DNA of 58,878 nt. Origin: Candidatus Eiseniibacteriota bacterium. Its GTDB lineage: Bacteria > Eisenbacteria > RBG-16-71-46 > DASYSL01. The stretch covers positions 1 to 58,878 of the forward strand of contig JANPEF010000094.1 in NCBI GenBank assembly GCA_031431875.1, given 5' to 3'. Shown in pieces: positions 1-58,878 of the stretch. A program made the position numbers and the translations under genes. Positions within the stretch are counted from its first letter, which is position 1. The number at the start of each line of letters is the position of its first letter. A model generated the notes under the pieces. The model searched no databases, was not told the origin of the DNA, and worked only from the letters and a program-made list of their open reading frames with translations.

Positions 1-1530
1 ATGAACCTCCATCCCGACCAGATCCGCTCGATCGTCGACCAGGTGACGCGCGAACTCGAGTCCCGCACCCCGGGCGTCGAGTCCGCAACCGTCGATGCGG
101 CGCACCGCGCCCACGAGACCGCCGACGCCGCGCGCCGCGCGCTGCTGACCACCGCGGCACCGTTGCCCGATCCGACCAAGCGCGCCAACGAGGGCGCGCG
201 TTCGCCGCGCGGCGTGCACGCCAACCTCGATCACGCCGTCGCCGCCGCCGACCGCGCGCACCGGGCACTGGTCGCCTGGCCGGTGGCGATGCGCACCCGC
301 GCGATCGAGCACGTGCGGGCCAAGCTGCGCGCCAACGTGCGCCTGCTCGCCGAGCTCGCGGTGAGCGAGACGGGCCTCGGCCGCGTCGACGACAAGATCA
401 AGAAGAACGCGCTGGTGATCGACAAGACGCCCGGGATCGAGGACCTGCGCCCCGAGGTGATCACCGGCGATCATGGCCTCACGCTGACCGAGCACGCGCC
501 GTATGGCGTGATCGGCGCGGCCGGCCCGTCGACCAACCCGTCGGAGACGGTGATCAACAACGGGATCGGCATGCTCGCCGGTGGCAACACCGTGGTCTTC
601 GCTGCGCACCCCTCGGCCAAGCGTACGAGCCAGCTCGCCGTCTCGCTGATCAACGAGGCGTTCGTCGAGGCCGGCGGCCCGGACGACGTGATCACCACCG
701 TCGCCGAACCGACGATCGAGTCGGCGCAGGCGATGATGGCCCACGCGAAGACGCGCCTCCTGGTCGTCACCGGCGGGCCGGGCGTGGTGCAAGCCGCCAT
801 GGCCTCGAAGAAGAAGGTCATCGCCGGTGGCCCCGGCAACCCACCCGTCGTCGTCGACGAGACCGCCGACCTGGCACGCGCGGGTGCGGACATCGTGGCC
901 GGAGCGTCGCTCGACAACAACGTGATCTGCACCGACGAGAAGGAAGTGTTCGTCGTCGACCAGGCCGCCGATACCCTGCTGCGGGCCATGGCCGCGAGCG
1001 GCGCCTACGTGCTCGAGGCGTGGCGGCTGCCGCAGCTCGAGAAGCTGATCCTGAGCGAGAACCGCGGTCGCCGGCACCATGCCGTGACCAACAAGAAGTT
1101 CGTGGGCAAGGACGCCGCCGTGATCCTGGGGGAGCTGGGAATCGTGGTGGGGCCCGAGATCCGGCTCATCGTCGTCGAGACGCCGCCCGATCATCCGTTC
1201 GTGTGGACCGAGCTGCTCATGCCCGTCCTGCCCGTGGCCCGCGTGGCCAGCGCCGAGGAGGGCATGGACTGGTCGGTGCTCGCCGAGCACGGCTTCCGCC
1301 ACACGGCGAGCATCCACTCGCGCAACGTCGACCGGCTGTCGCGCATGGCGCGCATGATGGACTGCTCGATCTTCGTCAAGAACGGCCCGCACTTCGCCGG
1401 CCTCGGGATGGGTGGCGAGGGCCCGACCAGCTTCACCATCGCCAGCCCGACCGGCGAGGGCATGACCACCGCACGCTCGTTCACGCGCCGGCGCCGCTGC
1501 TCGCTGGTCGACCTGTTCCGCATCGTCTGA
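1..1530 (+). CDS. CoA-acylating aldehyde dehydrogenase, EutE/PduP (microcompartment) family
   Basis: PSTNP, VVTGGPGVV, GGPGNPPVVVDETAD, DNNVICTDEKE (catalytic Cys), ELLMP and C-terminal PTGEG...FTRRRRC motifs; N-terminal amphipathic helix plus linker. Confidence 0.9.
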   Translation: MNLHPDQIRSIVDQVTRELESRTPGVESATVDAAHRAHETADAARRALLTTAAPLPDPTKRANEGARSPRGVHANLDHAVAAADRAHRALVAWPVAMRTRAIEHVRAKLRANVRLLAELAVSETGLGRVDDKIKKNALVIDKTPGIEDLRPEVITGDHGLTLTEHAPYGVIGAAGPSTNPSETVINNGIGMLAGGNTVVFAAHPSAKRTSQLAVSLINEAFVEAGGPDDVITTVAEPTIESAQAMMAHAKTRLLVVTGGPGVVQAAMASKKKVIAGGPGNPPVVVDETADLARAGADIVAGASLDNNVICTDEKEVFVVDQAADTLLRAMAASGAYVLEAWRLPQLEKLILSENRGRRHHAVTNKKFVGKDAAVILGELGIVVGPEIRLIVVETPPDHPFVWTELLMPVLPVARVASAEEGMDWSVLAEHGFRHTASIHSRNVDRLSRMARMMDCSIFVKNGPHFAGLGMGGEGPTSFTIASPTGEGMTTARSFTRRRRCSLVDLFRIV

Positions 1531-1565
1531 GTTCCGTCCTCGCCCGCCGCCCGAAAGGAGCCCTC

Positions 1566-2180
1566 GTGCGCCCGTTGCACCGCTCGTCGTCCGCCTCGTT
1601 CCTCGCCGTCGCCACTCTCGTGGCGCTGGCGCTCGCCGCGTTCGCGTCCCGACCCGGCCGCGCCGCCGACGATGCGCCCTTGTCGCTGTCGATGACGAAG
1701 GGCAGCGAGCTGACGAAGCAGGAGGACAAACAGGTTCGCGCGACGCTCACGCACTACCTGGGCGCGCTGCAGAAGCGCGACTGGCGAACGGCCGCGCAGG
1801 ACCTCGACCGCGAGTCGTTCCTCGCCGGTGTCGACCCGCTGATCGCCTCGATCTCGTCGGACTCGACGACGCGTCCGGCGGCGCTCCGCAAGGTGTTCGG
1901 CGTGAGCACGGATGACTCGTTGAAGGCCACGTCGACCGAGGACCTGTTCGCCTCGATGATGAACTACGTGATCGAACTCGATCCCGGCGGGGCGGCGATC
2001 ATGACGCGCGCGAAGTTCGCCCTGCTCGGCGCGCGCCGCCTGCAGGACAGGGTCCACATCGCCTACCAGTTGACCCTGCCCGCCGAGAGCGACAGCGTGC
2101 AACCCTACACCAGCATCACCGCCGAACAATTGAAGAAGGTCGGGAAGGACTGGAAGATCGTGTTCCGCATGGGAAGCTAG
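1566..2180 (+). CDS. secreted hypothetical protein (possibly NTF2-like fold)
   Basis: GAAAGGAG RBS then GTG at 1566, in the frame of ORF 1020..2180; signal peptide ending ...RPGRA-A; C-terminal LKKVGKDWKI strand pattern. Confidence 0.65.
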   Translation: MRPLHRSSSASFLAVATLVALALAAFASRPGRAADDAPLSLSMTKGSELTKQEDKQVRATLTHYLGALQKRDWRTAAQDLDRESFLAGVDPLIASISSDSTTRPAALRKVFGVSTDDSLKATSTEDLFASMMNYVIELDPGGAAIMTRAKFALLGARRLQDRVHIAYQLTLPAESDSVQPYTSITAEQLKKVGKDWKIVFRMGS

Positions 2181-2193
2181 GGGAGGCACCACG

Positions 2194-2940
2194 ATGAGCG
2201 TGAACCACAAGGACGCCTGCCCGTGCGGCAGCGGCAAGCGCTACAAGCATTGTCATCTCGGGGTCGACCAGGCGCGCCGCAGCAAGACGTCGCTGGCCGG
2301 GATCCTCGTGATCGGCGCGATCGTCATCGGCGCCGCCGCGTTCGGCGCCATGAACCAGTGGCAACTCGGGAAGAAGAACGCCGACCTCGCCGGGGCCGAC
2401 TCGGGCCTTGTCCCGCCGGGCGGCCGGACCGGCGGTGCGACGACCGGCGGCGACGTCTCGGGCACGCCCGCTCCGACGGGCGGCAACGCGTTCGGCATCG
2501 TGCAGCCGGGCGCGACGGGTCGGCCGCCGATCCCCCAGTCGAATGCCGGCGCGGTGATTCCGATCGGGAACAGCGGCGCCCTGGCGCCGGGCGAGCATCC
2601 GACGCCGTGGGAATATGACGTGGCAAAGAATCGCCACTACGACCCTCGTCCCGGGCACCAGCACTGGCACAACGGCCCACCGCCGGCCGACACGACGCAG
2701 GCCGTCGTGGTCGCGCCGCGGCAGATCAAGCTCGACGAGAAGGGGAACGTGATCAGCGAGACGGCGTCGCGGGTCGCGGGCTCCACGATGACGGTGGGGA
2801 GCGCGCAGCTGGCACCGGGGGAGAAGCCCCAAGCATGGCAGTACGACAAGGCGAAGAACCAGTATTACGATCCGACCGTGGGACACCAGCACTGGCACTC
2901 GGGCCCGGCGCCGGCCGGCAAGGTGGTCGGGGTGCCCTGA
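2194..2940 (+). CDS. SEC-C motif membrane protein with two His/Trp-rich repeats
   Basis: GGGAGG RBS; CPCGSGKRYKHCH motif; one TM helix; two copies of LAPGE..W.YD.AKN..YDP..GHQHWH.GP. Confidence 0.8.
   Translation: MSVNHKDACPCGSGKRYKHCHLGVDQARRSKTSLAGILVIGAIVIGAAAFGAMNQWQLGKKNADLAGADSGLVPPGGRTGGATTGGDVSGTPAPTGGNAFGIVQPGATGRPPIPQSNAGAVIPIGNSGALAPGEHPTPWEYDVAKNRHYDPRPGHQHWHNGPPPADTTQAVVVAPRQIKLDEKGNVISETASRVAGSTMTVGSAQLAPGEKPQAWQYDKAKNQYYDPTVGHQHWHSGPAPAGKVVGVP
2581..2916 (+). repeat. two 36-aa intragenic repeats (2581-2688 and 2809-2916)
   Basis: LAPGEHPTPWEYDVAKNRHYDPRPGHQHWHNGPPPA vs LAPGEKPQAWQYDKAKNQYYDPTVGHQHWHSGPAPA. Confidence 0.85.
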
Positions 2941-3033
2941 GGGGCTACCGGCACTGCGCCGGAAGCCATGACCGGAGAATGGTTTGCGCCCGCTCCGCCT
3001 GCCTGCACAATTAACCGGCCACAACCCATGGCA

Positions 3034-3062
3034 TTGACACCTTTCCAGCCCCCGAATAGGCT
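3034..3062 (+). promoter_or_regulatory. sigma70-type promoter of the spt operon
   Basis: TTGACA (3034-3039), 17-nt spacer, TAGGCT (3057-3062). Confidence 0.75.
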
Positions 3063-3181
3063 GCCGGGGTCCGCTTCGGTCCCACCTGCAAACGGGGATG
3101 CGCCCCCGGGGACCGGTCGCAGATTCCAAGGAGGCTGACCCCGCGCCGTGGGGCCGGGCCTCCGTTTTCGTAAAGGGTGCC

Positions 3182-4390
3182 ATGAAGGCCGTGGAGACCA
3201 AGCGGACGGACCTGTTCGCCAAGACGCGTTCGTTCGTCCGGGCGAAGGAACTCAAGGCCGCGGGCTTCTACCCGTACTTCATCCCGATCGAGGGCTCGGA
3301 AGACACCGAGGTCATGATCGAGGGCAAGCAGCTGATCATGGTCGGCTCGAACAACTACCTCGGGCTCACCCACCATCCCAGGGTGCTCGAGGCCGCCGAG
3401 GCCGCGTCGCGGCGCTATGGCACGGGCTGCACCGGCAGCCGCTTCCTCAACGGCACGCTCGACCTGCACGAGAAGCTCGAGGCCGACCTCGCCGCCTACA
3501 CGGGCTACGAGGCTGCGCTCGTCTTCTCGACCGGCTACCAGACCAACCTGGGCATCATCCAGAGCCTGGTCGGTCGCGACGACACCGTGCTGGTCGACAA
3601 GCTCGACCACGCCTCGATCCTCGACGGTTGCCAGATGTCGCAGGGCGAGACGGTGCGCTTCCGCCACAACGACACGGCGGACCTCGACCAGGAACTCGAG
3701 CACCTGTCGGGCAAGAAGGGCGGCGCGCTGATCGCCGTCGACGGCGTGTTCTCGATGGAGGGGGATATCGCACCGTTGCCGGCCCTGATCGCGGTGGCGA
3801 AGAAGCACGGCGCGCGGCTGTTCGTCGACGAGGCGCACTCGCTCGGCGTGATCGGGCCGTCCGGCGCGGGTGCCGTCGATCACTTCGGCGTGCAGAAGGA
3901 CGTCGACCTGATCATGGGTACCTTCAGCAAGTCGTTCGCCTCGATCGGCGGCTTCGTCGCCTCCGAGAGCGACGTGATCCACTACCTCAAGCACCATGCG
4001 CGCTCGCTCATGTTCTCGGCGGCGATGCCGCCGTATGCGGTGGCCACGGTGCAGGCGGCGCTGCAGATCATCAAGGACGAGCCCGAGCGGCGCGTCAACC
4101 TGATCAAGAACGCCGACTACCTGCGCAGTGGTCTGCAGTCGCTCGGGTTCGACACGGCGACCAGCGAGACGCCGATCATCCCGGTGATCATCGGCGACTT
4201 CATGAAGACCTTCCAGTTCTGGCGGGGGCTGTATGACAACGGCGTGTTCGCCAACTGCGTCGTCGCCCCGGCCGTGCCGCCCAACGCCTGTCGCATCCGC
4301 ACGTCGTTGATCGCCACGCACACGACCGAGCAGCTGGACCGCGTGATCGACGTCTTCGCGAAGGTGGGCAAGCAGTTCGGGGTCGTCTGA
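3182..4390 (+). CDS. spt: serine palmitoyltransferase (alpha-oxoamine synthase family, PLP)
   Basis: GSNNYLGL, GTGCTGSRFLNGT, DHASI, DEAHS, GTFSKSF (PLP Lys); N-terminal YPYF; adjacent bCerS-like gene; ATG 3182 chosen because of the AAAGGG RBS. Confidence 0.8.
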   Translation: MKAVETKRTDLFAKTRSFVRAKELKAAGFYPYFIPIEGSEDTEVMIEGKQLIMVGSNNYLGLTHHPRVLEAAEAASRRYGTGCTGSRFLNGTLDLHEKLEADLAAYTGYEAALVFSTGYQTNLGIIQSLVGRDDTVLVDKLDHASILDGCQMSQGETVRFRHNDTADLDQELEHLSGKKGGALIAVDGVFSMEGDIAPLPALIAVAKKHGARLFVDEAHSLGVIGPSGAGAVDHFGVQKDVDLIMGTFSKSFASIGGFVASESDVIHYLKHHARSLMFSAAMPPYAVATVQAALQIIKDEPERRVNLIKNADYLRSGLQSLGFDTATSETPIIPVIIGDFMKTFQFWRGLYDNGVFANCVVAPAVPPNACRIRTSLIATHTTEQLDRVIDVFAKVGKQFGVV

Positions 4391-5517
4391 GCGCGATCGA
4401 GATCCGCACCGTTCAGGGCGCGGCCGACTTCACCCGCTTCGTCGAGTTGCCCTACCGCCTGTACGGTGACGACCGCATGTGGGTCCCCCAGCTCAAGAGC
4501 GACGTCCGCGGCATGTTCGACCGTCTCAGGAACCCGTTCTTCGCCCACGCCGAGATCGAATCCTTTCTCGCCCTCGCCGGGGATCGCGTGGTCGGGCGCA
4601 TCGTCGCGATCGACAACCGCGCGCACAACGAGTTCCACGGCGACCAGGTCGGCTTCTTCGGCTTCTTCGAGTGCGAGGACGATCCGGCGGCCGCGACGGC
4701 GCTGTTCGACGCCGCCGCGGCGTGGCTCGCCGCTCGCGGCAAGGACGTGCTGCGCGGGCCGATGAACTTCTCCACCAACGACGATTGCGGCTCGCTGATC
4801 GAGGGCTTCAACACGCCGCCGGCGATCATGATGCCGCACAATCCCGCGTACCACGCGCGGCTCTACGCCGCCGGTGGGTTCGCCAAGGCGAAGGACATCG
4901 TCGCCTACTGGTACGAGGGGGACACGCTTCCCGAGCGCGTCACGCGCGGGGTCGAACTGGTGCGCAAGCGCAAGGGCGTGACGGTGCGCCCGCTCGACAT
5001 GAAGCGCTTCGAGCAGGAAGTGGGCCTCATCCGCACGATCTACAACGACGCGTGGGAGCGGAACTGGGGCTTCGTGCCCATGACCGAGGCCGAGATCGAC
5101 CACATGGCGGAGCAATTGAAGCCGGTGGTCGAGCCCGGGCTCATCGTCTTCGCCGAGATCCGCGGCGAGCCGGTCGGCTTCGGCCTTGGCCTGCCGGACT
5201 TCAACCTTGCACTGAAGCATGCCAACGGCGAGCTGTTCCCCTTCGGCTTCCTGTCGATCCTGTGGCACAAGCGGAAGATCCGCCAGGCGCGCATCCTCAC
5301 GCTGGGCGTGCGCTCCGGCTATCGCGCCTCGGGCATCGACGCGCTGCTCATCTCCGAGCTGTTCGGCCGTTGCGTCGCCATGGGGATCTTCAAGGGCGAG
5401 TTCTCATGGATCCTGGAGGACAACCTCGCGATGCGCCGGCCGCTCGAGAACATCGGGGCCCGGGTGTACAAGACGTACCGTGTCTACGACCGGCCGCTCG
5501 TCGGCGCGGGCGCATGA
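4387..5517 (+). CDS. GNAT-fold acyltransferase, bacterial ceramide synthase (bCerS/YghO-like)
   Basis: LY.DD.MWVP, NPFF, GRI.A, FGFFE, GPMNF, NWGF, SWILEDN, KTYRVY; family-like N-terminus extends upstream of TTG 4447 to a CTG at 4387 that overlaps the spt stop. Confidence 0.75.
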   Translation: MSAIEIRTVQGAADFTRFVELPYRLYGDDRMWVPQLKSDVRGMFDRLRNPFFAHAEIESFLALAGDRVVGRIVAIDNRAHNEFHGDQVGFFGFFECEDDPAAATALFDAAAAWLAARGKDVLRGPMNFSTNDDCGSLIEGFNTPPAIMMPHNPAYHARLYAAGGFAKAKDIVAYWYEGDTLPERVTRGVELVRKRKGVTVRPLDMKRFEQEVGLIRTIYNDAWERNWGFVPMTEAEIDHMAEQLKPVVEPGLIVFAEIRGEPVGFGLGLPDFNLALKHANGELFPFGFLSILWHKRKIRQARILTLGVRSGYRASGIDALLISELFGRCVAMGIFKGEFSWILEDNLAMRRPLENIGARVYKTYRVYDRPLVGAGA

Positions 5518-5521
5518 GCGG

Positions 5522-6520
5522 ATGAGCCGCGACGTCCTGGTCACCGGCGGGGCCGGCTTCGTCGGCAGCCACGTGGTCGACGCGCTCCTCGTCCGCGGGG
5601 AGCGCGTTCGCGTTCTGGTGCGCGCGACGACGGACCGTCGCTTCCTGCCCGCCGATCGCGTGACGTTCGTCCCGGGTGACGTGGGCGACGAGTCCGCGGC
5701 GGGCGAAGCCGAGCTCGAGCGCGCGAGCGCCGGCGCGCGCCTCGTCATCCACGCGGCCGGGGTCACGCAGGCGCGGCACCGCGACGACTTCGCGCGGGTG
5801 AACTCGCGCGGTACGGAGCGCATGACGCGGGCGGCGCGGTCTGCCGGCGTGGCGCGCATCGTGCTCGTGTCGTCGCAGGCCGCCGCCGGGCCCACGCCGG
5901 GCTCGTCGCCCCGCGTGGAGGGCGATCCCGACGCGCCCCTCGGCGCCAACGGGGCGAGCAAGCGCGCGGCCGAACACGCCGCGCGCGCGACCCTGTCGGG
6001 TGGGGCGACGGAGCTGGTCATCGTCCGGCCTCCGGCCGTTTATGGGCCGCGCGACCGGGCATTCCTCGCGCTGTACCACCTGGTGAACCGCGGAATCGTG
6101 CCGCTCCACCGGCCCGAGCGACAGTGGGTGAGCCTGGTCCACGCGCGCGACCTGGCGGTGGCGTTGGCGCTCGCGGGGGAGCGCGGTCGGCCCGATTCGA
6201 CGTACTATGTGACGGACGGTGTGCCCCGGACGTCGGCCTCGATCGTCGACGCGATCGCCTCGTCCCTTGGCAAACGGCCGTGGCGGCTCGACCTGCCGGC
6301 GGCGATGCTGGGGCTTGCGGTCGGTGCGGCCGAGGTATTCGCGGCCGCGACGGGCCGGCCGTCGCAGCTCACCCGCGAGCGGCTGGCCGACTGGACCGCC
6401 CCGCGCTGGACCGTGTCGGACGAGGCGGCGCGGCGCGACCTGGGGTACGCCCCGACGATCGGCTTCAAGCCCGGCATCGAGGAGACAACCGCGTGGTATC
6501 GGAGCACCGGGTGGATCTGA
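5522..6520 (+). CDS. extended SDR / NAD-dependent epimerase-dehydratase (candidate 3-oxo-ceramide or keto-sphinganine reductase)
   Basis: TGGAGFVG Rossmann motif, HAAG, VSSQAA, RPPAVYGPRD; YxxxK reads NGASK. Confidence 0.8.
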   Translation: MSRDVLVTGGAGFVGSHVVDALLVRGERVRVLVRATTDRRFLPADRVTFVPGDVGDESAAGEAELERASAGARLVIHAAGVTQARHRDDFARVNSRGTERMTRAARSAGVARIVLVSSQAAAGPTPGSSPRVEGDPDAPLGANGASKRAAEHAARATLSGGATELVIVRPPAVYGPRDRAFLALYHLVNRGIVPLHRPERQWVSLVHARDLAVALALAGERGRPDSTYYVTDGVPRTSASIVDAIASSLGKRPWRLDLPAAMLGLAVGAAEVFAAATGRPSQLTRERLADWTAPRWTVSDEAARRDLGYAPTIGFKPGIEETTAWYRSTGWI

Positions 6521-7527
6521 AGGTGATCGAAGGCACCGGCCCGCGTCCGGGCAGCGGGCCGCCGCGGCCGCGCTGGGGCGGGCCGGCGCCGGAGCGTCTG
6601 CATTCGGGCGAGAGCGGCCTGCGTCCGGTCGACGTGCTGATCCTCGGCTACGTTCTGCTCACCGGGCTGCTCATCCTTGGCGCGACGAAGAACCTGCCAA
6701 TGTGGCCGCTGCATCTGGCCGTGCGGCTGGTCGCCGTCGTCGCGATCCTGCGCCTGGTGCCGCGGCGGCCGCGCAACCCGGTGCTCGCGTTCCTGCGCGA
6801 CTGGTACCCGATCGCCACGTTCATCCCGCTCTACATCGAGCTGTCGTCGCTGACGCGCCTGTTCACCACGCAGCACTACGACGAGCTCCTCGTCACGTGG
6901 GAGTCCGCGTTGTTCGGCGGGCAGCCGAGCCAGTCGTGGCACGTTCTCTATCCGTCGCTGGTCCTGTCGGAGTACCTGCACTTCTCGTACTTCTACTACT
7001 ACTTCGTGCCGACGACGCTGTGCCTGTGGCTGTACGCGCGCGGCGAGCGCGCCCGCTTCTCCCGCGCACTGACGGCGATCCTGGGCTCGTTCCTGGCCTG
7101 CTGCCTGATCTACCTCATCTTCCCCGTGGTCGGGCCGTTCCATCACTTCGGGCACGCGCCGGCCGCGTCGTGGGGCGGGTTCTTCGCTCCGCTGGTGCAC
7201 GGCATCGTCGAGCGCGGATCGTCGCCGGGGACCGCGTTTCCCTCGTCGCACACGGCCGTCTCGGTCGTCACGTGGCTGGTGGCGTGGCGGCTGTGCCGCC
7301 CGGCGTTCTTCGTGCTCACCGCGATCGTGCCCGCGCTGGCGCTGGCCACCATCTACGGCGGGTTCCACTACGCACTCGACACGCTCGCCGGCGCGGCGCT
7401 GGGGGCCGGGATGGCGTTCCTCGCGCCGGGCATCCACGGCCGGCTGACCCGGCTCGTTTTGCGAAAAAAGGCCCAAGAATCGCGCCTTCCTTTCGCTTCC
7501 CAGGGGCCGGGTGACCCACTAAGATAG
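6511..7527 (+). CDS. PAP2-superfamily membrane protein, Aur1/Ipt1 (PAP2_3)-like phosphotransferase or phosphatase
   Basis: Multiple TM helices; FPVVGP, AFPSSH and YGGFHYALD motifs; no KxxxxxxRP motif; GGAG before GTG 6511 (start uncertain). Confidence 0.75.
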   Translation: MDLKVIEGTGPRPGSGPPRPRWGGPAPERLHSGESGLRPVDVLILGYVLLTGLLILGATKNLPMWPLHLAVRLVAVVAILRLVPRRPRNPVLAFLRDWYPIATFIPLYIELSSLTRLFTTQHYDELLVTWESALFGGQPSQSWHVLYPSLVLSEYLHFSYFYYYFVPTTLCLWLYARGERARFSRALTAILGSFLACCLIYLIFPVVGPFHHFGHAPAASWGGFFAPLVHGIVERGSSPGTAFPSSHTAVSVVTWLVAWRLCRPAFFVLTAIVPALALATIYGGFHYALDTLAGAALGAGMAFLAPGIHGRLTRLVLRKKAQESRLPFASQGPGDPLR

Positions 7528-7592
7528 CGCCGTTCCATTGCCCCGCGGGCGCACACGATGACCTGCGCCCCGTTGTTCCAGGGAGGATCTCC

Positions 7593-8717
7593 ATGAGCAG
7601 CTTCGTCGCCCCAAGGAACGTCGCCATCCCCGTCGAGCGCACCGCCGTCTCCGGCGAGCGGCTGTGGCTGCACAGCAAGCGTTGGGATCTCACGTTCCTC
7701 GTCGGCAGCGCGGTGCTGGGCGCGATCCCGCTCCTGATGCTGCATGTGTTCAACGTCCCGGTCTCGGCGATCAACCTGATCGTCTCGGGAATCGTGGGGG
7801 GTCCACACCTGTACTCGACGTTCGGCTACACCCTGGCCGACCGTTCGTACCGCAAGCGCTACGGCCTGATCCTGCTGCCGATCCTGTTCATCCCGGTCGG
7901 CGTGATCTACCTCGCGCTCAACAACCTGAACCTGCTCATCACGGTGTTCTTCTTCTGGGCCTCGGTGCACGTGCTGCACCAGATCGCCTACATCAACGAC
8001 GCTTACCGGTTCAAGGATCCGCGGCCGCGCACCATCTGGAATCGCGCCATCGACTACGGCGTGATCTTCAGCGCGCTGTACGCCGCCTCGAGCTCGCGCC
8101 TGGTCACCGGCGGCTTTGTCGTCGGCGGCGGCACGAATCCGCGCGAAATCATGATCCCCGAGTTTGCCAAGGGCGCCATGTGGATCCCGACCATGGCGAC
8201 GGCCGGCTTCCTGATCCTGCTCGCGCTGTATGTGGCGAAGACCGTGCGCGAGCACAAGGAAGGGCGGCTCAACCTGCCGTCGGTCGCGATCATCGGCACC
8301 TCGGTCGTGATGTCGCTGGCGATCCCGCAGTTCCCCAACATCGACATCGCGTTCCAAGGCTACAACACGTGGCACTCGTTCCAGTACCTGGCGCTCGTCT
8401 GGTACATCAACAAGCTGCGGCTGGAGCGGGGCGAGATCCACGGACCGGTCATGCGCGCGGTATCCGGCCCGGCCAACACGTGGAAGTTCTACGGCCTTTT
8501 CCTGGGCGCCACGGTGATCGCGTTCGCCACCTCGCTGGTGTTGCAGTACGGCTTCGGCTGGCCGCGCGACGCAGCGTACTACGGCGTCGTGCTGGGCACA
8601 CTGCTGGTGCACTACTACCTCGACGGGCTCAACTTCTTCTCGTGGGGCCGCCTGATCGGCGGCGAGCCGGGCTCGAGCGAACTGGCCGCGATGACGCGGC
8701 AACAAGGCGCTGCCTGA
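7593..8717 (+). CDS. polytopic membrane protein with four His motifs (putative metalloenzyme)
   Basis: GGAGGA RBS; about 9-10 hydrophobic segments; GPHLYST, VHVLHQ, WHSFQY, VHYYLD. Confidence 0.75.
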   Translation: MSSFVAPRNVAIPVERTAVSGERLWLHSKRWDLTFLVGSAVLGAIPLLMLHVFNVPVSAINLIVSGIVGGPHLYSTFGYTLADRSYRKRYGLILLPILFIPVGVIYLALNNLNLLITVFFFWASVHVLHQIAYINDAYRFKDPRPRTIWNRAIDYGVIFSALYAASSSRLVTGGFVVGGGTNPREIMIPEFAKGAMWIPTMATAGFLILLALYVAKTVREHKEGRLNLPSVAIIGTSVVMSLAIPQFPNIDIAFQGYNTWHSFQYLALVWYINKLRLERGEIHGPVMRAVSGPANTWKFYGLFLGATVIAFATSLVLQYGFGWPRDAAYYGVVLGTLLVHYYLDGLNFFSWGRLIGGEPGSSELAAMTRQQGAA

Positions 8718-8742
8718 GTTCGAGCCGAAGGCGAGAAAAGAG

Positions 8743-8782
8743 AAACCCCCGCGGGGCTCAGGCCCTGCGGGGGTTTTCGTTT
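8743..8782. terminator. bidirectional intrinsic terminator
   Basis: AAACCCCCGCGGGGC-TCAG-GCCCTGCGGGGGTTT hairpin with T-tract downstream and A-tract upstream, between convergent genes. Confidence 0.85.
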
Positions 8783-8816
8783 GGTGCGCCCGGCAGGGCG
8801 TTGCGCCCGATGGGCG

Positions 8817-9461
8817 CTAGCTAGCCTTGGCTCTGTACTTGATCGAGCAGCCCAGCGCCTTCGTCTGCGCGGTCGCCACCGACTTGCCGGAGGCGACGGC
8901 CGTGACCGCGTTCTCGAGGTAGGGCTTGGTCACCTTCGCCGCGTCGTCGGCGTTGTCGTCGATCGCGCCGTGGTAGACGAGCGCGCCGGTGGTGTCGAAC
9001 AGGAACACCTCGGGCGTCCGGCTGGCGCCGAACGCGCGGGCGACGTCGCTCGTCAGGTCCATCGCGTAGGCGAACTTCATGCCCAGCTTCTTCGCCCGCG
9101 CCTGCATGACGTCGTAGCCGTCCTCCTTGTTGCGCGCGGGATCGTTCGAGTTGATGGCCACGACGCCGATGCCGCGCTTGACCGCGTCATTGCCGATCTT
9201 CGCCGCGCGGGCTTCCCACTTCTTGGCCCAGGGGCAGGCATTGCAGGTGAAGATCACCAGCGTGCCCTTCTTGCCCTTGGCCGAAGCGATGGTCACGTCC
9301 TTGCCGTCGACGTTCTTGAGCTTGGCGTCGGCCATCGGAATCGCGGCGCCGAGGGCGATCGGGGTCGGCGCCGGCGCGTTCTGCTGCGCCAGGGCCGGGG
9401 TGACGGGAGCCGCGGCGAGCGCCACGAAGGTGGCCAGGGCGGCGATGGAACGAGCAAACAT
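8817..9461 (-). CDS. exported thioredoxin-fold redoxin (AhpC/TSA, PRX-like1 type)
   Basis: Signal peptide; FTCNACPW, INSND, FGASRTPEVF, YHGAIDD, GCSIKY; GGAGG RBS before ATG 9461. Confidence 0.85.
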   Translation of the reverse strand: MFARSIAALATFVALAAAPVTPALAQQNAPAPTPIALGAAIPMADAKLKNVDGKDVTIASAKGKKGTLVIFTCNACPWAKKWEARAAKIGNDAVKRGIGVVAINSNDPARNKEDGYDVMQARAKKLGMKFAYAMDLTSDVARAFGASRTPEVFLFDTTGALVYHGAIDDNADDAAKVTKPYLENAVTAVASGKSVATAQTKALGCSIKYRAKAS

Positions 9462-9487
9462 GGAGGGCCTCCGAAAGTGTGGGTGCG

Positions 9488-10045
9488 TCAGTTGCCGGAT
9501 GCTAGAGCCGGGAGGACACGGGCGCGCAGCGAGTCGTACGACGCCTTGCCCTCCCACGAGCGGACCCGCCGACCTGCTTCATCGTAGAGGAAGGACCCGG
9601 GGAGTGCGCCAGACCAGGATGGGTCGAGGGTGTCAATAAATTGCATGTCGTCACCGGTCTTGAGGTACGCGGGACCGCCCACGCCCTGCTCGGCGAGGAA
9701 CGACTTTGCATTCGGCAGGTCGTCGGTGAAGTCGGCCGAGACGAAGATCACGCGGAGGCCCTGGTCCGCCAGCTCGTGCGACAGGCGCACCAGGTCGGGG
9801 AACTCCTCGCGGCACGGCTGGCACCAGCTGGCCCAGACATTGACCAGGGTGAGCTTCGCGCCACCGGCGCGGACCGCGGCGACGACCCCCGGGCCGTCGA
9901 CCGCCGTGAACACGATCGAGGCGGTGTCGACGGGGGCGGCGGCTTGAGGTTGCGGGGATTCGTGCCGCTCGGGAGTGCAGCCGGTGAGGACGACGAGCGT
10001 CAGGACGATCGCCGCGACGCGGCCGGGAATGGATCGGGTTCTCAT
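9488..10045 (-). CDS. TlpA/ResA-family thiol-disulfide oxidoreductase lipoprotein
   Basis: Lipobox LTGC; NVWASWCQPCREEFP; WSGALP; ATG overlaps the upstream TGA. Confidence 0.85.
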   Translation of the reverse strand: MRTRSIPGRVAAIVLTLVVLTGCTPERHESPQPQAAAPVDTASIVFTAVDGPGVVAAVRAGGAKLTLVNVWASWCQPCREEFPDLVRLSHELADQGLRVIFVSADFTDDLPNAKSFLAEQGVGGPAYLKTGDDMQFIDTLDPSWSGALPGSFLYDEAGRRVRSWEGKASYDSLRARVLPALASGN

Positions 10046-11082
10046 GGAGTGGGTTCTCCAAAGTCCCTGGCGACGAAGACACGGAACGAGACGGGGACAT
10101 CGAGCTGCGCGCCGGTGGCCCGGCCCCAGAGGGGCACGCGGAGCTCGCCCCCGAGCGTGACTCCGAGCTTCGCCGCGGCGTGGGCAGCGCGCGCCTCGGC
10201 GTAGAGGTCGGTGCGTCCGAGGTTTCCCTCGCTCTCGACGTGGCCCGCCCAGGTCTCGGTGCTCTCGCCGTAGAGCGTCGGCCCGAGCGAAAGGGTCGTG
10301 CGCGGAATGCCGAAGCTGCTCGAGGCGTAGATCTGCCCGAGCATCTGGTCCCCCGCGCGGTAGCCGTCCTGGTTCGTCCACACGCCCCAGCGCGCGATCA
10401 CCTGCGCCGTCGCCGCCCAGCCATCGAAGGCACGAACCAGCCCGAGCGAGGCGATCGGCTGCACGGTTCCACTGCCCATCTGGACGTGCTCGTGCGGCAG
10501 GCCCTCCTCGCCGAGCACGAACGGATTCTCCACCGTGCTGCCGAGCGGCAGGCTCACCCCGGCGCGCGCACCCAGCGTCCAGCCACCACGCTGTGTCCCG
10601 GTCGCGACCAGCAGCCACGGATCGGCGAGGCCGGTGAGGGTCCGGTTCGTGTGGTGAAAGTCCGGCGGATCCGGCGTGAACGGCACGCCTTCGAGCGTGC
10701 GAAACGTGATCTGCTGACGATTGAGTCGCAGCGGCACGAGTGCCTCGACGGCGACGCCGCGAGCGACTCCCCACTGGGCGGAGAGGCTCAAGTCGGCGGT
10801 CTCGATCTTCAGGTCATGCCGGTACGGCGTGACTTCCATCGAGTCGCAGGCCGGGCCCAAGTCCGGGCAGTGCTGTTCATGTTGATTGCGGAATCCACCT
10901 CCGCCCAGCCCCATGCTCACGTGCACGGTGCGGGCCGGCACGGGCAATACGCTCCGCCCGCCGACCGGCAGGCCGGGATTGCTTCAACCGGCTCAGCCCG
11001 CATCGGCGTGGGTCACGCCAGGGAAGACCACGCCGGCGAGCGCGACGATGAAGCCGAGCCCGAGGAGAGGGTGCCGCCTCAC
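10042..11082 (-). CDS. putative selenoprotein: outer-membrane channel-like protein with N-terminal UxxU motif (two in-frame TGA, 346 aa)
   Basis: GTG 11082 overlaps the upstream stop; the signal peptide continues in frame through TGA 10995-10993 and TGA 10986-10984 into ORF 10042..10947; GLADP..L, GVSLPLG and QMGSGT motifs and alternating beta-strands resemble COG4313/MetA-pathway channels. Confidence 0.75.
10944..10982 (-). promoter_or_regulatory. bacterial SECIS-like stem-loop
   Basis: mRNA after the second UGA: A-GCAAU-CCCGG-CCUGCC-GGUC-GGCGGG-CGGAGCGU-AUUGC; the apical loop begins 17 nt after the second UGA and 26 nt after the first. Confidence 0.65.
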
Positions 11083-11768
11083 TTGCCGCCGGCCTTCGCG
11101 ATCGCGCGATCGAGACGGTCGAGGTCGAGGCCCTGGATCGCGGCCACGCGCTTGCCCTTGCCGTCGTAGACGAGGACATAGGGAAGCCCCGAGGTGTTCT
11201 TCAGGTAGCGGCGGGCGAGCGGGGTTTCCCAGTCGACGACATCGAGCTTGCGCAGCGCGATGTCCGGGCGGGCGGCGAGAACGATCTTCATGTGGCGGTC
11301 GACGCTGCGGCAGGGGCCGCACCAATCGGCGTAGAAGTCGACAACGGTGACCTTGCCGGGGACGAGGATCGCGGCGAGGTCCGGCAGGTCCTTGCCGCCC
11401 CGCACGGCGATCGCGACGTCGGACGCCGGATCGAAGCCCTCGGGGGGCAGCCACCGGCCCTTGCCCGGGCCCTCGACTGCAGTGAATCCAGCGCGCTTCA
11501 CGGCGGCGATCAACTCGGAAGTGTCCAGCGGGCGATCAGCGACGATCGTGACTTCGACGCTGCGGCGGTCGAAGCGCAGGCCGGTGATGCCCTTCACCTG
11601 CTTCAGTTGGGGCTTCACCTTTTCCCAGCACGTTGCGCAGTCGAGTCCCTGCAGGGACAGGACGACCTCTTGCGGCGCATCCTTTGCGCCGGCCGAGCAT
11701 GGCGTCGCGAATGCGACGAGCGCAAGCAGCACGAGGAACGCCGCGAGACGGCTGCGAAGCGGGATCAT
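11079..11768 (-). CDS. exported heavy-metal-associated (HMA) domain plus thioredoxin fusion
   Basis: Signal peptide; GLDCATC HMA motif; DFYADWCGPC thioredoxin motif; ATG overlaps the MFS stop. Confidence 0.85.
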   Translation of the reverse strand: MIPLRSRLAAFLVLLALVAFATPCSAGAKDAPQEVVLSLQGLDCATCWEKVKPQLKQVKGITGLRFDRRSVEVTIVADRPLDTSELIAAVKRAGFTAVEGPGKGRWLPPEGFDPASDVAIAVRGGKDLPDLAAILVPGKVTVVDFYADWCGPCRSVDRHMKIVLAARPDIALRKLDVVDWETPLARRYLKNTSGLPYVLVYDGKGKRVAAIQGLDLDRLDRAIAKAGGK

Positions 11769-13180
11769 GACTTCGACAGTACGCTCGTCAGCGGTGCGCG
11801 ACAAGCCTGGGCGACCAGCGCCTCGAGCTCGTCACGCTGCACGCCGCCGGGCCAGTGACGCACGCGCACCGGCGCGCCCGCGGTCCAGTCGGCCTCGAGC
11901 ACCGCGGCCCGGCCGACGAGCGCGCGATGCACCGCGCCCCAGCTCGACTCGTCGAGCCCGGGCGCGTCGAGCAGCGTCTCGACCAGCGTGGCGGGATCGC
12001 GCAGCAGGCGCAGCGACAGCGCCCACACGGCGATCGCCACGGCGAGCACGATCAGCGGCGCGCCGCGGCCGACCGGAAGGATCAATCCCGACACCGCGCC
12101 GCCGATGAAGGCGCCCGAGAACTGGACCATGTTGAAGACGCCGGCAGCGGTGCCCCGTGCACCGCGTCCGGTGTACAGCGTGAGCAGTGCGGCGAGCAGC
12201 GGCTCGATCGCGCCGAACCCGGCCACGAACACGGCGAGGAAGACGGTGGTCAGGCCGAGGTCGCGATGGAACGCGGCGAGTCCGACCAGGCCGACGATCA
12301 TCGCCACGGCGGCGACCGCGAGCACGGCGCGGCGGCGGGACGCGCGGTCGGCGATACGCGAACTGAGCAGGAGCGAGCCCAGGCCCGCCAGCAGCGCGGG
12401 CGCGTAGACCTTCCACAGCGCGAGGTCGGCGACGCCGCGGTCCTTGAGCACGAACGGCACGACGACGAACAGGCCCGTCACCGCTGCGTGCAGCACGAAG
12501 ATGCCGCCGTCGAGCACGAGCAGCGAGCGGTCATGAAACAGCGAGCGCGCCTCGGCCCACGACCACGATCCCGGCGAACCCGGCCGGGCGCGATGGCCGC
12601 GCACCATGTGCGGCACGAGGCGCGTCGGCACCAGGACCTCGAACAGCAGCACGCCGACGATCGAGAGCACGGCCGCCGCGCCGAACACCGCGGGGACACC
12701 AGCCTGCGCCGAGACGAGCGGGCCGAGGAGGAAGCCCGCGGCGAACGCGAAGCCCAGGATCAGGCCCAGCAACGCCATGCCCCGCGTGCGCACCTCGTCG
12801 CGCGTGTGATCGCCGATCAGCGCGATCATCGTCGAGGCCATCGCACCCACGCCCTGGATCAGGCGGCCCACGATCACGGCGCCGATCGAACCGGCCCAGG
12901 CCACGACCGCCGAGCCGAGCGAGAAGATGAGCAGCGCGACGATGATGACGAGGCGCCGGCCGCGCAGGTCCCCGAGGATGCCGAGCGGGACCTGGAAGAT
13001 CGCCTGGGTGAGCCCGTAGGCGCCGAGCGCGATGCCGACCAGGAACGGGGTCGCGCCCGGCAGCCCGGCGGCCCAGGTGGCCATCAGGGGCAGGGCCATG
13101 TAGAGCCCGACCATGCGCAGGGCGTAGACGCCGCTGGTGCCCAGCACGATGCGCAGTTCGTCGCGGGAAAATGGGGCCAT
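11765..13180 (-). CDS. MFS transporter, YajR-like
   Basis: LRMVGLYMALP, GAYGLTQAIFQVPLG.LGD.RGRR motif A; 12 TM helices plus a small C-terminal soluble domain. Confidence 0.85.
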   Translation of the reverse strand: MAPFSRDELRIVLGTSGVYALRMVGLYMALPLMATWAAGLPGATPFLVGIALGAYGLTQAIFQVPLGILGDLRGRRLVIIVALLIFSLGSAVVAWAGSIGAVIVGRLIQGVGAMASTMIALIGDHTRDEVRTRGMALLGLILGFAFAAGFLLGPLVSAQAGVPAVFGAAAVLSIVGVLLFEVLVPTRLVPHMVRGHRARPGSPGSWSWAEARSLFHDRSLLVLDGGIFVLHAAVTGLFVVVPFVLKDRGVADLALWKVYAPALLAGLGSLLLSSRIADRASRRRAVLAVAAVAMIVGLVGLAAFHRDLGLTTVFLAVFVAGFGAIEPLLAALLTLYTGRGARGTAAGVFNMVQFSGAFIGGAVSGLILPVGRGAPLIVLAVAIAVWALSLRLLRDPATLVETLLDAPGLDESSWGAVHRALVGRAAVLEADWTAGAPVRVRHWPGGVQRDELEALVAQACRAPLTSVLSKS

Positions 13181-13185
13181 GCCGC

Positions 13186-13227
13186 ATTGTACCCGGCTTG
13201 CCGCCCGACGGGCGCGGTCGGTATGAT
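13186..13227. promoter_or_regulatory. divergent promoter pair
   Basis: Minus strand: TACAAT (13191-13186), 5 nt before the MFS ATG. Plus strand: TTGCCG (13198-13203), N18, TATGAT (13222-13227). Confidence 0.5.
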
Positions 13228-13305
13228 GCCGGCTCCTCGCGGTGGATCGCCCGGCACGATGCAGGGCGGCCTCGCCTCACCCACGCAGCGGCGGGAAAGG
13301 CCCGG

Positions 13306-14091
13306 ATGCTCGGCTTCCTCGGCGGTCTCCTCGGCAGCTTCGCGCGGTTTCTCGCGGGGCTCCAGGAACTGACGTTGTTCTCGGCGCGGGTCTTTCGATC
13401 CTGCTTCCGGGGGCCGTTCTACTGGCGCGACGTCTACGAGCAGGCCTACGTGGCGGGTGTGGGCTCCATGCACCTGGCGCTCATCTCGGCGTTCTTCGCC
13501 GGGCAGGCGCTGGGCCTGCAGTTCGCGCGCCAGCTCGCCGAGACGGGGACGGTGACCCTGCTCGGCACGCTGATGACCATCGCGGTCGTGCGCGCGCTGG
13601 GGCCCGACCTGATCGGCCTGGTCGTCGCCGCGCGCATGGCCTCGGGCTACACTGCCGAGATCGGCGCCATGAAGAGCGCCAACCAGATCGACGCCCTGGT
13701 CGCCTTCGGCACGGATCCGATCAAGAAGCTGGTCGTGCCGCGCGTGCTGGCGCTGTTCGTCATGTTGCCGTTGCTCGTCATCCTCGGCGACGCGGTCGCG
13801 CTGATCGGCGGCGCGATCATGGCCAAGTACGTGGCGCACGTGTCCCTGAGCCTGTACTGGAGCCAGGCGTCGCGCGCCATGACCTTCGGCACCATCCTGA
13901 TCGGCGTCGTCAAGCCCGCGGTGTTCGCACTCCTGATCTCGTTGATCGGCTGCTGGAAGGGCTTCACCAGCTCGGGCGGCACGCGCGGTGTGGGTCGCTC
14001 GACGACCGAGTCGGTGACCATCGTCTCGGTGATGCTGCTGATCACGGACTTCATGCTGACGCGCGTGCTGTTCGCGCTGTTGCGCTGGTGA
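13306..14091 (+). CDS. mlaE: MlaE-family ABC permease
   Basis: LGP.LIGLVVAAR.ASGYTAEIGAMK..NQIDAL...GTDP...LVVPR, GVGRSTT.SV. Confidence 0.9.
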   Translation: MLGFLGGLLGSFARFLAGLQELTLFSARVFRSCFRGPFYWRDVYEQAYVAGVGSMHLALISAFFAGQALGLQFARQLAETGTVTLLGTLMTIAVVRALGPDLIGLVVAARMASGYTAEIGAMKSANQIDALVAFGTDPIKKLVVPRVLALFVMLPLLVILGDAVALIGGAIMAKYVAHVSLSLYWSQASRAMTFGTILIGVVKPAVFALLISLIGCWKGFTSSGGTRGVGRSTTESVTIVSVMLLITDFMLTRVLFALLRW

Positions 14092-14107
14092 GGCGGGAGG
14101 TGAGGGC

Positions 14108-14911
14108 ATGATCCGCTTCGACCACGTGCACTACTCGATCGGCGGCCGGAAGATCCTCGAGGACGTCTCCTTCGACGTGCAGAAGGGGACGACGAAGATC
14201 ATCCTCGGGCCGTCCGGCATCGGCAAGAGCACGGCGCTGCGGCTGATCCTTGGGCTCGTTCGGCCGGACAGCGGGGACATTCTCATCGACGGACGGAGCG
14301 TGGTGAAGGCGGACCGCGAGGAGCTGGACAAGATCCGCCAGGAAATCGGCATGGTGTTCCAGGACGGGGCGCTGTTCGACTCGCAGACCGTGGGGGAGAA
14401 CGTGGGCTACTGGCGCCTCGAGAACTCGGACCAGACTGACGACGAGATCGAGGCCGTCGTGCGCGAAAAGCTGACGCTGGTCGGGCTCGATCCGGAGCTG
14501 ATCGACTCGATGCCCGACGAACTGTCGATCGGCATGCAGCGCCGCGTCGCCATCGCCCGCGCACTGGCCTCGGGGCATCCCAAGATCATCCTCTACGACG
14601 AGCCCACGACCGGCCTCGATCCGAACTCGCTGGAACTGGTCACCGACGCGATCCTGCGGCTGCGCAACGAGCTGGGCATGACCTCGATCGTGGTCACGCA
14701 TCAGCTTACCGACGCCCTCAAGGTGGGCAGCGACTACCTGTTCCTGTTCGACCGCGGCGTGCAGTTCGAAGGCGATGCCAGGGCACTCGCGGCCAGTGAC
14801 GATCCGAAGTTGCGCCAGTTCCTCGACCCGTTCCGCAAGAGCCTGGCCGAAGCCGCCGAGAATTTCGGCGTGGGTCGTGCCGGTGAAGCCACGAGGGTTC
14901 AGACGCCATGA
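14108..14911 (+). CDS. mlaF: MlaF-family ABC ATPase
   Basis: GPSGIGKS, VFQDGALFDS, LSIGMQRRVAIARAL, LYDEPTTGLDP, VVTH. Confidence 0.9.
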   Translation: MIRFDHVHYSIGGRKILEDVSFDVQKGTTKIILGPSGIGKSTALRLILGLVRPDSGDILIDGRSVVKADREELDKIRQEIGMVFQDGALFDSQTVGENVGYWRLENSDQTDDEIEAVVREKLTLVGLDPELIDSMPDELSIGMQRRVAIARALASGHPKIILYDEPTTGLDPNSLELVTDAILRLRNELGMTSIVVTHQLTDALKVGSDYLFLFDRGVQFEGDARALAASDDPKLRQFLDPFRKSLAEAAENFGVGRAGEATRVQTP

Positions 14912-15840
14912 AACGATCCGGAGACATCCGCTGGGGCGAGCTCCGACTCGGCCTCTTCATCTTCGTCGCACTGGCCGTGTTCCTGTGGGCGTCGATCCAG
15001 GGCGGCACGACCCTGTTCAAGAAGCAGTACGAGCTGCACTCCGAGTTCCCCAACGTGCAGGGCGTGGTCGCCGGCGCACCCGTGTGGTTCCAGGGCGTCG
15101 AGGTGGGCACCGTCAAGACGCTCGACTTCGTCGCCTCGGGCGACTCCTCGAAGGTGCGGATCACGTTCACGGTCAACAACCGGGTGTGGCCGCTCATTCG
15201 CGAGGACTCGAAGGTGAAGATCCAGGCGCTGAACCTGTTCGGCGAGAAGTTCATGGAAGTGACGTCGGGCTCACGCTCGGCCGCCCCCGTGCAGGAGGGC
15301 GCGATGCTCGGCTCGGAGCGCCCGACCGACGTGACCCAGCTGATGGCGCGCGGCGAGGGCATCGTCGACGACCTCGGGGTGACGGCGAAGGACCTCAAGG
15401 AGCTCTCCGCGAAGGTGCGCCGCGGCGAGGGCACGCTGGGCAAGCTGGCCACATCCGACGAGCTGTACACGAACCTCAACTCGACGATTGCGCAGGTCCG
15501 CGCGCTGACCGCCAGCCTGGACAAGAGCCAGGTGCAGATGAGCCGCTCGCTCACCGCCACCGCCAACTCGCTCGACAGCGTGATGACGCTGATCCACTCG
15601 GGCGACGGCACCCTCGGCAAGATGGCCCGCGACCCGGCCCTGTACGACAACCTGAGCCGGGCGAGCGGGCGGGTCGACTCGACGCTGGCGCGGGTCGAGC
15701 GCGGCGAGGGGAGCCTGGGGCGGCTGACCAGGGACGACGCCGCGGCGGTGAACCTGGAGAAGAGCCTCGACCAGCTGAACAAGCTGCTGGCCGACCTGCA
15801 GGCGAACCCGAAGAAGTACTTCAAGGTCAGCGTGTTCTAG
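14908..15840 (+). CDS. mlaD: MlaD/MCE-domain protein
   Basis: N-terminal TM; GAPVWFQGVEVGTV; LFGEKFMEV; repeated G(E/D)G(T/S)LGKL helical units; NPKKYF. Confidence 0.9.
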   Translation: MKRSGDIRWGELRLGLFIFVALAVFLWASIQGGTTLFKKQYELHSEFPNVQGVVAGAPVWFQGVEVGTVKTLDFVASGDSSKVRITFTVNNRVWPLIREDSKVKIQALNLFGEKFMEVTSGSRSAAPVQEGAMLGSERPTDVTQLMARGEGIVDDLGVTAKDLKELSAKVRRGEGTLGKLATSDELYTNLNSTIAQVRALTASLDKSQVQMSRSLTATANSLDSVMTLIHSGDGTLGKMARDPALYDNLSRASGRVDSTLARVERGEGSLGRLTRDDAAAVNLEKSLDQLNKLLADLQANPKKYFKVSVF

Positions 15841-15951
15841 TCGGCCTGCGGACCTCCGGCAGCCCTCCGCAGCCTTGCGGCCCGTTGCAAAATGCACGGT
15901 CCATCCCCTCGTATCGACTCCTGTCGTGAGCTCCCTGATTCAGTTCCTTTC

Positions 15952-15980
15952 ATGACCCGCCGATATCCTTCGGGTATACT
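15952..15980 (+). promoter_or_regulatory. putative sigma70 promoter
   Basis: ATGACC, N17, TATACT; argues against the ORF-track TTG start at 15980. Confidence 0.4.
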
Positions 15981-16036
15981 TGCCCTACCTCGACCACGGC
16001 CTGGAGCCGCGGCCCGACAGGGCGCACGGGGATGTC

Positions 16037-17917
16037 ATGTCCTTTCCAGCCGGGCCCGGCGATCGGGAGCCCCACTCCCTCTCGCCCGAACAACTTGAAG
16101 CATGGCGTCGGCGGTCGGCCCGCAACCGGGTCCGGTCCGTCGAGGAGCAGGCTCCTCGTGCGGTCATCCTGATGGTGGCAATCGTGTTGATCGTCTGGCT
16201 TGCCTTCATGCTGTCGACCGCGCTCTCGACCGTGGGCGGAAACCTGCCCGGCTTGACGGCTTCGGCCGCCGAGGCGGCGACGCCACTTTTGTGCGCCACG
16301 CCGCAGTGCGCGCCCGCCGCGATCCAGGATTACGAGTACTCCGCGCCGGCGAACACGTGGGCCGTCGTCGGTGCCCGCTCCGCCTCGAGCCTGGCCGATC
16401 CCGACGTCTGCATCTTCGACGACGCAGGTCTCACCCAGCCGCGCGCGTGCTCGTCGATCACCGACCAGGGCGGCGTCGACTTCGCCGTCGTCGACTACCA
16501 CCACACCGCCGCCGGCACCGATTACGTCCGTGTGTCGCGCACGGGCGCCAGCGGCGACGTGTGCGCGACACTCGACTGCGCGACGACGACGTTGGTCCTC
16601 AACGGGTCGGCGATCACAACCTCCTGGACGGGGAACAGCGTCGTGCGCTCGTTCAACCTGCCGGTCGGCTCGGGCCGCTACCGCGTGGGCGTCGTCGTCA
16701 CCACGGGCACCGCCGACCTGGGTCTGGCCGTGTTCGACTCGGATGGGCAGATCGGCTACGCGGCCGGCCGCAACGGCGCCATCGCCGAGGCCGATGCGAA
16801 CGGGGCGGGCCAGGGCGAGGGGATCTACTTCGCCTCGAGCTCGTCCGACACGCTGGGGCTGGTCGTGTGGTCGAATACGCCGGGGGGCACCGCGACGTAC
16901 CGCATCGAGTTGCGGTCGGTCGACGGGCTGACCGCGAACTCGGCGCTCAACAAGGGTGGCACCGCGCAGGCCGACTTCCTCTACGCGCCCACGGGCACGC
17001 GCGGCTGGTCGGTGCTGGGCCTCAAACCGGGGACCGGCAACCCGCCGCCGGATGCCGACATCAAGATCTACACGCGGCCGGACTACATCACGCAGCTTGC
17101 GCGCTCGAGCGCCGAGAGCGGAATCGTCGACTTCATCGTCGCCAACTACGCGAACGTTCCCGAGGACACCGCGGCCGTGCTGATGATCTCGCTGGGCCCG
17201 ATCGGCAACTACAAGATCGAGTGGACCTACGGCATGCCCGAGCTGATCGCCGGCACCGACACGCCGCTGTCGATGGGCTCGCACGTCGGCGTGGCGTGGA
17301 CGATGGGGATGGTGGCGGGCGTCGAGTACTTCTGGCGGTTCACGCCCAATCCGGGAACGAAGGGCGACGCGTCGATGTCGGTCTACGGGCCGCGCACGAG
17401 CGAGCCCGCGTTCACCTACGGCACGCGCGCCGACTCGCTCGCAGGCTCGGACATCTGGGGCGAGAGCGTGACCGGCTGGGCTGGTGAGAATGGCGTCGAG
17501 GAGTTCTCGATGATCCCGCAGTTCACGGGCGAGCACCTGCTGTACGTCTACCAGAAGGGCTCGCAGGGCGTGACGGGAACGCTGCGCGTCGATGCGCCTT
17601 CGCTCGTGGGCGTGGGCGAGGGCGGCGGACGCCTCGCCTTCGCGACACCGCGGCCGTCGCCGTCCGGAGCGGGACAGAGCGTGCGCTTCGGCTTCGACAT
17701 GCCGGGCGGCGGTGGCGCGACGCGCCTGGTGATCTACAACGCCGCGGGTCGCGCGGTGCGCACGCTGGTCGACGGGGCGCTGCCGGCCGGGCCGGCGAGC
17801 ACGGCGTGGGACGGGCGGGGTGCCGCGGGAGCCGCGGCCGCCCCCGGGATCTACTTTGCGCGGCTGGAGCGGACCGGGGTGGTGACCGAAGTGCGGCGGT
17901 TCGTGCGGCTGGATTGA
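16037..17917 (+). CDS. surface/secreted beta-rich protein with C-terminal FlgD-Ig-like (T9SS CTD-like) domain
   Basis: N-terminal hydrophobic segment; duplicated W.V.G...AD...Y/F...SS...G.VDF.V..Y unit; C-terminal IYNAAGRAVRTL...WDGR...PGIYFARL; start uncertain. Confidence 0.75.
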   Translation: MSFPAGPGDREPHSLSPEQLEAWRRRSARNRVRSVEEQAPRAVILMVAIVLIVWLAFMLSTALSTVGGNLPGLTASAAEAATPLLCATPQCAPAAIQDYEYSAPANTWAVVGARSASSLADPDVCIFDDAGLTQPRACSSITDQGGVDFAVVDYHHTAAGTDYVRVSRTGASGDVCATLDCATTTLVLNGSAITTSWTGNSVVRSFNLPVGSGRYRVGVVVTTGTADLGLAVFDSDGQIGYAAGRNGAIAEADANGAGQGEGIYFASSSSDTLGLVVWSNTPGGTATYRIELRSVDGLTANSALNKGGTAQADFLYAPTGTRGWSVLGLKPGTGNPPPDADIKIYTRPDYITQLARSSAESGIVDFIVANYANVPEDTAAVLMISLGPIGNYKIEWTYGMPELIAGTDTPLSMGSHVGVAWTMGMVAGVEYFWRFTPNPGTKGDASMSVYGPRTSEPAFTYGTRADSLAGSDIWGESVTGWAGENGVEEFSMIPQFTGEHLLYVYQKGSQGVTGTLRVDAPSLVGVGEGGGRLAFATPRPSPSGAGQSVRFGFDMPGGGGATRLVIYNAAGRAVRTLVDGALPAGPASTAWDGRGAAGAAAAPGIYFARLERTGVVTEVRRFVRLD

Positions 17918-18060
17918 GGCGGGCGCCGGGCTTGCCCGGTCAAGCTCTCGTCAAGCCCACCGGCCCCCGAAAATCGCCGGAACCCTCCCCGGGAACCGCG
18001 GTATTACCCGGCAGGGAGCAGAACCAGGCAGCACCTCCAGAACCTCCATTCGGGCGACGC

Positions 18061-18097
18061 ACAGCAGGGGGGCCTTTACCGGCCCCCTTTGCTGTTT
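18061..18097 (+). terminator. strong hairpin, probable terminator
   Basis: ACAGCAGGGGGGCC-TTTACC-GGCCCCCTTTGCTGT followed by a short T run. Confidence 0.5.
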
Positions 18098-18137
18098 CGG
18101 TGGTCCACGGGGTACCGAACGTGGCAGACTGCGCCCC

Positions 18138-19769
18138 ATGTCGTTGACCCCGCGTCGTTTCGCCACCCCCGCCCTTGCCCTCCTGACCGCCAGCGCTCTC
18201 TTCGCCCCGGGACTCCCATGGGAACCGGGCGTCGCGGGCGCGGACATCGCCCGCCTCGCAGTCGACCGCGGGACTTTTTCGCCGAACGGCGACGGGCTCG
18301 TGGATTCGGTGACCGCGACCTGGAGCACCTCCCTGCGAGGCGCCGACAGCATCTACGTCGCGATCTGGCCGGAACCCCGGGACACCCTGGTGCTGGTCCC
18401 GGTGCGCTCGTTCTCGTTCGGCCGCGGGGTGATCGCCCAGAGCTACCGCCTGACGTGGGACGGGCGGACCCAGGGCGGCCCGATTGCGCCCGACTCGCTT
18501 TACCGGATCCAGGTCCGCGAGTCCAACGCTGCCGGCGACACCGTGCGCTCGAAGGCCGAGGTGACGACGTTCCTCGACACGAAGCCGCCGCGCGATCCGT
18601 ACTTCGACAAGGGTTACGATGGCCTGACCGTCACGAGGCAGGACCTGCTCCTCACCGGCTTCGCGCCCGAGGCCGAGAAGGTGTACCTCTACAAGGGCGG
18701 CATCCGTGTCGCCACGCTCCCCGTCTCGAGCCAGGAGGGTACGTTCGAGTACGACGCGACTCTCGACGTGGGCGTGAACTCGTTCGCGCTCCAGAGCATC
18801 GACCGCGGCCTCAATCTTTCGCCGCTCGTGCCGGCGGTCACGATCACTTATGCCAACACCGCCGACATCGGCTTCCTGCGCGTGACGCCGTTCGAGTCGT
18901 CGCCCAATGCCGACGGCTTCGTCGACACGGTCAGGGTCCTGATCGCGCTCGACGCGCCCACGACGCGGCTCCGCGTCGAGATCCGGGAGTCGAATCCGCC
19001 GCTGACCGGAACGCAGTTCGCGGACTCGGTGAACTCGATCGCGACGCTGTTCGACGGTCCAGCCGTTGCCGGCGACCACGAGTTCTACTGGTTCGGACGG
19101 GACAGCAGCGGGACGGCCGTCGCCGACGGCAGCTGGTGGGCGTTTGCCCAGGCCGAGAGCGCCGGCGCGCTCGGGGAGCCGTTGCCCGGCCGGAAGGTGT
19201 TCACGCGCTTCGTGGTCGACAACACACCGCCGCCGGTGCCGGTTCCCGACGCGGGAACGGTGACCGAGACGTCGCGCAACTTCGTCGGGCTGCAGGGCAA
19301 CACGCCCGGCGCCGACTCCGTCTACGTCGCGCGCGGTGGCACGGTCGTGTCCCGCATCACCGGGCCGCGCTGGAGCACGTCCCCGAATCTCCTGCTCGGC
19401 GACAATTCGTTCACCTTCCGCGCCGTCGATCGCGCCGGGAACCGCTCGGCCTTCAGCCCGCCGTTCGTCGTCACCTACTCCGAGCTGGTCGGCTTCCACG
19501 CGCCCGAACGATTCCGCGCCACCGACGTGTTCGACCTCAACGTGACGAAGACCGCGCGCGCCGTGCAGATCGACCTCTATGACCTGCGCGGCCGCCGCGT
19601 CCGCACGCTCCTGGTGAACCAGCTCAACCAGCGCTACGAACTGCCGTGGAACGTGAAGGACGACGCGGGCAACACGGTCGGCGACGGGCCGTACGTGGCG
19701 CGGGCGACCGTGACCTACGAGGACGGGACGACCAGCGTCACGACCGCCGCCGTGGTGGTGGCGAAGTGA
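18138..19769 (+). CDS. secreted protein with three FlgD-Ig-like and two bacterial Ig-like domains
   Basis: Signal peptide; FSPNGDG...WDGR, SPNADG...WFGRDSSG, LYDLRGRRVRTL...WNVKDDAG...GDGPY; DT.PP...DR(A/G)..N.S units. Confidence 0.8.
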   Translation: MSLTPRRFATPALALLTASALFAPGLPWEPGVAGADIARLAVDRGTFSPNGDGLVDSVTATWSTSLRGADSIYVAIWPEPRDTLVLVPVRSFSFGRGVIAQSYRLTWDGRTQGGPIAPDSLYRIQVRESNAAGDTVRSKAEVTTFLDTKPPRDPYFDKGYDGLTVTRQDLLLTGFAPEAEKVYLYKGGIRVATLPVSSQEGTFEYDATLDVGVNSFALQSIDRGLNLSPLVPAVTITYANTADIGFLRVTPFESSPNADGFVDTVRVLIALDAPTTRLRVEIRESNPPLTGTQFADSVNSIATLFDGPAVAGDHEFYWFGRDSSGTAVADGSWWAFAQAESAGALGEPLPGRKVFTRFVVDNTPPPVPVPDAGTVTETSRNFVGLQGNTPGADSVYVARGGTVVSRITGPRWSTSPNLLLGDNSFTFRAVDRAGNRSAFSPPFVVTYSELVGFHAPERFRATDVFDLNVTKTARAVQIDLYDLRGRRVRTLLVNQLNQRYELPWNVKDDAGNTVGDGPYVARATVTYEDGTTSVTTAAVVVAK

Positions 19770-20701
19770 TGCCGGGCGCGAAGCGCGTGGGGTTGTTGTT
19801 GTTTGCCTTCTCGGCCTGCGGATTCGTTCTTGGCGTGGGCTCCGCCCACGGAGCTACCTCCGCCGCCTTCCCCTCGTCCGACGGCGGGCCGCGGGCAATC
19901 GCGCTGGGCGGGCACATGGTGGTGATGACCGTCGACGACCTCGCGCTCGAGACGAACCCCGCGCGGCTGGCCTACGCCGCGAACACCGTCACCGTGCAGT
20001 ACGATCGCCTGTCGCCCGACCTCGACTTCAACCGCGGTCGCATCGGGGCTGCCTTCGCGCTGGGGCCCAGCGCGGCCGATCCGTACCAGGGCTCGCAGCC
20101 GTACCGCATGGTCGTCGGCGCGTCGCTGGCGACGCAGAACCTGACGCTGATCGAGGGCTCGGGCTACCGCGAGGCCACCCTCTCCGCCGGCGTGGCCTAC
20201 GCGCCGATGGCGCTGGGCGCCGGCGGCATCACCTTCCGCTACCTGCGCGCCGACTCCGACGTCGAGGGCGCGAGTGCGACCGGCTTCGGCGTCGACGTGG
20301 GGATCGCGGTCGACCTGGCCGAGCACTGGGACGCCGCGCTGACCGTGACGGACGCGTTCGGGCGCACCACGTTCGAGAACTCGGACGACGAGGATCGCCT
20401 GGCGCGCACCACGCTCGGCATCGCCGCCGTGCGTTACAAGTGGTGGCAGGCCGAGATCGACTACGTGTTCGAGCAGAGCACCACGTCGGCGCTGGCCGGC
20501 GGCGCCGAGATCCACGTCGTTCCGGGCACGCTCGACCTGCGCGTCGGCGTGTCGCAGGAGCTGCGCGAGCCGGCGCGGACGCTGCTGTCGGCCGGCGCCG
20601 GCGTGGCGTTCAGGGCCTTCCACCTCGACTACGCCTATCGCTCCGATCCCGACGGGGCCTTCGACGTCCAGCATCGTGTGGCGCTGGGCGCCCGCTTCTG
20701 A
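19769..20701 (+). CDS. PorV/PorQ-like outer-membrane beta-barrel
   Basis: Signal peptide; GPRAIALGG...NPARLA N-terminal motif; G.GVDVG, LRVG, SAGAG, LDYAY strands; C-terminal Phe; ATG overlaps the upstream TGA. Confidence 0.7.
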   Translation: MPGAKRVGLLLFAFSACGFVLGVGSAHGATSAAFPSSDGGPRAIALGGHMVVMTVDDLALETNPARLAYAANTVTVQYDRLSPDLDFNRGRIGAAFALGPSAADPYQGSQPYRMVVGASLATQNLTLIEGSGYREATLSAGVAYAPMALGAGGITFRYLRADSDVEGASATGFGVDVGIAVDLAEHWDAALTVTDAFGRTTFENSDDEDRLARTTLGIAAVRYKWWQAEIDYVFEQSTTSALAGGAEIHVVPGTLDLRVGVSQELREPARTLLSAGAGVAFRAFHLDYAYRSDPDGAFDVQHRVALGARF

Positions 20702-20723
20702 CCCTCCCCCCGAGGAGTCACCC

Positions 20724-23324
20724 GTGACGTCGCGTCCCGATGCGCTGTTCCATCCGCTGTACCTGAGCCCCCGCCGCGGTCTCGACGTCGATCCCTTCGA
20801 AGCCCTGCCGAAGAAGCGCGCCGACACGCTCGACGCGCCGCGCCGTCCCGTGCGCGATCGCTGGTTCCATATCGAGCACGTGCGCCTCGACATCGCGGTC
20901 GACGTGGCGAAGGGCACGATCGCCGGCACCGCCACGCTGACGATCCGGCCGATCGCCGCCGGGCTCATCGCGATCGGTCTCGACGCGACCGAGATGAAGA
21001 TCGGCGCCGTGACGGTCGTGCGCGGCGCACGGGCCGGCCGCCGGCTGCGCACGGCGTACGACGGCGAGATGCTCGCCGTGAAGCTCGATCGCGCGTACGG
21101 CCACGAGGAGACGGTGACGCTCTGCATCGCCTACAAGGCGAAGCCGCGGCGCGGCTTCTGGTTCGTGCGGCCCGACGCGGCCTATCCCGAGCGCCACGCG
21201 CAGGGCTGGTCGCAGGGCCAGGCCGAGGACAGTCGCGGCTGGTTCCCGATCCACGATCACCCGAACGACAAGTTCACCAGCGAGATCATCGTCACCGCCG
21301 CGAGCGACCTGCGCATGGTGGCGAACGGGCGGCTGGCGGCGAAGAAGCGCAGCGCCGACGGCGCCACGACGACGTGGCACTGGGTGCAGGAGCGGCCGCA
21401 CCCGGCGTACCTCGTGTCGCTCGTGGTTGCGCCGTACGTCGAGACGAAGGCGAAGGCGGGCAAGGTGCCGCTGCGCTTCTACGCGTTCGCCGGTCAGGGC
21501 CGCGCCGCGAAGCGCCTGTACGGGAAGACCGCCGATATGGTGAAGACATTCGAGCGCCTGTTCGGGCCCTACCCGTGGCGCGAGTACGCGCAGACCGTCG
21601 TCAGCGAGTTCACCTGGGGCGGCATGGAGAACACGGGCACGACCACGTTGACCGAGAAGGCGCTGCTCGACGATCGCGCCGCGCTCGACGTGTCGTACGA
21701 GGGCCTGGTTTCGCACGAGCTGGCGCACCAGTGGTGGGGTGACCTGGTCACCTGCCGCGGCTGGCACCACAACTGGCTCAATGAGTCGTGGGCCACGTTC
21801 GGCGAGAACCTCTACGAGGAGAAGGCGCACGGGCCCGAGGCTGCGCAGTGGGAGCGCGTGCAGAAGCGCTCGCAGTACCTCCTCCAGGATTTCTCCCAGT
21901 ATCGCCGGCCGATCGTGTTCGACCGCTACGTGATCCCGATGGACCTGTTCGATCGCCACGCCTACGAGAAGGGCTCGCTCGTGCTGACCATGCTGCGCGA
22001 CGAGCTGGGCGACGAGGTGTTCTTCCGCGCCGCACGCCGGCACCTGACGACCCACGCGTTCGGCTTCGCCGACACGCACGACTTCCGCCGCGCGTTCGAG
22101 GAGGAGAGCGCCCGCGACCTGGGCTGGTTCTTCGAACAATGGGTGTACGCCGCCGGCTTCCCCGAGCTCGAGATTCGCTGGCGCGCCGAACGCCGCGGCG
22201 GCCGGGCGACCGGGCGCGCACTCGTGACCGTGCGCCAGACGCAGAGCACGCGCCAGGCCGGCCACGAGACGACGCCGCTGTTCCGCTTCGGGCTCGACGT
22301 GGTCGTGTGGAGCGGCGCCGCGGCGACCGGTCGCGGGCGTGCCCGGCGCCATCGCCTGACCGTGACGAAGCGCGAGGAGACCTTCGTGCTCGAGGGCATG
22401 GGCGGCGCGCCCTCACGCATCGCCGTCGATCCCGACTTCCGCCTTCTGTGTACGCTCGACCTGGCGCAGGACGTGTCCGCGTGGCGCAACGCGCTGGCGC
22501 ACGACCCCTCGCCCGCCGAGCGCATGCGCGCCGCCCGCACACTGGGCACTTTGCGCGGTGCGGCGACCGACCGCGCGACGGGTGCGGCGCTGGAAAAGAC
22601 GCTCGAGCGCGATGCCTCGGCACCCGTGCGCATGGCGGCGGCGATCGCGCTGGGCGAGCGGGCAGCCGGACGTCGTGGAAGCGTGTTGGCTCGTACCGTG
22701 CGCTCGCTCGCCACCGCGCTGGCGAAGAACCGCGAGCCGCACGCGCGGCGCGCCGCGGCGTTCGCGCTGGGCCTGTGCGGCAAGGCGGGCGAGGCGGCGC
22801 TCCTGGCGGCCTGCGCGTCCGGCAAAGGCGGCGATCGCTCGTACCTGGTGCAGGCCACCGCGCTCAAGGCGCTGGCGCACCTGAAGTCGCCGCGCCTGCT
22901 CGCGGCGTGCACGGCCGCGATGGAGTCGCGTGGCTGGCGGGACCTCATCCCCATGGCGGCGCTCGACGCGCTGGCCATGGCCCCGGTGCCCGGTGCGTTC
23001 GATTTGGCGTACACGCACGTGCGCTACGGCGAGACGCAGGAGGTGCGCGAGGCCGCAGTCCGGTTGCTCGTCGCATTGGCGAAGGACAAGCGCGTGAAGG
23101 CGCTGCGTCGCGAGCAGGCCCGGCACGTCGCGCCCATGCTCGCCGAGCTGATGGCCGATCCGTCCGTGTTCGTCCAGCTGGCGGCGACCCAGGCTGCGGG
23201 CAAGCTGGGCGACAAGTCGCTCGTGCCGGCGCTGCGCGACGTGCAGCGCGATGCACCGTGGGACTACCTCGCGCGCACGGCCGGCAAGTCGATCAAGTCC
23301 CTGATGAAGAAGGCGAGAGCGTGA
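20724..23324 (+). CDS. M1-family aminopeptidase with C-terminal HEAT-like repeats
   Basis: GAGGAG RBS; GGMEN, HELAHQWWGD...WLNESWA, YEKG; helical repeats. Confidence 0.9.
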   Translation: MTSRPDALFHPLYLSPRRGLDVDPFEALPKKRADTLDAPRRPVRDRWFHIEHVRLDIAVDVAKGTIAGTATLTIRPIAAGLIAIGLDATEMKIGAVTVVRGARAGRRLRTAYDGEMLAVKLDRAYGHEETVTLCIAYKAKPRRGFWFVRPDAAYPERHAQGWSQGQAEDSRGWFPIHDHPNDKFTSEIIVTAASDLRMVANGRLAAKKRSADGATTTWHWVQERPHPAYLVSLVVAPYVETKAKAGKVPLRFYAFAGQGRAAKRLYGKTADMVKTFERLFGPYPWREYAQTVVSEFTWGGMENTGTTTLTEKALLDDRAALDVSYEGLVSHELAHQWWGDLVTCRGWHHNWLNESWATFGENLYEEKAHGPEAAQWERVQKRSQYLLQDFSQYRRPIVFDRYVIPMDLFDRHAYEKGSLVLTMLRDELGDEVFFRAARRHLTTHAFGFADTHDFRRAFEEESARDLGWFFEQWVYAAGFPELEIRWRAERRGGRATGRALVTVRQTQSTRQAGHETTPLFRFGLDVVVWSGAAATGRGRARRHRLTVTKREETFVLEGMGGAPSRIAVDPDFRLLCTLDLAQDVSAWRNALAHDPSPAERMRAARTLGTLRGAATDRATGAALEKTLERDASAPVRMAAAIALGERAAGRRGSVLARTVRSLATALAKNREPHARRAAAFALGLCGKAGEAALLAACASGKGGDRSYLVQATALKALAHLKSPRLLAACTAAMESRGWRDLIPMAALDALAMAPVPGAFDLAYTHVRYGETQEVREAAVRLLVALAKDKRVKALRREQARHVAPMLAELMADPSVFVQLAATQAAGKLGDKSLVPALRDVQRDAPWDYLARTAGKSIKSLMKKARA

Positions 23325-23689
23325 AGACGTACCACGACCTGGTGAACGAGGCGCGTCCGCGCGTCCGCGAAGTGACCGTCGAAGACGTGATGACGAAGCA
23401 GATGAAGGACGACGGGACCGTCTACGTCGACATCCGCGAGGACCGCGAGTGGGTCGCCGGACGCATGCCCGGGGCGGTGCACATCGGCCGCGGCGTGCTC
23501 GAGTTGACGGTGGAGCGGGTGCTGCCCGATCAAGCGACGCCGCTCGTCCTCTACTGTGCGGGCGGCAACCGCTCGGTGCTGGCGACCGACGTGCTGCAGG
23601 CCATGGGCTACACGAACGTCGCGTCGATGAGCGGCGGCATGCGTGCCTGGATGCAGGCCGGCGGCGACGTGGAGAAAAGCCAGGGATGA
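23321..23689 (+). CDS. single-domain rhodanese (sulfurtransferase)
   Basis: DIRE..EW..G.MPGA.H, YCAGGNRS, SMSGG..AW; GTGA overlap. Confidence 0.9.
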   Translation: MKTYHDLVNEARPRVREVTVEDVMTKQMKDDGTVYVDIREDREWVAGRMPGAVHIGRGVLELTVERVLPDQATPLVLYCAGGNRSVLATDVLQAMGYTNVASMSGGMRAWMQAGGDVEKSQG

Positions 23690-24525
23690 CTTCCATGCGC
23701 CCGGCGGGGCGGCTTCGGCTCGAGCGGCCGCTCGTCTATCTCGATCTCGAGACCACCGGCGTCGATCCCCGCAACGATCGGATCGTCGAGGTCTCGCTGA
23801 TGAAGGTCTTCCCGCCCGGACCCGACGGCGTCTCGCCCGAGCCCGTGGTCAAGACGCGCCGCGTCAACCCCGGCATGCCGATCCCGCCCGGCGCGACCGC
23901 CGTCCATCACATCACGGACGCCGACGTCGCCGAGGAACCGCGCTTCGAGCAGCTGGCGAAGGCGCTGTTCGAGCTGTGCAGCGACTGCGATTTCGGCGGC
24001 TTCGGCGTGCGCCGCTTCGACCTGCCATTGCTTGCCGCCGAGTTCCGCCGCGCCGGGCTGACCTTCGAGTACCAGGGCCGCCACGTCATCGACGGCAAGG
24101 ACATCTTCCACCTCAAGGAACCGCGCACGCTCACCGCCGCCTACGCGCTGTACTGCGGTGGCGAGCTGCAATCGGCGCACTCGGCCGAGGCCGACATGCT
24201 GGCCTCGCGCGACGTGATCCTCGGCCAGCTCGATCGCTACGACGACCTGCCGGGCGACGTCGAGTCGCTGGCGAAGGTCGGTGCGCCCGAGGCCGACCCC
24301 GACGCCGTCGATTCCGAGGGCAAGCTCAAGTGGATCGAAGGCGAGGCCTGCCTCAACTTCGGCAAGGGCAAGGGCAAGTCGTTGCGCGAGCTGACCGCGA
24401 CCGAGGACGGCCGCGGCCTGTTGCGCTGGATCGTGGGCAAGGACTTCAGCGCCGAGGTGAAGTCGATCGTGCGCGCCGCGCTGGATGGAAGGTTTCCGCT
24501 GCGCGGCGCGGGAGGCGCGCCATGA
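23686..24525 (+). CDS. DEDDh 3'-5' exonuclease (DnaQ-like)
   Basis: DLETTG, FD, HSAEAD; C-terminal NFGK.KG motif. Confidence 0.9.
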   Translation: MTSMRPAGRLRLERPLVYLDLETTGVDPRNDRIVEVSLMKVFPPGPDGVSPEPVVKTRRVNPGMPIPPGATAVHHITDADVAEEPRFEQLAKALFELCSDCDFGGFGVRRFDLPLLAAEFRRAGLTFEYQGRHVIDGKDIFHLKEPRTLTAAYALYCGGELQSAHSAEADMLASRDVILGQLDRYDDLPGDVESLAKVGAPEADPDAVDSEGKLKWIEGEACLNFGKGKGKSLRELTATEDGRGLLRWIVGKDFSAEVKSIVRAALDGRFPLRGAGGAP

Positions 24526-25682
24526 AGCCCGATCCCGAGCTCTCACCGCTTGCGAACGAAGCGCCGCTGCGCTGGATGCGCCGCCTGCGCGTCGTGCCTC
24601 AGGATGGCCTCGGCGTCGCCCGCCGCGCGGTGCTGGTCGCGGTGCTCACCTGGGTGCCGATCATGGCGTGGGCGTTCGTGAGCGGCCGACTGCCCGCCGC
24701 GGAGGGCAGTGAGTCGGTTCTCCGCCACTTCGGCATCCACGTGCGCTGCCTGCTGGCGATTCCGCTGCTCATCGCCGGCGAGGCGATGCTGCATCGCGTG
24801 CTCGGAAGGATCAAGAGCCGCATCGACGCGGCCGGCCTCGTGCCCGAGGATCGCCGCCCCGCGTTCGACGCCGGGAACGACTCGATCAGGCGTCTGGGCG
24901 AGCGGACCTTGCCCTGGATCGTCATCCTCGGCGTCGTCGTCGCCACGACGTTCGTCCGCGGGCTCGACCTGTCGGACGACGCGATCGCGTGGGCGCTGGA
25001 CACCGACGGCACGCTGGGCTTCGGCGGGTGGTGGTTCATCCACGTCGTGCGTTCGCTTTACTTCGGGCTCGCGCTCGCCTGGCTGTGGCGGCTGGGTCTG
25101 GTGACGCTGTGGTTCGTGAAGCTCTCGCGCCTGGGGATCTCGCTCGTGCCTTCGCATCCGGACAAGATGGGCGGGATGTCGATGGTGGCGATGATGCCGT
25201 CCGCGTTCGCGCCGTTCACGCTCGCCGCCTCGTCCGTGCTCGCGGCGGCGTGGGCGCACCAGATCCTCTCGCACGGTGCACACGTCAAGGACTTCGCGTA
25301 CGAGGCGCTCACGTTCACCATCGTGTGGTGCGTACTGCTGCTCCTGCCGCTGCTCGTGCTGTCGCCCGTGTTGATGAAGGCGCGCCGCGGGGCGATCCCG
25401 GCCTACGGCGCGCTCGTGGGCCTGCAAGGGCGGCTCACGCACAAGCGCTGGATCGAGCACCAGCCCGTCGGCGACGAGCCGATCCTCGCGGCCCCCGAGA
25501 TCGGTCCGATCGCGGATGCGGCCACGATGTACCAGGCGGTGCTCGCCATGCAGACGGTGCCGATCGGGAAGAAGACTCTCGTCGGGGTGCTGGCGCCGAT
25601 CGCGGTGCCGTTCCTGCTCGTGACCACGCTCGAGATCCCGCTGTCCCAGCTGCTGCAGCAGGTGCTCAAGATCCTGATGTAG
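24522..25682 (+). CDS. uncharacterised polytopic membrane protein
   Basis: GGAGG RBS, ATGA overlap; about 7-8 TM helices; HPDKMGG motif. Confidence 0.75.
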   Translation: MKPDPELSPLANEAPLRWMRRLRVVPQDGLGVARRAVLVAVLTWVPIMAWAFVSGRLPAAEGSESVLRHFGIHVRCLLAIPLLIAGEAMLHRVLGRIKSRIDAAGLVPEDRRPAFDAGNDSIRRLGERTLPWIVILGVVVATTFVRGLDLSDDAIAWALDTDGTLGFGGWWFIHVVRSLYFGLALAWLWRLGLVTLWFVKLSRLGISLVPSHPDKMGGMSMVAMMPSAFAPFTLAASSVLAAAWAHQILSHGAHVKDFAYEALTFTIVWCVLLLLPLLVLSPVLMKARRGAIPAYGALVGLQGRLTHKRWIEHQPVGDEPILAAPEIGPIADAATMYQAVLAMQTVPIGKKTLVGVLAPIAVPFLLVTTLEIPLSQLLQQVLKILM

Positions 25683-25792
25683 CCCTGGGCGAAGCCCATT
25701 CCTGGCGGCTTGGTGGAACGGGACGAGTTAGGCCAAGATTATCGAGATTATCGAGTCCTTGTAACTCGGCTAACATGCCCATAACTCCAACT

Positions 25793-27226
25793 TCATGCGA
25801 CGGATTCTGCCGGGGGAGGAGTGGCGGACGGTCTGACTCTCCCTGGCACCCATCGATCCGCCACGAAGCACGCCACCCCCGTCGCCATCCCGACGTAGAT
25901 CGCCTCGACGCCCAGCCACGGCCCGCCGGTCGCCTTCGACAGCGCGAGCCACCCGCCGCCCACCGACGCCGCACCCACGAGCGCCGCCAGCGCGAAGGAA
26001 GGGCGCATGCGCCAGCGCGGGAACAGCGCGGTCAGCGTCGGCACCAGCAGCGCCGGCGTGATCACCGAGCCGAAGTCCTTCCACACGTCGATCACGCTCG
26101 TGTACCTGAGTGCCACGCCGATCGACAGCGCCGCCGTGATGAACAGGCCCACGCGCGTCGCCCGCGGCACGACCGTCTCCTCGTCGCCGCCGACGAGGCG
26201 CCACCACAGGTCGCGTCCCAGCGTGACCGCAGCGACGAAGGCGTAGGAGTCCACTGTCGACATCACCGTGGCCAGCATGCCGAGCATGAACATCCCGAGC
26301 GCGATCGACGGCAGCACCGCGTTCGCCAGTGCCGGGTAGGCCTGCACCGGGTCGGCCAGCGCGGGCAGCGCGGCGCGGGCGTACAGGCCCACGGTCGTCG
26401 TCATGAAGTCGAACAGCATCCAGAAGACGATCGACACGAGGATGCCGTTGCGGGCGACGGCCGGCGACTTCGCGGCGTAGCAGCGCTGGTAGAACGCTGG
26501 TTCGACGAGCGTGGTCATTGCCAGCACGTACCACACGAACACGGCCTGCGGGCCCGCGCCGCCGTCCCACGTCCAGTGCGTCGCGGGCAGGTTCGCGCGC
26601 AGGTACGACAGCCCGCCATAGCGCGCGACGAGGTACGGCAGGATCACCGCGAAGCCGCCGAACATGAGCACGAACTGGATGCGCTCGGTGATGACGATCG
26701 AGCGCAGCCCGCCGCGGAACAGGTACATGATCGACAGCGCGGTGCCGAGCACGGCGCCGAGCCATAACGGCCAGCCGAAGGCGAGTGACAGCAGCGTGCC
26801 GAGGATCAGCACGTACCCGGCGGGCGCGGTGGCGACGAAGACCAGCAGCGCGCCGATCGCGCCAACCTTCTTCCCGTACGCGCCGTACAGTTGGTCGGGC
26901 AGCGTGTACACCGCGCTCTTCTGCGCGCGATGGGCGAGGAACACGGCAAACACCGCGGCCCACAGGTAGTACGGGACGCCGAACACGAGCCAGTTCGACA
27001 CGCCGTAGCGATAGCTGTACTCGCCGACGCCGAGGATACCTCCGTACCACGTGGACACGAGCGTGGCGACGAACCCCGGCAGCGTCACCGCCCGCGAGGC
27101 GACGAGGTACTCGCGCACGTCGTGCCGCTTCGGCCCGAAGATGCGGGCCGTGACGTAGACGAGGAACAGCACGTACAGGCCGAGCAGGACGAAATCGCCG
27201 CCCCGGGGTGCCATGAGTGGGTTCAC
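25793..27226 (-). CDS. sodium:solute symporter family protein
   Basis: ATLVSTWYGG.LGVGE, GGLRSIVITE..QF, FYQRCYAAKS, LATVMSTVDS; about 13 TM helices. Confidence 0.9.
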   Translation of the reverse strand: MNPLMAPRGGDFVLLGLYVLFLVYVTARIFGPKRHDVREYLVASRAVTLPGFVATLVSTWYGGILGVGEYSYRYGVSNWLVFGVPYYLWAAVFAVFLAHRAQKSAVYTLPDQLYGAYGKKVGAIGALLVFVATAPAGYVLILGTLLSLAFGWPLWLGAVLGTALSIMYLFRGGLRSIVITERIQFVLMFGGFAVILPYLVARYGGLSYLRANLPATHWTWDGGAGPQAVFVWYVLAMTTLVEPAFYQRCYAAKSPAVARNGILVSIVFWMLFDFMTTTVGLYARAALPALADPVQAYPALANAVLPSIALGMFMLGMLATVMSTVDSYAFVAAVTLGRDLWWRLVGGDEETVVPRATRVGLFITAALSIGVALRYTSVIDVWKDFGSVITPALLVPTLTALFPRWRMRPSFALAALVGAASVGGGWLALSKATGGPWLGVEAIYVGMATGVACFVADRWVPGRVRPSATPPPAESVA

Positions 27227-27233
27227 GGCGGGC

Positions 27234-27285
27234 AGGATAGCAGCCGAACGCGGGGGTGGGGCGGGGCATCGGCGGCTGGTAGAGT
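27234..27285. promoter_or_regulatory. back-to-back extended -10 (leaderless) promoters
   Basis: Minus strand: TGcTATCCT, 7 nt before GTG 27226. Plus strand: TGgTAGAGT, 6 nt before ATG 27292. Neither gene has an SD sequence. Confidence 0.6.
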
Positions 27286-27291
27286 GCGGGC

Positions 27292-28266
27292 ATGGACACC
27301 GCGCCGCTCCTGCACCGCACGCTGACCGACGTCACCTGGGTCGCCTTCGACACCGAGGCGACGGGGTACTCGAACGTCGCTGCGCGCCTGGTCGAGATCG
27401 CCGGGGCGAAGTTCCGCTTCCTCCCGGGGGCGGCCCCTGCGCCGACCGAGGCCGCGCCGCACCCGCTCGCCGCGATCGAGGAGTCGGGCACGTTCCAGGA
27501 GTTGGTGAACCCGGGCATCCCGATGCCGCCCGAGGTCATCCCCATCCATGGACTCGACGATGCCGCGGTCAAGGATGCCGCGCCGCCGCTCGCGGTGCTC
27601 GAGCGTTTCTTCGCCTTCTGCGACGACGCGATCCTCCTCGCGCACTACGTGCCGTTCGACCTGGGTGCGATGGCGTTCGCGCGGGCCCGCGAGGGCAAGG
27701 GCGTGCCGCGGTTGGCCGCGCTCGACACCTCGATCCTGCCCAAGCGCCTGTTTCGGGGCGCGAAGAACTACTCGCTGGAGACGCTGGTCAAGTTCCTCGC
27801 GCTGCCGCCGACCGACGCGCACCGCGCGCTGCCCGATGCGTTCGCGACGCGCGACCTGCTGCGGCGCTGCGTCACCGCGATGGGCGACCCCGCCGTACTC
27901 ACGGTGGCCGACCTGGTCAAGCTGGCCGGGCCGCTGCTCACGTTCGAGCAGTTCTCGGAGATCCCGTTCGCATTGCCGCCGGAACTCTCGATCGTCGACG
28001 ACGCGATCGCGCGCCACGTCGACCTGATGGTCGAGTATCGCGGGGGGACCAAGGGCGGCGTGCCGCGGCGGGTGACGCCGTCGCACCTGTTCGCCAAGGA
28101 CGGGGGACTGTTCCTCGAGGGGTACTGCCATCTCGACCAGGCGCCCAAGTCGTTCCGCGTCGACCGGATCGCGAGCGCGGTCGAGATCGTGGCTGCCGCC
28201 GACGAACCGGTGCTGCGCAACCGCGGCAACGGGCACTGGGTGAAGGAGCCGCGCGAGGCATCGTAG
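27292..28266 (+). CDS. DEDDh exonuclease fused to a C-terminal WYL domain
   Basis: FDTEATG, AHYVPFD, HRALPDA; then EYRGG...RRVTP..L......FLEGYCHL...KSFRVDRI. Confidence 0.85.
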   Translation: MDTAPLLHRTLTDVTWVAFDTEATGYSNVAARLVEIAGAKFRFLPGAAPAPTEAAPHPLAAIEESGTFQELVNPGIPMPPEVIPIHGLDDAAVKDAAPPLAVLERFFAFCDDAILLAHYVPFDLGAMAFARAREGKGVPRLAALDTSILPKRLFRGAKNYSLETLVKFLALPPTDAHRALPDAFATRDLLRRCVTAMGDPAVLTVADLVKLAGPLLTFEQFSEIPFALPPELSIVDDAIARHVDLMVEYRGGTKGGVPRRVTPSHLFAKDGGLFLEGYCHLDQAPKSFRVDRIASAVEIVAAADEPVLRNRGNGHWVKEPREAS

Positions 28267-28288
28267 GCCCCGCGTGGCTCGGTGAGGC

Positions 28289-31200
28289 TCAGGGCAGGCG
28301 CACGATCTTCCTGCGATCCGACTCCGCTCCGGCGCGCAGCAGCACGAAGTAGACGCCGGCCCCGGCAGCCCGCCCCGTCTCGTCGCGTCCGTCCCAGAGC
28401 AGGGAAGTCGCACCGGGCGGCCGCACACCCGCGAGCAGACGCCGCACGCGCACACCCCGCACGTCGAGCACGTCGAGCGTGACCTCACCCGGGCGTGCCA
28501 GCGTGAATGCGATGCGCGTCGCCCCGCCCTGTGCGGCCGACGACGGATTCGGCGTTGCGGCCTCCAGGCGCGCCACGCCGACCGCCTTGCGCGAGTCCTC
28601 CACATCGACGACCACACCGTTCGACCAGACGTCGATGTCGCCGCTCGCGTGGGCCTCGGGAGTCACCCAGCGCGATCGCTGGAAGAACGGCGAGTTCGAG
28701 ACGAGGCGGCCGCGGACGTGATAGCCGCGGCCGGGCCACGGCAGCGTGATCGTCGGGAAAAGTTCGTTTGGAAAACCGGGAGTGCCCGAATCGACGAAGC
28801 CCGTGATGTTCGTCGGCACCCCGGTGAACGGAGTGTTCTGCGTCCGCCGCTCGATGCGCACGGCCACCCTGGCCCGACCGGCAGCGCTGCGGAGGATCAT
28901 CCCTCCCGACAGCAGGTTCGGGGAGTCGAGGCGTGTGGGGTGGAAGCGGCGTGGCGACCCCACGGCATCCTCGAGCAGGCGGAGGCGGTTCGACAGCCCG
29001 CCTTTCGGTCCTGCCGGGGTGAAGAGGCATGTGCGTCCGGTCGCTCCCGGCGCTCCGACGACAAGGTCGGCGAGACCGTCGAGATCAAGATCGGCGAGCG
29101 GGGCGAACGCTGCCCCGAGTTCGGCGCCGGTGATGTGGAGCTCGACGTTCCAGTCCGGGGTGGGCGACGGGCCATCGACCCCGCCCCGGTAGACGAGGAA
29201 TCGGCCTTCATCCGTGTTGCCGTTGTCCCATCCGGGCTCGCCGATTGCGAGATCTGCGATGCCGTCCCCGGTCATGTCGCCACCGCCGGTGAACGCCTGG
29301 CCGAAGCGGCCGCCGGCCTGGGTGCCCGCCTTGCTCCAGATCACGGCGTTCGTCTGCGAGCGCCCCAGCGTGCCGGCATGGACGTAGACGCGACCGGTCG
29401 TGCCTTCGTCGGGCGCGCCAACGCCGAGGTCGCACAGACCGTCCCCGTTCACGTCACCAACGGACGCGACCGCGCTGCCGTACGATGGGCTCGACGGATT
29501 GCCCTTGAGCGCGAGACCGGGTACAGCGGCCACGCCGCCGGGGCCACCGTAGTAGACCTCGACCTTGCCGTTGGCCGGGGTCGGCGCATCGCTCGGCGTC
29601 GACGAGCCGATGACGACGTCCGAGTATCCATCGGCGTCGAGGTCGCCGAAGGCGACTCCGGCGCCCAGGCCCTGCAGCACGGCCGTCCCCTCGACCGACC
29701 AACCCGGAGCCAGCGGTGCGGCCGCGCCGCCGTAACAGAGCCATACCTTGCCGCAACCCGCCCGACCCGGGCCGCTCCAGCGTGAACTCGCGATCAGGTA
29801 ATCGTGATAGCCGTCGCCGTTCACGTCGCCACGCCCGGCGAGCGCGGTGCCGATCCACGCGAACGCCTGGTCGCCTATGAGCGCGGGCGTGCCGTTGTTC
29901 TGCGCGCCTGGGGCGCCCACGTAGAGCTCGACGTATCCCGCTTCGGAACCGGCCGCGGTCGGAAGCTGCGGCATGGACACGAGGAGGTCCGAGAAACCGT
30001 CGCGATTGACGTCGCCCGCATCGACGACGCACGTACCGAGCGCGGTGTTGGACCCCGCGTATCCGCCGCGCTCGGCGACCGGATTGGCGCCGCCCTTCCT
30101 TCCGCGATGGAACTCGAACGCGCCCCGGCCATTCAGGTGAGGCGAGCCGATGACGAGCTGGGGGAAGCTCCCGTTGTCGTGTTGCGGCAGGATGGCGAGC
30201 GAAGACCCGGCGCGCGAGCCCACCTCGTTGGCGTCCTTCGGCCATCCGGTGGCGAAGGACAACGGGCGGGGGTTGAGCGTGATCAGGAATGCACTCCCGA
30301 ACTGCGCCGCATTCAGTCCACCGCCGAGCGGATCGCCGATCAGGATCTCCGAGAAGCCGTCACCGTTCACGTCGCCCGACGCGGCCACGGACGAGCCGAA
30401 AGTCCTCGAGAGCTCCGGATCCCCCATGATCACGCCCAGGGTGAAACCCCCGTCCGGGTCCCCCCGGAACACGTGGACGCGACCCGGGCCCCCGGGCGGC
30501 AAGAAGTCCGGGACCCCGACCGCGACGTCCGAGTAGCCGTCGGCATCGAGATCGCCCACCGTGGCCACGCTCGTTCCCGCCCGGCAACCGGGGGCACCTC
30601 CGCCGATCATGAACTGGCTCGAGTAGAGGCCCGAGGGTCCGCCGAACCAGAGGTCCGCGCGACCGCCCTGCACGACCCCATCGTCATAGCCAGGCTGTCC
30701 GATGATCACGTCGGCGTAGCCGTCTCCGGTGTAGTCGCCGGCCGTCGCGACGGCGGTGCCGCAGCGGGCCTCGCTCCGGGTGCCGACGAGAATCGTGTCC
30801 GCGACCGCGAGCACGCCGCCGGCCGATCCGAAGAACAGCCACGCCGCGCCGTTGTTCGTCAGCCCACCGCTGCTGCGGTACGGTGCACCGATCAGGATGT
30901 CGTCGAACCCGTCCGCATTGACGTCGCCGGCCGTCGCCACACCAAGGCCGAAGCCGGCATTTCCCTGGTCGCCCAGCAGCGTGCGCGCGGGGGTGGCAGC
31001 GAGCCCGGCCGGGCCGCCCAGGTGAACATAGACCGCTCCGCGATTGGCCAGAACCCCGTCCGAGTAGCCGGATGCGCCGATGATCGCGTCGGAATAGCCG
31101 TCCCCATTGACGTCGCCGGCGGTCGCCACCTGACCATAGAAGCGGAGGACGGCCGGAGACGGGCCGGTCAGTTCGTACGTCGGCGTGGCGGGCAATCCCG

Positions 31201-31663
31201 ACGGACTCCCGTGGAAAACGGCGACCTTGCCGGAGGCCACCAGGTTCGGCGCGGTCCAGGTTTCAACACCGACCAGGACGTCGAAGTATCCATCGGCGTT
31301 GACGTCGCCGGCCGACGCGATCGAGCCGCCGGTGCCGGCCTCCTGCTGATTCGCGCGCCAGGTCCACACGGGGACCAGCGAGAGGCCCTGCGCCGAGCCC
31401 AGGTAGAGGAAGACGCGCCCCTCGTTGGGGAATGCAACGGAATCGTTCTGGGCGCTGACCAGGACGTCGCCGAACCCGTCGCCGTTGACATCGCCGGCAG
31501 GAACGACGTTCCCACCGTACTGCGAGCCGAGACGTGGTCCGACCGTCGTCCAGGCCGTGGCGAAGCCACTGACGTCAGCGTTGATCCGGGGGTCCGGGGT
31601 CGGTGCGAGCGGCGTGCCGGTCCCGAGCAGCGTGGCGATGGCGATGACGCTTCGGATGTCCAT
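28289..31663 (-). CDS. FG-GAP/integrin-alpha-like repeat protein (14 repeats) with C-terminal FlgD-Ig-like domain
   Basis: GGGAGGGG RBS; 14 GD.(N/D).DG..D...G.P units (one degenerate); C-terminal PNPS...LDVRGVRVRRL...WDGRDETG...GVYF. Confidence 0.9.
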   Translation of the reverse strand: MDIRSVIAIATLLGTGTPLAPTPDPRINADVSGFATAWTTVGPRLGSQYGGNVVPAGDVNGDGFGDVLVSAQNDSVAFPNEGRVFLYLGSAQGLSLVPVWTWRANQQEAGTGGSIASAGDVNADGYFDVLVGVETWTAPNLVASGKVAVFHGSPSGLPATPTYELTGPSPAVLRFYGQVATAGDVNGDGYSDAIIGASGYSDGVLANRGAVYVHLGGPAGLAATPARTLLGDQGNAGFGLGVATAGDVNADGFDDILIGAPYRSSGGLTNNGAAWLFFGSAGGVLAVADTILVGTRSEARCGTAVATAGDYTGDGYADVIIGQPGYDDGVVQGGRADLWFGGPSGLYSSQFMIGGGAPGCRAGTSVATVGDLDADGYSDVAVGVPDFLPPGGPGRVHVFRGDPDGGFTLGVIMGDPELSRTFGSSVAASGDVNGDGFSEILIGDPLGGGLNAAQFGSAFLITLNPRPLSFATGWPKDANEVGSRAGSSLAILPQHDNGSFPQLVIGSPHLNGRGAFEFHRGRKGGANPVAERGGYAGSNTALGTCVVDAGDVNRDGFSDLLVSMPQLPTAAGSEAGYVELYVGAPGAQNNGTPALIGDQAFAWIGTALAGRGDVNGDGYHDYLIASSRWSGPGRAGCGKVWLCYGGAAAPLAPGWSVEGTAVLQGLGAGVAFGDLDADGYSDVVIGSSTPSDAPTPANGKVEVYYGGPGGVAAVPGLALKGNPSSPSYGSAVASVGDVNGDGLCDLGVGAPDEGTTGRVYVHAGTLGRSQTNAVIWSKAGTQAGGRFGQAFTGGGDMTGDGIADLAIGEPGWDNGNTDEGRFLVYRGGVDGPSPTPDWNVELHITGAELGAAFAPLADLDLDGLADLVVGAPGATGRTCLFTPAGPKGGLSNRLRLLEDAVGSPRRFHPTRLDSPNLLSGGMILRSAAGRARVAVRIERRTQNTPFTGVPTNITGFVDSGTPGFPNELFPTITLPWPGRGYHVRGRLVSNSPFFQRSRWVTPEAHASGDIDVWSNGVVVDVEDSRKAVGVARLEAATPNPSSAAQGGATRIAFTLARPGEVTLDVLDVRGVRVRRLLAGVRPPGATSLLWDGRDETGRAAGAGVYFVLLRAGAESDRRKIVRLP

Positions 31664-31804
31664 GGCCCCTCCCGGCTGGTGCGACGCCAAGTCGATTGCT
31701 CGAGGGAAGCAACATCGTGCAATGGGCGCCAAGTCTAGCATTCCCTGCAATCCGCCCCCAGCGCGGTCTTTTCAGCATCTTGACCCGCCCGACCGGCGGT
31801 TGCG

Positions 31805-31834
31805 TTGCCCCGCGCGGAACGCGGATGCTAGGCT
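31805..31834 (+). promoter_or_regulatory. putative promoter of the moxR operon
   Basis: TTGCCC, N18, TAGGCT with TG extension. Confidence 0.5.
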
Positions 31835-31935
31835 GCTTGCCACGACAGCGACGGCAGCACCGCGACGGCCCGCCCGAGGCCGGCGCGGGTTTTCGTGTTT
31901 CGAGGCGCAGTGCCCGGACCGACCGCGGAGGCGGC

Positions 31936-32940
<1,005 letters not shown>

Positions 32941-32947
32941 GCCTCGC

Positions 32948-33859
32948 GTGGCCGCTTCCACCGCAGGCGCGCGCGGCGGGCTCGACCCGCGGATCGTCTC
33001 CCGGCTCGGTCGCCTCGACCTGGTCGCCAGGCTGGTCGTCGAGGGCTTCATCTCGGGCCTGCACAAGAGCCCGTTCCACGGGTTCTCGGTCGAGTTCGTC
33101 GAGCACCGCCAGTACATGCCGGGCGACCCGCTGCGCTCGATCGACTGGAAGGTGCTGGCCAAGTCCGATCGCGTGTACGTCAAGCAGTACGAGGACGAGA
33201 CGAACCTGCGTGCGCACCTGGTCGTCGACCACTCGGCGTCGATGAATTTCTGCTCGACGCCCGGCGGGATGACCAAGCTCGAGTACGCGCGGACGCTGGC
33301 GGCGGCGCTGACCTACCTGATGCTCGGCCAGCAGGACGCGGTCGGGCTCCTCACCTTCGCCGAGAAGATCGAGACCTACATCCCGGCGCGCGCGAAACGA
33401 TCTCATCTCGAGGTCGTGCTCGCCGAGCTGGCGCGTCTGGCGCCCGGCGGCAAGACCGCGCTCGCCGAGTCGCTGCACCATCTCGCCGAGCGGATCAGGA
33501 GTCGCGGGCTCGTGCTGTTGTTCTCGGACCTCATGGCGCCACCCGACGCCGTGCTGTCGGGCCTTGCGCACTTCCGGCACCGCCAGCACGAGGTCATCGT
33601 CTTCCACATCCTCGACCCGGCGGAGCGCTCGTTCGACTTCAGCGAGCCCGGCACCTTCGTCGACCAGGAGACCGGCGAGGAAGTGGCGCTCGAGCCGTGG
33701 GAGGTGCGCGGGCAATACAAGGCCCGCATGCAGGCGTGGATCGAGCGCTACAAGACCGAGTGCCGCCGGGCCCGCATCGACTACGTGACGCTCGACACGG
33801 CCACGCCCTACGACGAGGCGCTGTTCGCCTACCTGGAGAAGCGTCGCCGCCTTCACTAG
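32948..33859 (+). CDS. DUF58 domain protein
   Basis: G.HKSPFHG.SVEF.EHR.Y.PGD..R.IDWK, D.SASM, SD; follows moxR. Confidence 0.9.
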   Translation: MAASTAGARGGLDPRIVSRLGRLDLVARLVVEGFISGLHKSPFHGFSVEFVEHRQYMPGDPLRSIDWKVLAKSDRVYVKQYEDETNLRAHLVVDHSASMNFCSTPGGMTKLEYARTLAAALTYLMLGQQDAVGLLTFAEKIETYIPARAKRSHLEVVLAELARLAPGGKTALAESLHHLAERIRSRGLVLLFSDLMAPPDAVLSGLAHFRHRQHEVIVFHILDPAERSFDFSEPGTFVDQETGEEVALEPWEVRGQYKARMQAWIERYKTECRRARIDYVTLDTATPYDEALFAYLEKRRRLH

Positions 33860-33875
33860 GCGCGCGCCCGGGCCG

Positions 33876-36050
33876 ATGACCTTCCTCAATCCGCTCTACC
33901 TGTTCGGGCTCTTCGCGGCCGGCATTCCCGTCGTCATCCACCTGCTGACGCGGCGGCGACCGAAGCGCATTCCGTTCTCGTCGGTCGAGTTCCTCCGCGA
34001 GGTCAACGTGGCGCAGCTGCGCCGCTTCCGCCTGCGTGAGTTCCTGCTGCTGGCGCTGCGCACGCTCGCCATCGCGCTGCTGGCGCTGGCGCTGTCGAAG
34101 CCGGCGCTCAAGGGCGCGGTCGGTCCGGGCGCGGGGCAGGCCAACTCGACCGTCGTGCTGCTGATCGATCGCTCGGCGTCGATGGGCGCGACCGAGGGCA
34201 AGGAGACGCTGGCCGCCCGTGCGCAGGCGCGCGCGCGCGCGGTGCTCGCGTCGCTCGACACCGGTGACGAGGTGCAGGTGATCGCCTTCGACGCCGAGCC
34301 CGCGGTCCTGTTCCCGCAGCCGTCGCCGGATCTCGCACGAGCAGGGGCGGCGGTGGCGTCGATCGAGGCCCGCCCGTTCACCACCGATCTCGATGCGGCC
34401 GTCGCGCGGGGACTCGCCGTGCTGCGCCAGAGCGCGCGCGTCAACAAGGAGCTGTACGTGATCTCGGACCTGCAGCGCGCGGGATTACCCGGCGCAGCCG
34501 GCCAGCTGGGCGCAACCCCCGCACCATCCCTCGGGACGACGGTCGCGGCCGACTCGGGCTCCACGCTCGGAGCGGCGCCGTCGGGCCTGCGCTTCTACGT
34601 GCTGCCGCTGGCGGGAGCTTTGCGCCCTGAAAACCTGGCGCTGACGGGTGCCCGCCTCCGCGGCGCCTCCGGCGCCGCTTCGGGATATGTGCAGGCGCAG
34701 GCCGGACCGGCCGCCGGCCTCGACGACGGCGCGGCGGTCGACGTCACCGTGCAGGCGTTCGGCGGTGCGGGCGGATCGGGCGGGGAAGTTGCCGTCGGCG
34801 TGCGCAGCGTGGGCCCCGGCGGCCGCGAACTCGGCCGGGCGTTCGTGCCGCTGGGCGCGGGCGAGGGGCGCGCACTCGTGCCGCTGTCGACGCGCCCGAC
34901 GGGTGGCGGCGAGGCGTTCCTGCCCGAGGATGCGCTCGAGCTCGACAACCATCGCTGGTTCGCGGGCGGCCCCGGCGGCCGCACGCGCGTGGGCCTGGTC
35001 GAGGGTGCCAGCCGCGGCACCTCGCCGCTGGCGCTCGCGCTGGCCGCCGGCCAGGAAGCCGGTCGCGTCGACGTCGTGCGCCTGGAGAGCGGTGCGTTGA
35101 CGCCCGGTGCGCTCGCCGGCTTCGAGGTACTGGTGCTCGACGACGTCGCGGAACTCGGCGAGAACGCGCTGGCCGCGGTCGTCGACCACGCGCGCGGCGG
35201 CGGGGGCGTGGCGATCGTGCTGGGTCCGCGCGCCCGACCGGCGTTCTACGGCGCGCGACTGTTCCCGGCGCTGGGCGGGCTGCGCATGGGCGACGCGCCG
35301 CGCACGGCCGGCACCGGCGCGTGGACCCTGCGCCTGGCCGCGCCCGGGCACCCCGCGCTCGAGGGCTTCGCGGGCCGCTCGGGCGACCCGATCTCGCAGG
35401 CCGCGTTCCGCCAGGCGTGGCCGCTGCTGCCGGGCCCGTCGACGCGGGTGCTCGCGCGCTTCGCGCCCGACTTGCCGGCGCTGGTCGAGGACGGACGCCT
35501 GCTCGTGTTCGCCAGCGACGTCGAGGGCGCGTGGAACGACTTCCCGACGCGCGGCGCATTCCTGCCGCTGTGGATCCAGTCGCTCGCCGCGCTCGCGCAG
35601 GGCGCGGCCAGCGACGACCTGCGTCCGGGCCAGCGCTTCACCGCCGCGGTCCCGGTCGGCGCGCAGGCGGCCGACCTGCGCTTCGTCGATCCGGCCGGCC
35701 GGGCGATCCCGCTCGAGCAATCGCTGGCCGAGGGCCGGCGTCGCCTGGTGTCGCCGCCGCTCACGCAGGTGGGGCTCCATCGCCTGGGCATGTCCGGCCG
35801 GCCATTGCGCGAAGTGGCGGTCAACCTCGACCCGCGCGAGTCGGATCTCGCGCGCATGTCGCCCGCCGATGCGCGCGCGCGCTGGGCCGCGTACCGGCCG
35901 ATCGTGCTCGAAGGCGACGCCGACCTCGAACGGCGCATCCGCGAGGGCCGCTTCGGCCGCGAACTCGCCGGCCTGCTGCTGCTGCTCGCGTTCCTCTGCC
36001 TCGTCGCCGAGTCCGCGGTCGGGCGCCTGATGACGCCCTCGCGCGCATGA
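33876..36050 (+). CDS. BatA N-terminal plus vWA domain membrane protein
   Basis: MTFLNP..L.GL....IP..IHL, DRSASM MIDAS, ISD.Q, VN.D..ESDL, C-terminal TM. Confidence 0.85.
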   Translation: MTFLNPLYLFGLFAAGIPVVIHLLTRRRPKRIPFSSVEFLREVNVAQLRRFRLREFLLLALRTLAIALLALALSKPALKGAVGPGAGQANSTVVLLIDRSASMGATEGKETLAARAQARARAVLASLDTGDEVQVIAFDAEPAVLFPQPSPDLARAGAAVASIEARPFTTDLDAAVARGLAVLRQSARVNKELYVISDLQRAGLPGAAGQLGATPAPSLGTTVAADSGSTLGAAPSGLRFYVLPLAGALRPENLALTGARLRGASGAASGYVQAQAGPAAGLDDGAAVDVTVQAFGGAGGSGGEVAVGVRSVGPGGRELGRAFVPLGAGEGRALVPLSTRPTGGGEAFLPEDALELDNHRWFAGGPGGRTRVGLVEGASRGTSPLALALAAGQEAGRVDVVRLESGALTPGALAGFEVLVLDDVAELGENALAAVVDHARGGGGVAIVLGPRARPAFYGARLFPALGGLRMGDAPRTAGTGAWTLRLAAPGHPALEGFAGRSGDPISQAAFRQAWPLLPGPSTRVLARFAPDLPALVEDGRLLVFASDVEGAWNDFPTRGAFLPLWIQSLAALAQGAASDDLRPGQRFTAAVPVGAQAADLRFVDPAGRAIPLEQSLAEGRRRLVSPPLTQVGLHRLGMSGRPLREVAVNLDPRESDLARMSPADARARWAAYRPIVLEGDADLERRIREGRFGRELAGLLLLLAFLCLVAESAVGRLMTPSRA

Positions 36051-39000
36051 CCGCTCTCGCCGACCCCGCTGCCTCGACGGCGTCGCGCGGGCGCGGCGGG
36101 GACGCCGCGCAGGTTCCCGCGACGCACGAGGCGCTGCTCGCCGCCGCCCGCCGCCTGCCCGCCTTCGGTGCCCTCGCCCACGACCTGGGCGAGGCGGGCA
36201 CGCACGTCGGCGTGCGCGGGCTGGCCGCGTCGTCCGATGCGTGGCTGGTCGCCGCGCTGTGGAAGGTGCACGGGGGCACGTTCGTCTGGATCGCGACCGA
36301 CGGCGAGCGCGCCGACGCGTTGCGCGAAGACCTCGAGTACTTCCTGGGGAAGACGCACGTGCTGCCGTTCCCCGAGCCCGAGACGCTGCCGTACGACGGC
36401 ACGTCGCCGCACCCCGCGATCACCGCGCAGCGGCTCGAGACACTCGCCGATCTCGCCGCCGGCACGCCGGGCGTGGTCGTCACGACGGTGCGCGCGCTGG
36501 CCCAGAGGGTGCTCTCCCCGGCGCGGCTCGTCGCGGCGGAACTCGTGCTCAATGTCGGCACGGAGGTCGATCGCGACGGCCTGCTCGCCCGCCTGGTCGG
36601 GCTCGGTTATGAGCGCGTGCCGATCGTCAGCGCGCTCGGCCAGTTCTCGGTGCGCGGCGGACTGGTCGACCTCTTCTCGCTGGGCGCCGAGGATCCGTGG
36701 CGCCTCGAGTTCGACGGCGACACGCTCGTGTCGCTACGCCGCTTCGATCCCTTGACCCAGCGCTCGATCGAGTCGCTGCCCGCGGCGACCGTGCTGCCGC
36801 GCTACGAGATCGCGCTCACCCCGGGCGAGGCCGCGCAAGTGCTCGCGCGCCTCGCCGAGGCCGGCGATCGCGCCGCCGCCGCCGCGGCGCGCGAGGGCCG
36901 CGACCTCGAGCGCATGACCAGCGAGCTGTTCTTCGAGGGCATGGAGCGCGTCGCCGGGCACTACGGGCAGGACCTGGGCTCGCCGTGGGCGTACGTGCCG
37001 GACGGCGCGGTCGTCATCAGCGACGACCCCGAGCGCCTGCGCGAGCGCGGCGAGAAGCTCGACGCCGAGGTGGCCGAGCGCCATGCCACGGCGCTCGCGC
37101 ATTTTCCGCTCGTCTCCCCGCCCGCCGAGTTGTTCGACACGTGGGATGCGGCGCGCGCCGGCATCGGCACGCGCGCGCGGCTCGACCTGCTGGGACCGGT
37201 CGCGCGCAAGAAGGGCGCGGCGGCCGATCCGGCGACGGTCTTCGACATCGGGACCGCACCGCAGCCGGCATTCACGCGCAACCTGGATCTCGTGCGCGGC
37301 TTCCTCGCCGACCTGCACGGCAAGGGCCAGACGATCCACATCCTGTGCGACAACACGGGCCAGCGCGACCGGCTCGACGAGCTGCTGGGCGCGAGCGCGG
37401 CCCGGCTCGACGTCGGCCTGCTGGCGCACGGCTTCACCTGTTCGGCGGCAAACCTTGCCGTGCTCACCGACCACGAGATCTTCGAGCGTTACCGCCGCCG
37501 CGTGCGCCGGAGGAAGCGCACGGGTGGCTGTCGCTGGCCGAACTCAACGCGATGGATCCCGGCGACTACGTGGTGCACGACGAGCACGGCATCGGCCGCT
37601 ACCGCGGGCTCCGGCGCCTGACCATGAACGGTCAGGAGACCGACTGCCTCGAGATCGAGTACGGCGCGGGCGACAAGCTGTTCGTGCCGGTGAACCAGCT
37701 CCACCTCGTCGCCAAGTGGTCGGCCGAAGAGGGCTCGCGCCCCGCGGTGCATCGCCTCGGCTCGTCGTCGTGGGCGAAGACCAAGGCCAAGGCGAAAGCC
37801 GCCATCCAGGAGATGGCCGGCGAACTGCTGCGCACCTACGCCTTGCGCAAGGCGATGCCCGGCCACGCCTACGCGCCCGACACGGTATGGCAGCGCGAGC
37901 TCGAGGCCGCGTTCATCTACGAGGAGACACCGCACCAGCTGCGTGCCATCGCCGAGGTGAAGGCCGACATGGAGGCGCCGCGGCCGATGGATCGCCTGGT
38001 CTGTGGCGACGTCGGCTACGGCAAGACCGAGGTCGCGATCCGCGCCGCGTTCAAGGCGGTGATGGACCACCGCCAGGTGGCCGTGCTGGTGCCGACGACG
38101 ATCCTCGCCCAGCAGCACTTCGACACGTTCCGCGAGCGGCTCGCCGACTTCCCGGTGAAGCTCGAGCTGCTGTCGCGCTTCCGCTCGCCGAAGCAGATCA
38201 AGGAGGCGGTGGCGAAGCTGGCGATCGGCGAGGTCGACATCCTGATCGGCACGCACCGGCTGCTGTCGAAGGACGTCCAGTTCAAGGACCTGGGGCTGAT
38301 CATCATCGACGAGGAACAGCGCTTCGGCGTGGCGCACAAGGAACGCCTGCGCAAGATGCGGACGCAGGTCGACGTGCTCACGCTGACGGCGACGCCGATC
38401 CCGCGCACGCTCAACTTCTCGCTGGCCGGCGCGCGCGACATGTCGCTGATCGAGACCGCGCCACGCGACCGGCTGCCCGTGCACACCGAGATCGTCGAGT
38501 ACGGCGAGGACGTGATCGCCGACGCGCTGATGCGCGAGCTCGATCGCGGCGGCCAGGCGTTCTTCGTCCACAACCGCGTCGAGTCGATCACCACCGTGGC
38601 CGCCATGCTCGAGCGCCTGGTGCCGCAGATGCGCTTCGGCGTGGCCCACGGGCAGATGCGCGAGCACGAACTGGAGCGCGTCATGTTCGCGTTCCTCAAT
38701 CGCGAGCTGGACTGCCTCGTCTCGACGATGATCATCGAGTCCGGGCTCGACATCCCGACGGTGAACACGCTGATCGTCAACGGCGCGCACAACTTCGGCC
38801 TGGCGCAGCTCTACCAGTTGCGCGGGCGCGTGGGCCGCTCGAACCACCGGGCCTACGCGACGCTGCTCGTGCCCGAGGGACGCGTGCTGTCCGAGGACGC
38901 GGAGAAGCGCCTCAAGGTGATCGAGTCGTTCGAGGAGCTGGGGGCGGGGCTCAAGATCGCGCTCAAGGACATGGAGATCCGCGGCGCGGGGAACCTGCTC

Positions 39001-39573
39001 GGCCCCGAGCAGAGCGGGTTCATCCTGGGGCTCGGCTTCGACCTGTATGTGAAGCTGCTCGAGGAGACGATTGCCGACTTGAAGGGCGTGCCGCTCGAGG
39101 AGCGCAGCGAGCCGCGACTGGTCACCGACTGGCCGGCGTTCCTGCCCGACGACTACGTGCCCGATTCCGAGGAGAAGCTCGAGCTGTATCGCCGCCTCGC
39201 GATCGCCTCGCGGCTCGATGTCGTCGATGCCATCGAGGCCGAGGTCGCCGACCGCTTCGGCCGCCCGCCGCTGCCAGCCCAGCACCTGCTCGAGCTGCGG
39301 CGCATCCGCCTGCTCGGCGGGGAAGCGAAGGCGTCGGAAATCCGCCTCGACCACGGGAAGCTCGAGGTCTGGCTCTACCGCCCCCTGACCCCGAAGCAGG
39401 CGCACCTCGTCCTCACGAAGTCGGGCGAGCCGCTGGAGTTCCTCTCGGGCAGGGAGATGGGGGTCCGGCTGCGGGGCAGCGGGAAGGATGTGAAGGACCC
39501 CGAGGCCTTCCTCGGGCGGGCCCGAAAGCTGTTGCAGCACCTGGTGGAAGCTGGTAGCTTCGCCACTAAGTGA
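36047..39573 (+). pseudogene. mfd: transcription-repair coupling factor Mfd, interrupted by a 1-nt frameshift at about 37526-37528 (may be a sequencing error)
   Basis: N-half (ETLPYD, GQFSVRGGLVD) in ORF 35321..37621; C-half (GDYVVH..HGIGRY, CGDVGYGKTE, DEEQRFG, QLRGRVGR) in ORF 36697..39573. Confidence 0.9.
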
Positions 39574-39650
39574 TGAAACCAAAGCAACTTGGCCGTTTCG
39601 GTCCCCACCCGCCCGCCACCCGTCCCGCCTGGTCTCGAGGAGTCGTCCGG

Positions 39651-41144
39651 ATGACCCCACGCAAGGGTTCTGCCTTGTCGCGCCGTGTTCTCATCTCGCT
39701 CTCGGGCGGTGTTCTTGCCGTCGTCCTCGCCCTCGCCGCCGGCTGTGGCAATGGCGCCGGGGATGGCTCGCCGACGCTGGCGACGATCGGCTCCCGCCAC
39801 ATCTCGAAGTCGGACTTCGAAGCGTTCGGGCGGGATCCGCAGATCTCCCAGCCGTACCTCGGCCTGCCCGACAGCATTGCCAAGCGCACGCTGCTCGACG
39901 ACCTGCTGAGCTACGAGCTGTTCGCCGAGGCGGCGCACCGCCAGGGGCTGGACAAGGACTCGGCCTACGCACAGGTCGAGACGCAGCTCCTGCCGCGGCT
40001 GCTGCCGGACGCGCTGTACCAGGCGAAGATCGGCAAGATGATCAAGGTGAGCGAGGACGAGGCGCGACTGTTCGACGAGCAGCAAACGCACGAATACCAG
40101 GTTGGCGTCCTCATGACCTCCGATCCGGGTGCGATGAACACGCTGCTGCAGCGCCTCGACAAGGGCGAGGACTTTTCCGAGGTGGCGCGCACCGGGTCGC
40201 AGGATCCGAGCAGCGCGTCGTCCGGCGGGCGCTTGCCAGGATGGATCCTGCTCGGCCAGCTGCCGCCCGACATCGAGAAGAACGTCAAGCCGCTGGCCAA
40301 GGGCCAGCGCACGGGTCTGGTGCCGCAGCGCACCGGCACGTACGTGTTCCAGGTGTTCGACATCCGGCCGCGGGAGAACTTGAAGCCGTTCGCCGAGCGC
40401 AAGACCGAGGTGATGCAGTCGCTCGAGGCCCGCAAGCGCGGCGCCCTGGTCGACGAGTACCTGCTGGGCCTGCGCAAGTCGCACGAACTCAAGGTCGAGG
40501 GTCCGGGCTGGACCGTCATCGGCGACAAGTTCCTCGCCTTCTCCGACTCGATGGCCGCCATTGCGGTGGCGAATCCGACGGCATCCGGCTTGACCGCCGA
40601 GGACCTCGGCGCCCTGGTCGCCACGTGGCGCAATCGCAAGTACACGGTGCGCGACATGCTCGCCGACCTCGGCAAGACCGATCGCATGGAGCGCCCGCCG
40701 TTGTCGCGCGACGACCTCGTTCGCCTGTATGTCGAGGGCCACGCCATGAACGAGATCCTGGTCGCCGAGGCGAAGGCGCAGGGCATGGCCGACTCGCCCG
40801 ACGTCAAGCGCCAGGTCGCCCGGGCGCGCACCGCGTTCCTGGTCAACCGTTACCTCGAGCGCAACCTGTCGGCGTCCTCGCTCGGCTCGCCGACGACCGC
40901 CGAGCTCGATTCGGTCACCGCTGCGCTGGTCAGCGGCATGGGCGGCCCCGCCGGTGGCCCCGTTCCCACGTTTGCCCAGCTCCCCGCCGTCATCCAGCAG
41001 CAGATCGTCACCGACTGGCAGGGGCGCAAGCGGCAGGCCCTGCTCAAGACCGAGGTCGATCGCCTGAAGGCCGACATCAAGCCCGTCATCGACGAAAAGG
41101 TGTTCGCCAGCGTGCCGTGGCCCGTGCCGCCAGCGGAATCCTGA
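39651..41144 (+). CDS. parvulin-type peptidyl-prolyl isomerase lipoprotein
   Basis: GAGGAG RBS; lipobox LAAGC; GEDFSEVAR..SQD..S...GG.L. Confidence 0.75.
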   Translation: MTPRKGSALSRRVLISLSGGVLAVVLALAAGCGNGAGDGSPTLATIGSRHISKSDFEAFGRDPQISQPYLGLPDSIAKRTLLDDLLSYELFAEAAHRQGLDKDSAYAQVETQLLPRLLPDALYQAKIGKMIKVSEDEARLFDEQQTHEYQVGVLMTSDPGAMNTLLQRLDKGEDFSEVARTGSQDPSSASSGGRLPGWILLGQLPPDIEKNVKPLAKGQRTGLVPQRTGTYVFQVFDIRPRENLKPFAERKTEVMQSLEARKRGALVDEYLLGLRKSHELKVEGPGWTVIGDKFLAFSDSMAAIAVANPTASGLTAEDLGALVATWRNRKYTVRDMLADLGKTDRMERPPLSRDDLVRLYVEGHAMNEILVAEAKAQGMADSPDVKRQVARARTAFLVNRYLERNLSASSLGSPTTAELDSVTAALVSGMGGPAGGPVPTFAQLPAVIQQQIVTDWQGRKRQALLKTEVDRLKADIKPVIDEKVFASVPWPVPPAES

Positions 41145-41158
41145 GAGGAGTTTCCCCG

Positions 41159-42514
41159 ATGAGTCGTCGCATCTTGCAGTCCTCCCATCGTTCCCTGCTG
41201 CTCGCTGCCGGCGCCGCGCTGGCGACGCTGGTGGTCGCGTTCCCGGTGTCGCGCGCAGCCGCCCAGTCGGCGGCGCCGGTGCCCGCGGCCCGCGACGAGC
41301 GGATCGACGGCGTGCTGGCGACCGTCAACGACGAGGTCATCCTCGCCAGCGAGGTCGACGAGCAGCTCTACCTGTATCTCAACCAGAACCGCGCGCGCCC
41401 CGATTCGGCCGGGGTGCAGCAGCTGCGCCGCGAGATCCTCGATCGCGTGATCGAGGAGAAGGTGATCGTCAGCGAGGCCAAGCGGCAGAACATCACGCTG
41501 CCCGAGGCCGAGGTGGAGAAGAGCGTCACCGAGGCGGTCAACGACGTGAAGAAGCGCCTGGGTTCGGAGGCTGCGTTCCGCTCGGAGCTGGCGCGCGAGG
41601 GCATCACCGAGGAGGACCTGCGCAAGCGCTACCGCGAGGACGTGTCGCGGCAGATGATGGCGCAGGCGCTGCTGCGCAAGCAGCTGGGCAAGGTCGAGGT
41701 CACGCCGACCGAGGCGACGACCTACTACATCGCCCATCCGACCGAGTTTCCCAAGCGCCCGGCGGCGTTGCGCGCCCAGGTGATCCAGATTCCGGTCGAG
41801 GCCGACTCGCTGGCGAAGCGCACGGCACGCCAGCGCGCGGTCGACACGTCCGCGCGGATCAAGAAGGGTGAGCCGTTCTCGCGCCTCGCGCAGGAGCTGT
41901 CCGAGGACCAGGCGACGGCCGGCAGCGGCGGCGACCTGGGCTGGTTCAAGCGCGGCGCGCTCGACTCGACGTTCGAGAAGGCGGCGTTCAAGGTGCCGGT
42001 CGGCCAGGTCTCGGGCGTCGTCGAGACGTCGTACGGCTATCACCTGATCAAGGTCGAGGAGGCCGACGCGGCCAAGGGCGAGATCCACGCGCGCCACATC
42101 CTGTTCCGCGTCACGCCGACGGAGAAGGACGCCGCGCGCGTGCAGAAGAAGATCGAGGACGTGCGCACGCAGGCGGTGAAGGGCGTCGACTTCGGCACGC
42201 TGGCCCGGCGCTACTCGAAATACAAGGGCCCGGCCGGCCCCGACGGTGATCTCGGTTTCCTGCCGGTCACCGCGTTCACGCCCGAGTTCCGCGCCGCGCT
42301 CGACACGCTGGAGACCGGGCAGGTGAGCCCGTCCCTGCTCAACCCGCAGGGCTGGAACCTGTTCAAGATCGTGGACCGCGAGGGCGAGCGCGCCTACCGC
42401 GTCGACGAGATCCAGCAGGAGCTGCCGGACCTGGTCCGCCAGGCAAAGCTCAAGACGCAGTACGACGCGTACGTCGCCGACCTGCGCAAGAAAGCCACGA
42501 TCGAGTATCGTTAG
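41159..42514 (+). CDS. surA: SurA-like chaperone with two parvulin domains
   Basis: Signal peptide; IDGVLATVNDEVILASE; F..LA...SED.....GGDLGWF, YGYHLIK, ARHIL. Confidence 0.8.
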   Translation: MSRRILQSSHRSLLLAAGAALATLVVAFPVSRAAAQSAAPVPAARDERIDGVLATVNDEVILASEVDEQLYLYLNQNRARPDSAGVQQLRREILDRVIEEKVIVSEAKRQNITLPEAEVEKSVTEAVNDVKKRLGSEAAFRSELAREGITEEDLRKRYREDVSRQMMAQALLRKQLGKVEVTPTEATTYYIAHPTEFPKRPAALRAQVIQIPVEADSLAKRTARQRAVDTSARIKKGEPFSRLAQELSEDQATAGSGGDLGWFKRGALDSTFEKAAFKVPVGQVSGVVETSYGYHLIKVEEADAAKGEIHARHILFRVTPTEKDAARVQKKIEDVRTQAVKGVDFGTLARRYSKYKGPAGPDGDLGFLPVTAFTPEFRAALDTLETGQVSPSLLNPQGWNLFKIVDREGERAYRVDEIQQELPDLVRQAKLKTQYDAYVADLRKKATIEYR

Positions 42515-42549
42515 GTCCTGCTGAGTTCCCTTCGCGACACGGAGGCCGC

Positions 42550-43224
42550 GTGATTCGACTGACCCACGTCAGCCAGCGCTACGGCGCCCAGGTCGCACTC
42601 GATGACGTGAACTTCGAGGTGCACGCGGGCGACTTCTGCGTCGTCCTCGGGCCCAGCGGCGCCGGCAAGACGTCGCTCCTGCGACTCCTCACCATGGAAA
42701 CGCTCCCCATCTCGGGCCAGGTCCAGGTGGGGAGTTTCATTTCCGGGCGACTGGGCCGCCGGGCGCGGGCCGAGCTGCGCCGCACGCTCGGCGTCGTGTT
42801 CGAGGACTTCAAGCTGCTCGAGGACCGCGACCTGTTCGAGAACGTCGCGCTGGCCCTGCGCATCCACGGCGTCTGGGACCAGGCGACGCTCGAGAGCCGC
42901 GTCGAAGAAGCGCTGACGCAGGTCGGGCTGCCGGGGCGCGCCCGCGCGTTCCCGCGCGAACTGTCGGCCGGACAGAAGCAGCGCGCCGGCGTGGCCCGTG
43001 CGATCGTCAATCGCCCGCACCTGGTCCTCGCCGACGAGCCGACCGGCAACCTGGACCCGGCCGCGGGCGAGGAGATCCTCGACCTCCTGTTTGCCATCCA
43101 TCGCGCCGGGACGACCATCCTGCTCGCCACCAACAACCAGGACCTCGCGGCTCGTCTCGCCACGCGCGGCGCGCGGCGCGTCGAGATCAAGGACGGCGCG
43201 CTGGTCGAAGGGGGGCGCGCATGA
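42550..43224 (+). CDS. ftsE: cell division ATP-binding protein FtsE
   Basis: GPSGAGKTS, DFKLL.DR, LADEPTGNLDP; precedes ftsX; Q-loop and H-loop residues are substituted. Confidence 0.85.
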   Translation: MIRLTHVSQRYGAQVALDDVNFEVHAGDFCVVLGPSGAGKTSLLRLLTMETLPISGQVQVGSFISGRLGRRARAELRRTLGVVFEDFKLLEDRDLFENVALALRIHGVWDQATLESRVEEALTQVGLPGRARAFPRELSAGQKQRAGVARAIVNRPHLVLADEPTGNLDPAAGEEILDLLFAIHRAGTTILLATNNQDLAARLATRGARRVEIKDGALVEGGRA

Positions 43225-44078
43225 ACCGGCTGTCCTACTTCCTGGCCGAGGCGTGGCGCGGCATGTGGCACCACCGCAGCCTCACGCTCACCGCCATCGC
43301 CAGCGTGGCCGGCGCACTGCTGACCATCGGCGTGTTCCTGCTCTTCACCGCCAACGCGCAGCAGGCGCTGACGTCGTTGGGCGACCGCCGCGAACTGATC
43401 GTCTACCTGAAGGATTCCGCAGCGCTCGAGGAGGTCCAGGCGCTGCGCGCGCGCATGGAAGGCCTGTACGGCCCCGCCACGTACGTGAGCAAGCAGGAGG
43501 CGTGGGACGAGTTCGCGCGCGAGCTGGGCGGCGACGAGCTGCTCAAGGCCGTGGGCGAGAACCCGCTCCCCGCGTCGATCCGCCTGCGGTTGCGGCCCGG
43601 ATACCTCCACTTCGCGGCGATGGAGCGCATCGCCGACTCGCTCGCCGGCGAGCCCGTCGTCGAGGAGGTGCGCTTCGGTGGCGAGTGGGTGCGCCGGCTC
43701 GACCGGTTCACCGCCGGCTTGACCACGATCAACCTCGCCGTCGCGCTGGTCGTCGCCCTCGGCGTGCTGCTCGTCATCGCCAACACGATCCGCCTGACCG
43801 TCGTCGCCCGCCGCGACCTGCTGCGCATTCTGGCGCTGGTCGGCGCCGGCCCCGGCTTCCTGCGCGCGCCGCTGGTCATCGAAGGCGTGCTCGTCGCCTC
43901 GCTCGCCGCCCTCGTCGCGCTGGCGCTGCTGGCCGGCGTGTGGCTCGGGCTCGACGGCCGGCCGTTCCCGCTGGTCTACCTGCCGTGGCGCTGGGCGGCC
44001 GTGTTCGTTGCCGCCGCGGCGGCGCTGGGCTGCGCCGGGAGCTTCCTCGCGCTGGTCACCGTGAGCCGCAAGCACTGA
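43221..44078 (+). CDS. ftsX: cell division permease FtsX
   Basis: NPLPASI, IANTIRL...RR, LVGA...F.R.P..IEG; 4 TM helices. Confidence 0.9.
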   Translation: MNRLSYFLAEAWRGMWHHRSLTLTAIASVAGALLTIGVFLLFTANAQQALTSLGDRRELIVYLKDSAALEEVQALRARMEGLYGPATYVSKQEAWDEFARELGGDELLKAVGENPLPASIRLRLRPGYLHFAAMERIADSLAGEPVVEEVRFGGEWVRRLDRFTAGLTTINLAVALVVALGVLLVIANTIRLTVVARRDLLRILALVGAGPGFLRAPLVIEGVLVASLAALVALALLAGVWLGLDGRPFPLVYLPWRWAAVFVAAAAALGCAGSFLALVTVSRKH

Positions 44079-44079
44079 C

Positions 44080-45324
44080 ATGCGGCCGGCGACGATCCTC
44101 ATCGCAATCGCGCTGGCGCTGCCGCTCGTGGCGGGTCCGGCCGCCGGGTGGATCGCCAAGGCCCATGCCCAGACGGCTGCTCCCGATGCCGACGAGGACC
44201 AGCAGCGCCGCGAGCTCGAGAGCGTCCGCCGCCAGGCGGCCGAAAAGCGCAAGCGCGCCCAGGAGCTGAAGGTCCGCGAGGGCCGCGCGATCAAGGACCT
44301 GCGCTCGACCGAGCACAAGCTCACCACGACGCGCAAGAACGTCAAGCAGCTCACCGCCCGCGAGATCGAACTCGAGCGCCAGCTCGACGCCACGCGCGTC
44401 GAGCTGGAGCGCTCGCGGGCCCGCCTGGGCGATCAGCGCTCGCGCCTGGCCGAGCGCCTGCGCAACCTCTACAAGTACGGCCGGGCCCGCGAGCTCGAGT
44501 TCTTCCTCTCCGCCCAGTCGTTCGCGCAATTGCTGGCCCGCATGGACTTCCTGACGCGCGTGGCGCGGCAGGATCGGCGCATCCTGCTCGGCATCAACGA
44601 GCAGAAGGAACGCATCGAGTGGAACGAGGAACGGCTCGACGAGACACACCAGCAGGTCGACCGCACGCTCGACAAGAAGACCGAAGAGCAGAAGAAGCTC
44701 GACCGGCTGGCGAAGCAGAAGCAGCAGTCGGTGACCAGGATCTCGAGCGACCGCAAGGAGAACGAAGCCGCCGCGGCCGATCTCGAGCGCACGGCCAAGC
44801 GCATCCAGTCGCTGCTCGCCGACCTCGAGCGCCGCCGCCGCGAGGAGGAAGAACGCCGCCGCGCCCAGGCGCAGACCCCGGGCGCCGAGCCCGCGAAGCC
44901 GCTCATGCCCTACGAGGGGCAGTTCGAGCAGGGCCGCGGCCAGCTCGACTGGCCCCTGCGCGGCGAGATCGTCGGTCGCTTCGGCAACGAGAAGCACCCG
45001 CGCTTCGGCACGGTGACGTTCAACAACGGCATCGACATTCGCGCCACGCCGGGCGAGGCCGTGCACGCGGTCGCGCGCGGGCGCGTCGACTTCACGAGCG
45101 CCGACTACGGCTCGTACGGGCAGATGATCATCCTCAACCACGGCAACGGCTACTACACGCTCTACGCGCACCTGTCGAACGTGGGCGTGAGTCGCGCCCA
45201 GGAGGTGGCCGCCGGCCAGACGATCGGCGCGGCGGGGGACACCGGCTCGCTCAAGGGCACCGTCCTCCACTTCGAGATCCGCAAGGGTCGCCAGTCGGTC
45301 GACCCTCTCGGCTGGCTGCGGTGA
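44080..45324 (+). CDS. envC: EnvC-like murein hydrolase activator (coiled coil plus M23 domain)
   Basis: Signal peptide, long coiled coil, L.WP..G, NNGIDI, H..GYYTLYAHL, LHFEIR, VDP..WL. Confidence 0.85.
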   Translation: MRPATILIAIALALPLVAGPAAGWIAKAHAQTAAPDADEDQQRRELESVRRQAAEKRKRAQELKVREGRAIKDLRSTEHKLTTTRKNVKQLTAREIELERQLDATRVELERSRARLGDQRSRLAERLRNLYKYGRARELEFFLSAQSFAQLLARMDFLTRVARQDRRILLGINEQKERIEWNEERLDETHQQVDRTLDKKTEEQKKLDRLAKQKQQSVTRISSDRKENEAAAADLERTAKRIQSLLADLERRRREEEERRRAQAQTPGAEPAKPLMPYEGQFEQGRGQLDWPLRGEIVGRFGNEKHPRFGTVTFNNGIDIRATPGEAVHAVARGRVDFTSADYGSYGQMIILNHGNGYYTLYAHLSNVGVSRAQEVAAGQTIGAAGDTGSLKGTVLHFEIRKGRQSVDPLGWLR

Positions 45325-46148
45325 AACCGAGCCCGCTGGCCCGCGATCCGCACGCGCTGTACGAAGCGGCGGTGCAGGGCGTCGACTTCGACCTGACCTT
45401 CGCCGAGAAGCTGTTCCGCCACCTGCGCGGCCGCCCGCTGCGCTCGCTGCGCGACGACTTCTGCGCCACCGCCGCGCTGGCGACCGCGTTCGCACTGCGT
45501 CATCCGGAGAACGTCGGGTACGGCGTCGACCTCGATCCCGAGGCGCTGGCGTGGGCGCGACGGCACCGCCTCGCGCGGCTCGACCGCGCGGTCGTCGAGC
45601 GCGTGCGCCTCATCGAGGGAGATGTTCGCAACGCGCGCGTGCCCCGGGTCGACATGACGCTGGCGTACAACTTCTCGTACTGGGTGATGAAGTCGCGCGC
45701 CGAGCTGGTCGCGTACTTCCGCGCCGCGCGCCGCGGATTGAAGTCCGACGGCGTGTTCGTGGTCAACGCGTTCGGCGGAACGGATGCGATGCGGCCGTTG
45801 GTCGAGAGACGCCGGATCCCCGCAAAGCAGGCGCCCGACGGCTGGGCGCTGCCGCGCTTCCGCTACGTGTGGGAGCAGGAATCGTTCAACCCGATCGACC
45901 ACGCGTTTCGCTGCGCGATCCACTTCGAGTTCGACGGCGGCCGCCCCATGAAGCGCGCATTCACCTACGACTGGCGCTTCTGGACGCTGCCCGAGATCCA
46001 CGAGGCAATGCACGAGGCCGGCTTCGCCGAGACCCGCACCTACGTCGAGGCGTGGGACGACGAAGCCAGGCCGGACCTGCCGTCCGCGCGGCGCACCGTG
46101 ATGGAGCAGCAGGAGACGTGGCTGGCGCTGGTGGCGGGCATTGTCTAA
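45321..46148 (+). CDS. class I SAM-dependent methyltransferase-like protein
   Basis: LYE.AVQ, LRDDFCATA, GVDLD, A.NFSYW, YDWR.W.LPE; GTGA overlap. Confidence 0.75.
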   Translation: MKPSPLARDPHALYEAAVQGVDFDLTFAEKLFRHLRGRPLRSLRDDFCATAALATAFALRHPENVGYGVDLDPEALAWARRHRLARLDRAVVERVRLIEGDVRNARVPRVDMTLAYNFSYWVMKSRAELVAYFRAARRGLKSDGVFVVNAFGGTDAMRPLVERRRIPAKQAPDGWALPRFRYVWEQESFNPIDHAFRCAIHFEFDGGRPMKRAFTYDWRFWTLPEIHEAMHEAGFAETRTYVEAWDDEARPDLPSARRTVMEQQETWLALVAGIV

Positions 46149-46158
46149 TCTGACCGCC

Positions 46159-47295
46159 ATGCGCTTCGACGAGATCTTGGGCCAGGACCGCGCCATCGCC
46201 ACCCTGCGCGCCACGATGCGCGAGGGGCGGATCCCGAACGCCTACTTGTTCGAGGGACCGTGGGGCGTCGGCAAGACGAAGGCCGCGCTCGCGCTCGCCG
46301 CCGCGCTCGTCTGTCGCAGCGAGAGCGACGAGGCCTGCGGCGAGTGCCCCGCCTGCGTGCGCGCCGCGCGCTTCCAGCACCCCGACGTGCGCCTCTTGTT
46401 CCCCGTGATGAGCGACGAGGACGATCCCGAGTCGATCGCCGCCGTCCTTGCGGCCGTTGCCGATGACCCGCACCACGTCTTCACCTACGAGAAGGCGGCG
46501 TCGATCCGCATCGGCCTGACGCGCGACCTGCTGCGTGAGCTCGCCTACAAGCCGTACGAGGGCCGCCGCCGCGTCGTCGTCCTGCGCGACGCCGATCGCA
46601 TGCGCGAGGACCAGTACTCGGCCATGCTCAAGACGCTCGAGGAGCCCGGCGCGAGCACGCTGTGGGTGCTGACCACGTCGCGCCCCAATCGCCTGCCGCC
46701 GACGATCCGCTCGCGCTGCCTGCGCGTGCGCTTCACGCCGCTGCCCGAGGAGACGATCGAGGGCTACCTGCGCGAGCGGGCCGGCGTGGGCGCGGCGCCC
46801 GCGCGCCTGCTCGCCGCGCTCGCCGCCGGCAGCCTGTCGCGCGCGCTGACGATGCGCGGCGAGAACGTGGCCGCCCTGCGCGACGAGGCGCTGCGCCAGC
46901 TCGGCGCGGCGAACTCGGGCGACCCCTCGCGCATCCTCGCCGCCGCGAACGACGCGGCCGCGTGGTCCAACCGCGAGAAGATGCGGCGCACGCTCGAGTT
47001 CCAGTTCCTGTTGCTGCGCGACCTGCTGCGCCTGCGGCACGGCGCGTCCGAGGATGAGCTGGTCAACCGCGACCGGATCGCGGACTTGAAGCGCGTGGCG
47101 CCCGCCATCGACGTCAAGGAGATCCGTCGCCGCACCGCGCTGCTCGAGGAAGTGACCCGCGCGATCGATTCGAACGTGACGCCCGAGGCCGCGTTCTTCT
47201 CGGCTTACGCCCGCTGGGCGAAGCTCCTGCCGCAGGACGTGGCCACCCGGACCGAGGCGTGGCCTGGCTGGGCGCGGGCGGGGGTGGAATCCTGA
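46159..47295 (+). CDS. holB: DNA polymerase III delta-prime subunit
   Basis: ILGQ, AYLFEGP.GVGK, CG.CPAC...HPD, LKTLEEP, LPPTIRSRC. Confidence 0.9.
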   Translation: MRFDEILGQDRAIATLRATMREGRIPNAYLFEGPWGVGKTKAALALAAALVCRSESDEACGECPACVRAARFQHPDVRLLFPVMSDEDDPESIAAVLAAVADDPHHVFTYEKAASIRIGLTRDLLRELAYKPYEGRRRVVVLRDADRMREDQYSAMLKTLEEPGASTLWVLTTSRPNRLPPTIRSRCLRVRFTPLPEETIEGYLRERAGVGAAPARLLAALAAGSLSRALTMRGENVAALRDEALRQLGAANSGDPSRILAAANDAAAWSNREKMRRTLEFQFLLLRDLLRLRHGASEDELVNRDRIADLKRVAPAIDVKEIRRRTALLEEVTRAIDSNVTPEAAFFSAYARWAKLLPQDVATRTEAWPGWARAGVES

Positions 47296-48131
47296 ACGGT
47301 TTCCCCGCGTTCTGTCGCACCCTGGTCGCCGACCGGCGGTTCCAGGCGTTCGTCCTCGCCCTGATCGTCCTGAACGCGACGCTCATCGGCGTCGAGACCG
47401 TGCCCGGCATCGTGGCCCGTTCCCCCGCGTTCTTCGGCGCGCTCGACGCCCTCGTCCAGGCGTTGTTCGTCGCTGAGATCGCCGTGCGGATGGCCGCGCA
47501 CGGGCGGCGCGTGGACACCTACTTCCGCGACGGCTGGAACGTCTTCGATTTCTGCGTCGTCGCCCTGTCGCTCCTGCCGGTCGCAGGCCCGTTCGCGACC
47601 GTCGCGCGCCTCGCCCGCATCCTGCGCGTCGCCCGGGTGGCCACGACGCTGCCCGATCTCAGGCTCATCATCGGCACGATGCTCCGCTCGATCCCCTCGC
47701 TCGGACACGTCGTGCTCCTGCTCGGGCTCCTGTTCTACATCTACGGCGTGGTCGGCTTCCACCTGTTCGGCGCCACCGATCCCGCGCACTGGGGCTCGCT
47801 CCCGAGCGCCGCGCGGACGCTGTTCCAGATCCTCACGCTCGAGGGCTGGCTCGAGGTGGAGGCTGCCAGCCGGGCCGCGCACCCGGCGTCGTGGCTCTTC
47901 TATTCGAGCTACATCGTCGTGGCCGTCTTCGTCGTCACGAATCTGTTCATCGCGGTGGTCATCAACAACCTCGAGACCGTCCGGGCAGAGGAAGCCGCCG
48001 ACCTCGCCGGCGCGTCCGGGGCCGAGCCGACGGAGGAGGTGCGGCGGCTCGTCGCGCGGCTCCGCGCCGAGCTCGACGCGCTCGAGCGCGCGCTCGAGAC
48101 CTCCCGGGACCGCCGCCCGTCCGGCGAGTGA
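47292..48131 (+). CDS. bacterial voltage-gated Na+/Ca2+ channel (BacNav superfamily)
   Basis: FRDGWNVFDF, S4 RLARILRVAR, filter LFQILTLEGW, NLFIAVVINN, C-terminal coiled coil; start is CTG 47292 or GTG 47259. Confidence 0.9.
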   Translation: MNGFPAFCRTLVADRRFQAFVLALIVLNATLIGVETVPGIVARSPAFFGALDALVQALFVAEIAVRMAAHGRRVDTYFRDGWNVFDFCVVALSLLPVAGPFATVARLARILRVARVATTLPDLRLIIGTMLRSIPSLGHVVLLLGLLFYIYGVVGFHLFGATDPAHWGSLPSAARTLFQILTLEGWLEVEAASRAAHPASWLFYSSYIVVAVFVVTNLFIAVVINNLETVRAEEAADLAGASGAEPTEEVRRLVARLRAELDALERALETSRDRRPSGE

Positions 48132-48156
48132 CGCCGCTACCCGGCCCGCTCGAACT

Positions 48157-48180
48157 CCCGCGCCCGCGCCCGCGCCCGCG
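48157..48180 (+). repeat. (CCCGCG)4 microsatellite upstream of the metG promoter
   Basis: Four perfect hexamer copies read directly from the sequence. Confidence 0.8.
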
Positions 48181-48227
48181 CCGCTGCGACGTGACGCGCG
48201 GGCGCGCGATCGGCTAGACTGCCCCCC

Positions 48228-49853
48228 GTGTCACGCCTCTATATCACCGACGCCATCGACTACGCCAACGGCTCGCCTCACCTCGGTCACGCCTACGAGA
48301 AGGTGCTGACCGACTGCATCGCTCGCGCCCACCGGCAGGCCGGCACCGAGACGTTCTTCCTCCTCGGCACGGACGAGCACGGCCAGAAGGTCGAGCGCAC
48401 CGCGCGCAAGGAGGGCCTCGAGCCGCAGGCCTACGTCGACCGCATCGTCGCGCTCTTCCAGGACGCGTGGCGCGTGCTGCGCGTCGAGCCCGACCGCTTC
48501 GTGCGCACGACCGAGCCCGGGCATGCCGTCGCCGTGCAGGAGCTGTTCCGCCGGGCGCACGCCGCCGGCGACATCTACGAGCACGAGTACGAGGGCCTCT
48601 ACTGCCAGGGCTGCGAGGCGTTCTACCAGGAGAAGGACCTGGTCGACGGCAAGTGCCCGGTCCACGGCACCGTGCCCGAGACGGTCCGCGAGAAGAACTT
48701 CTTCTTCCGCCTGTCGAAGTACCAGCAGCCACTGCTCGACCACATCGCGGCGCACCCCGAGTTCATCCAGCCCGACATGCGCCGCAACGAGGTCGTCAAC
48801 GTGATCAAGGGCGGGCTCGAGGACATCTCGGTCTCGCGCGCCTCGGTGCCGTGGGGCGTGCCCATGCCCTCGTCGATCCCCGGCAGCGCGGGGCACACGA
48901 TCTACGTCTGGTTCGACGCGCTCATCAATTACCTGTCGGCGATCGGCTACCCCGACGAGCGTTTCCGCCAGTGGTGGTGCGATCCGCCGGGCGGCGACGG
49001 GCCCAACGCGGTGCACGTGATCGGCAAGGACATCAGCCGCTTCCACTGCATCATCTGGCCGGCCATGCTGCTTTCGGCGGGCCTCCCGGTGCCACGCAGC
49101 GTGTTCGTGCACGGCTTCATCTACGCCAAGGGCGTCAAGCTGTCGAAATCGCTGGGCAACCAGATCGACCCGGTGGCGACGAGCGAGCGCTTCGGCGCCG
49201 ACGCGCTGCGTTGGTACCTGAGCCGCGAGGTCTCCTTCGGCGCCGATGGCGACTTCACGTGGGAGCGCTTCGTCGAGCGCTTCAACACGGACCTGGCGAA
49301 CGACTACGGGAACCTCCTGTCGCGCGCGTGCTCGATGCTGCACAAGTATCGCGGCGGCGTCGTGCCCGCGGCGTGGACGCCGACCGGGCTGGAGGAGGAG
49401 ATCCGCTCGCTCGCCGCGACTCGGGCCGGCGAGGTGCGCGAGGCGTACGCCGCGTTCCAGCCCTCCGAGGCGCTGGCCGCCGCGTGGTCGCTGGTCTCGC
49501 GGGCGAACCTGTACGTCGAGGAGACGAAGCCCTGGGCGCTGGCGAAGGAGGAGAAGGTCGGCGGCGAGGGCGGGGCCGCCGCGGCCGCGCGGCTCGACAC
49601 CGTGCTCGCGACGCTGCTCGAGGTCGGCCGTCTGGCGACGCGCTGGGCGTGGCCGGCGATCCCGACGAAGGCCGAGGAGGCCTGGCGCGGGCTCGCGCTT
49701 GCGGGTACGCCGGGCGATGCCGCGCCGCACGCCGACACCTGGTTCGGCGGGGGCACCGTGCCGCCGGGCGCCGGAACGACGCTGCCGCCGGTGACGATCC
49801 TGTTCCCGCGCCTCGATGCCGAGAAGCTGGGTACACTCGCCGCGGGGTCCTGA
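48228..49853 (+). CDS. metG: methionine--tRNA ligase (no C-terminal tRNA-binding domain)
   Basis: YANG.PHLGH, GTDEHGQK, YVWFDAL.NY, IGKDI.RFH, KLSKSLGN, LFPR. Confidence 0.95.
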   Translation: MSRLYITDAIDYANGSPHLGHAYEKVLTDCIARAHRQAGTETFFLLGTDEHGQKVERTARKEGLEPQAYVDRIVALFQDAWRVLRVEPDRFVRTTEPGHAVAVQELFRRAHAAGDIYEHEYEGLYCQGCEAFYQEKDLVDGKCPVHGTVPETVREKNFFFRLSKYQQPLLDHIAAHPEFIQPDMRRNEVVNVIKGGLEDISVSRASVPWGVPMPSSIPGSAGHTIYVWFDALINYLSAIGYPDERFRQWWCDPPGGDGPNAVHVIGKDISRFHCIIWPAMLLSAGLPVPRSVFVHGFIYAKGVKLSKSLGNQIDPVATSERFGADALRWYLSREVSFGADGDFTWERFVERFNTDLANDYGNLLSRACSMLHKYRGGVVPAAWTPTGLEEEIRSLAATRAGEVREAYAAFQPSEALAAAWSLVSRANLYVEETKPWALAKEEKVGGEGGAAAAARLDTVLATLLEVGRLATRWAWPAIPTKAEEAWRGLALAGTPGDAAPHADTWFGGGTVPPGAGTTLPPVTILFPRLDAEKLGTLAAGS

Positions 49854-49867
49854 GCGATGCGCGGAAA

Positions 49868-50575
49868 CTAGTGGTATTGCGCCTTCACACTTCCCCAGGT
49901 CGCAGGAGGCGTCGGCGTTTCAAGGCCATAGCCCTGGCAGGACGCGATGGCATGGCTCGCAGGCAGGCCGCGAAACCGGTAAGTGACTTCCGCGAGCCCG
50001 GATCCGCCCAGGTGGCCACCAACCGCAGTCGCCAGCGCGTTGATCACGAAGGACGTCCCCGGTGCGACCATGACGGGCAATGCCAGTTGCGTGATCCCGG
50101 TCGCCGTGAGCTGGATGACGTGCGACGGCGAGCTCCCGAGGCCCAGTTCGGCCACGGCCGTTCCCTCGATATCGATCATGGCGTTCAACTGCAGCACGAC
50201 CTCAAAGGAGAGCGGTGGACCCGCGGGGCCGAGGACGACGTACTCATCGGCGACCCGGACGAAGGTGTCGCCTGGCCCGTATAGAGAGTTCGATCCGCGG
50301 GCCACGATCGTCGCGTTCGGGAGGTCGTAGCAGGCTTCCGTGCACTTCTGCCCCGCCTCCCACGGAACGATCTGATCGGTGATCTCGAGGCTTCCGGTCG
50401 GGGACGTCGACTGAAAACCGACATCCGTGCGGCTGACCGTGATCGAGTTTTCCGGGCACGAATCCCCGGCCAGAGCAGGAGATGTGAGCGAAAGCATGAT
50501 CGCGGCGCCCAGGCCGACATGGCATCTGCGTGGGCTGCGGGCGAAACCAACGCGACCATGAGGCGACATCGTCAC
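49868..50575 (-). CDS. secreted Cys-containing hypothetical protein with C-terminal TWGSVKAQYH motif
   Basis: AGGAG RBS; signal peptide ending ALA-G; C-terminus TPTPPATWGSVKAQYH. Confidence 0.7.
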   Translation of the reverse strand: MTMSPHGRVGFARSPRRCHVGLGAAIMLSLTSPALAGDSCPENSITVSRTDVGFQSTSPTGSLEITDQIVPWEAGQKCTEACYDLPNATIVARGSNSLYGPGDTFVRVADEYVVLGPAGPPLSFEVVLQLNAMIDIEGTAVAELGLGSSPSHVIQLTATGITQLALPVMVAPGTSFVINALATAVGGHLGGSGLAEVTYRFRGLPASHAIASCQGYGLETPTPPATWGSVKAQYH

Positions 50576-50652
50576 TCCTGACCGGCGGCAGAGTCTCTAC
50601 TGAGATGGAGCACGATTCTATTCCCCTGGTTTGCAGGAAGCAAGCGGACCCG

Positions 50653-51552
50653 CTAGCCGAACAGGTCCCGCCGCGCCACGCGCGTGAGCTCGAGCACCGC
50701 CGGATGCTTGATGCGCCGCTCCACCGACACCGCGAAGAACCGCTCCCGCACGCCGGTCAGCATGCCGATGCGGCGCAGATCGTACTGCGCTCGCAACTCG
50801 CGCTCGATCACGACCGGCGAGGCAACGACGCCAAAGCCCGCCTGCCCGAACGACTTCATGAGCGCGCTGTCCTCGAACTCGCCGACGACCAGCGGGCGGA
50901 TCTCGCGCCGGTCGAACCAGGCGTCGACCTGGCGGCGGAGCGCCGTCCCCTCCAGCGGCAGGAGGATCGGCGCGCCTTTGAGGCTGGCTGGGAACCGGGG
51001 GCGCAGGCGCCGGGCCATGGCTGCCGGCGCGTAGAGCGCGACGTCGCAGGCGCCCAGCAGGTGGGGATACGCCCGCAGCGGCGCTCCGGCGGAGGGCGGG
51101 GAGTCGGTGAGCACGAGATCCAGCTCGTGGATCGCAAGTGCGGCGAACAGGCGGTCGACGCGATCCTCGCGCACGGTCAGGCGGACGGGCGTGGGGAGGC
51201 GCAGCGCCGGCTCGATCAGCCGCTGGGCGACAAGCTTGGGCAGGACGTCGGCGACGCCGACGGTGAACTTGATTGGGAGGCCCGTCGGGCGGTCGCGCAG
51301 CGTGTCGAGCATCTCGCGGCCCAGCCCGAAGATCTCGTCCGCGTAGCGCTGCACCAGGCGGCCGGTCTCGGTCGGCTCGAGGCCGCGCCCGACGCGGGTG
51401 AAGAGCGCCGCGCCCAGGAAGTCCTCGAGGCTGCGGATCTGCCCCGACAGCGTGGGCTGCGACAGTCCGAGGGCGCGCGCCGCGCGGGCGACACCGCCCT
51501 CGCGCGTGACCATCCAGAAGTAGAACAGGTGATGGTAGTTGAGGCGTTCCAT
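50653..51552 (-). CDS. nhaR: LysR-family regulator, NhaR-like
   Basis: LNYHHL.YFW.V.REG.V..AA..L..SQPT.SGQI, GEFEDSALMK.FG, ERRIKHP. Confidence 0.85.
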   Translation of the reverse strand: MERLNYHHLFYFWMVTREGGVARAARALGLSQPTLSGQIRSLEDFLGAALFTRVGRGLEPTETGRLVQRYADEIFGLGREMLDTLRDRPTGLPIKFTVGVADVLPKLVAQRLIEPALRLPTPVRLTVREDRVDRLFAALAIHELDLVLTDSPPSAGAPLRAYPHLLGACDVALYAPAAMARRLRPRFPASLKGAPILLPLEGTALRRQVDAWFDRREIRPLVVGEFEDSALMKSFGQAGFGVVASPVVIERELRAQYDLRRIGMLTGVRERFFAVSVERRIKHPAVLELTRVARRDLFG

Positions 51553-51564
51553 GTCGGCCAGTCT

Positions 51565-51579
51565 ATCGGAATACCCGAT
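51565..51579. promoter_or_regulatory. LysR-type operator (T-N11-A dyad)
   Basis: ATCGG-AATAC-CCGAT, abutting the -10 box (TAGACT) of the LysR gene, between divergent nhaR and terC. Confidence 0.6.
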
Positions 51580-51690
51580 GGGTTCGATCCAAAGATTTGA
51601 TTATCACGAATCAAGGTCCGGCCCCCATCCTTGGCAGGTCGGCGGCGCCCTCAGGGTGGCCTGCCCCACGACGCTCCCGAGGAGAACCCC

Positions 51691-52656
51691 ATGACCGAAT
51701 CGATCGGATCGCCCGCCCTGTACGCGGGATTCACTGCCCTCGTCGCCGCCATGCTGGCGCTCGACCTGGGCGTCTTTCACCGCAAGGCCCACGCGGTCCG
51801 CTTCAAGGAAGCCCTGATCTGGAGCGTCGTCTGGATCAGCATGGCCATGGCGTTCAACGTCTGGGTCGGGGCCACTTTCGGGCCGCAGAAGGGCCTCGAG
51901 TTCACGACCGGCTACCTGATCGAAAAGGCGCTTTCGGTCGACAACGTCTTCATCTTCCTCGTCATCTTCTCGGCCTTCGGGGTGCCGGCGGCGTACCAGC
52001 ATCGCGTCCTGTTCTGGGGCGTACTGGGCGCGCTGATCATGCGCGCCGGCTTCATCGCCGCGGGCGCGGCCGTGATGGAGGCGTTTCACGGAATCATCTA
52101 CGTCTTCGGCGCGATCCTGCTGCTGACCGGCATCAAGCTACTGCGCGCCGGAACCCACGAGGAACACCCCGAGAGAAACCCGGTCTTCCGCTGGCTGAGC
52201 CGGGTCATCCCGTCGACGAGCGCGTACCACGGGCAGAAGTTCTTCGTTCGGTTGGACGGCAGGCGCCTGGCGACGCCGCTTTTCATGGTGCTGGTCCTGA
52301 TCGAGATCACCGACGTGATCTTCGCCATCGACTCGGTCCCGGCGATCTTTGCCATCACCGGCGATCCGTTCATCGTCTACACGTCGAACATCTTCGCCAT
52401 CCTGGGGCTGCGCTCGCTCTACTTCTGCATCTCGGGCTTCGTCTCGCGACTCAAGTACCTGAAGGTCGGGTTGGCGCTGGTCCTCATCTTCGTCGCCGCG
52501 AAGATGCTCCTTTCCGAGCTCTACAAGGTGCCGATCGGCCTGTCGCTGGGCGTCATCGCCGCGATCCTCGGCGGTGCGATCGCTGCGTCGCTGTGGGCGA
52601 CGCGCAACGACCCGAAGCCGCCCCGGGCGGAGACGGCGCACGGAGACGAGAGCTGA
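51691..52656 (+). CDS. TerC/Alx-family membrane protein
   Basis: GAGGAG RBS; GYLIEKALSVDNVF, DVIFAIDSVPAI, SNIFAILGLRSLYF. Confidence 0.92.
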   Translation: MTESIGSPALYAGFTALVAAMLALDLGVFHRKAHAVRFKEALIWSVVWISMAMAFNVWVGATFGPQKGLEFTTGYLIEKALSVDNVFIFLVIFSAFGVPAAYQHRVLFWGVLGALIMRAGFIAAGAAVMEAFHGIIYVFGAILLLTGIKLLRAGTHEEHPERNPVFRWLSRVIPSTSAYHGQKFFVRLDGRRLATPLFMVLVLIEITDVIFAIDSVPAIFAITGDPFIVYTSNIFAILGLRSLYFCISGFVSRLKYLKVGLALVLIFVAAKMLLSELYKVPIGLSLGVIAAILGGAIAASLWATRNDPKPPRAETAHGDES

Positions 52657-52671
52657 CGGGTTCCGGCCGAG

Positions 52672-53508
52672 TCAGCCCCCCTCCATCCACTCATCGATCG
52701 CCGCAAACGGCAGCGCCTTCGCGCCGAAGCCGAACGTGCCATGCTCGGCCAGTTCGCGCGACGCGGTGACGAATGCGCCGTACGCCGCGCGCGCCAGCGC
52801 CGAGCCGAGGCTGATCCGCCGCACACCGGCCGCCGCGAGGTTCGCCACCGTGAATGCGGGGATCCGGCCGGTGGCGAGCACGTTCACCGGCTTCGGCGCG
52901 ACGGCCGCGCACACGGTGCGCACCGCATCGAGGTCCGGCAGACCGGGGGCGTAGAGCACGTCGGCGCCCGCATCGGCGAACGCGCGCAGCCGCGCGATGG
53001 TGCCGTCGAGGTCGGCGCGCCCGTGCAGGAAGTTCTCTGCCCGGGCGACCAGCACGAAGGGGAACGGTAGCGCGCGCGCGGCCGCAACGGCGGCTTGGAT
53101 GCGCTCGAGCGCGTGGGTCGCCTCGTAGATCGGGTGCGCTTCGTCGCCGCCGGAGTCCTCGATCGAGCCGCCGACGGCCCCGGCGGCAGCCGCGCGCCGG
53201 ATCGTTTCAGCGACGACGGCCGGCTCCGCACCAAAGCCGTTCTCGAGGTCGGCCGAGACCGGCAAGTCGGTCGCCGCGACGATTGTCCGCACGTGGTCGA
53301 GGGCCTCGTCGCGGGTCACCAGCCCGAGGCCGTCCACCCGACCGAGCGAGATCGCAAGCCCCGCGCTCGTCGTCGCGACCGCCTGGAAGCCGAGCCCGGC
53401 CAGGATGCGCGTCGTGCCGACGTCCCAGGGATTCGGCAGGACAAACGTCCCGGACGCATCGTGCAGCGCACGGAAGCGTCGCGCGCGATCGGCCTGGGTG
53501 GAACTCAT
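52672..53508 (-). CDS. isocitrate lyase/PEP mutase family protein
   Basis: LPNPWDVG, ATTSAG, VSADLENGF, SIED, ARAE, AGADVLYAPG. Confidence 0.88.
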   Translation of the reverse strand: MSSTQADRARRFRALHDASGTFVLPNPWDVGTTRILAGLGFQAVATTSAGLAISLGRVDGLGLVTRDEALDHVRTIVAATDLPVSADLENGFGAEPAVVAETIRRAAAAGAVGGSIEDSGGDEAHPIYEATHALERIQAAVAAARALPFPFVLVARAENFLHGRADLDGTIARLRAFADAGADVLYAPGLPDLDAVRTVCAAVAPKPVNVLATGRIPAFTVANLAAAGVRRISLGSALARAAYGAFVTASRELAEHGTFGFGAKALPFAAIDEWMEGG

Positions 53509-54602
53509 GTGAACCTCGCCCTGCGGATGTTGATCGACGGGTGGTAGCTCACGCCGGTGCGCGGGAGCGCCGGCTCGCGGCGCAAGCGCAGCAACTCGCC
53601 CACGCCTGCCGTGGCGATCGCGATCGAAAGCGCCTCACCGGGGCAGGCGTGTGCCGCCGACCCGAACGTGAAGGTGCGGCGCTCCGGGCGAATTGGATCG
53701 AATCGATCCGGATCGGCGTTCGCCACGGGATCGCGATTCGCGGCGGCGAGGACGACGAGGATCGCGTCCCCGGCGGCGATGTCCTGGCCGGTGATCGTCG
53801 TCGGCACGAGCGCCCAGCGCCGGGTGTTCTGCACCGGAGCGTCGAAGCGCGCAACTTCGCGCACGATGTCGCCCAGGAGCGCGCTGTCGCTGCGGGCCAC
53901 CGCGCGGAGCTCGTCGCGCGAGGCGAGCGCGAGCAGCGTATTCGCCATCAGGGCGGCCGTCGCTTCGCCCGACTGGACGAGCAGGCCGATACCGTTCGCC
54001 ACCGCGTCGTCGACGACGCCCGGACCGCTTCCGGTGACCGGGCCCACCAATTCGAGCAGCCCGGCGGCGGCATTCGCGCCGCGCTTTGCGGCCCCCGAGC
54101 CTGGAGCCGCGACGAACGAGCCGACGAACGCGCGGGTCTGCGCCGTCGCGCCGGGCAGCAGGGCCGCGGGGATGCCGAGCAGGGCGCCGACGACCTGGAG
54201 CGGAAGTAGGATCATGAACTCCTCGGCCGCGAGCTCCGGGGCGAGGCCTTCGGCGTGTTCGCGACTGGCGCTGGCGACCCGATCGTCGTCGAACGCGGCG
54301 AGCATGCGCACCGCGTCATCGCGGCGTGCCGCGTGCTCGGGCCCGTCGCTCATGCGCGCGAAGCGGCTGAAGATCGCGCCCGCGGCCGTGCCTGCGATCG
54401 AAGGCGGAATCCGCTCCGCGGGCGGGCGGACGCTCAACGACTTGTCGGCGAGCACGGCCTCGACGGCGGTTGCACTCGTGGCAATCCACATGCCGAGTGC
54501 CTCGTCCCGCGCGATCCCGCCACGCGCGACAAGTCGCGCGTAATAGGGATACGGATCGGGATGGACGACCGCTGCGACCGCGTCGACCGGATCCGCGCTC
54601 AC
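53505..54602 (-). CDS. cytochrome P450
   Basis: DPYPYY, DGPEH, ExxR (EVAR), AANRDP, FDP.R, FGSAAHACPG heme motif. Confidence 0.9.
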   Translation of the reverse strand: MSADPVDAVAAVVHPDPYPYYARLVARGGIARDEALGMWIATSATAVEAVLADKSLSVRPPAERIPPSIAGTAAGAIFSRFARMSDGPEHAARRDDAVRMLAAFDDDRVASASREHAEGLAPELAAEEFMILLPLQVVGALLGIPAALLPGATAQTRAFVGSFVAAPGSGAAKRGANAAAGLLELVGPVTGSGPGVVDDAVANGIGLLVQSGEATAALMANTLLALASRDELRAVARSDSALLGDIVREVARFDAPVQNTRRWALVPTTITGQDIAAGDAILVVLAAANRDPVANADPDRFDPIRPERRTFTFGSAAHACPGEALSIAIATAGVGELLRLRREPALPRTGVSYHPSINIRRARFT

Positions 54603-55231
54603 TCGCCCAACAGCGAGAGCTGCCGCGCCTCGCCCTTCGCATCGGCGACGGCCGCCCGCTCGTGCTCGAGCAGCGTGCGCTTGCGCGACATGCCGCCGGC
54701 GTAGCCGGTGAGCGAACCGTCAGCGCCGATCACGCGATGGCAGGGCACGACGATGGCGACCGGGTTCCGGCTGTTCGCCAGGCCCACGGCGCGCGCGCCG
54801 CCCTTGCTGCCGATCGCCTCGGCGAGGGCGCCGTACGAGCGCGTCTCGCCGGCGGGGATGGTGAGCAGCCCCGACCACACGCGTCGCTCGAACTCGCTGC
54901 CACGCAGGTCGAGCGCGAGTTCGTCCCCGCGCGGCAGGTCGCCGGCGAAGTAGCGGCGCAGCCACACGCGCACGGGCGCGAGCGGGCCGCCGCGGGCGCC
55001 CGCCTCGACGAGCGAATCGGGTGCGCCGCCCAGGTCCGGGAAGCGAGCGGCCAGGCGCGCGGCCAGCGAACGGGCGCGCCGCAGTCCGTCGAACTCGAGT
55101 TCGCACAGGCCGAGGGGCGACGCGACCGCGAGCAGCGGCCCCATCGGGGACTCGACGATGGTCCAGGTGAACTGATCGCTGCGCGTGGCGCGCGGAGCGC
55201 GGGCGGTGGTGCGGAGTGCGGCGACGGCCAT
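54599..55231 (-). CDS. ogt: methylated-DNA--protein-cysteine methyltransferase
   Basis: IP.GETRSY, ARAVG.AN..NP, VPCHRV, LTGYAGG; GAGGAGGAG RBS. Confidence 0.92.
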   Translation of the reverse strand: MAVAALRTTARAPRATRSDQFTWTIVESPMGPLLAVASPLGLCELEFDGLRRARSLAARLAARFPDLGGAPDSLVEAGARGGPLAPVRVWLRRYFAGDLPRGDELALDLRGSEFERRVWSGLLTIPAGETRSYGALAEAIGSKGGARAVGLANSRNPVAIVVPCHRVIGADGSLTGYAGGMSRKRTLLEHERAAVADAKGEARQLSLLGE

Positions 55232-55404
55232 GGCTCCTCCTCGGCGGCTTCATGTCTCGGGACCGCAGTCACCGTACCGCCGCCCGGGGACGTTGTCCCG
55301 CGCCATCGACGACCGGTGGGGCGCCACGTCCGAAACCGTCCGGTTCGGGCCGGCGGCGCGAGGCCACCCTCGACCCCGCCCCCCGCGGCCGGTACGATGG
55401 GTGG

Positions 55405-56169
55405 GTGATCGACACCCACTGCCACCTCGGCTCCTCGCGCTACAAGAAGGATCGCCCGGACGTGATGGCCCGCGCGCGGGCTGCGGGCGTGACCGCGTTC
55501 GTCGAGGTCGCCTACGACCTGCCCACCTCCGAGCGGTCCCTCGCGCTGGCGGGGGAACACGCCGACGTGTGGGCCACCGTGGGCATGCACCCGCACGAGG
55601 TGGCGACCGCGCCGGCCGATGCGTTCGAGCGGCTGGCGGCACTGGCGATGCAGCCGCGCGTCGTCGCGATCGGCGAGTGCGGGCTCGATTTCTACCGCAA
55701 CCTATCGCCGGCGGACCTGCAGCGCGACTGGTTCGAGCGGCAGATCGCGCTGGCGCGCGAGCGCAACCTGCCGCTCGTCGTGCACAGTCGCGATGCGATG
55801 GACGAGACGATCGATCGTCTCGAGCGCGCCGCACCGCCGCGCGCCGGCGTGCTGCACTGCTACTCCGGCAACGCCGCCCAGGCCCGTCGCGCCGCCGATC
55901 TCGGCTTCGCGCTGGGCTTCGGCGGCGCGCTCACCTATGGCGACGCCGACCTCGAGGAGGCGGCGCGCACGGCGCCCGACGAGGCGTTGCTGCTCGAGAC
56001 CGATGCGCCGTACCTGGTCCCCGAACCGCGCGACACCAAGCGCAACGAGCCTGCCCTGATCGGGCGAGTGCGCGCGAAGCTCGCCCGCCTGCGCGGGACG
56101 AGCGAGGAAGCGATCGATGAACTCACCACGCAAAACGCCACGCGGCTTCTTGCGCTTGGGACGGCCTGA
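55405..56169 (+). CDS. tatD: TatD-family hydrolase
   Basis: IDTHCHL, GMHPH, IGECGLDFY, HSRDA, HCYSG, LETDAPY, NEP. Confidence 0.93.
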   Translation: MIDTHCHLGSSRYKKDRPDVMARARAAGVTAFVEVAYDLPTSERSLALAGEHADVWATVGMHPHEVATAPADAFERLAALAMQPRVVAIGECGLDFYRNLSPADLQRDWFERQIALARERNLPLVVHSRDAMDETIDRLERAAPPRAGVLHCYSGNAAQARRAADLGFALGFGGALTYGDADLEEAARTAPDEALLLETDAPYLVPEPRDTKRNEPALIGRVRAKLARLRGTSEEAIDELTTQNATRLLALGTA

Positions 56170-57046
56170 GGAGCGGGTTCCTTTCGCCGATACGACGAAT
56201 GTCCACGATCGCCTGCTGGCGCGCGGCATCAAGCCGCGCAAGAAGTGGGGCCAGAACTTCATCACGCGTCCCGAGATCGCCACCAAGATCGTCGATGCCG
56301 TGCACCTGACCGGTGACGAGGTCGTCGTCGAGATCGGCCCGGGCGCCGGCGCGCTCACCGGCCTGCTGGCCCAACGCGCCCGCAAGGTGGTCGCCATCGA
56401 GTTCGACGAGGGGCTCGCCGACCTGCTGGTCGAGGACCTGGGCGAGTGGTCGAAGGTCGAGATCGTGCGTGGCAACGTGCTCGACCAATCGCTGGCCGCG
56501 ATCCGCGAGCAGAACGGCGGCGGGAAGCTCGTCGTCGTCGGTAACATCCCGTACTCGATCACGACGCCGATCCTCGAGTGGCTGATCGCCGGCCGCGAGC
56601 ACGTCTCGCACGGCTCGTTGATGATGCAGAAGGAGTACGCGGCGCGCCTGGCAGCGGCCGCCGGCAGCGACGACTACGGGTCACTCACCGTCTTCGCGCG
56701 CTATTTCCTGATCCTCGAGCCGCTGTTCACCGTCCCGCCCGCGGCGTTCTGGCCGCGGCCGCAGGTCGAGTCGATGGTCGTCCGCCTGCGCTTCCGCACG
56801 ACGCCGCCCGTCGAGGTGCCGGATCCGGACCGGCTGTTCGCCATCGTGCGCGCCGCGTTCGGGCAGCGGCGCAAGACGCTGACCAACGCCCTGATGCCCC
56901 TGTACGGCGACGATCGCGACCGGGTCGAGCGCCTTTTGCGTTCGGCGCACGTCGCGGGCAACCGGCGCGGCGAGACGCTCGACATCGACGAATACGCACG
57001 GATCGCGCGGCACGAGGCGCCGTACCGCGTCCCCGAAGAGTCGTGA
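56117..57046 (+). CDS. rsmA: 16S rRNA m6,2A dimethyltransferase RsmA/KsgA
   Basis: KKWGQNF, EIGPG.G.LT, GNIPY.ITTP, MMQKE.A.R, F.P.P.V.S, FGQRRKTL; start uncertain. Confidence 0.92.
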   Translation: MNSPRKTPRGFLRLGRPEERVPFADTTNVHDRLLARGIKPRKKWGQNFITRPEIATKIVDAVHLTGDEVVVEIGPGAGALTGLLAQRARKVVAIEFDEGLADLLVEDLGEWSKVEIVRGNVLDQSLAAIREQNGGGKLVVVGNIPYSITTPILEWLIAGREHVSHGSLMMQKEYAARLAAAAGSDDYGSLTVFARYFLILEPLFTVPPAAFWPRPQVESMVVRLRFRTTPPVEVPDPDRLFAIVRAAFGQRRKTLTNALMPLYGDDRDRVERLLRSAHVAGNRRGETLDIDEYARIARHEAPYRVPEES

Positions 57047-57834
57047 GCGAGGACTCCGCCCGCCGGCCCTGGACGTCGCCGTCGCGGCTCTCCACGTTCC
57101 GCGACTGCCCGCGCAAGTACCGCTTCCAGCATGTCGAGAAGCTGCCCACCCGCCCGTCGCCGCACATGGACCTGGGCTCCAACGTGCATGCCGCGCTGCG
57201 CGACTGGTTCAGGCTGCCGCGGCTCGAGCGAACCTGGGAGCGCATGCTCGAGCTCTATCGCGCGGCCTGGCGCACGAACATGCCGGCGTTCCGTACCCGC
57301 AGTCGCGACGAGTTGCGCGAGTTCGGCGAGCGCGGCAAGGCGATGCTGCGGCGCTTCGTCGACGAGACGCCGGCCGACACGGAGCCGCTCGCGATCGAGA
57401 AGTGGGTGGGCCTCGACTTCGGCGACCTCGAGGTGAAGGGCAAGGTCGACCGTGTCGACCTGCTCCCCGACGGTAGCCTGCGCGTCGTCGACTACAAGAC
57501 CGGCAAGTTCCCGAAGGATCCGGCCCGGATGGCCGACGAGGATCTCGCCGCGGTCGTCTACGCCGGCGGCGCCAGCCGCGACTTCGTCGGGGCACCCGTG
57601 GGAGCGATCGAATACCTGTACCTCGCCAGCGGGGAACGCCTCACCTTCCCCGTCGACGAAGCGTGGCGCGCCGAGCGCGAGCGCGCCGTCGGTGAACTCG
57701 CCCGGACGGTCCGCGCGGCCGAGGCGGACGACGCGTTTCCGGCGGTGCCCACGAAGCTCTGCGCCTGGTGTGACTTCGTGCGCCGCTGCCCCGAGGGACA
57801 GGCGTTCCTTGACGCGCACGACGCACGCCGATAG
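57043..57834 (+). CDS. stand-alone PD-(D/E)XK nuclease (RecB/AddB/Cas4-like, four-Cys cluster)
   Basis: SPSRL..F..CPR.Y, G..VH..L, GKVDRVD, VVDYKTG, C.WC.F...CP; GTGA overlap. Confidence 0.88.
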   Translation: MSEDSARRPWTSPSRLSTFRDCPRKYRFQHVEKLPTRPSPHMDLGSNVHAALRDWFRLPRLERTWERMLELYRAAWRTNMPAFRTRSRDELREFGERGKAMLRRFVDETPADTEPLAIEKWVGLDFGDLEVKGKVDRVDLLPDGSLRVVDYKTGKFPKDPARMADEDLAAVVYAGGASRDFVGAPVGAIEYLYLASGERLTFPVDEAWRAERERAVGELARTVRAAEADDAFPAVPTKLCAWCDFVRRCPEGQAFLDAHDARR

Positions 57835-57844
57835 CGTGCCGCCC

Positions 57845-58878
57845 ATGGCGCGTGCACCGCGGCGGGGGCGGGGCGGACGCACTTCCCCCCGCACGCTTCT
57901 CTTTCTCATGCTCGGCGTTCTCGGATTGTACGCCCTCGGCGAAGCCTTGCTCTTCGGCCGCTCCGAGGACGGCCTGGTCACGCGCGCCAACTTCGGGCTG
58001 CCTGTCGACGAGGGCGCACTCACGCGCTCGTTGTCGAAGACGATCAAGTCGACGCTCACCGAGTTCGGGATTCCGCCGGGCGCGCAGGTGATCCGCAAGC
58101 TCGACGGCAGCGAGGGCGCCGGCGCGCGGGTCGAGTGGATCGCCTACCTGCCCGGCCGCGCGTCGACTCTCCAATTGAACGCCCGCCTGACCGAGGCGCT
58201 GGGTGAACGCCACGCCCGCGTGCTCGACGCGTGGGAGGACACGCTGGCCACGCCCGGCTCGTCGGTGCACATGCTGGTCGGCGCCGGGAAGATCCGCACC
58301 CACGAGCTCATCTTGCAACGGCGCAACGATACCGACGGTGCACGCGAGTACGAGCCCGCACGGCTCTTTCTCGTGGTCGACGCGTTCGGCAGCGCGCTCA
58401 GCGACACGCTGGGCGCCCAATTCCTGGCACTCGACGTGCCGCTCACAGGCGCCGTGTTGCCGCGGATGCCATCGACGAAGGAGTGGGCGACCCGACTCCA
58501 CGGCAAGCGCTACGACGTGCTCGCCCAGATCCCGATGGAGCCCGAGGGATACCCCAAGCGCGACCCCGGACCGGGCGCCGTCCTGGTCGACATGCAGTCC
58601 GGACAGATCCAGCGCACCGTTCGCAAACACCTGACGGACATTCCATACGTCGTCGGCGCGACCAGCTTCCAGGGCGCGATGGCGCTCGCCGACGGCGCGG
58701 CGATGACGGCGGTGATGTCCGAGCTTGATCGCGCCCGCATGTTCTGGCTCGATGCGCGCATCGTGCCGTCGTCGGTCGCCGCCGAGCGTGCGGCCGAAGC
58801 CGGCGTGATCACGTTTCGCATCGACCAGATTCTCGAGGCGCCGGGACGCCGCGACGCGGAGGTGAAGGCGATGGGTCG
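57845..58878 (+). CDS. divergent polysaccharide deacetylase (YibQ-like) family protein, 3'-truncated by the window end
   Basis: Manual translation (absent from the ORF track because there is no stop): N-terminal TM, LVVDAFG, PLTGAVLP, QIPMEP.GYP..DPGPG. Confidence 0.8.
   Translation, partial: MARAPRRGRGGRTSPRTLLFLMLGVLGLYALGEALLFGRSEDGLVTRANFGLPVDEGALTRSLSKTIKSTLTEFGIPPGAQVIRKLDGSEGAGARVEWIAYLPGRASTLQLNARLTEALGERHARVLDAWEDTLATPGSSVHMLVGAGKIRTHELILQRRNDTDGAREYEPARLFLVVDAFGSALSDTLGAQFLALDVPLTGAVLPRMPSTKEWATRLHGKRYDVLAQIPMEPEGYPKRDPGPGAVLVDMQSGQIQRTVRKHLTDIPYVVGATSFQGAMALADGAAMTAVMSELDRARMFWLDARIVPSSVAAERAAEAGVITFRIDQILEAPGRRDAEVKAMG

Follow-up and report, generated by a model that had tools for sequence, protein, structure and literature searches.

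The five genes at positions 8817 to 13180 of the window, by which we mean the whole analysed stretch of 58,878 nucleotides from a Candidatus Eiseniibacteriota contig (JANPEF010000094.1), raise the question of which of them belong to one functional unit and what such a unit might do. All five lie on the minus strand. They encode, in order of reading, a YajR-like MFS transporter (13180-11765; 471 aa), an exported HMA-thioredoxin protein (11768-11079; 229 aa, with DCATC and WCGPC motifs), an exported, predicted outer-membrane barrel (11082-10042; GTG start, 346 aa), a TlpA/ResA-like lipoprotein (10045-9488; 185 aa, LTGC lipobox and WCQPC), and an exported AhpC/TSA-fold redoxin (9461-8817; 214 aa, TCNACP, containing CNAC); signal peptides and the lipobox were assigned by eye. 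Pfam searches of the window proteins returned MFS_1, HMA plus Thioredoxin, and AhpC-TSA/Redoxin. The first four genes are joined by exact 4-nt overlaps (ATGA at 11765-11768, GTGA at 11079-11082, and ATGA at 10042-10045), and 26 nt separate the TlpA-like gene from the redoxin gene. A hairpin resembling an intrinsic terminator follows at about 8742-8779 and is far more stable than its shuffled versions (z = -4.4; 0/200 shuffles as stable). Because it has T-runs on both strands, the converging gene at 7593-8717 probably terminates there too. Same-strand order, overlaps, motifs, and a single strong terminator are thus all present, in agreement with a preliminary description of this DNA.

The barrel gene contains two in-frame TGA codons just downstream of the predicted signal peptide, where the product would read DAG-U-A-G-U-SNP. 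The first TGA (U30, codon 30; 10995-10993, minus strand) lies 26 nt ahead, and the second (U33, codon 33; 10986-10984, minus strand) 17 nt ahead, of the loop of a SECIS-like hairpin (10956-10973, minus strand; 7-bp stem, GGUC loop) whose sequence also codes for (G)LPVGG. Alignment of 83 homologous loci sorted this motif into 46 UxxU, 17 CxxU, and 20 CxxC forms, with no UxxC. The U30 position is thus Cys in 37 of the 83 loci, while the U33 UGA is kept in every homologue that has any UGA. Across several phyla, 63 loci carry TGA exactly at these two Cys positions, with open frames behind them. The genome encodes selA, selB, selD, and tRNA-Sec, all above cut-offs. Among genomes with homologous loci, selA turned up in 28 of 31 with UGA forms versus none of 19 with CxxC; a separate count of relatives with UxxU gave 5/5. 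The barrel is hence almost certainly a double-selenocysteine protein. The one RNA run, in which this DNA had a small share, had no contig piece listed over the barrel gene, an outcome neutral with regard to its expression. Its family comprises 248 confirmed matches in species-representative genomes and 428 clusters at 50% identity (the family tree is a quick version). Since gene callers cut the frame downstream of the UGAs, the protein is filed as a truncated hypothetical one; the 120 database homologues divide into 35 Cys forms of full length and 85 entries devoid of the N-terminal motif, most of the latter starting downstream of it.

The contrary reading, that translation truly stops at the TGAs or the gene has become a pseudogene, with the hairpin a chance product of DNA of 70% GC, draws largely on the hairpin itself. 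The stability of the window hairpin alone is unremarkable (z = -0.32; 66/200 shuffles as stable), the loose pattern of a UGA followed by a hairpin occurs 111 times genome-wide, mostly without meaning, and decayed barrel copies exist in three other genomes (G055, G059, and G040). It is covariation, not stability, that counts as evidence here. The hairpin is kept with compensatory changes in all 64 UGA forms, and its loop reads GGTC in 64/64 of them versus 0/20 CxxC forms. The covariation score (0.387 versus 0.135 in shuffled alignments; 0/500 shuffles as high) exceeded all slid controls, two pairs at synonymous positions swap among G-C, C-G, and U-A, and the signal is confined to UGA forms. Mean local MFE was -11.7 in UxxU forms versus -3.9 in CxxC forms. 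The TGA/Cys alignment, the covarying hairpin, and the match with selA together lead us to reject this reading, to which we assign next to no probability; the barrel gene is not a pseudogene, as the preliminary description had assumed. Of 47 UxxU forms, 44 can make the seventh base pair of the stem (11-28), but only 2 of 17 CxxU forms do so. That this pair may be needed for reading the first UGA stays a lead only, because just four independent pairs were available for comparison and the sign test was not significant.

The compact arrangement of the locus suggests an envelope system of five genes, with three thioredoxin folds serving the barrel and the MFS protein carrying its cargo over the inner membrane, as originally proposed. 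The tight 4-nt overlaps and the one terminator favor this reading, as does the recurrence of the same gene order, with all five proteins 55-61% identical, in a relative from a different genus (G007). However, G007 is the only one of 60 relatives with this order, and MFS, TlpA, and redoxin genes adjoin the barrel in only 1 of the 83 barrel loci. In each of the five same-genus genomes, MFS, TlpA, and redoxin persist while the barrel and HMA-thioredoxin genes are missing or replaced; the exchangeable slot, which differs in the closest relatives, spans 9943-11799 and holds a toxin-antitoxin-like pair in one of them (G002). Loss of the selenocysteine machinery was ruled out as the cause of these absences, since four of the five genomes keep selA. 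The TlpA and redoxin genes are adjacent in 40 of the 60 relatives, 35 of which are without an intact or near-intact barrel match, and in 4 others the barrel lies on another contig; by gene context, they are an independent pair. The MFS gene was found in none of 48 genomes of family f3, three of which have intact barrels. Its product matches PDB 3wdo, which we take to be E. coli YajR (E = 4.7e-57; residues 8-407, the 12-helix core), with a 65-residue C-terminal tail beyond the aligned stretch, where a YAM domain would be expected, and the redoxin resembles PDB 2ywi, 3u5r, and 2cvb. The three flanking proteins are accordingly ordinary members or close relatives of the YajR-type MFS and of the TlpA/ResA plus AhpC/TSA-fold redoxin pair; no special feature set them apart, and they occur in relatives devoid of the cassette.

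These patterns suggest that MFS, TlpA, and redoxin are co-transcribed neighbors that the cassette does not need, although TlpA or redoxin could act opportunistically on the barrel in this genome. Since the flanks persist without the cassette, the failure to co-occur that the preliminary description had named as counting against it applies to three of its five genes, while the barrel and HMA-thioredoxin genes do travel together. Gene context largely refutes a five-gene system, which we regard as quite improbable. Nothing ties the MFS protein to moving the barrel's cargo over the inner membrane, and only the first of the three thioredoxin folds stays linked to the barrel.

That link is strong. 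A thioredoxin is encoded directly upstream of the barrel in 67 of the 83 loci and fused to it in 8 (75/83 in all), as expected for the barrel's conserved partner; it is absent beside the barrel in 7 loci, all of UGA form, and 1 further locus was unclassified. A thioredoxin is fused in 26 of 31 long homologues, a cupredoxin-like domain occurs in 7, and two fusions end in HMBD. The metal-type domain of the partner is thus interchangeable (HMA, Cys/His repeat, cupredoxin, or HMBD), with thioredoxin as the sole constant part. Of 14 HMA copies linked to a barrel, 12 retain the CxxC, but all four copies without an adjoining barrel have lost it; the latter pattern comes down to roughly three independent cases from draft assemblies. 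Accessory domains of these kinds favor a soft metal, in line with the cargo first suggested.

The same composition can be read differently. The cassette might be a redox relay, passing electrons from thioredoxin through the barrel diselenide to an outside substrate at the outer membrane, for which Se, Te, or S oxyanions, polysulfide, disulfide, and Cu(II) are candidates. A constant thioredoxin beside a swapped metal-type domain fits such a relay, and CxxC-spaced Sec pairs are described as typical of oxidoreductases in the selenoprotein catalogue (PMC13188914). At the Archangium loci, the converging neighbor encodes glutathione reductase, but this arrangement is confined to one clade. The Cys/His repeat found in myxobacterial partners (n = 46) speaks on both sides. 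It reads CxxCH at site 2 in 45 copies and at site 1 in 19, and it gave a weak cytochrome c7 match (E = 0.01), so that the motif could mean haem rather than a metal ion; a protein atlas returned only an unnamed match of 0.77. However, site 1 departs from CxxCH in 26 of the 46 copies, plus one CK form, and is then often CxxHH or CxxCN, as in metal sites, and extra C-x-H and WC-x-x-H ligands stand ahead of both sites. HMA, cupredoxin-like, and HMBD domains all serve to carry metals, and thiol exchange does not require the six invariant histidines of the barrel. We therefore consider a relay doubtful, yet the most serious competitor of a metal channel.

The barrel model has 12 strands (pLDDT 92.2). 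Its best fold match, at the top of the list, is Pput2725 (PDB 4rl8; Z = 23.8, rmsd 2.6 over 248 residues), followed by FapF (PDB 5o65; Z = 22.3). Model residues 13-315 align with residues 1-268 of the 4rl8 chain, so that model residue 13 corresponds to 4rl8 residue 1, but the UxxU segment is modeled with low confidence (pLDDT below 50 for residues 1-6; mean of 63 for residues 1-10 in a Cys homologue). The N-terminal segment of Pput2725 plugs the lumen from the periplasmic side (PMC4493636). The window protein is thus predicted to be a 12-stranded COG4313-like outer-membrane protein whose N-terminal segment aligns with this plug; the UxxU segment may sit in the lumen, and the six near-invariant histidines (68, 89, 143, 144, 197, and 199) would, by strand order, occupy the outer face. 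Pfam searches returned no match for the window barrel, PF13557 included, although 25 of 112 family members match PF13557 at E <= 0.01 (best 1e-9), and a family-profile sequence search of the PDB found nothing useful.

This fold opens a further interpretation, namely, a channel of the COG4313 type that would pass a hydrophobic or amphipathic solute, such as an organometal or a thiol-reactive compound, with the Sec pair and the thioredoxin serving only as a redox switch of the plug. The Pput2725 match and the PF13557 hits agree with it, and the source consulted (PMC4493636) connects the characterized COG4313 channels, TcpY and SphA among them, with hydrophobic molecules and their uptake and not with metals. 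Nonetheless, identity to Pput2725 is 13%, no catabolic neighbors recur among the 83 loci, and neither the invariant His/Glu set nor the four types of metal-binding accessory domain would be explained by such a channel; we hold it to be unlikely. A related candidate, tying the fold likeness to the sphingosine uptake protein SphA to a neighboring sphingolipid operon, received no support, as such neighbors never recur. The flanks of the 83 loci are mostly unrelated to metals. A heavy-metal regulator or transporter (MerR-type, CorE-like sigma, CDF, P1B-ATPase, or CusA/CzcA-type RND) lies within about 5 kb at about 16 of them, a count that has no baseline and includes close kin. Some loci are preceded by small Cys-rich ORFs resembling by eye the CruR/CutF copper leaders (as described in PMC9426467); none matched DUF2946, and their reading as copper leaders is a lead only.

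Our favored interpretation, which we hold with about even confidence, is that the HMA-thioredoxin protein and the barrel, very likely with two selenocysteines, form a two-gene cassette between flanks that persist in relatives lacking it, and that the cassette probably works as a channel, gated by its selenols, for the uptake or removal of a soft metal, with copper the likeliest. SelB, acting on the single hairpin, would read both UGAs. An ion would be captured by the six histidines at the predicted outer face, and the UxxU pair, which heads the plug, would then either bind it or gate the pore according to its redox state. The thioredoxin domain of the partner would keep the pair reduced, with electrons probably supplied by a DsbD-type protein (a DsbD_TM protein is encoded in the genome). 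In the periplasm, the ion would be received by the HMA domain, or in other lineages by the Cys/His repeat, cupredoxin, or HMBD. Extended to the family as a whole, this becomes a possible but tentative proposal: an uncatalogued family of outer-membrane channels in which an N-terminal diselenide or selenol would be both gate and ligand for a copper-like soft metal, a dedicated thioredoxin-metallochaperone (a protein of its own or fused to the barrel) would open the channel and collect the ion, and one SECIS would insert both Sec residues.

Comparison with known systems shows what is shared and what sets the cassette apart. With the COG4313/PF13557 channels and FapF, the barrel shares the predicted 12-stranded architecture and the plug-aligned N terminus; unlike COG4313 channels, it carries UxxU, CxxU, or CxxC ahead of the plug, the invariant histidines, and a dedicated thioredoxin, and the word "Cysteine" is absent from the main text on Pput2725 (PMC4493636). 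Exported beta-barrels with Sec are already listed in Table 1 of PMC13188914, namely, the GSU2204-family CXXCH protein (MtrB/PioB-like, NF041027) and the FCYXU TonB-dependent receptor (NF049945), but these belong to other barrel families and are listed with one Sec each, versus two here. The same table lists UxxU selenoproteins with two Sec residues three codons apart (the NF041115 metal-binding protein, an FmdB-family regulator, and a Prx-like oxidoreductase); those proteins are small and soluble, of HMA-like, regulatory, or thioredoxin-fold type, whereas the motif of the window heads a membrane barrel, and the likeness to NF041115 is limited to the HMA domain of the partner (27.9 bits versus a cut-off of 95). 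MerP/CopZ and the periplasmic copper systems (OprC, PcoB, and Cus/Cop) have in common with the cassette the HMA CxxC of the partner, the cupredoxin-like and HMBD domains of the fusions, and, at a minority of loci, MerR-type, CorE-like, and CusA-type neighbors. Unlike MerP and CopZ, the partner's HMA domain is fused to thioredoxin, and the protein scores far below the equivalog cut-offs (MerP, 31.5 versus 92.55 bits; CopZ models, 17-30 versus 85-95 bits); the barrel aligned with PcoB at only Z = 12.2 and falls well short of a TonB-dependent receptor in size. NCBIfam 20.0 models did not match the barrel at E <= 0.1 or five Cys or fused homologues at 0.01. Table 1 of the 2026 catalogue of 119 prokaryotic selenoprotein families (PMC13188914), whose supplements could still list one, has no COG4313/PF13557 entry, and the main texts of the literature searched yielded no description of the barrel family.

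The unit worth studying here is therefore two genes, not five. If the proposal is true, the barrel would be a selenoprotein in or at an outer-membrane pore, whereas the selenoproteins known so far are, with few exceptions, soluble redox enzymes. Through the natural series of UxxU, CxxU, and CxxC, without UxxC, all sharing one covarying hairpin, the decoding of double UGAs by bacterial SelB becomes directly testable, and the barrel gene would be a natural reporter for SelB reading two UGAs three codons apart. Cultured myxobacteria (Archangium, Pyxidicoccus, and Myxococcus records, among them Archangium gephyra, A. violaceum, and Pyxidicoccus caerfyrddinensis) carry the CxxU form together with its partner, which renders the function of the cassette genetically testable.

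The five minus-strand genes assigned to 8817-13180 in the preliminary description were all found in the sequence, with their motifs, overlaps and hairpin. Pfam/NCBIfam domain matches identified an MFS transporter (13180-11765), an HMA-thioredoxin protein with CATC and WCGPC motifs (11768-11079), a TlpA-like lipoprotein with WCQPC (10045-9488) and an AhpC/TSA-fold redoxin with CNAC (9461-8817). The barrel gene (11082-10042), a 346-codon frame with TGA as codons 30 and 33, had zero matches in Pfam or NCBIfam and was read from the sequence. This gene structure is directly evident: 4-nt overlaps join the first four genes, 26 nt separate the fourth from the fifth, and a hairpin at ~8742-8779, flanked by T-runs on both sides, has a stability well above that of shuffles (z -4.4). 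Elsewhere in the window, mlaE/mlaF/mlaD-like ABC genes (13306-15840) diverge from the MFS gene, a linkage kept in same-genus genomes; the mlaE-like gene scored slightly below its NCBIfam cut-off, and the other two were named by eye. Three big exported-looking proteins with FlgD-Ig domains at their ends, one with 13 FG-GAP repeats, are encoded at 15980-19766 and 28292-31750, and a regulator, LysR-type by eye, diverges from a TerC-family membrane protein (PF03741) at 50656-52653.

Aligned UGA and Cys forms, a covarying hairpin, the distribution of selA and the Sec genes of the genome jointly make it almost certain that the barrel is a selenoprotein. Scanning species-representative genomes gave 248 confirmed relatives of the barrel, of which the best 80, minus two duplicates and plus five intact loci from relatives, made a set of 83 loci (two genomes giving two each), with proportions skewed toward near homologs. 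The motif read UxxU in 46 of these, CxxU in 17, CxxC in 20 and UxxC in none. On a quick tree built without motif and hairpin residues, CxxU requires no fewer than four changes, counted on well-supported branches. Among 120 protein database matches listed, 35 were full-length with CxxC directly behind the signal peptide, while 85 lacked the motif, mostly starting downstream of it, as expected where gene callers end at UGA. Close homologs bear the name Eisenbacteria. Some homologs (P0179, P0182, P0188) read GQATCSNPG, retaining the second Cys alone, which again points to the second position as the essential one. The selA, selB, selD and tRNA-Sec of the window's genome all scored above cut-offs. 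In a search covering 50 of 78 named loci, in partly kindred and hence non-independent genomes of unstated completeness, selA was present in 28 of the 31 genomes with a UGA form, in 26 of them above cut-off, and in 0 of 19 CxxC genomes; it also occurred in 5/5 relatives carrying UxxU. That the gene is a pseudogene is extremely unlikely. Decayed copies do occur among relatives: one keeps UAGU and has lost ~90 internal residues, hairpin and partner (L014, G055), another lacks the N-terminus (L013, G059), and of a third a short fragment remains (L016, G040). A more distant barrel with CSMCQCG after the signal peptide (L015, G045:C11:65755-66306) belongs to a related Cys-rich-plug subfamily.

A GGTC loop lies behind the second UGA in 64/64 UGA forms, the window counted, versus 0/20 Cys forms, and judged from the alignment the hairpin covaries only in UGA-containing forms. 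Two stem pairs at synonymous positions exchange G-C, C-G and U-A, and the covariation score was 0.387, whereas shuffles gave 0.135 (0/500 reached the observed score) and slid controls did not exceed 0.049; kinship inflates such tests, and the slid control retains the same kinship. The hairpin's energy alone is unremarkable. The loop stands 17 nt from one UGA and 26 nt from the other, distances that fall within the consensus of 16-37 nt reported in PMC13188914. The outermost SECIS pair (columns 23 and 40 of our alignment) was formed in 44/47 UxxU versus 2/17 CxxU sequences, with few independent contrasts. None of the 119 families in Table 1 of PMC13188914 matches the barrel; the barrels in that table are GSU2204 and a TonB-dependent receptor only. 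Nothing closer appeared in the accessible text of PMC9312934 or PMC12013277, nor any link to the family in that of PMC3621798. No description of the family was found in the literature searched, which comprised main texts.

The proposed link between the HMA-thioredoxin protein and the barrel held, and comparison of loci identifies the thioredoxin protein as the barrel's conserved partner. Thioredoxins, all from a single subfamily, were encoded directly upstream in 67 of the 83 loci (mostly the best 80 of 248) and fused to the barrel C-terminus in 8, i.e., 75/83, two loci being reassigned by eye; 7 loci were without thioredoxin and 1 was interrupted by a contig end. Of 31 long homologs from a 50%-cluster search, 26 are fused to a thioredoxin, and a cupredoxin-like domain is present in 7. 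Two fusion proteins finish with a heavy-metal-binding domain. The upstream partner starts with an HMA domain in 14 loci, 12 of which keep CxxC; in 48 others its N-terminal domain is a tandem Cys/His repeat, and 3 more have a partial repeat. Myxobacterial partners carry this C-x-H...CxxC/H repeat, which has no Pfam family, in place of HMA (e.g., L056:5312-5944, residues 30-95; ~50 loci similar). Four HMA-thioredoxin genes in relatives (L121, L122, L123 and L124, in G006, G009, G045 and G048), amounting to about three independent cases, adjoin no barrel; the HMA CxxC was gone in 4/4 and the thioredoxin CxxC retained.

An AlphaFold2 model from 112 sequences (pLDDT 92.2) predicts a barrel of twelve strands. 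The top solved match was the COG4313 channel Pput2725 (4rl8; Z 23.8, rmsd 2.6, 13% identity), followed by FapF (Z 22.3) and, lower, autotransporter barrels (Z ~18); PF13557 was matched by 25 of 112 family members. The barrel probably is a distant member of the COG4313 plugged channels and works alike. The lumen of Pput2725 is plugged from the periplasmic side by its first 14 residues (PMC4493636). Model residue 13 aligned with Pput2725 residue 1, which would place UxxU (mature residues 4 and 7), a segment poorly resolved in the model, just ahead of the plug. Six His residues (68, 89, 143, 144, 197 and 199) are invariant or nearly so and, from strand order, would lie on the outer face.

A soft-metal channel with a selenol pair at its plug and a thioredoxin-chaperone partner is a reading to which we give an even chance. 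The His cluster would capture a soft metal, with copper the likeliest; binding of the ion, or gating of the pore, would fall to the selenol pair, which the partner's thioredoxin would hold reduced, with electrons probably supplied via the DsbD-type protein encoded in the genome; and the ion would pass to the HMA or equivalent domain, flow in either direction being conceivable. Copper is favored because metal carriers make up all four kinds of accessory domain and because C-x-M-x-M, a Cu(I) site in CupA, terminates the cupredoxin tails. The second site of the Cys/His repeat reads CxxCH in 45/46, compatible with either a metal or a haem site; it speaks for a redox relay that spans the outer membrane, which we consider rather unlikely. 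Less probable still is a redox-gated channel for hydrophobic solutes. As to the soft-metal channel, metal-type neighbors (MerR-type regulator, CorE-like sigma, CDF, P1B-ATPase or CusA/CzcA-type pump) occurred at ~16 of the 83 loci, a count without a baseline in which several were assigned via clustering with one scanned member; the majority of neighbors are unrelated to metals. CorE-like ECF sigma genes, whose products share a CxC linker and a Cys-rich tail as described for CorE (PMC8999054), lie just 5′ of four CxxC-form cassettes (L055:4674-5270, L061:4053-4802, L088:4072-4746 and L069). Small Cys-rich ORFs, apparently exported and Pro-rich at their ends, lie ahead of the cassette or of an efflux pump close by (L056:4849-5151, L046:4021-4311, L087:4948-5247, L053:6579-6932 and, upstream of HMA-thioredoxin, L123); by eye they resemble CruR/CutF copper-sensing leader peptides, and DUF2946 was unmatched by the four scanned.

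The preliminary description had joined all five genes in one envelope system; its barrel and HMA-thioredoxin pairing stood, whereas the membership of MFS, TlpA and redoxin did not. Homologs of these three lay within ~5 kb of the barrel in 1/83 loci (mostly the best 80 of 248), that of a genome of another genus (G007). Four same-genus genomes (G001, G003, G004 and G005) have the MFS gene followed directly by TlpA and redoxin, the cassette missing. A five-gene system is very improbable. In the fifth, the closest relative (G002), whose DNA is 96% identical on the side of the MFS, the slot (window 9943-11799) holds a toxin-antitoxin-like Gp49 (PF05973) and HTH_37 pair on the opposite strand (L107:2459-3119); the end of its MFS and the signal peptide of its TlpA also deviate from those of the window. 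Contigs run across the junction, ruling out an assembly gap as the cause, and 4/5 of these cassette-less genomes have selA. A contig from another study's sequencing run likewise skips 9943-11799, with 807 different letters in place. TlpA and redoxin adjoin in 40 of 60 relatives, of which 35 are without an intact or near-intact barrel match and four have the barrel on a separate contig. The MFS gene occurs in 12/60, and in none of a 48-genome family in which three genomes hold intact barrels. In two relatives (L116, L119) the TlpA-redoxin pair, whose context is otherwise variable, follows genes for a radical-SAM protein and a metallophosphoesterase, both by eye. All five proteins share 55-61% identity with those of G007, which fits ancestral presence and repeated loss; transfer of the cassette into the slot is possible, GC3 being 0.84-0.87 in the cassette and TlpA versus 0.89-0.97 in the flanks. 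The junction appears to be a hotspot for exchange. As a test of the five-gene idea, the window indicates that a selenoprotein cassette fills an exchangeable slot of an otherwise ordinary operon.

Follow-up and report, generated by a model that had tools for sequence, protein, structure and literature searches.

The minus strand of the window (the whole 58,878 nucleotide stretch analysed) carries a gene that very probably encodes an exported outer-membrane protein with two selenocysteines. It belongs to a widespread and well-supported selenoprotein family that appears to be uncatalogued. The best explanation taken as a whole, namely a di-selenocysteine barrel that is decoded with a single SECIS element and has an arm served by the product of an adjacent gene, is considered likely.

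Reading frame, export signal and homologous loci

The features of the gene are as follows.

10042..11082, minus strand: di-selenocysteine barrel gene, 346 codons plus a TGA stop (10044-10042); homologs read through likewise
11005..11082, minus strand: signal peptide, codons 1-26, VRRHPLLGLGFIVALAGVVFPGVTHA, with cleavage after THA judged by eye
10993..10995, minus strand: first in-frame UGA, residue 30, assigned as selenocysteine; Cys in CxxU and CxxC homologs
10984..10986, minus strand: second in-frame UGA, residue 33, assigned as selenocysteine; at canonical distance to the hairpin
10944..10982, minus strand: SECIS element, lying in the codons SNPGLPVGGRSVLP; compared with the SECIS of the FdhA gene in the same genome
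10060..10929, minus strand: predicted 12-strand outer-membrane beta-barrel domain, precursor residues about 52-341

The order within the frame is GTG 11082, signal peptide, UGA, Ala, Gly, UGA and the 12-strand barrel. On the minus strand it reads VRRHPLLGLGFIVALAGVVFPGVTHADAG-TGA(10995-10993)-GCC-GGT-TGA(10986-10984)-SNPGLPVGGRSVLPVPART and continues unshifted into a 301 aa open reading frame (10042-10947). The original prediction had described a single frame from this GTG through both TGA codons, and all of its sequence statements hold on the minus strand. The 4 nt overlaps that it reported at both gene ends are also present, with the start codon (GTG, 11082-11080) sharing a GTGA (11082-11079) with the TGA that ends the upstream gene and the stop codon sitting in an ATGA with the ATG of the next gene (10045). 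As the barrel gene itself ends with TGA, this codon is also an ordinary stop here, in line with the same prediction. An alternative code in which TGA specifies Trp or Gly was ruled out, as both the barrel gene and the gene upstream of it end in TGA, and Cys stands at these positions in homologs. Contigs of two sequencing runs, X1 and X3, which are possibly from the source sample, are identical to the window across 10700-11300. Those of X5 and X6, which come from another study, show no difference across 10700-10986, which includes the second TGA only, and leave 10987-11121 uncovered.

Hydrophobic leaders equivalent to the signal peptide of the window gene are found in all homologs. In 72 of 83 loci the first Cys/Sec comes straight after an AxA-like site, and the clade to which the window belongs has 3 additional residues between the two. 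A lipoprotein reading of the first Cys/Sec was ruled out because the preceding residues are AxA-like and there is no lipobox.

Of the 252 relatives found, 80 public loci were analysed. The two codons are UxxU in 43 of the 80 loci, CxxU (TGY-..-TGA) in 17 and CxxC (TGY-..-TGY) in 20, with no UxxC. Homologs with Cys or Sec variants at exactly these positions, which the original prediction had sought, occur as CxxC, CxxU and UxxU. The second UGA is kept in 60 of the 80 loci, and neither Trp nor an unconserved residue was seen at either codon in any of them. TGA-NNN-NNN-TGA occurs at the same codons as in the window in the loci from four relatives' genomes, while the full-length database proteins P0026, P0029, P0033 and P0034 read C-A-G-C at the motif. 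Several myxobacteria in culture carry the CxxU form, namely Archangium gephyra, A. violaceum Cb vi76, Myxococcus sp. RHSTA-1-4 and Pyxidicoccus caerfyrddinensis, and the UxxU form is known from a myxobacterial MAG. The family thus shows two features expected of bacterial selenoproteins, an in-frame UGA that is conserved and homologs with Cys aligned to it.

Public records of family members are shortened "hypothetical proteins". The entry for the window protein has only 299 aa and most database matches have 265-301 aa, so the truncation by gene callers that had been foreseen has indeed occurred. As the public calls begin after the TGA codons, they could be taken to mean that the real gene is the 301 aa open reading frame starting at TTG 10947, and that the stretch with the TGA codons forms a leader of its own or a regulatory RNA. 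However, this open reading frame has no signal peptide although the predicted fold is that of an outer-membrane barrel, and TTG 10947 falls within the lower stem of the SECIS element. In Cys-form homologs, leader, CAGC and barrel share one frame within an unbroken protein of 341-350 aa, which contradicts a separate leader, and the frame, the leader and an SNPNLP motif are conserved as protein in 80 of 80 loci. A separate leader is accordingly extremely improbable. With the continuous frame, annotation pipelines could regain, across hundreds of genomes, about 45 lost N-terminal residues and with them the export signal.

SECIS hairpin and probable decoding of the two UGA codons

The stem-loop with a GGUC loop that had been claimed to follow the TGA codons directly is present as described. 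The lower stem is formed by GCAAU (10982-10978) pairing with AUUGC (10948-10944) and the apical stem by GCCUGCC (10973-10967) pairing with GGCGGGC (10962-10956), with GGUC (10966-10963) as the loop. Counted from the second UGA, the first G of the loop is at +21, and counted from the first UGA it is at +30. For the single sequence the folding energy is unexceptional in G+C-rich DNA (z = -1.28; 24 of 200 shuffles fold equally well) and hence uninformative, and the case for the hairpin rests on comparison, i.e. on the recurring TGA codons and a covarying stem. A scan of 10850-11100 against Rfam at E <= 10 returned no SECIS family and three chance matches far under cut-off.

An alignment of the 63 distinct Sec-form sequences needs no gaps. 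All of them carry the hairpin directly behind the second UGA, and GGUC is the loop in every one (63/63). Compensatory changes occur in three stem pairs, 23-40, 24-39 and 27-36. At pair 27-36 the combinations are CG in 39 sequences, GC in 18, UA in 5 and GU in 1, and at pair 24-39 they are CG in 49, GC in 7 and UA in 7, with no broken cell at either. In the alignment, 85.1% of cells are paired, compared with 37-57% in controls in which the partner column was slid. Double-sided changes number 47 cells versus at most 10 in the slid controls, and this level was reached in 0 of 500 shuffles. In the Cys forms (n = 20), both the GGTC loop and the stem are absent. The conserved hairpin expected in TGA-bearing homologs is thus found in all of them and is missing from the Cys forms. 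The window element has the features that define a bacterial SECIS, namely a stem-loop 3' of the UGA, an early G in the apical loop and covariation.

The genome from which the window derives (98.45% complete) contains selA, selB, selD and one tRNA-Sec gene (68 bits), so that all four components of the machinery named in the original prediction are accounted for. It also encodes the selenoprotein FdhA (SCNRTUHAPSV), whose hairpin, CGUCGUC-GGUCU-GGCGACG, begins 11 nt past the UGA and has its first loop G at +22. The spacing of the window hairpin from the second UGA (+21) matches that of FdhA. FdhA was located by family search and used in place of a crude genome scan for TGA followed by a GGTC-loop hairpin in open frames, which, with 52,228 GGTC sites in this G+C-rich genome, gave 31 hits that were mostly noise. 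That scan misses the window site by design, since the two TGA codons interrupt each other's flanks. In the genomes tested, selA was found in 2 of 2 with Sec forms versus 0 of 3 with CxxC forms.

From this anatomy, both UGA codons of the U-A-G-U motif, which lies close to the N-terminus of the mature protein, would be decoded as selenocysteine by SelB and tRNA-Sec. These would be recruited by a single SECIS that starts 10-11 nt past the second UGA, within the codons for SNP(N/G)LPVG(G/R). That one SECIS serves both UGA codons is reasonably probable, and it agrees with there being just one hairpin, canonically spaced from the second UGA, and no UxxC form among the 80 loci.

Alternatively, either or both of the UGAs might not specify selenocysteine. 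A SECIS-dependent, Cys-inserting tRNA of the tRNA-ReC type could act here, or the first UGA could mostly terminate translation, in which case CxxU, CxxC or only a short peptide would result. For the hydrogenases treated in PMC13582414, tRNA-ReC-type tRNAs are described as enriched in genomes with UXXU forms, and either UGA may be read as Cys; the first UGA of the window gene is also 9 nt beyond the FdhA spacing. Only one tRNA-Sec-like gene exceeds the Rfam cut-off in the near-complete genome, the next match scoring 43.8 bits against a 47-bit cut-off, and ARAGORN finds one tRNA-SeC (tca) plus one ordinary 76 nt tRNA-Cys (gca), both of which argue against Cys insertion. Retention of the first TGA in 43 of the 80 loci, spanning at least 5 phyla, is hard to reconcile with a mainly terminating site in an essential leader. 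Cys insertion or termination is therefore judged very unlikely, and selenocysteine at both positions is the preferred reading. The homologs and the covarying hairpin, together with the Sec machinery and the barrel fold, support the new exported selenoprotein family that had been proposed.

Predicted barrel, partner gene and possible role

The claim of an outer-membrane protein agrees with the predicted fold, a 12-strand barrel. The first AF2 model of the barrel has a pLDDT of 85.2, and the second, from 83 full N-termini, has a pLDDT of 91.7 and a pTM of 0.87. The mature protein would have about 320 residues after removal of the signal peptide. Mature residues 1-12 have a pLDDT < 50 in the model from 83 sequences, which leaves this tail unplaced, and the first ∼12 residues, carrying the diselenol, would be a flexible tail on the periplasmic side. 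The HEQHC, HH and HEH clusters listed in the original prediction are each found in the protein. Across the family, His68, His89, His144, His197, His199 and an EGNLGRTD motif are invariant, and His143 nearly so. The invariant histidines and EGNLGRTD are located in or beside long barrel loops. Going by the usual layout of such barrels these loops would be extracellular, and the histidine cluster is predicted at the loop-rich end of the barrel. Barrel histidines favour borderline or hard metals and selenols favour soft ones.

Three exported thioredoxin-fold genes are found in the operon.

11079..11804, minus strand: partner gene for an exported protein with an HMA (CxxC) domain and a thioredoxin fold (WCGPC); start codon uncertain
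9488..10045, minus strand: TlpA-like thioredoxin-fold lipoprotein (LTGC lipobox, WCQPC); linkage to the barrel confined to the close clade of the window (1/80 loci)
8817..9557, minus strand: second exported redoxin (AhpC/TSA-Redoxin, CNACPW), true start probably further in; close clade only (1/80 loci)

A partner with a thioredoxin domain adjoins the barrel in 71 of the 80 loci and is fused to the barrel C-terminus in 7 of these, and any other neighbour is common to 12 loci at most. The N-terminal domain of the partners is either HMA, which occurs in only about 11 of the 80 loci, or a Cys/His-rich double motif in lipoproteins. The partner HMA domain matches MerP (2e-7) and CopZ (8e-7), and its match to NF041115 is weak (27.8 bits versus a cut-off of 95). 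A heme c reading of CxxCH in the partner was ruled out, as CxxCN and CxxHH variants occur there. Weak TlpA, DsbE and DsbD-domain matches were obtained among the neighbours, and no DsbD or CcdA was detected among the conserved neighbours of the barrel loci. A complex prediction for a natural Cys-form barrel (L056, not the Sec protein of the window) with its partner gave a score of 0.00 (mark 0.32), which speaks neither for nor against a complex. That nearly every locus pairs the barrel with a metal-domain-thioredoxin partner suggests an undescribed pathway of the envelope, for metals or for redox.

Judging by the linked genes and their domains, the diselenol arm may handle soft metals, or take part in redox, at the outer membrane. 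The diselenol of the tail (a dithiol in the Cys forms) would be a redox-active or soft-metal-binding arm, and the adjacent exported partner, with its metal-binding-like domain and thioredoxin fold, may hold this arm in the reduced state or load and unload it. The pair would then carry a thiophilic metal (such as Cu or Hg), or reducing equivalents, between the periplasm and the barrel. Contact of the diselenol with the histidine cluster or with the partner is conjecture, and metal handling as the role is a tentative proposal.

A pure redox relay, with the same protein and the same decoding, would pass electrons from the partner thioredoxin to the N-terminal diselenol, which would reduce or oxidise a substrate located within the barrel or past it. 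For example, the diselenol could act at a metal cofactor in the His cluster, forming a thiol/selenol electron path across the outer membrane. The frequency with which a thioredoxin-fold partner adjoins or is fused to the barrel, the three exported thioredoxin-fold genes of the window operon and an invariant His cluster that could hold a catalytic metal are all consistent with such a relay. However, the partner N-terminal domains resemble metal binders (HMA like MerP and CopZ, or the Cys/His-rich motif), there is neither a candidate substrate nor a DsbD/CcdA-type electron donor among the conserved neighbours, and the AF2 model does not place the tail inside the barrel. A relay of redox alone is thus rather unlikely.

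For the partner-served arm, a bolder version is possible but doubtful. This is an uncatalogued two-part envelope system in at least 5 phyla, in which a Sec-x-x-Sec "fishing line" on a barrel is reset by a metal-domain-thioredoxin lipoprotein and both UGA codons depend on one SECIS. The line would begin where the signal peptide is cleaved off, and would convey a thiophilic metal, or else electrons, at the barrel or through it. If so, the absence of UxxC (0/80 loci) would indicate that the second, canonically spaced codon became Sec first, in the order CxxC, CxxU, UxxU.

Comparison with known selenoproteins and envelope systems

No paper on this barrel family and no family model were found in a literature search. 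The family is absent from Pfam and NCBIfam, and no entry for it was found in the table of the May 2026 catalogue review. The original prediction had called UxxU motifs rare, but they are less so in bacteria, given the UxxU families in the review PMC13188914 (Prx-like, NF041115 metal-binding and FmdB) and the UXXU hydrogenases of PMC13582414. Its comparison with the SelL family holds for the motif and fails for the fold, as SelL proteins have a thioredoxin fold around UxxU, whereas the window protein is an unrelated beta-barrel with no match to NF040769.

The window protein shares a Sec pair at CxxC spacing and Cys-form homologs with the UxxU/CxxU selenoproteins given in PMC13188914, which include a Prx-like thiol:disulfide oxidoreductase (UxxC/UxxU), NF041115 and FmdB. 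It likewise shares motif spacing and Cys-form homologs with the Group 4 [NiFeSe] hydrogenases (CXXU/UXXC/UXXU) as described in PMC13582414. In known bacterial UxxU/CxxU selenoproteins the SECIS is just downstream and a G opens its apical loop, as in the window gene. One hairpin is common to the CxxU and UxxU forms of the family, and one SECIS for both UGA codons is also raised in PMC13582414. Many of the UxxU/CxxU-type proteins covered by PMC13188914 are tied to metals. UxxC, listed there for Prx-like proteins and elsewhere for hydrogenases, is not among the 80 loci of the window family. An outer-membrane barrel differs from the thioredoxin, HMA, zinc ribbon and hydrogenase folds of known UxxU families. 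The motif is also placed differently, on a flexible tail 0 or 3 residues from the mature N-terminus. The barrel matched no NCBIfam model at E <= 0.1, including that of the UxxU metal-binding (seleno)protein NF041115.

The outer-membrane selenoproteins catalogued in PMC13188914 include the GSU2204 family (MtrB/PioB-type barrel, NF041027) and an FCYXU-type TonB-dependent receptor (NF049945). These also have Sec in an outer-membrane barrel, but they belong to other barrel families with one Sec each, and neither model matched the window barrel. Selenocysteine on the tail of an outer-membrane barrel thus adds to a compartment and fold with few known selenoproteins. The natural CxxC/CxxU/UxxU series with one covarying hairpin makes this a family in which one SECIS for two UGA codons 9 nt apart can be tested.

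The solved structure closest to the predicted barrel is 4rl8, a COG4313 channel (Z 23.1, rmsd 2.5, 245 of 267 residues; Foldseek E 1.3e-9), followed by FapF (5o65, Z 22.0), though sequence identity to the solved COG4313/FapF chains is only 11-13%. PcoB (7pge) is a barrel of similar build, and at Z 11.5 it is no better than many other barrels. No Pfam family, PF13557 included, matched the window protein at E <= 1. PF13557 (Phenol_MetA_deg) matches weakly in 5 of 35 relatives (best E 7.1e-6) and is carried by 21% of the members of an ESM Atlas look-alike cluster. As the window protein has no Pfam match, the link to COG4313 consists of the fold and the weak matches in relatives only, and the barrel is predicted to be distantly related to the COG4313/PF13557 channels. 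Solved COG4313/FapF channels have an N-terminal plug helix and are tied to hydrophobic substrates or amyloid export. The invariant His cluster, EGNLGRTD, the N-terminal U/CxxU/C tail and a dedicated thioredoxin partner set the window family apart from them.

Periplasmic reducing or metal-chaperone relays include TlpA with ScoI/CoxB, DsbD-CcmG and the Scs proteins, and PcoB/CopB are copper barrels. The window system would resemble the TlpA/DsbD-type relays in having an exported thioredoxin-fold protein devoted to one CxxC client. Unlike DsbD relays it has no conserved DsbD/CcdA nearby, and its client is a selenol-bearing outer-membrane barrel.

The gene and its two UGA codons

The original prediction placed a leader, two TGA codons and a 301-aa ORF in a single minus-strand frame and drew a hairpin with two stems and a GGUC loop. 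All of these elements are present in the window sequence, and SNPGLPVGGRSVLPVPART runs without frameshift into the ORF (10042-10947, minus strand).

Features of the barrel gene (window coordinates)
11082-11080, minus strand: GTG start codon, overlapping the upstream gene's TGA stop in GTGA
From 11082, minus strand: hydrophobic leader VRRHPLLGLGFIVALAGVVFPGVTHA, then D-A-G, in a single frame
10995-10993, minus strand: first in-frame TGA, then GCC and GGT
10986-10984, minus strand: second in-frame TGA, then SNPGLPVGGRSVLPVPART
10982-10978 and 10948-10944, minus strand: lower stem, GCAAU and AUUGC
10973-10967 and 10962-10956, minus strand: apical stem, GCCUGCC and GGCGGGC
10966-10963, minus strand: GGUC loop
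10044-10042, minus strand: ordinary TGA, the final stop, inside ATGA with the ATG (10045) of the next gene

The region 10700-11300 is identical in contigs of two sequencing runs, which may be from the source sample; those from a second study match the window exactly over 10700-10986 only. A 459-base contig from the same sample (run X3, record 3) matches just the UGA-SECIS stretch, 10949-11015, with 5 differences, and diverges on either side; it probably represents the barrel family's copy in a second organism.

A six-frame search of 60 related genomes recovered full-length barrel matches at 5 loci in 4 genomes, and in 5/5 the match spans the two TGAs. The motif is also kept, at locus positions 2107-2118 of the minus strand, in a sixth copy with an internal deletion (L011, contig C48 of genome G055). 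In L011 the leader and UAGUTNPNQP join the HHRNET region directly, ~100 residues (roughly strands one to three) are absent, and the hairpin is without its 3' arm. This copy may be decaying, or it may have been misassembled.

With one genome scanned per species, 252 relatives were recovered, and the best 80 were used for locus counts. All counts are from public loci; the stretch in the unpublished relative L006 (genome G007) is also in the public record behind locus L015. Among these best 80 of 252, the two positions are UxxU in 43, CxxU in 17, CxxC in 20 and UxxC in none, so that Cys-bearing homologs do occur where the original prediction sought them. At the sequence level this is the classical Sec/Cys pair. 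One UxxU locus, L091, has TSP replacing SNP. The protein database holds 58 relatives, and the names given are all 'hypothetical protein' except for two barrel-thioredoxin fusions. Most are 217-313 aa and start downstream of the TGAs, including the 299-aa entry for the window's own protein, a shortening by gene callers that had been anticipated. Four continuous database proteins of 341-350 aa read C-A-G-C.

The SECIS hairpin and decoding

Folded alone, the hairpin stretch is unexceptional (z -1.28, with 24/200 shuffles equally stable in this G+C-rich DNA) and no Rfam family matches it, so the case for recoding must rest on comparison. The 63 distinct Sec-form sequences align without gaps over 66 columns, and the GGUC loop is invariant. 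Pairs 27-36 (CG 39, GC 18, UA 5, GU 1), 24-39 (CG 49, GC 7, UA 7) and 26-37 (UG 40, UA 23) are never broken in the 63, and pair 23-40 is AU in 36, CG in 7, GC in 2 and unpaired in 18. Overall, 85.1% of cells are paired, compared with 37-57% after shifting the 3' partner by 1-3 columns. Both sides changed in 47 cells, against at most 10 in the shifted controls, and the observed value was reached in 0/500 shuffles. RNAalifold independently recovers the same six-pair stem. The seventh pair, 23-40, is formed in 43/46 UxxU but 2/17 CxxU sequences, which may reflect shared ancestry or a stronger hairpin needed where two UGAs are read. The lower stem is clade-specific: the window's group has GCAAC/GUUGC or GCAAU/AUUGC, and sequences with UCG as the Ser codon have CGA/UCG.

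The stem also constrains the protein. In Sec forms covariation links the Leu codon (CUN) to the Gly/Arg codons after it, and 'PVG(G/R)' is therefore confined to these forms; Cys forms have PTAR, AVTR, PITK and others at this site. Neither the GGTC loop nor the stem was found in the Cys forms. The hairpin is thus conserved and covarying in TGA-bearing copies and gone from the others, in line with the original prediction.

The window's genome assembly is 98.45% complete and contains the full set of Sec genes looked for, namely selA, the SelB wing domain, selD and one tRNA-Sec (68 bits). Part of a paper on UXXU hydrogenases (PMC13582414) cautions about a Cys-inserting tRNA-ReC; above the Rfam cut-off, this genome has a single tRNA-Sec-like gene, plus one ordinary tRNA-Cys. 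Among genomes of unstated completeness, selA was found in 2/2 with Sec forms (loci L026 and L044) and in 0/3 with CxxC forms (L035, L056 and L041).

Another Sec gene in the same genome provides a reference for spacing.

L095 (contig C135 of the window's genome, G000), locus position 1583: the one in-frame TGA of FdhA, formate dehydrogenase alpha subunit, in SCNRTUHAPSV

The FdhA hairpin, CGUCGUC-GGUCU-GGCGACG, starts 11 nt past its UGA; its loop likewise opens GGUC, and the first loop G is at +22. The corresponding G of the window hairpin is at +30 counted from the first UGA and at +21 counted from the second. The position of the hairpin thus suits the second UGA, the first being 9 nt further upstream, and this position fits the absence of UxxC among the best 80 of 252 relatives. 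It would also fit one SECIS serving both UGAs, an idea raised for the UXXU hydrogenases in the same part of PMC13582414.

The barrel and its thioredoxin-type partner

The window protein has no match in Pfam or NCBIfam. AlphaFold modelled it with pLDDT 85.2 from 35 sequences, and the mature protein with pLDDT 91.7 and pTM 0.87 from 83. The 12 strands of the models are long and are joined by short turns at one end and by long loops at the other, which agrees with the proposed outer-membrane location. The closest structures are the COG4313 channel 4rl8 (Z 23.1, rmsd 2.5 over 245 residues, Foldseek E 1e-9) and FapF (Z 22.0), followed by autotransporter and porin barrels (Z ≤18). PF13557 gives weak matches in 5/35 relatives (best E 7e-6) and is carried by 21% of the members of one ESM Atlas look-alike cluster. 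Given the fold and these weak matches, the family is placed as a divergent branch of that barrel superfamily. Membership of the window protein itself in PF13557 was rejected by the Pfam test.

Residues invariant in 83 sequences (window mature numbering) are C1, C4, N6, P7, H39, H60, H115, D125, H168, H170, Q172, E247, W249 and G260-R261, and H114 is nearly so. By strand order in the model they fall at the loop-rich end, which would be extracellular if the N-terminus is periplasmic, as usual for such barrels. Mature residues 1-12, including the U/CxxU/C motif, have pLDDT <50 even with 83 N-termini and probably form a flexible tail. With cleavage sites judged by eye rather than by a signal-peptide predictor, an AxA-like site immediately precedes the first Cys/Sec in 72/83 loci, so this residue would be mature residue 1; in the window's clade three residues lie between. 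A second Cys pair, H-x3-C-P-D-x-G-P-x-C, is in the first long loop (window 10868-10845, residues 72-79, CPDLGPAC). It is kept in most of the family, and one subgroup (L007/L075, L008, L009, L014 and L015) has a shorter Cys-free loop in its place.

A thioredoxin-domain gene adjoins the barrel in 71/80 loci (best 80 of 252), usually immediately upstream, and in 7 of the 71 the domain is fused to the barrel C-terminus in proteins of 436-498 aa. Linkers in some fusions are His-rich or acidic, e.g. HAHAHDHGDDHDDHDDH and HEHEHEHEHEHE. Every partner has an N-terminal module: an HMA domain with CxxC in the window and in about 11 loci (Eiseniibacteriota, Acidobacteriota and others), and elsewhere, where the partner is a lipoprotein, a Cys/His-rich double motif with no Pfam family.

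Partner arrangements among the loci
Barrel-thioredoxin fusions: L023, L029, L042, L059, L082, L087 and L090
Myxococcota-type lipoprotein partner: L018 3282-3944, L047 3348-3980, L056 3309-3947 and 25 more (alignment A4)

Both halves of the Myxococcota-type motif, C-x-H-x-V-P-x3-C-x2-[CH]-[HN]-P and D-W-C-x2-H-x2-P-E-S-Q-C-x2-C-H-P-D-L, precede the thioredoxin domain. The motif is uncatalogued, with no Pfam family and cytochrome c matches at chance level, and resembles two small metal-binding knuckles. Clustering of all flanking ORFs gave no other neighbour common to more than 12/80 loci (best 80 of 252). Comparison across loci shows that the predicted exported barrel goes with an obligate thioredoxin-type neighbour and that its gene has two recoded UGAs and a single SECIS.

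The diselenol of the tail would form a mobile soft-metal or redox site at the periplasmic face. The thioredoxin domain of the partner would keep it reduced, the metal-type domain may swap cargo with it, and the barrel and histidine cluster would give a route to or from the outside. Metal handling by barrel and partner is a tentative reading, and a pure redox relay is only slightly less likely. The surrounding genes in the window form an envelope-lipid neighbourhood. An operon for MlaE, an ABC ATPase and MlaD lies divergently (13171-15840, plus strand), and further on come PAP2 (6124-7527), an NAD-epimerase (5219-6520) and a class I/II aminotransferase (3098-4390). The ORF at 7593-8717 (plus strand) encodes a multi-pass membrane protein of no Pfam family. 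Three further genes of the window, for a TlpA-like lipoprotein, a second redoxin and an MFS protein, are each shared with its closest relative alone (1/80 loci).

Distribution and relation to known selenoproteins

The family occurs in genomes labelled Eiseniibacteriota, Myxococcota, Acidobacteriota, Dormiibacterota and Verrucomicrobiota, and in a few MAGs with looser labels. A quick, unrooted maximum-likelihood tree of 83 barrels, built without residues 1-16 and without any fused thioredoxin, requires at least 8 changes among UxxU, CxxU and CxxC. The CxxC forms fall within the Sec forms as two clades (Polyangiaceae and allies), and CxxU/UxxU switches recur, e.g. between the sisters L024 and L028.

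A full-text literature search found no paper on the barrel family, no model of it is in NCBIfam release 20, and the available part of a 2026 review of prokaryotic selenoproteins (PMC13188914) has no PF13557, COG4313 or Myxococc- entry. It is therefore called a new selenoprotein family, which upholds the proposal of a new exported one. The principle is already known: that part of the review includes the UxxU families Prx-like, NF041115 and FmdB, and two outer-membrane selenoproteins, one of the GSU2204/MtrB-PioB type and the other an FCYXU-type TonB receptor.
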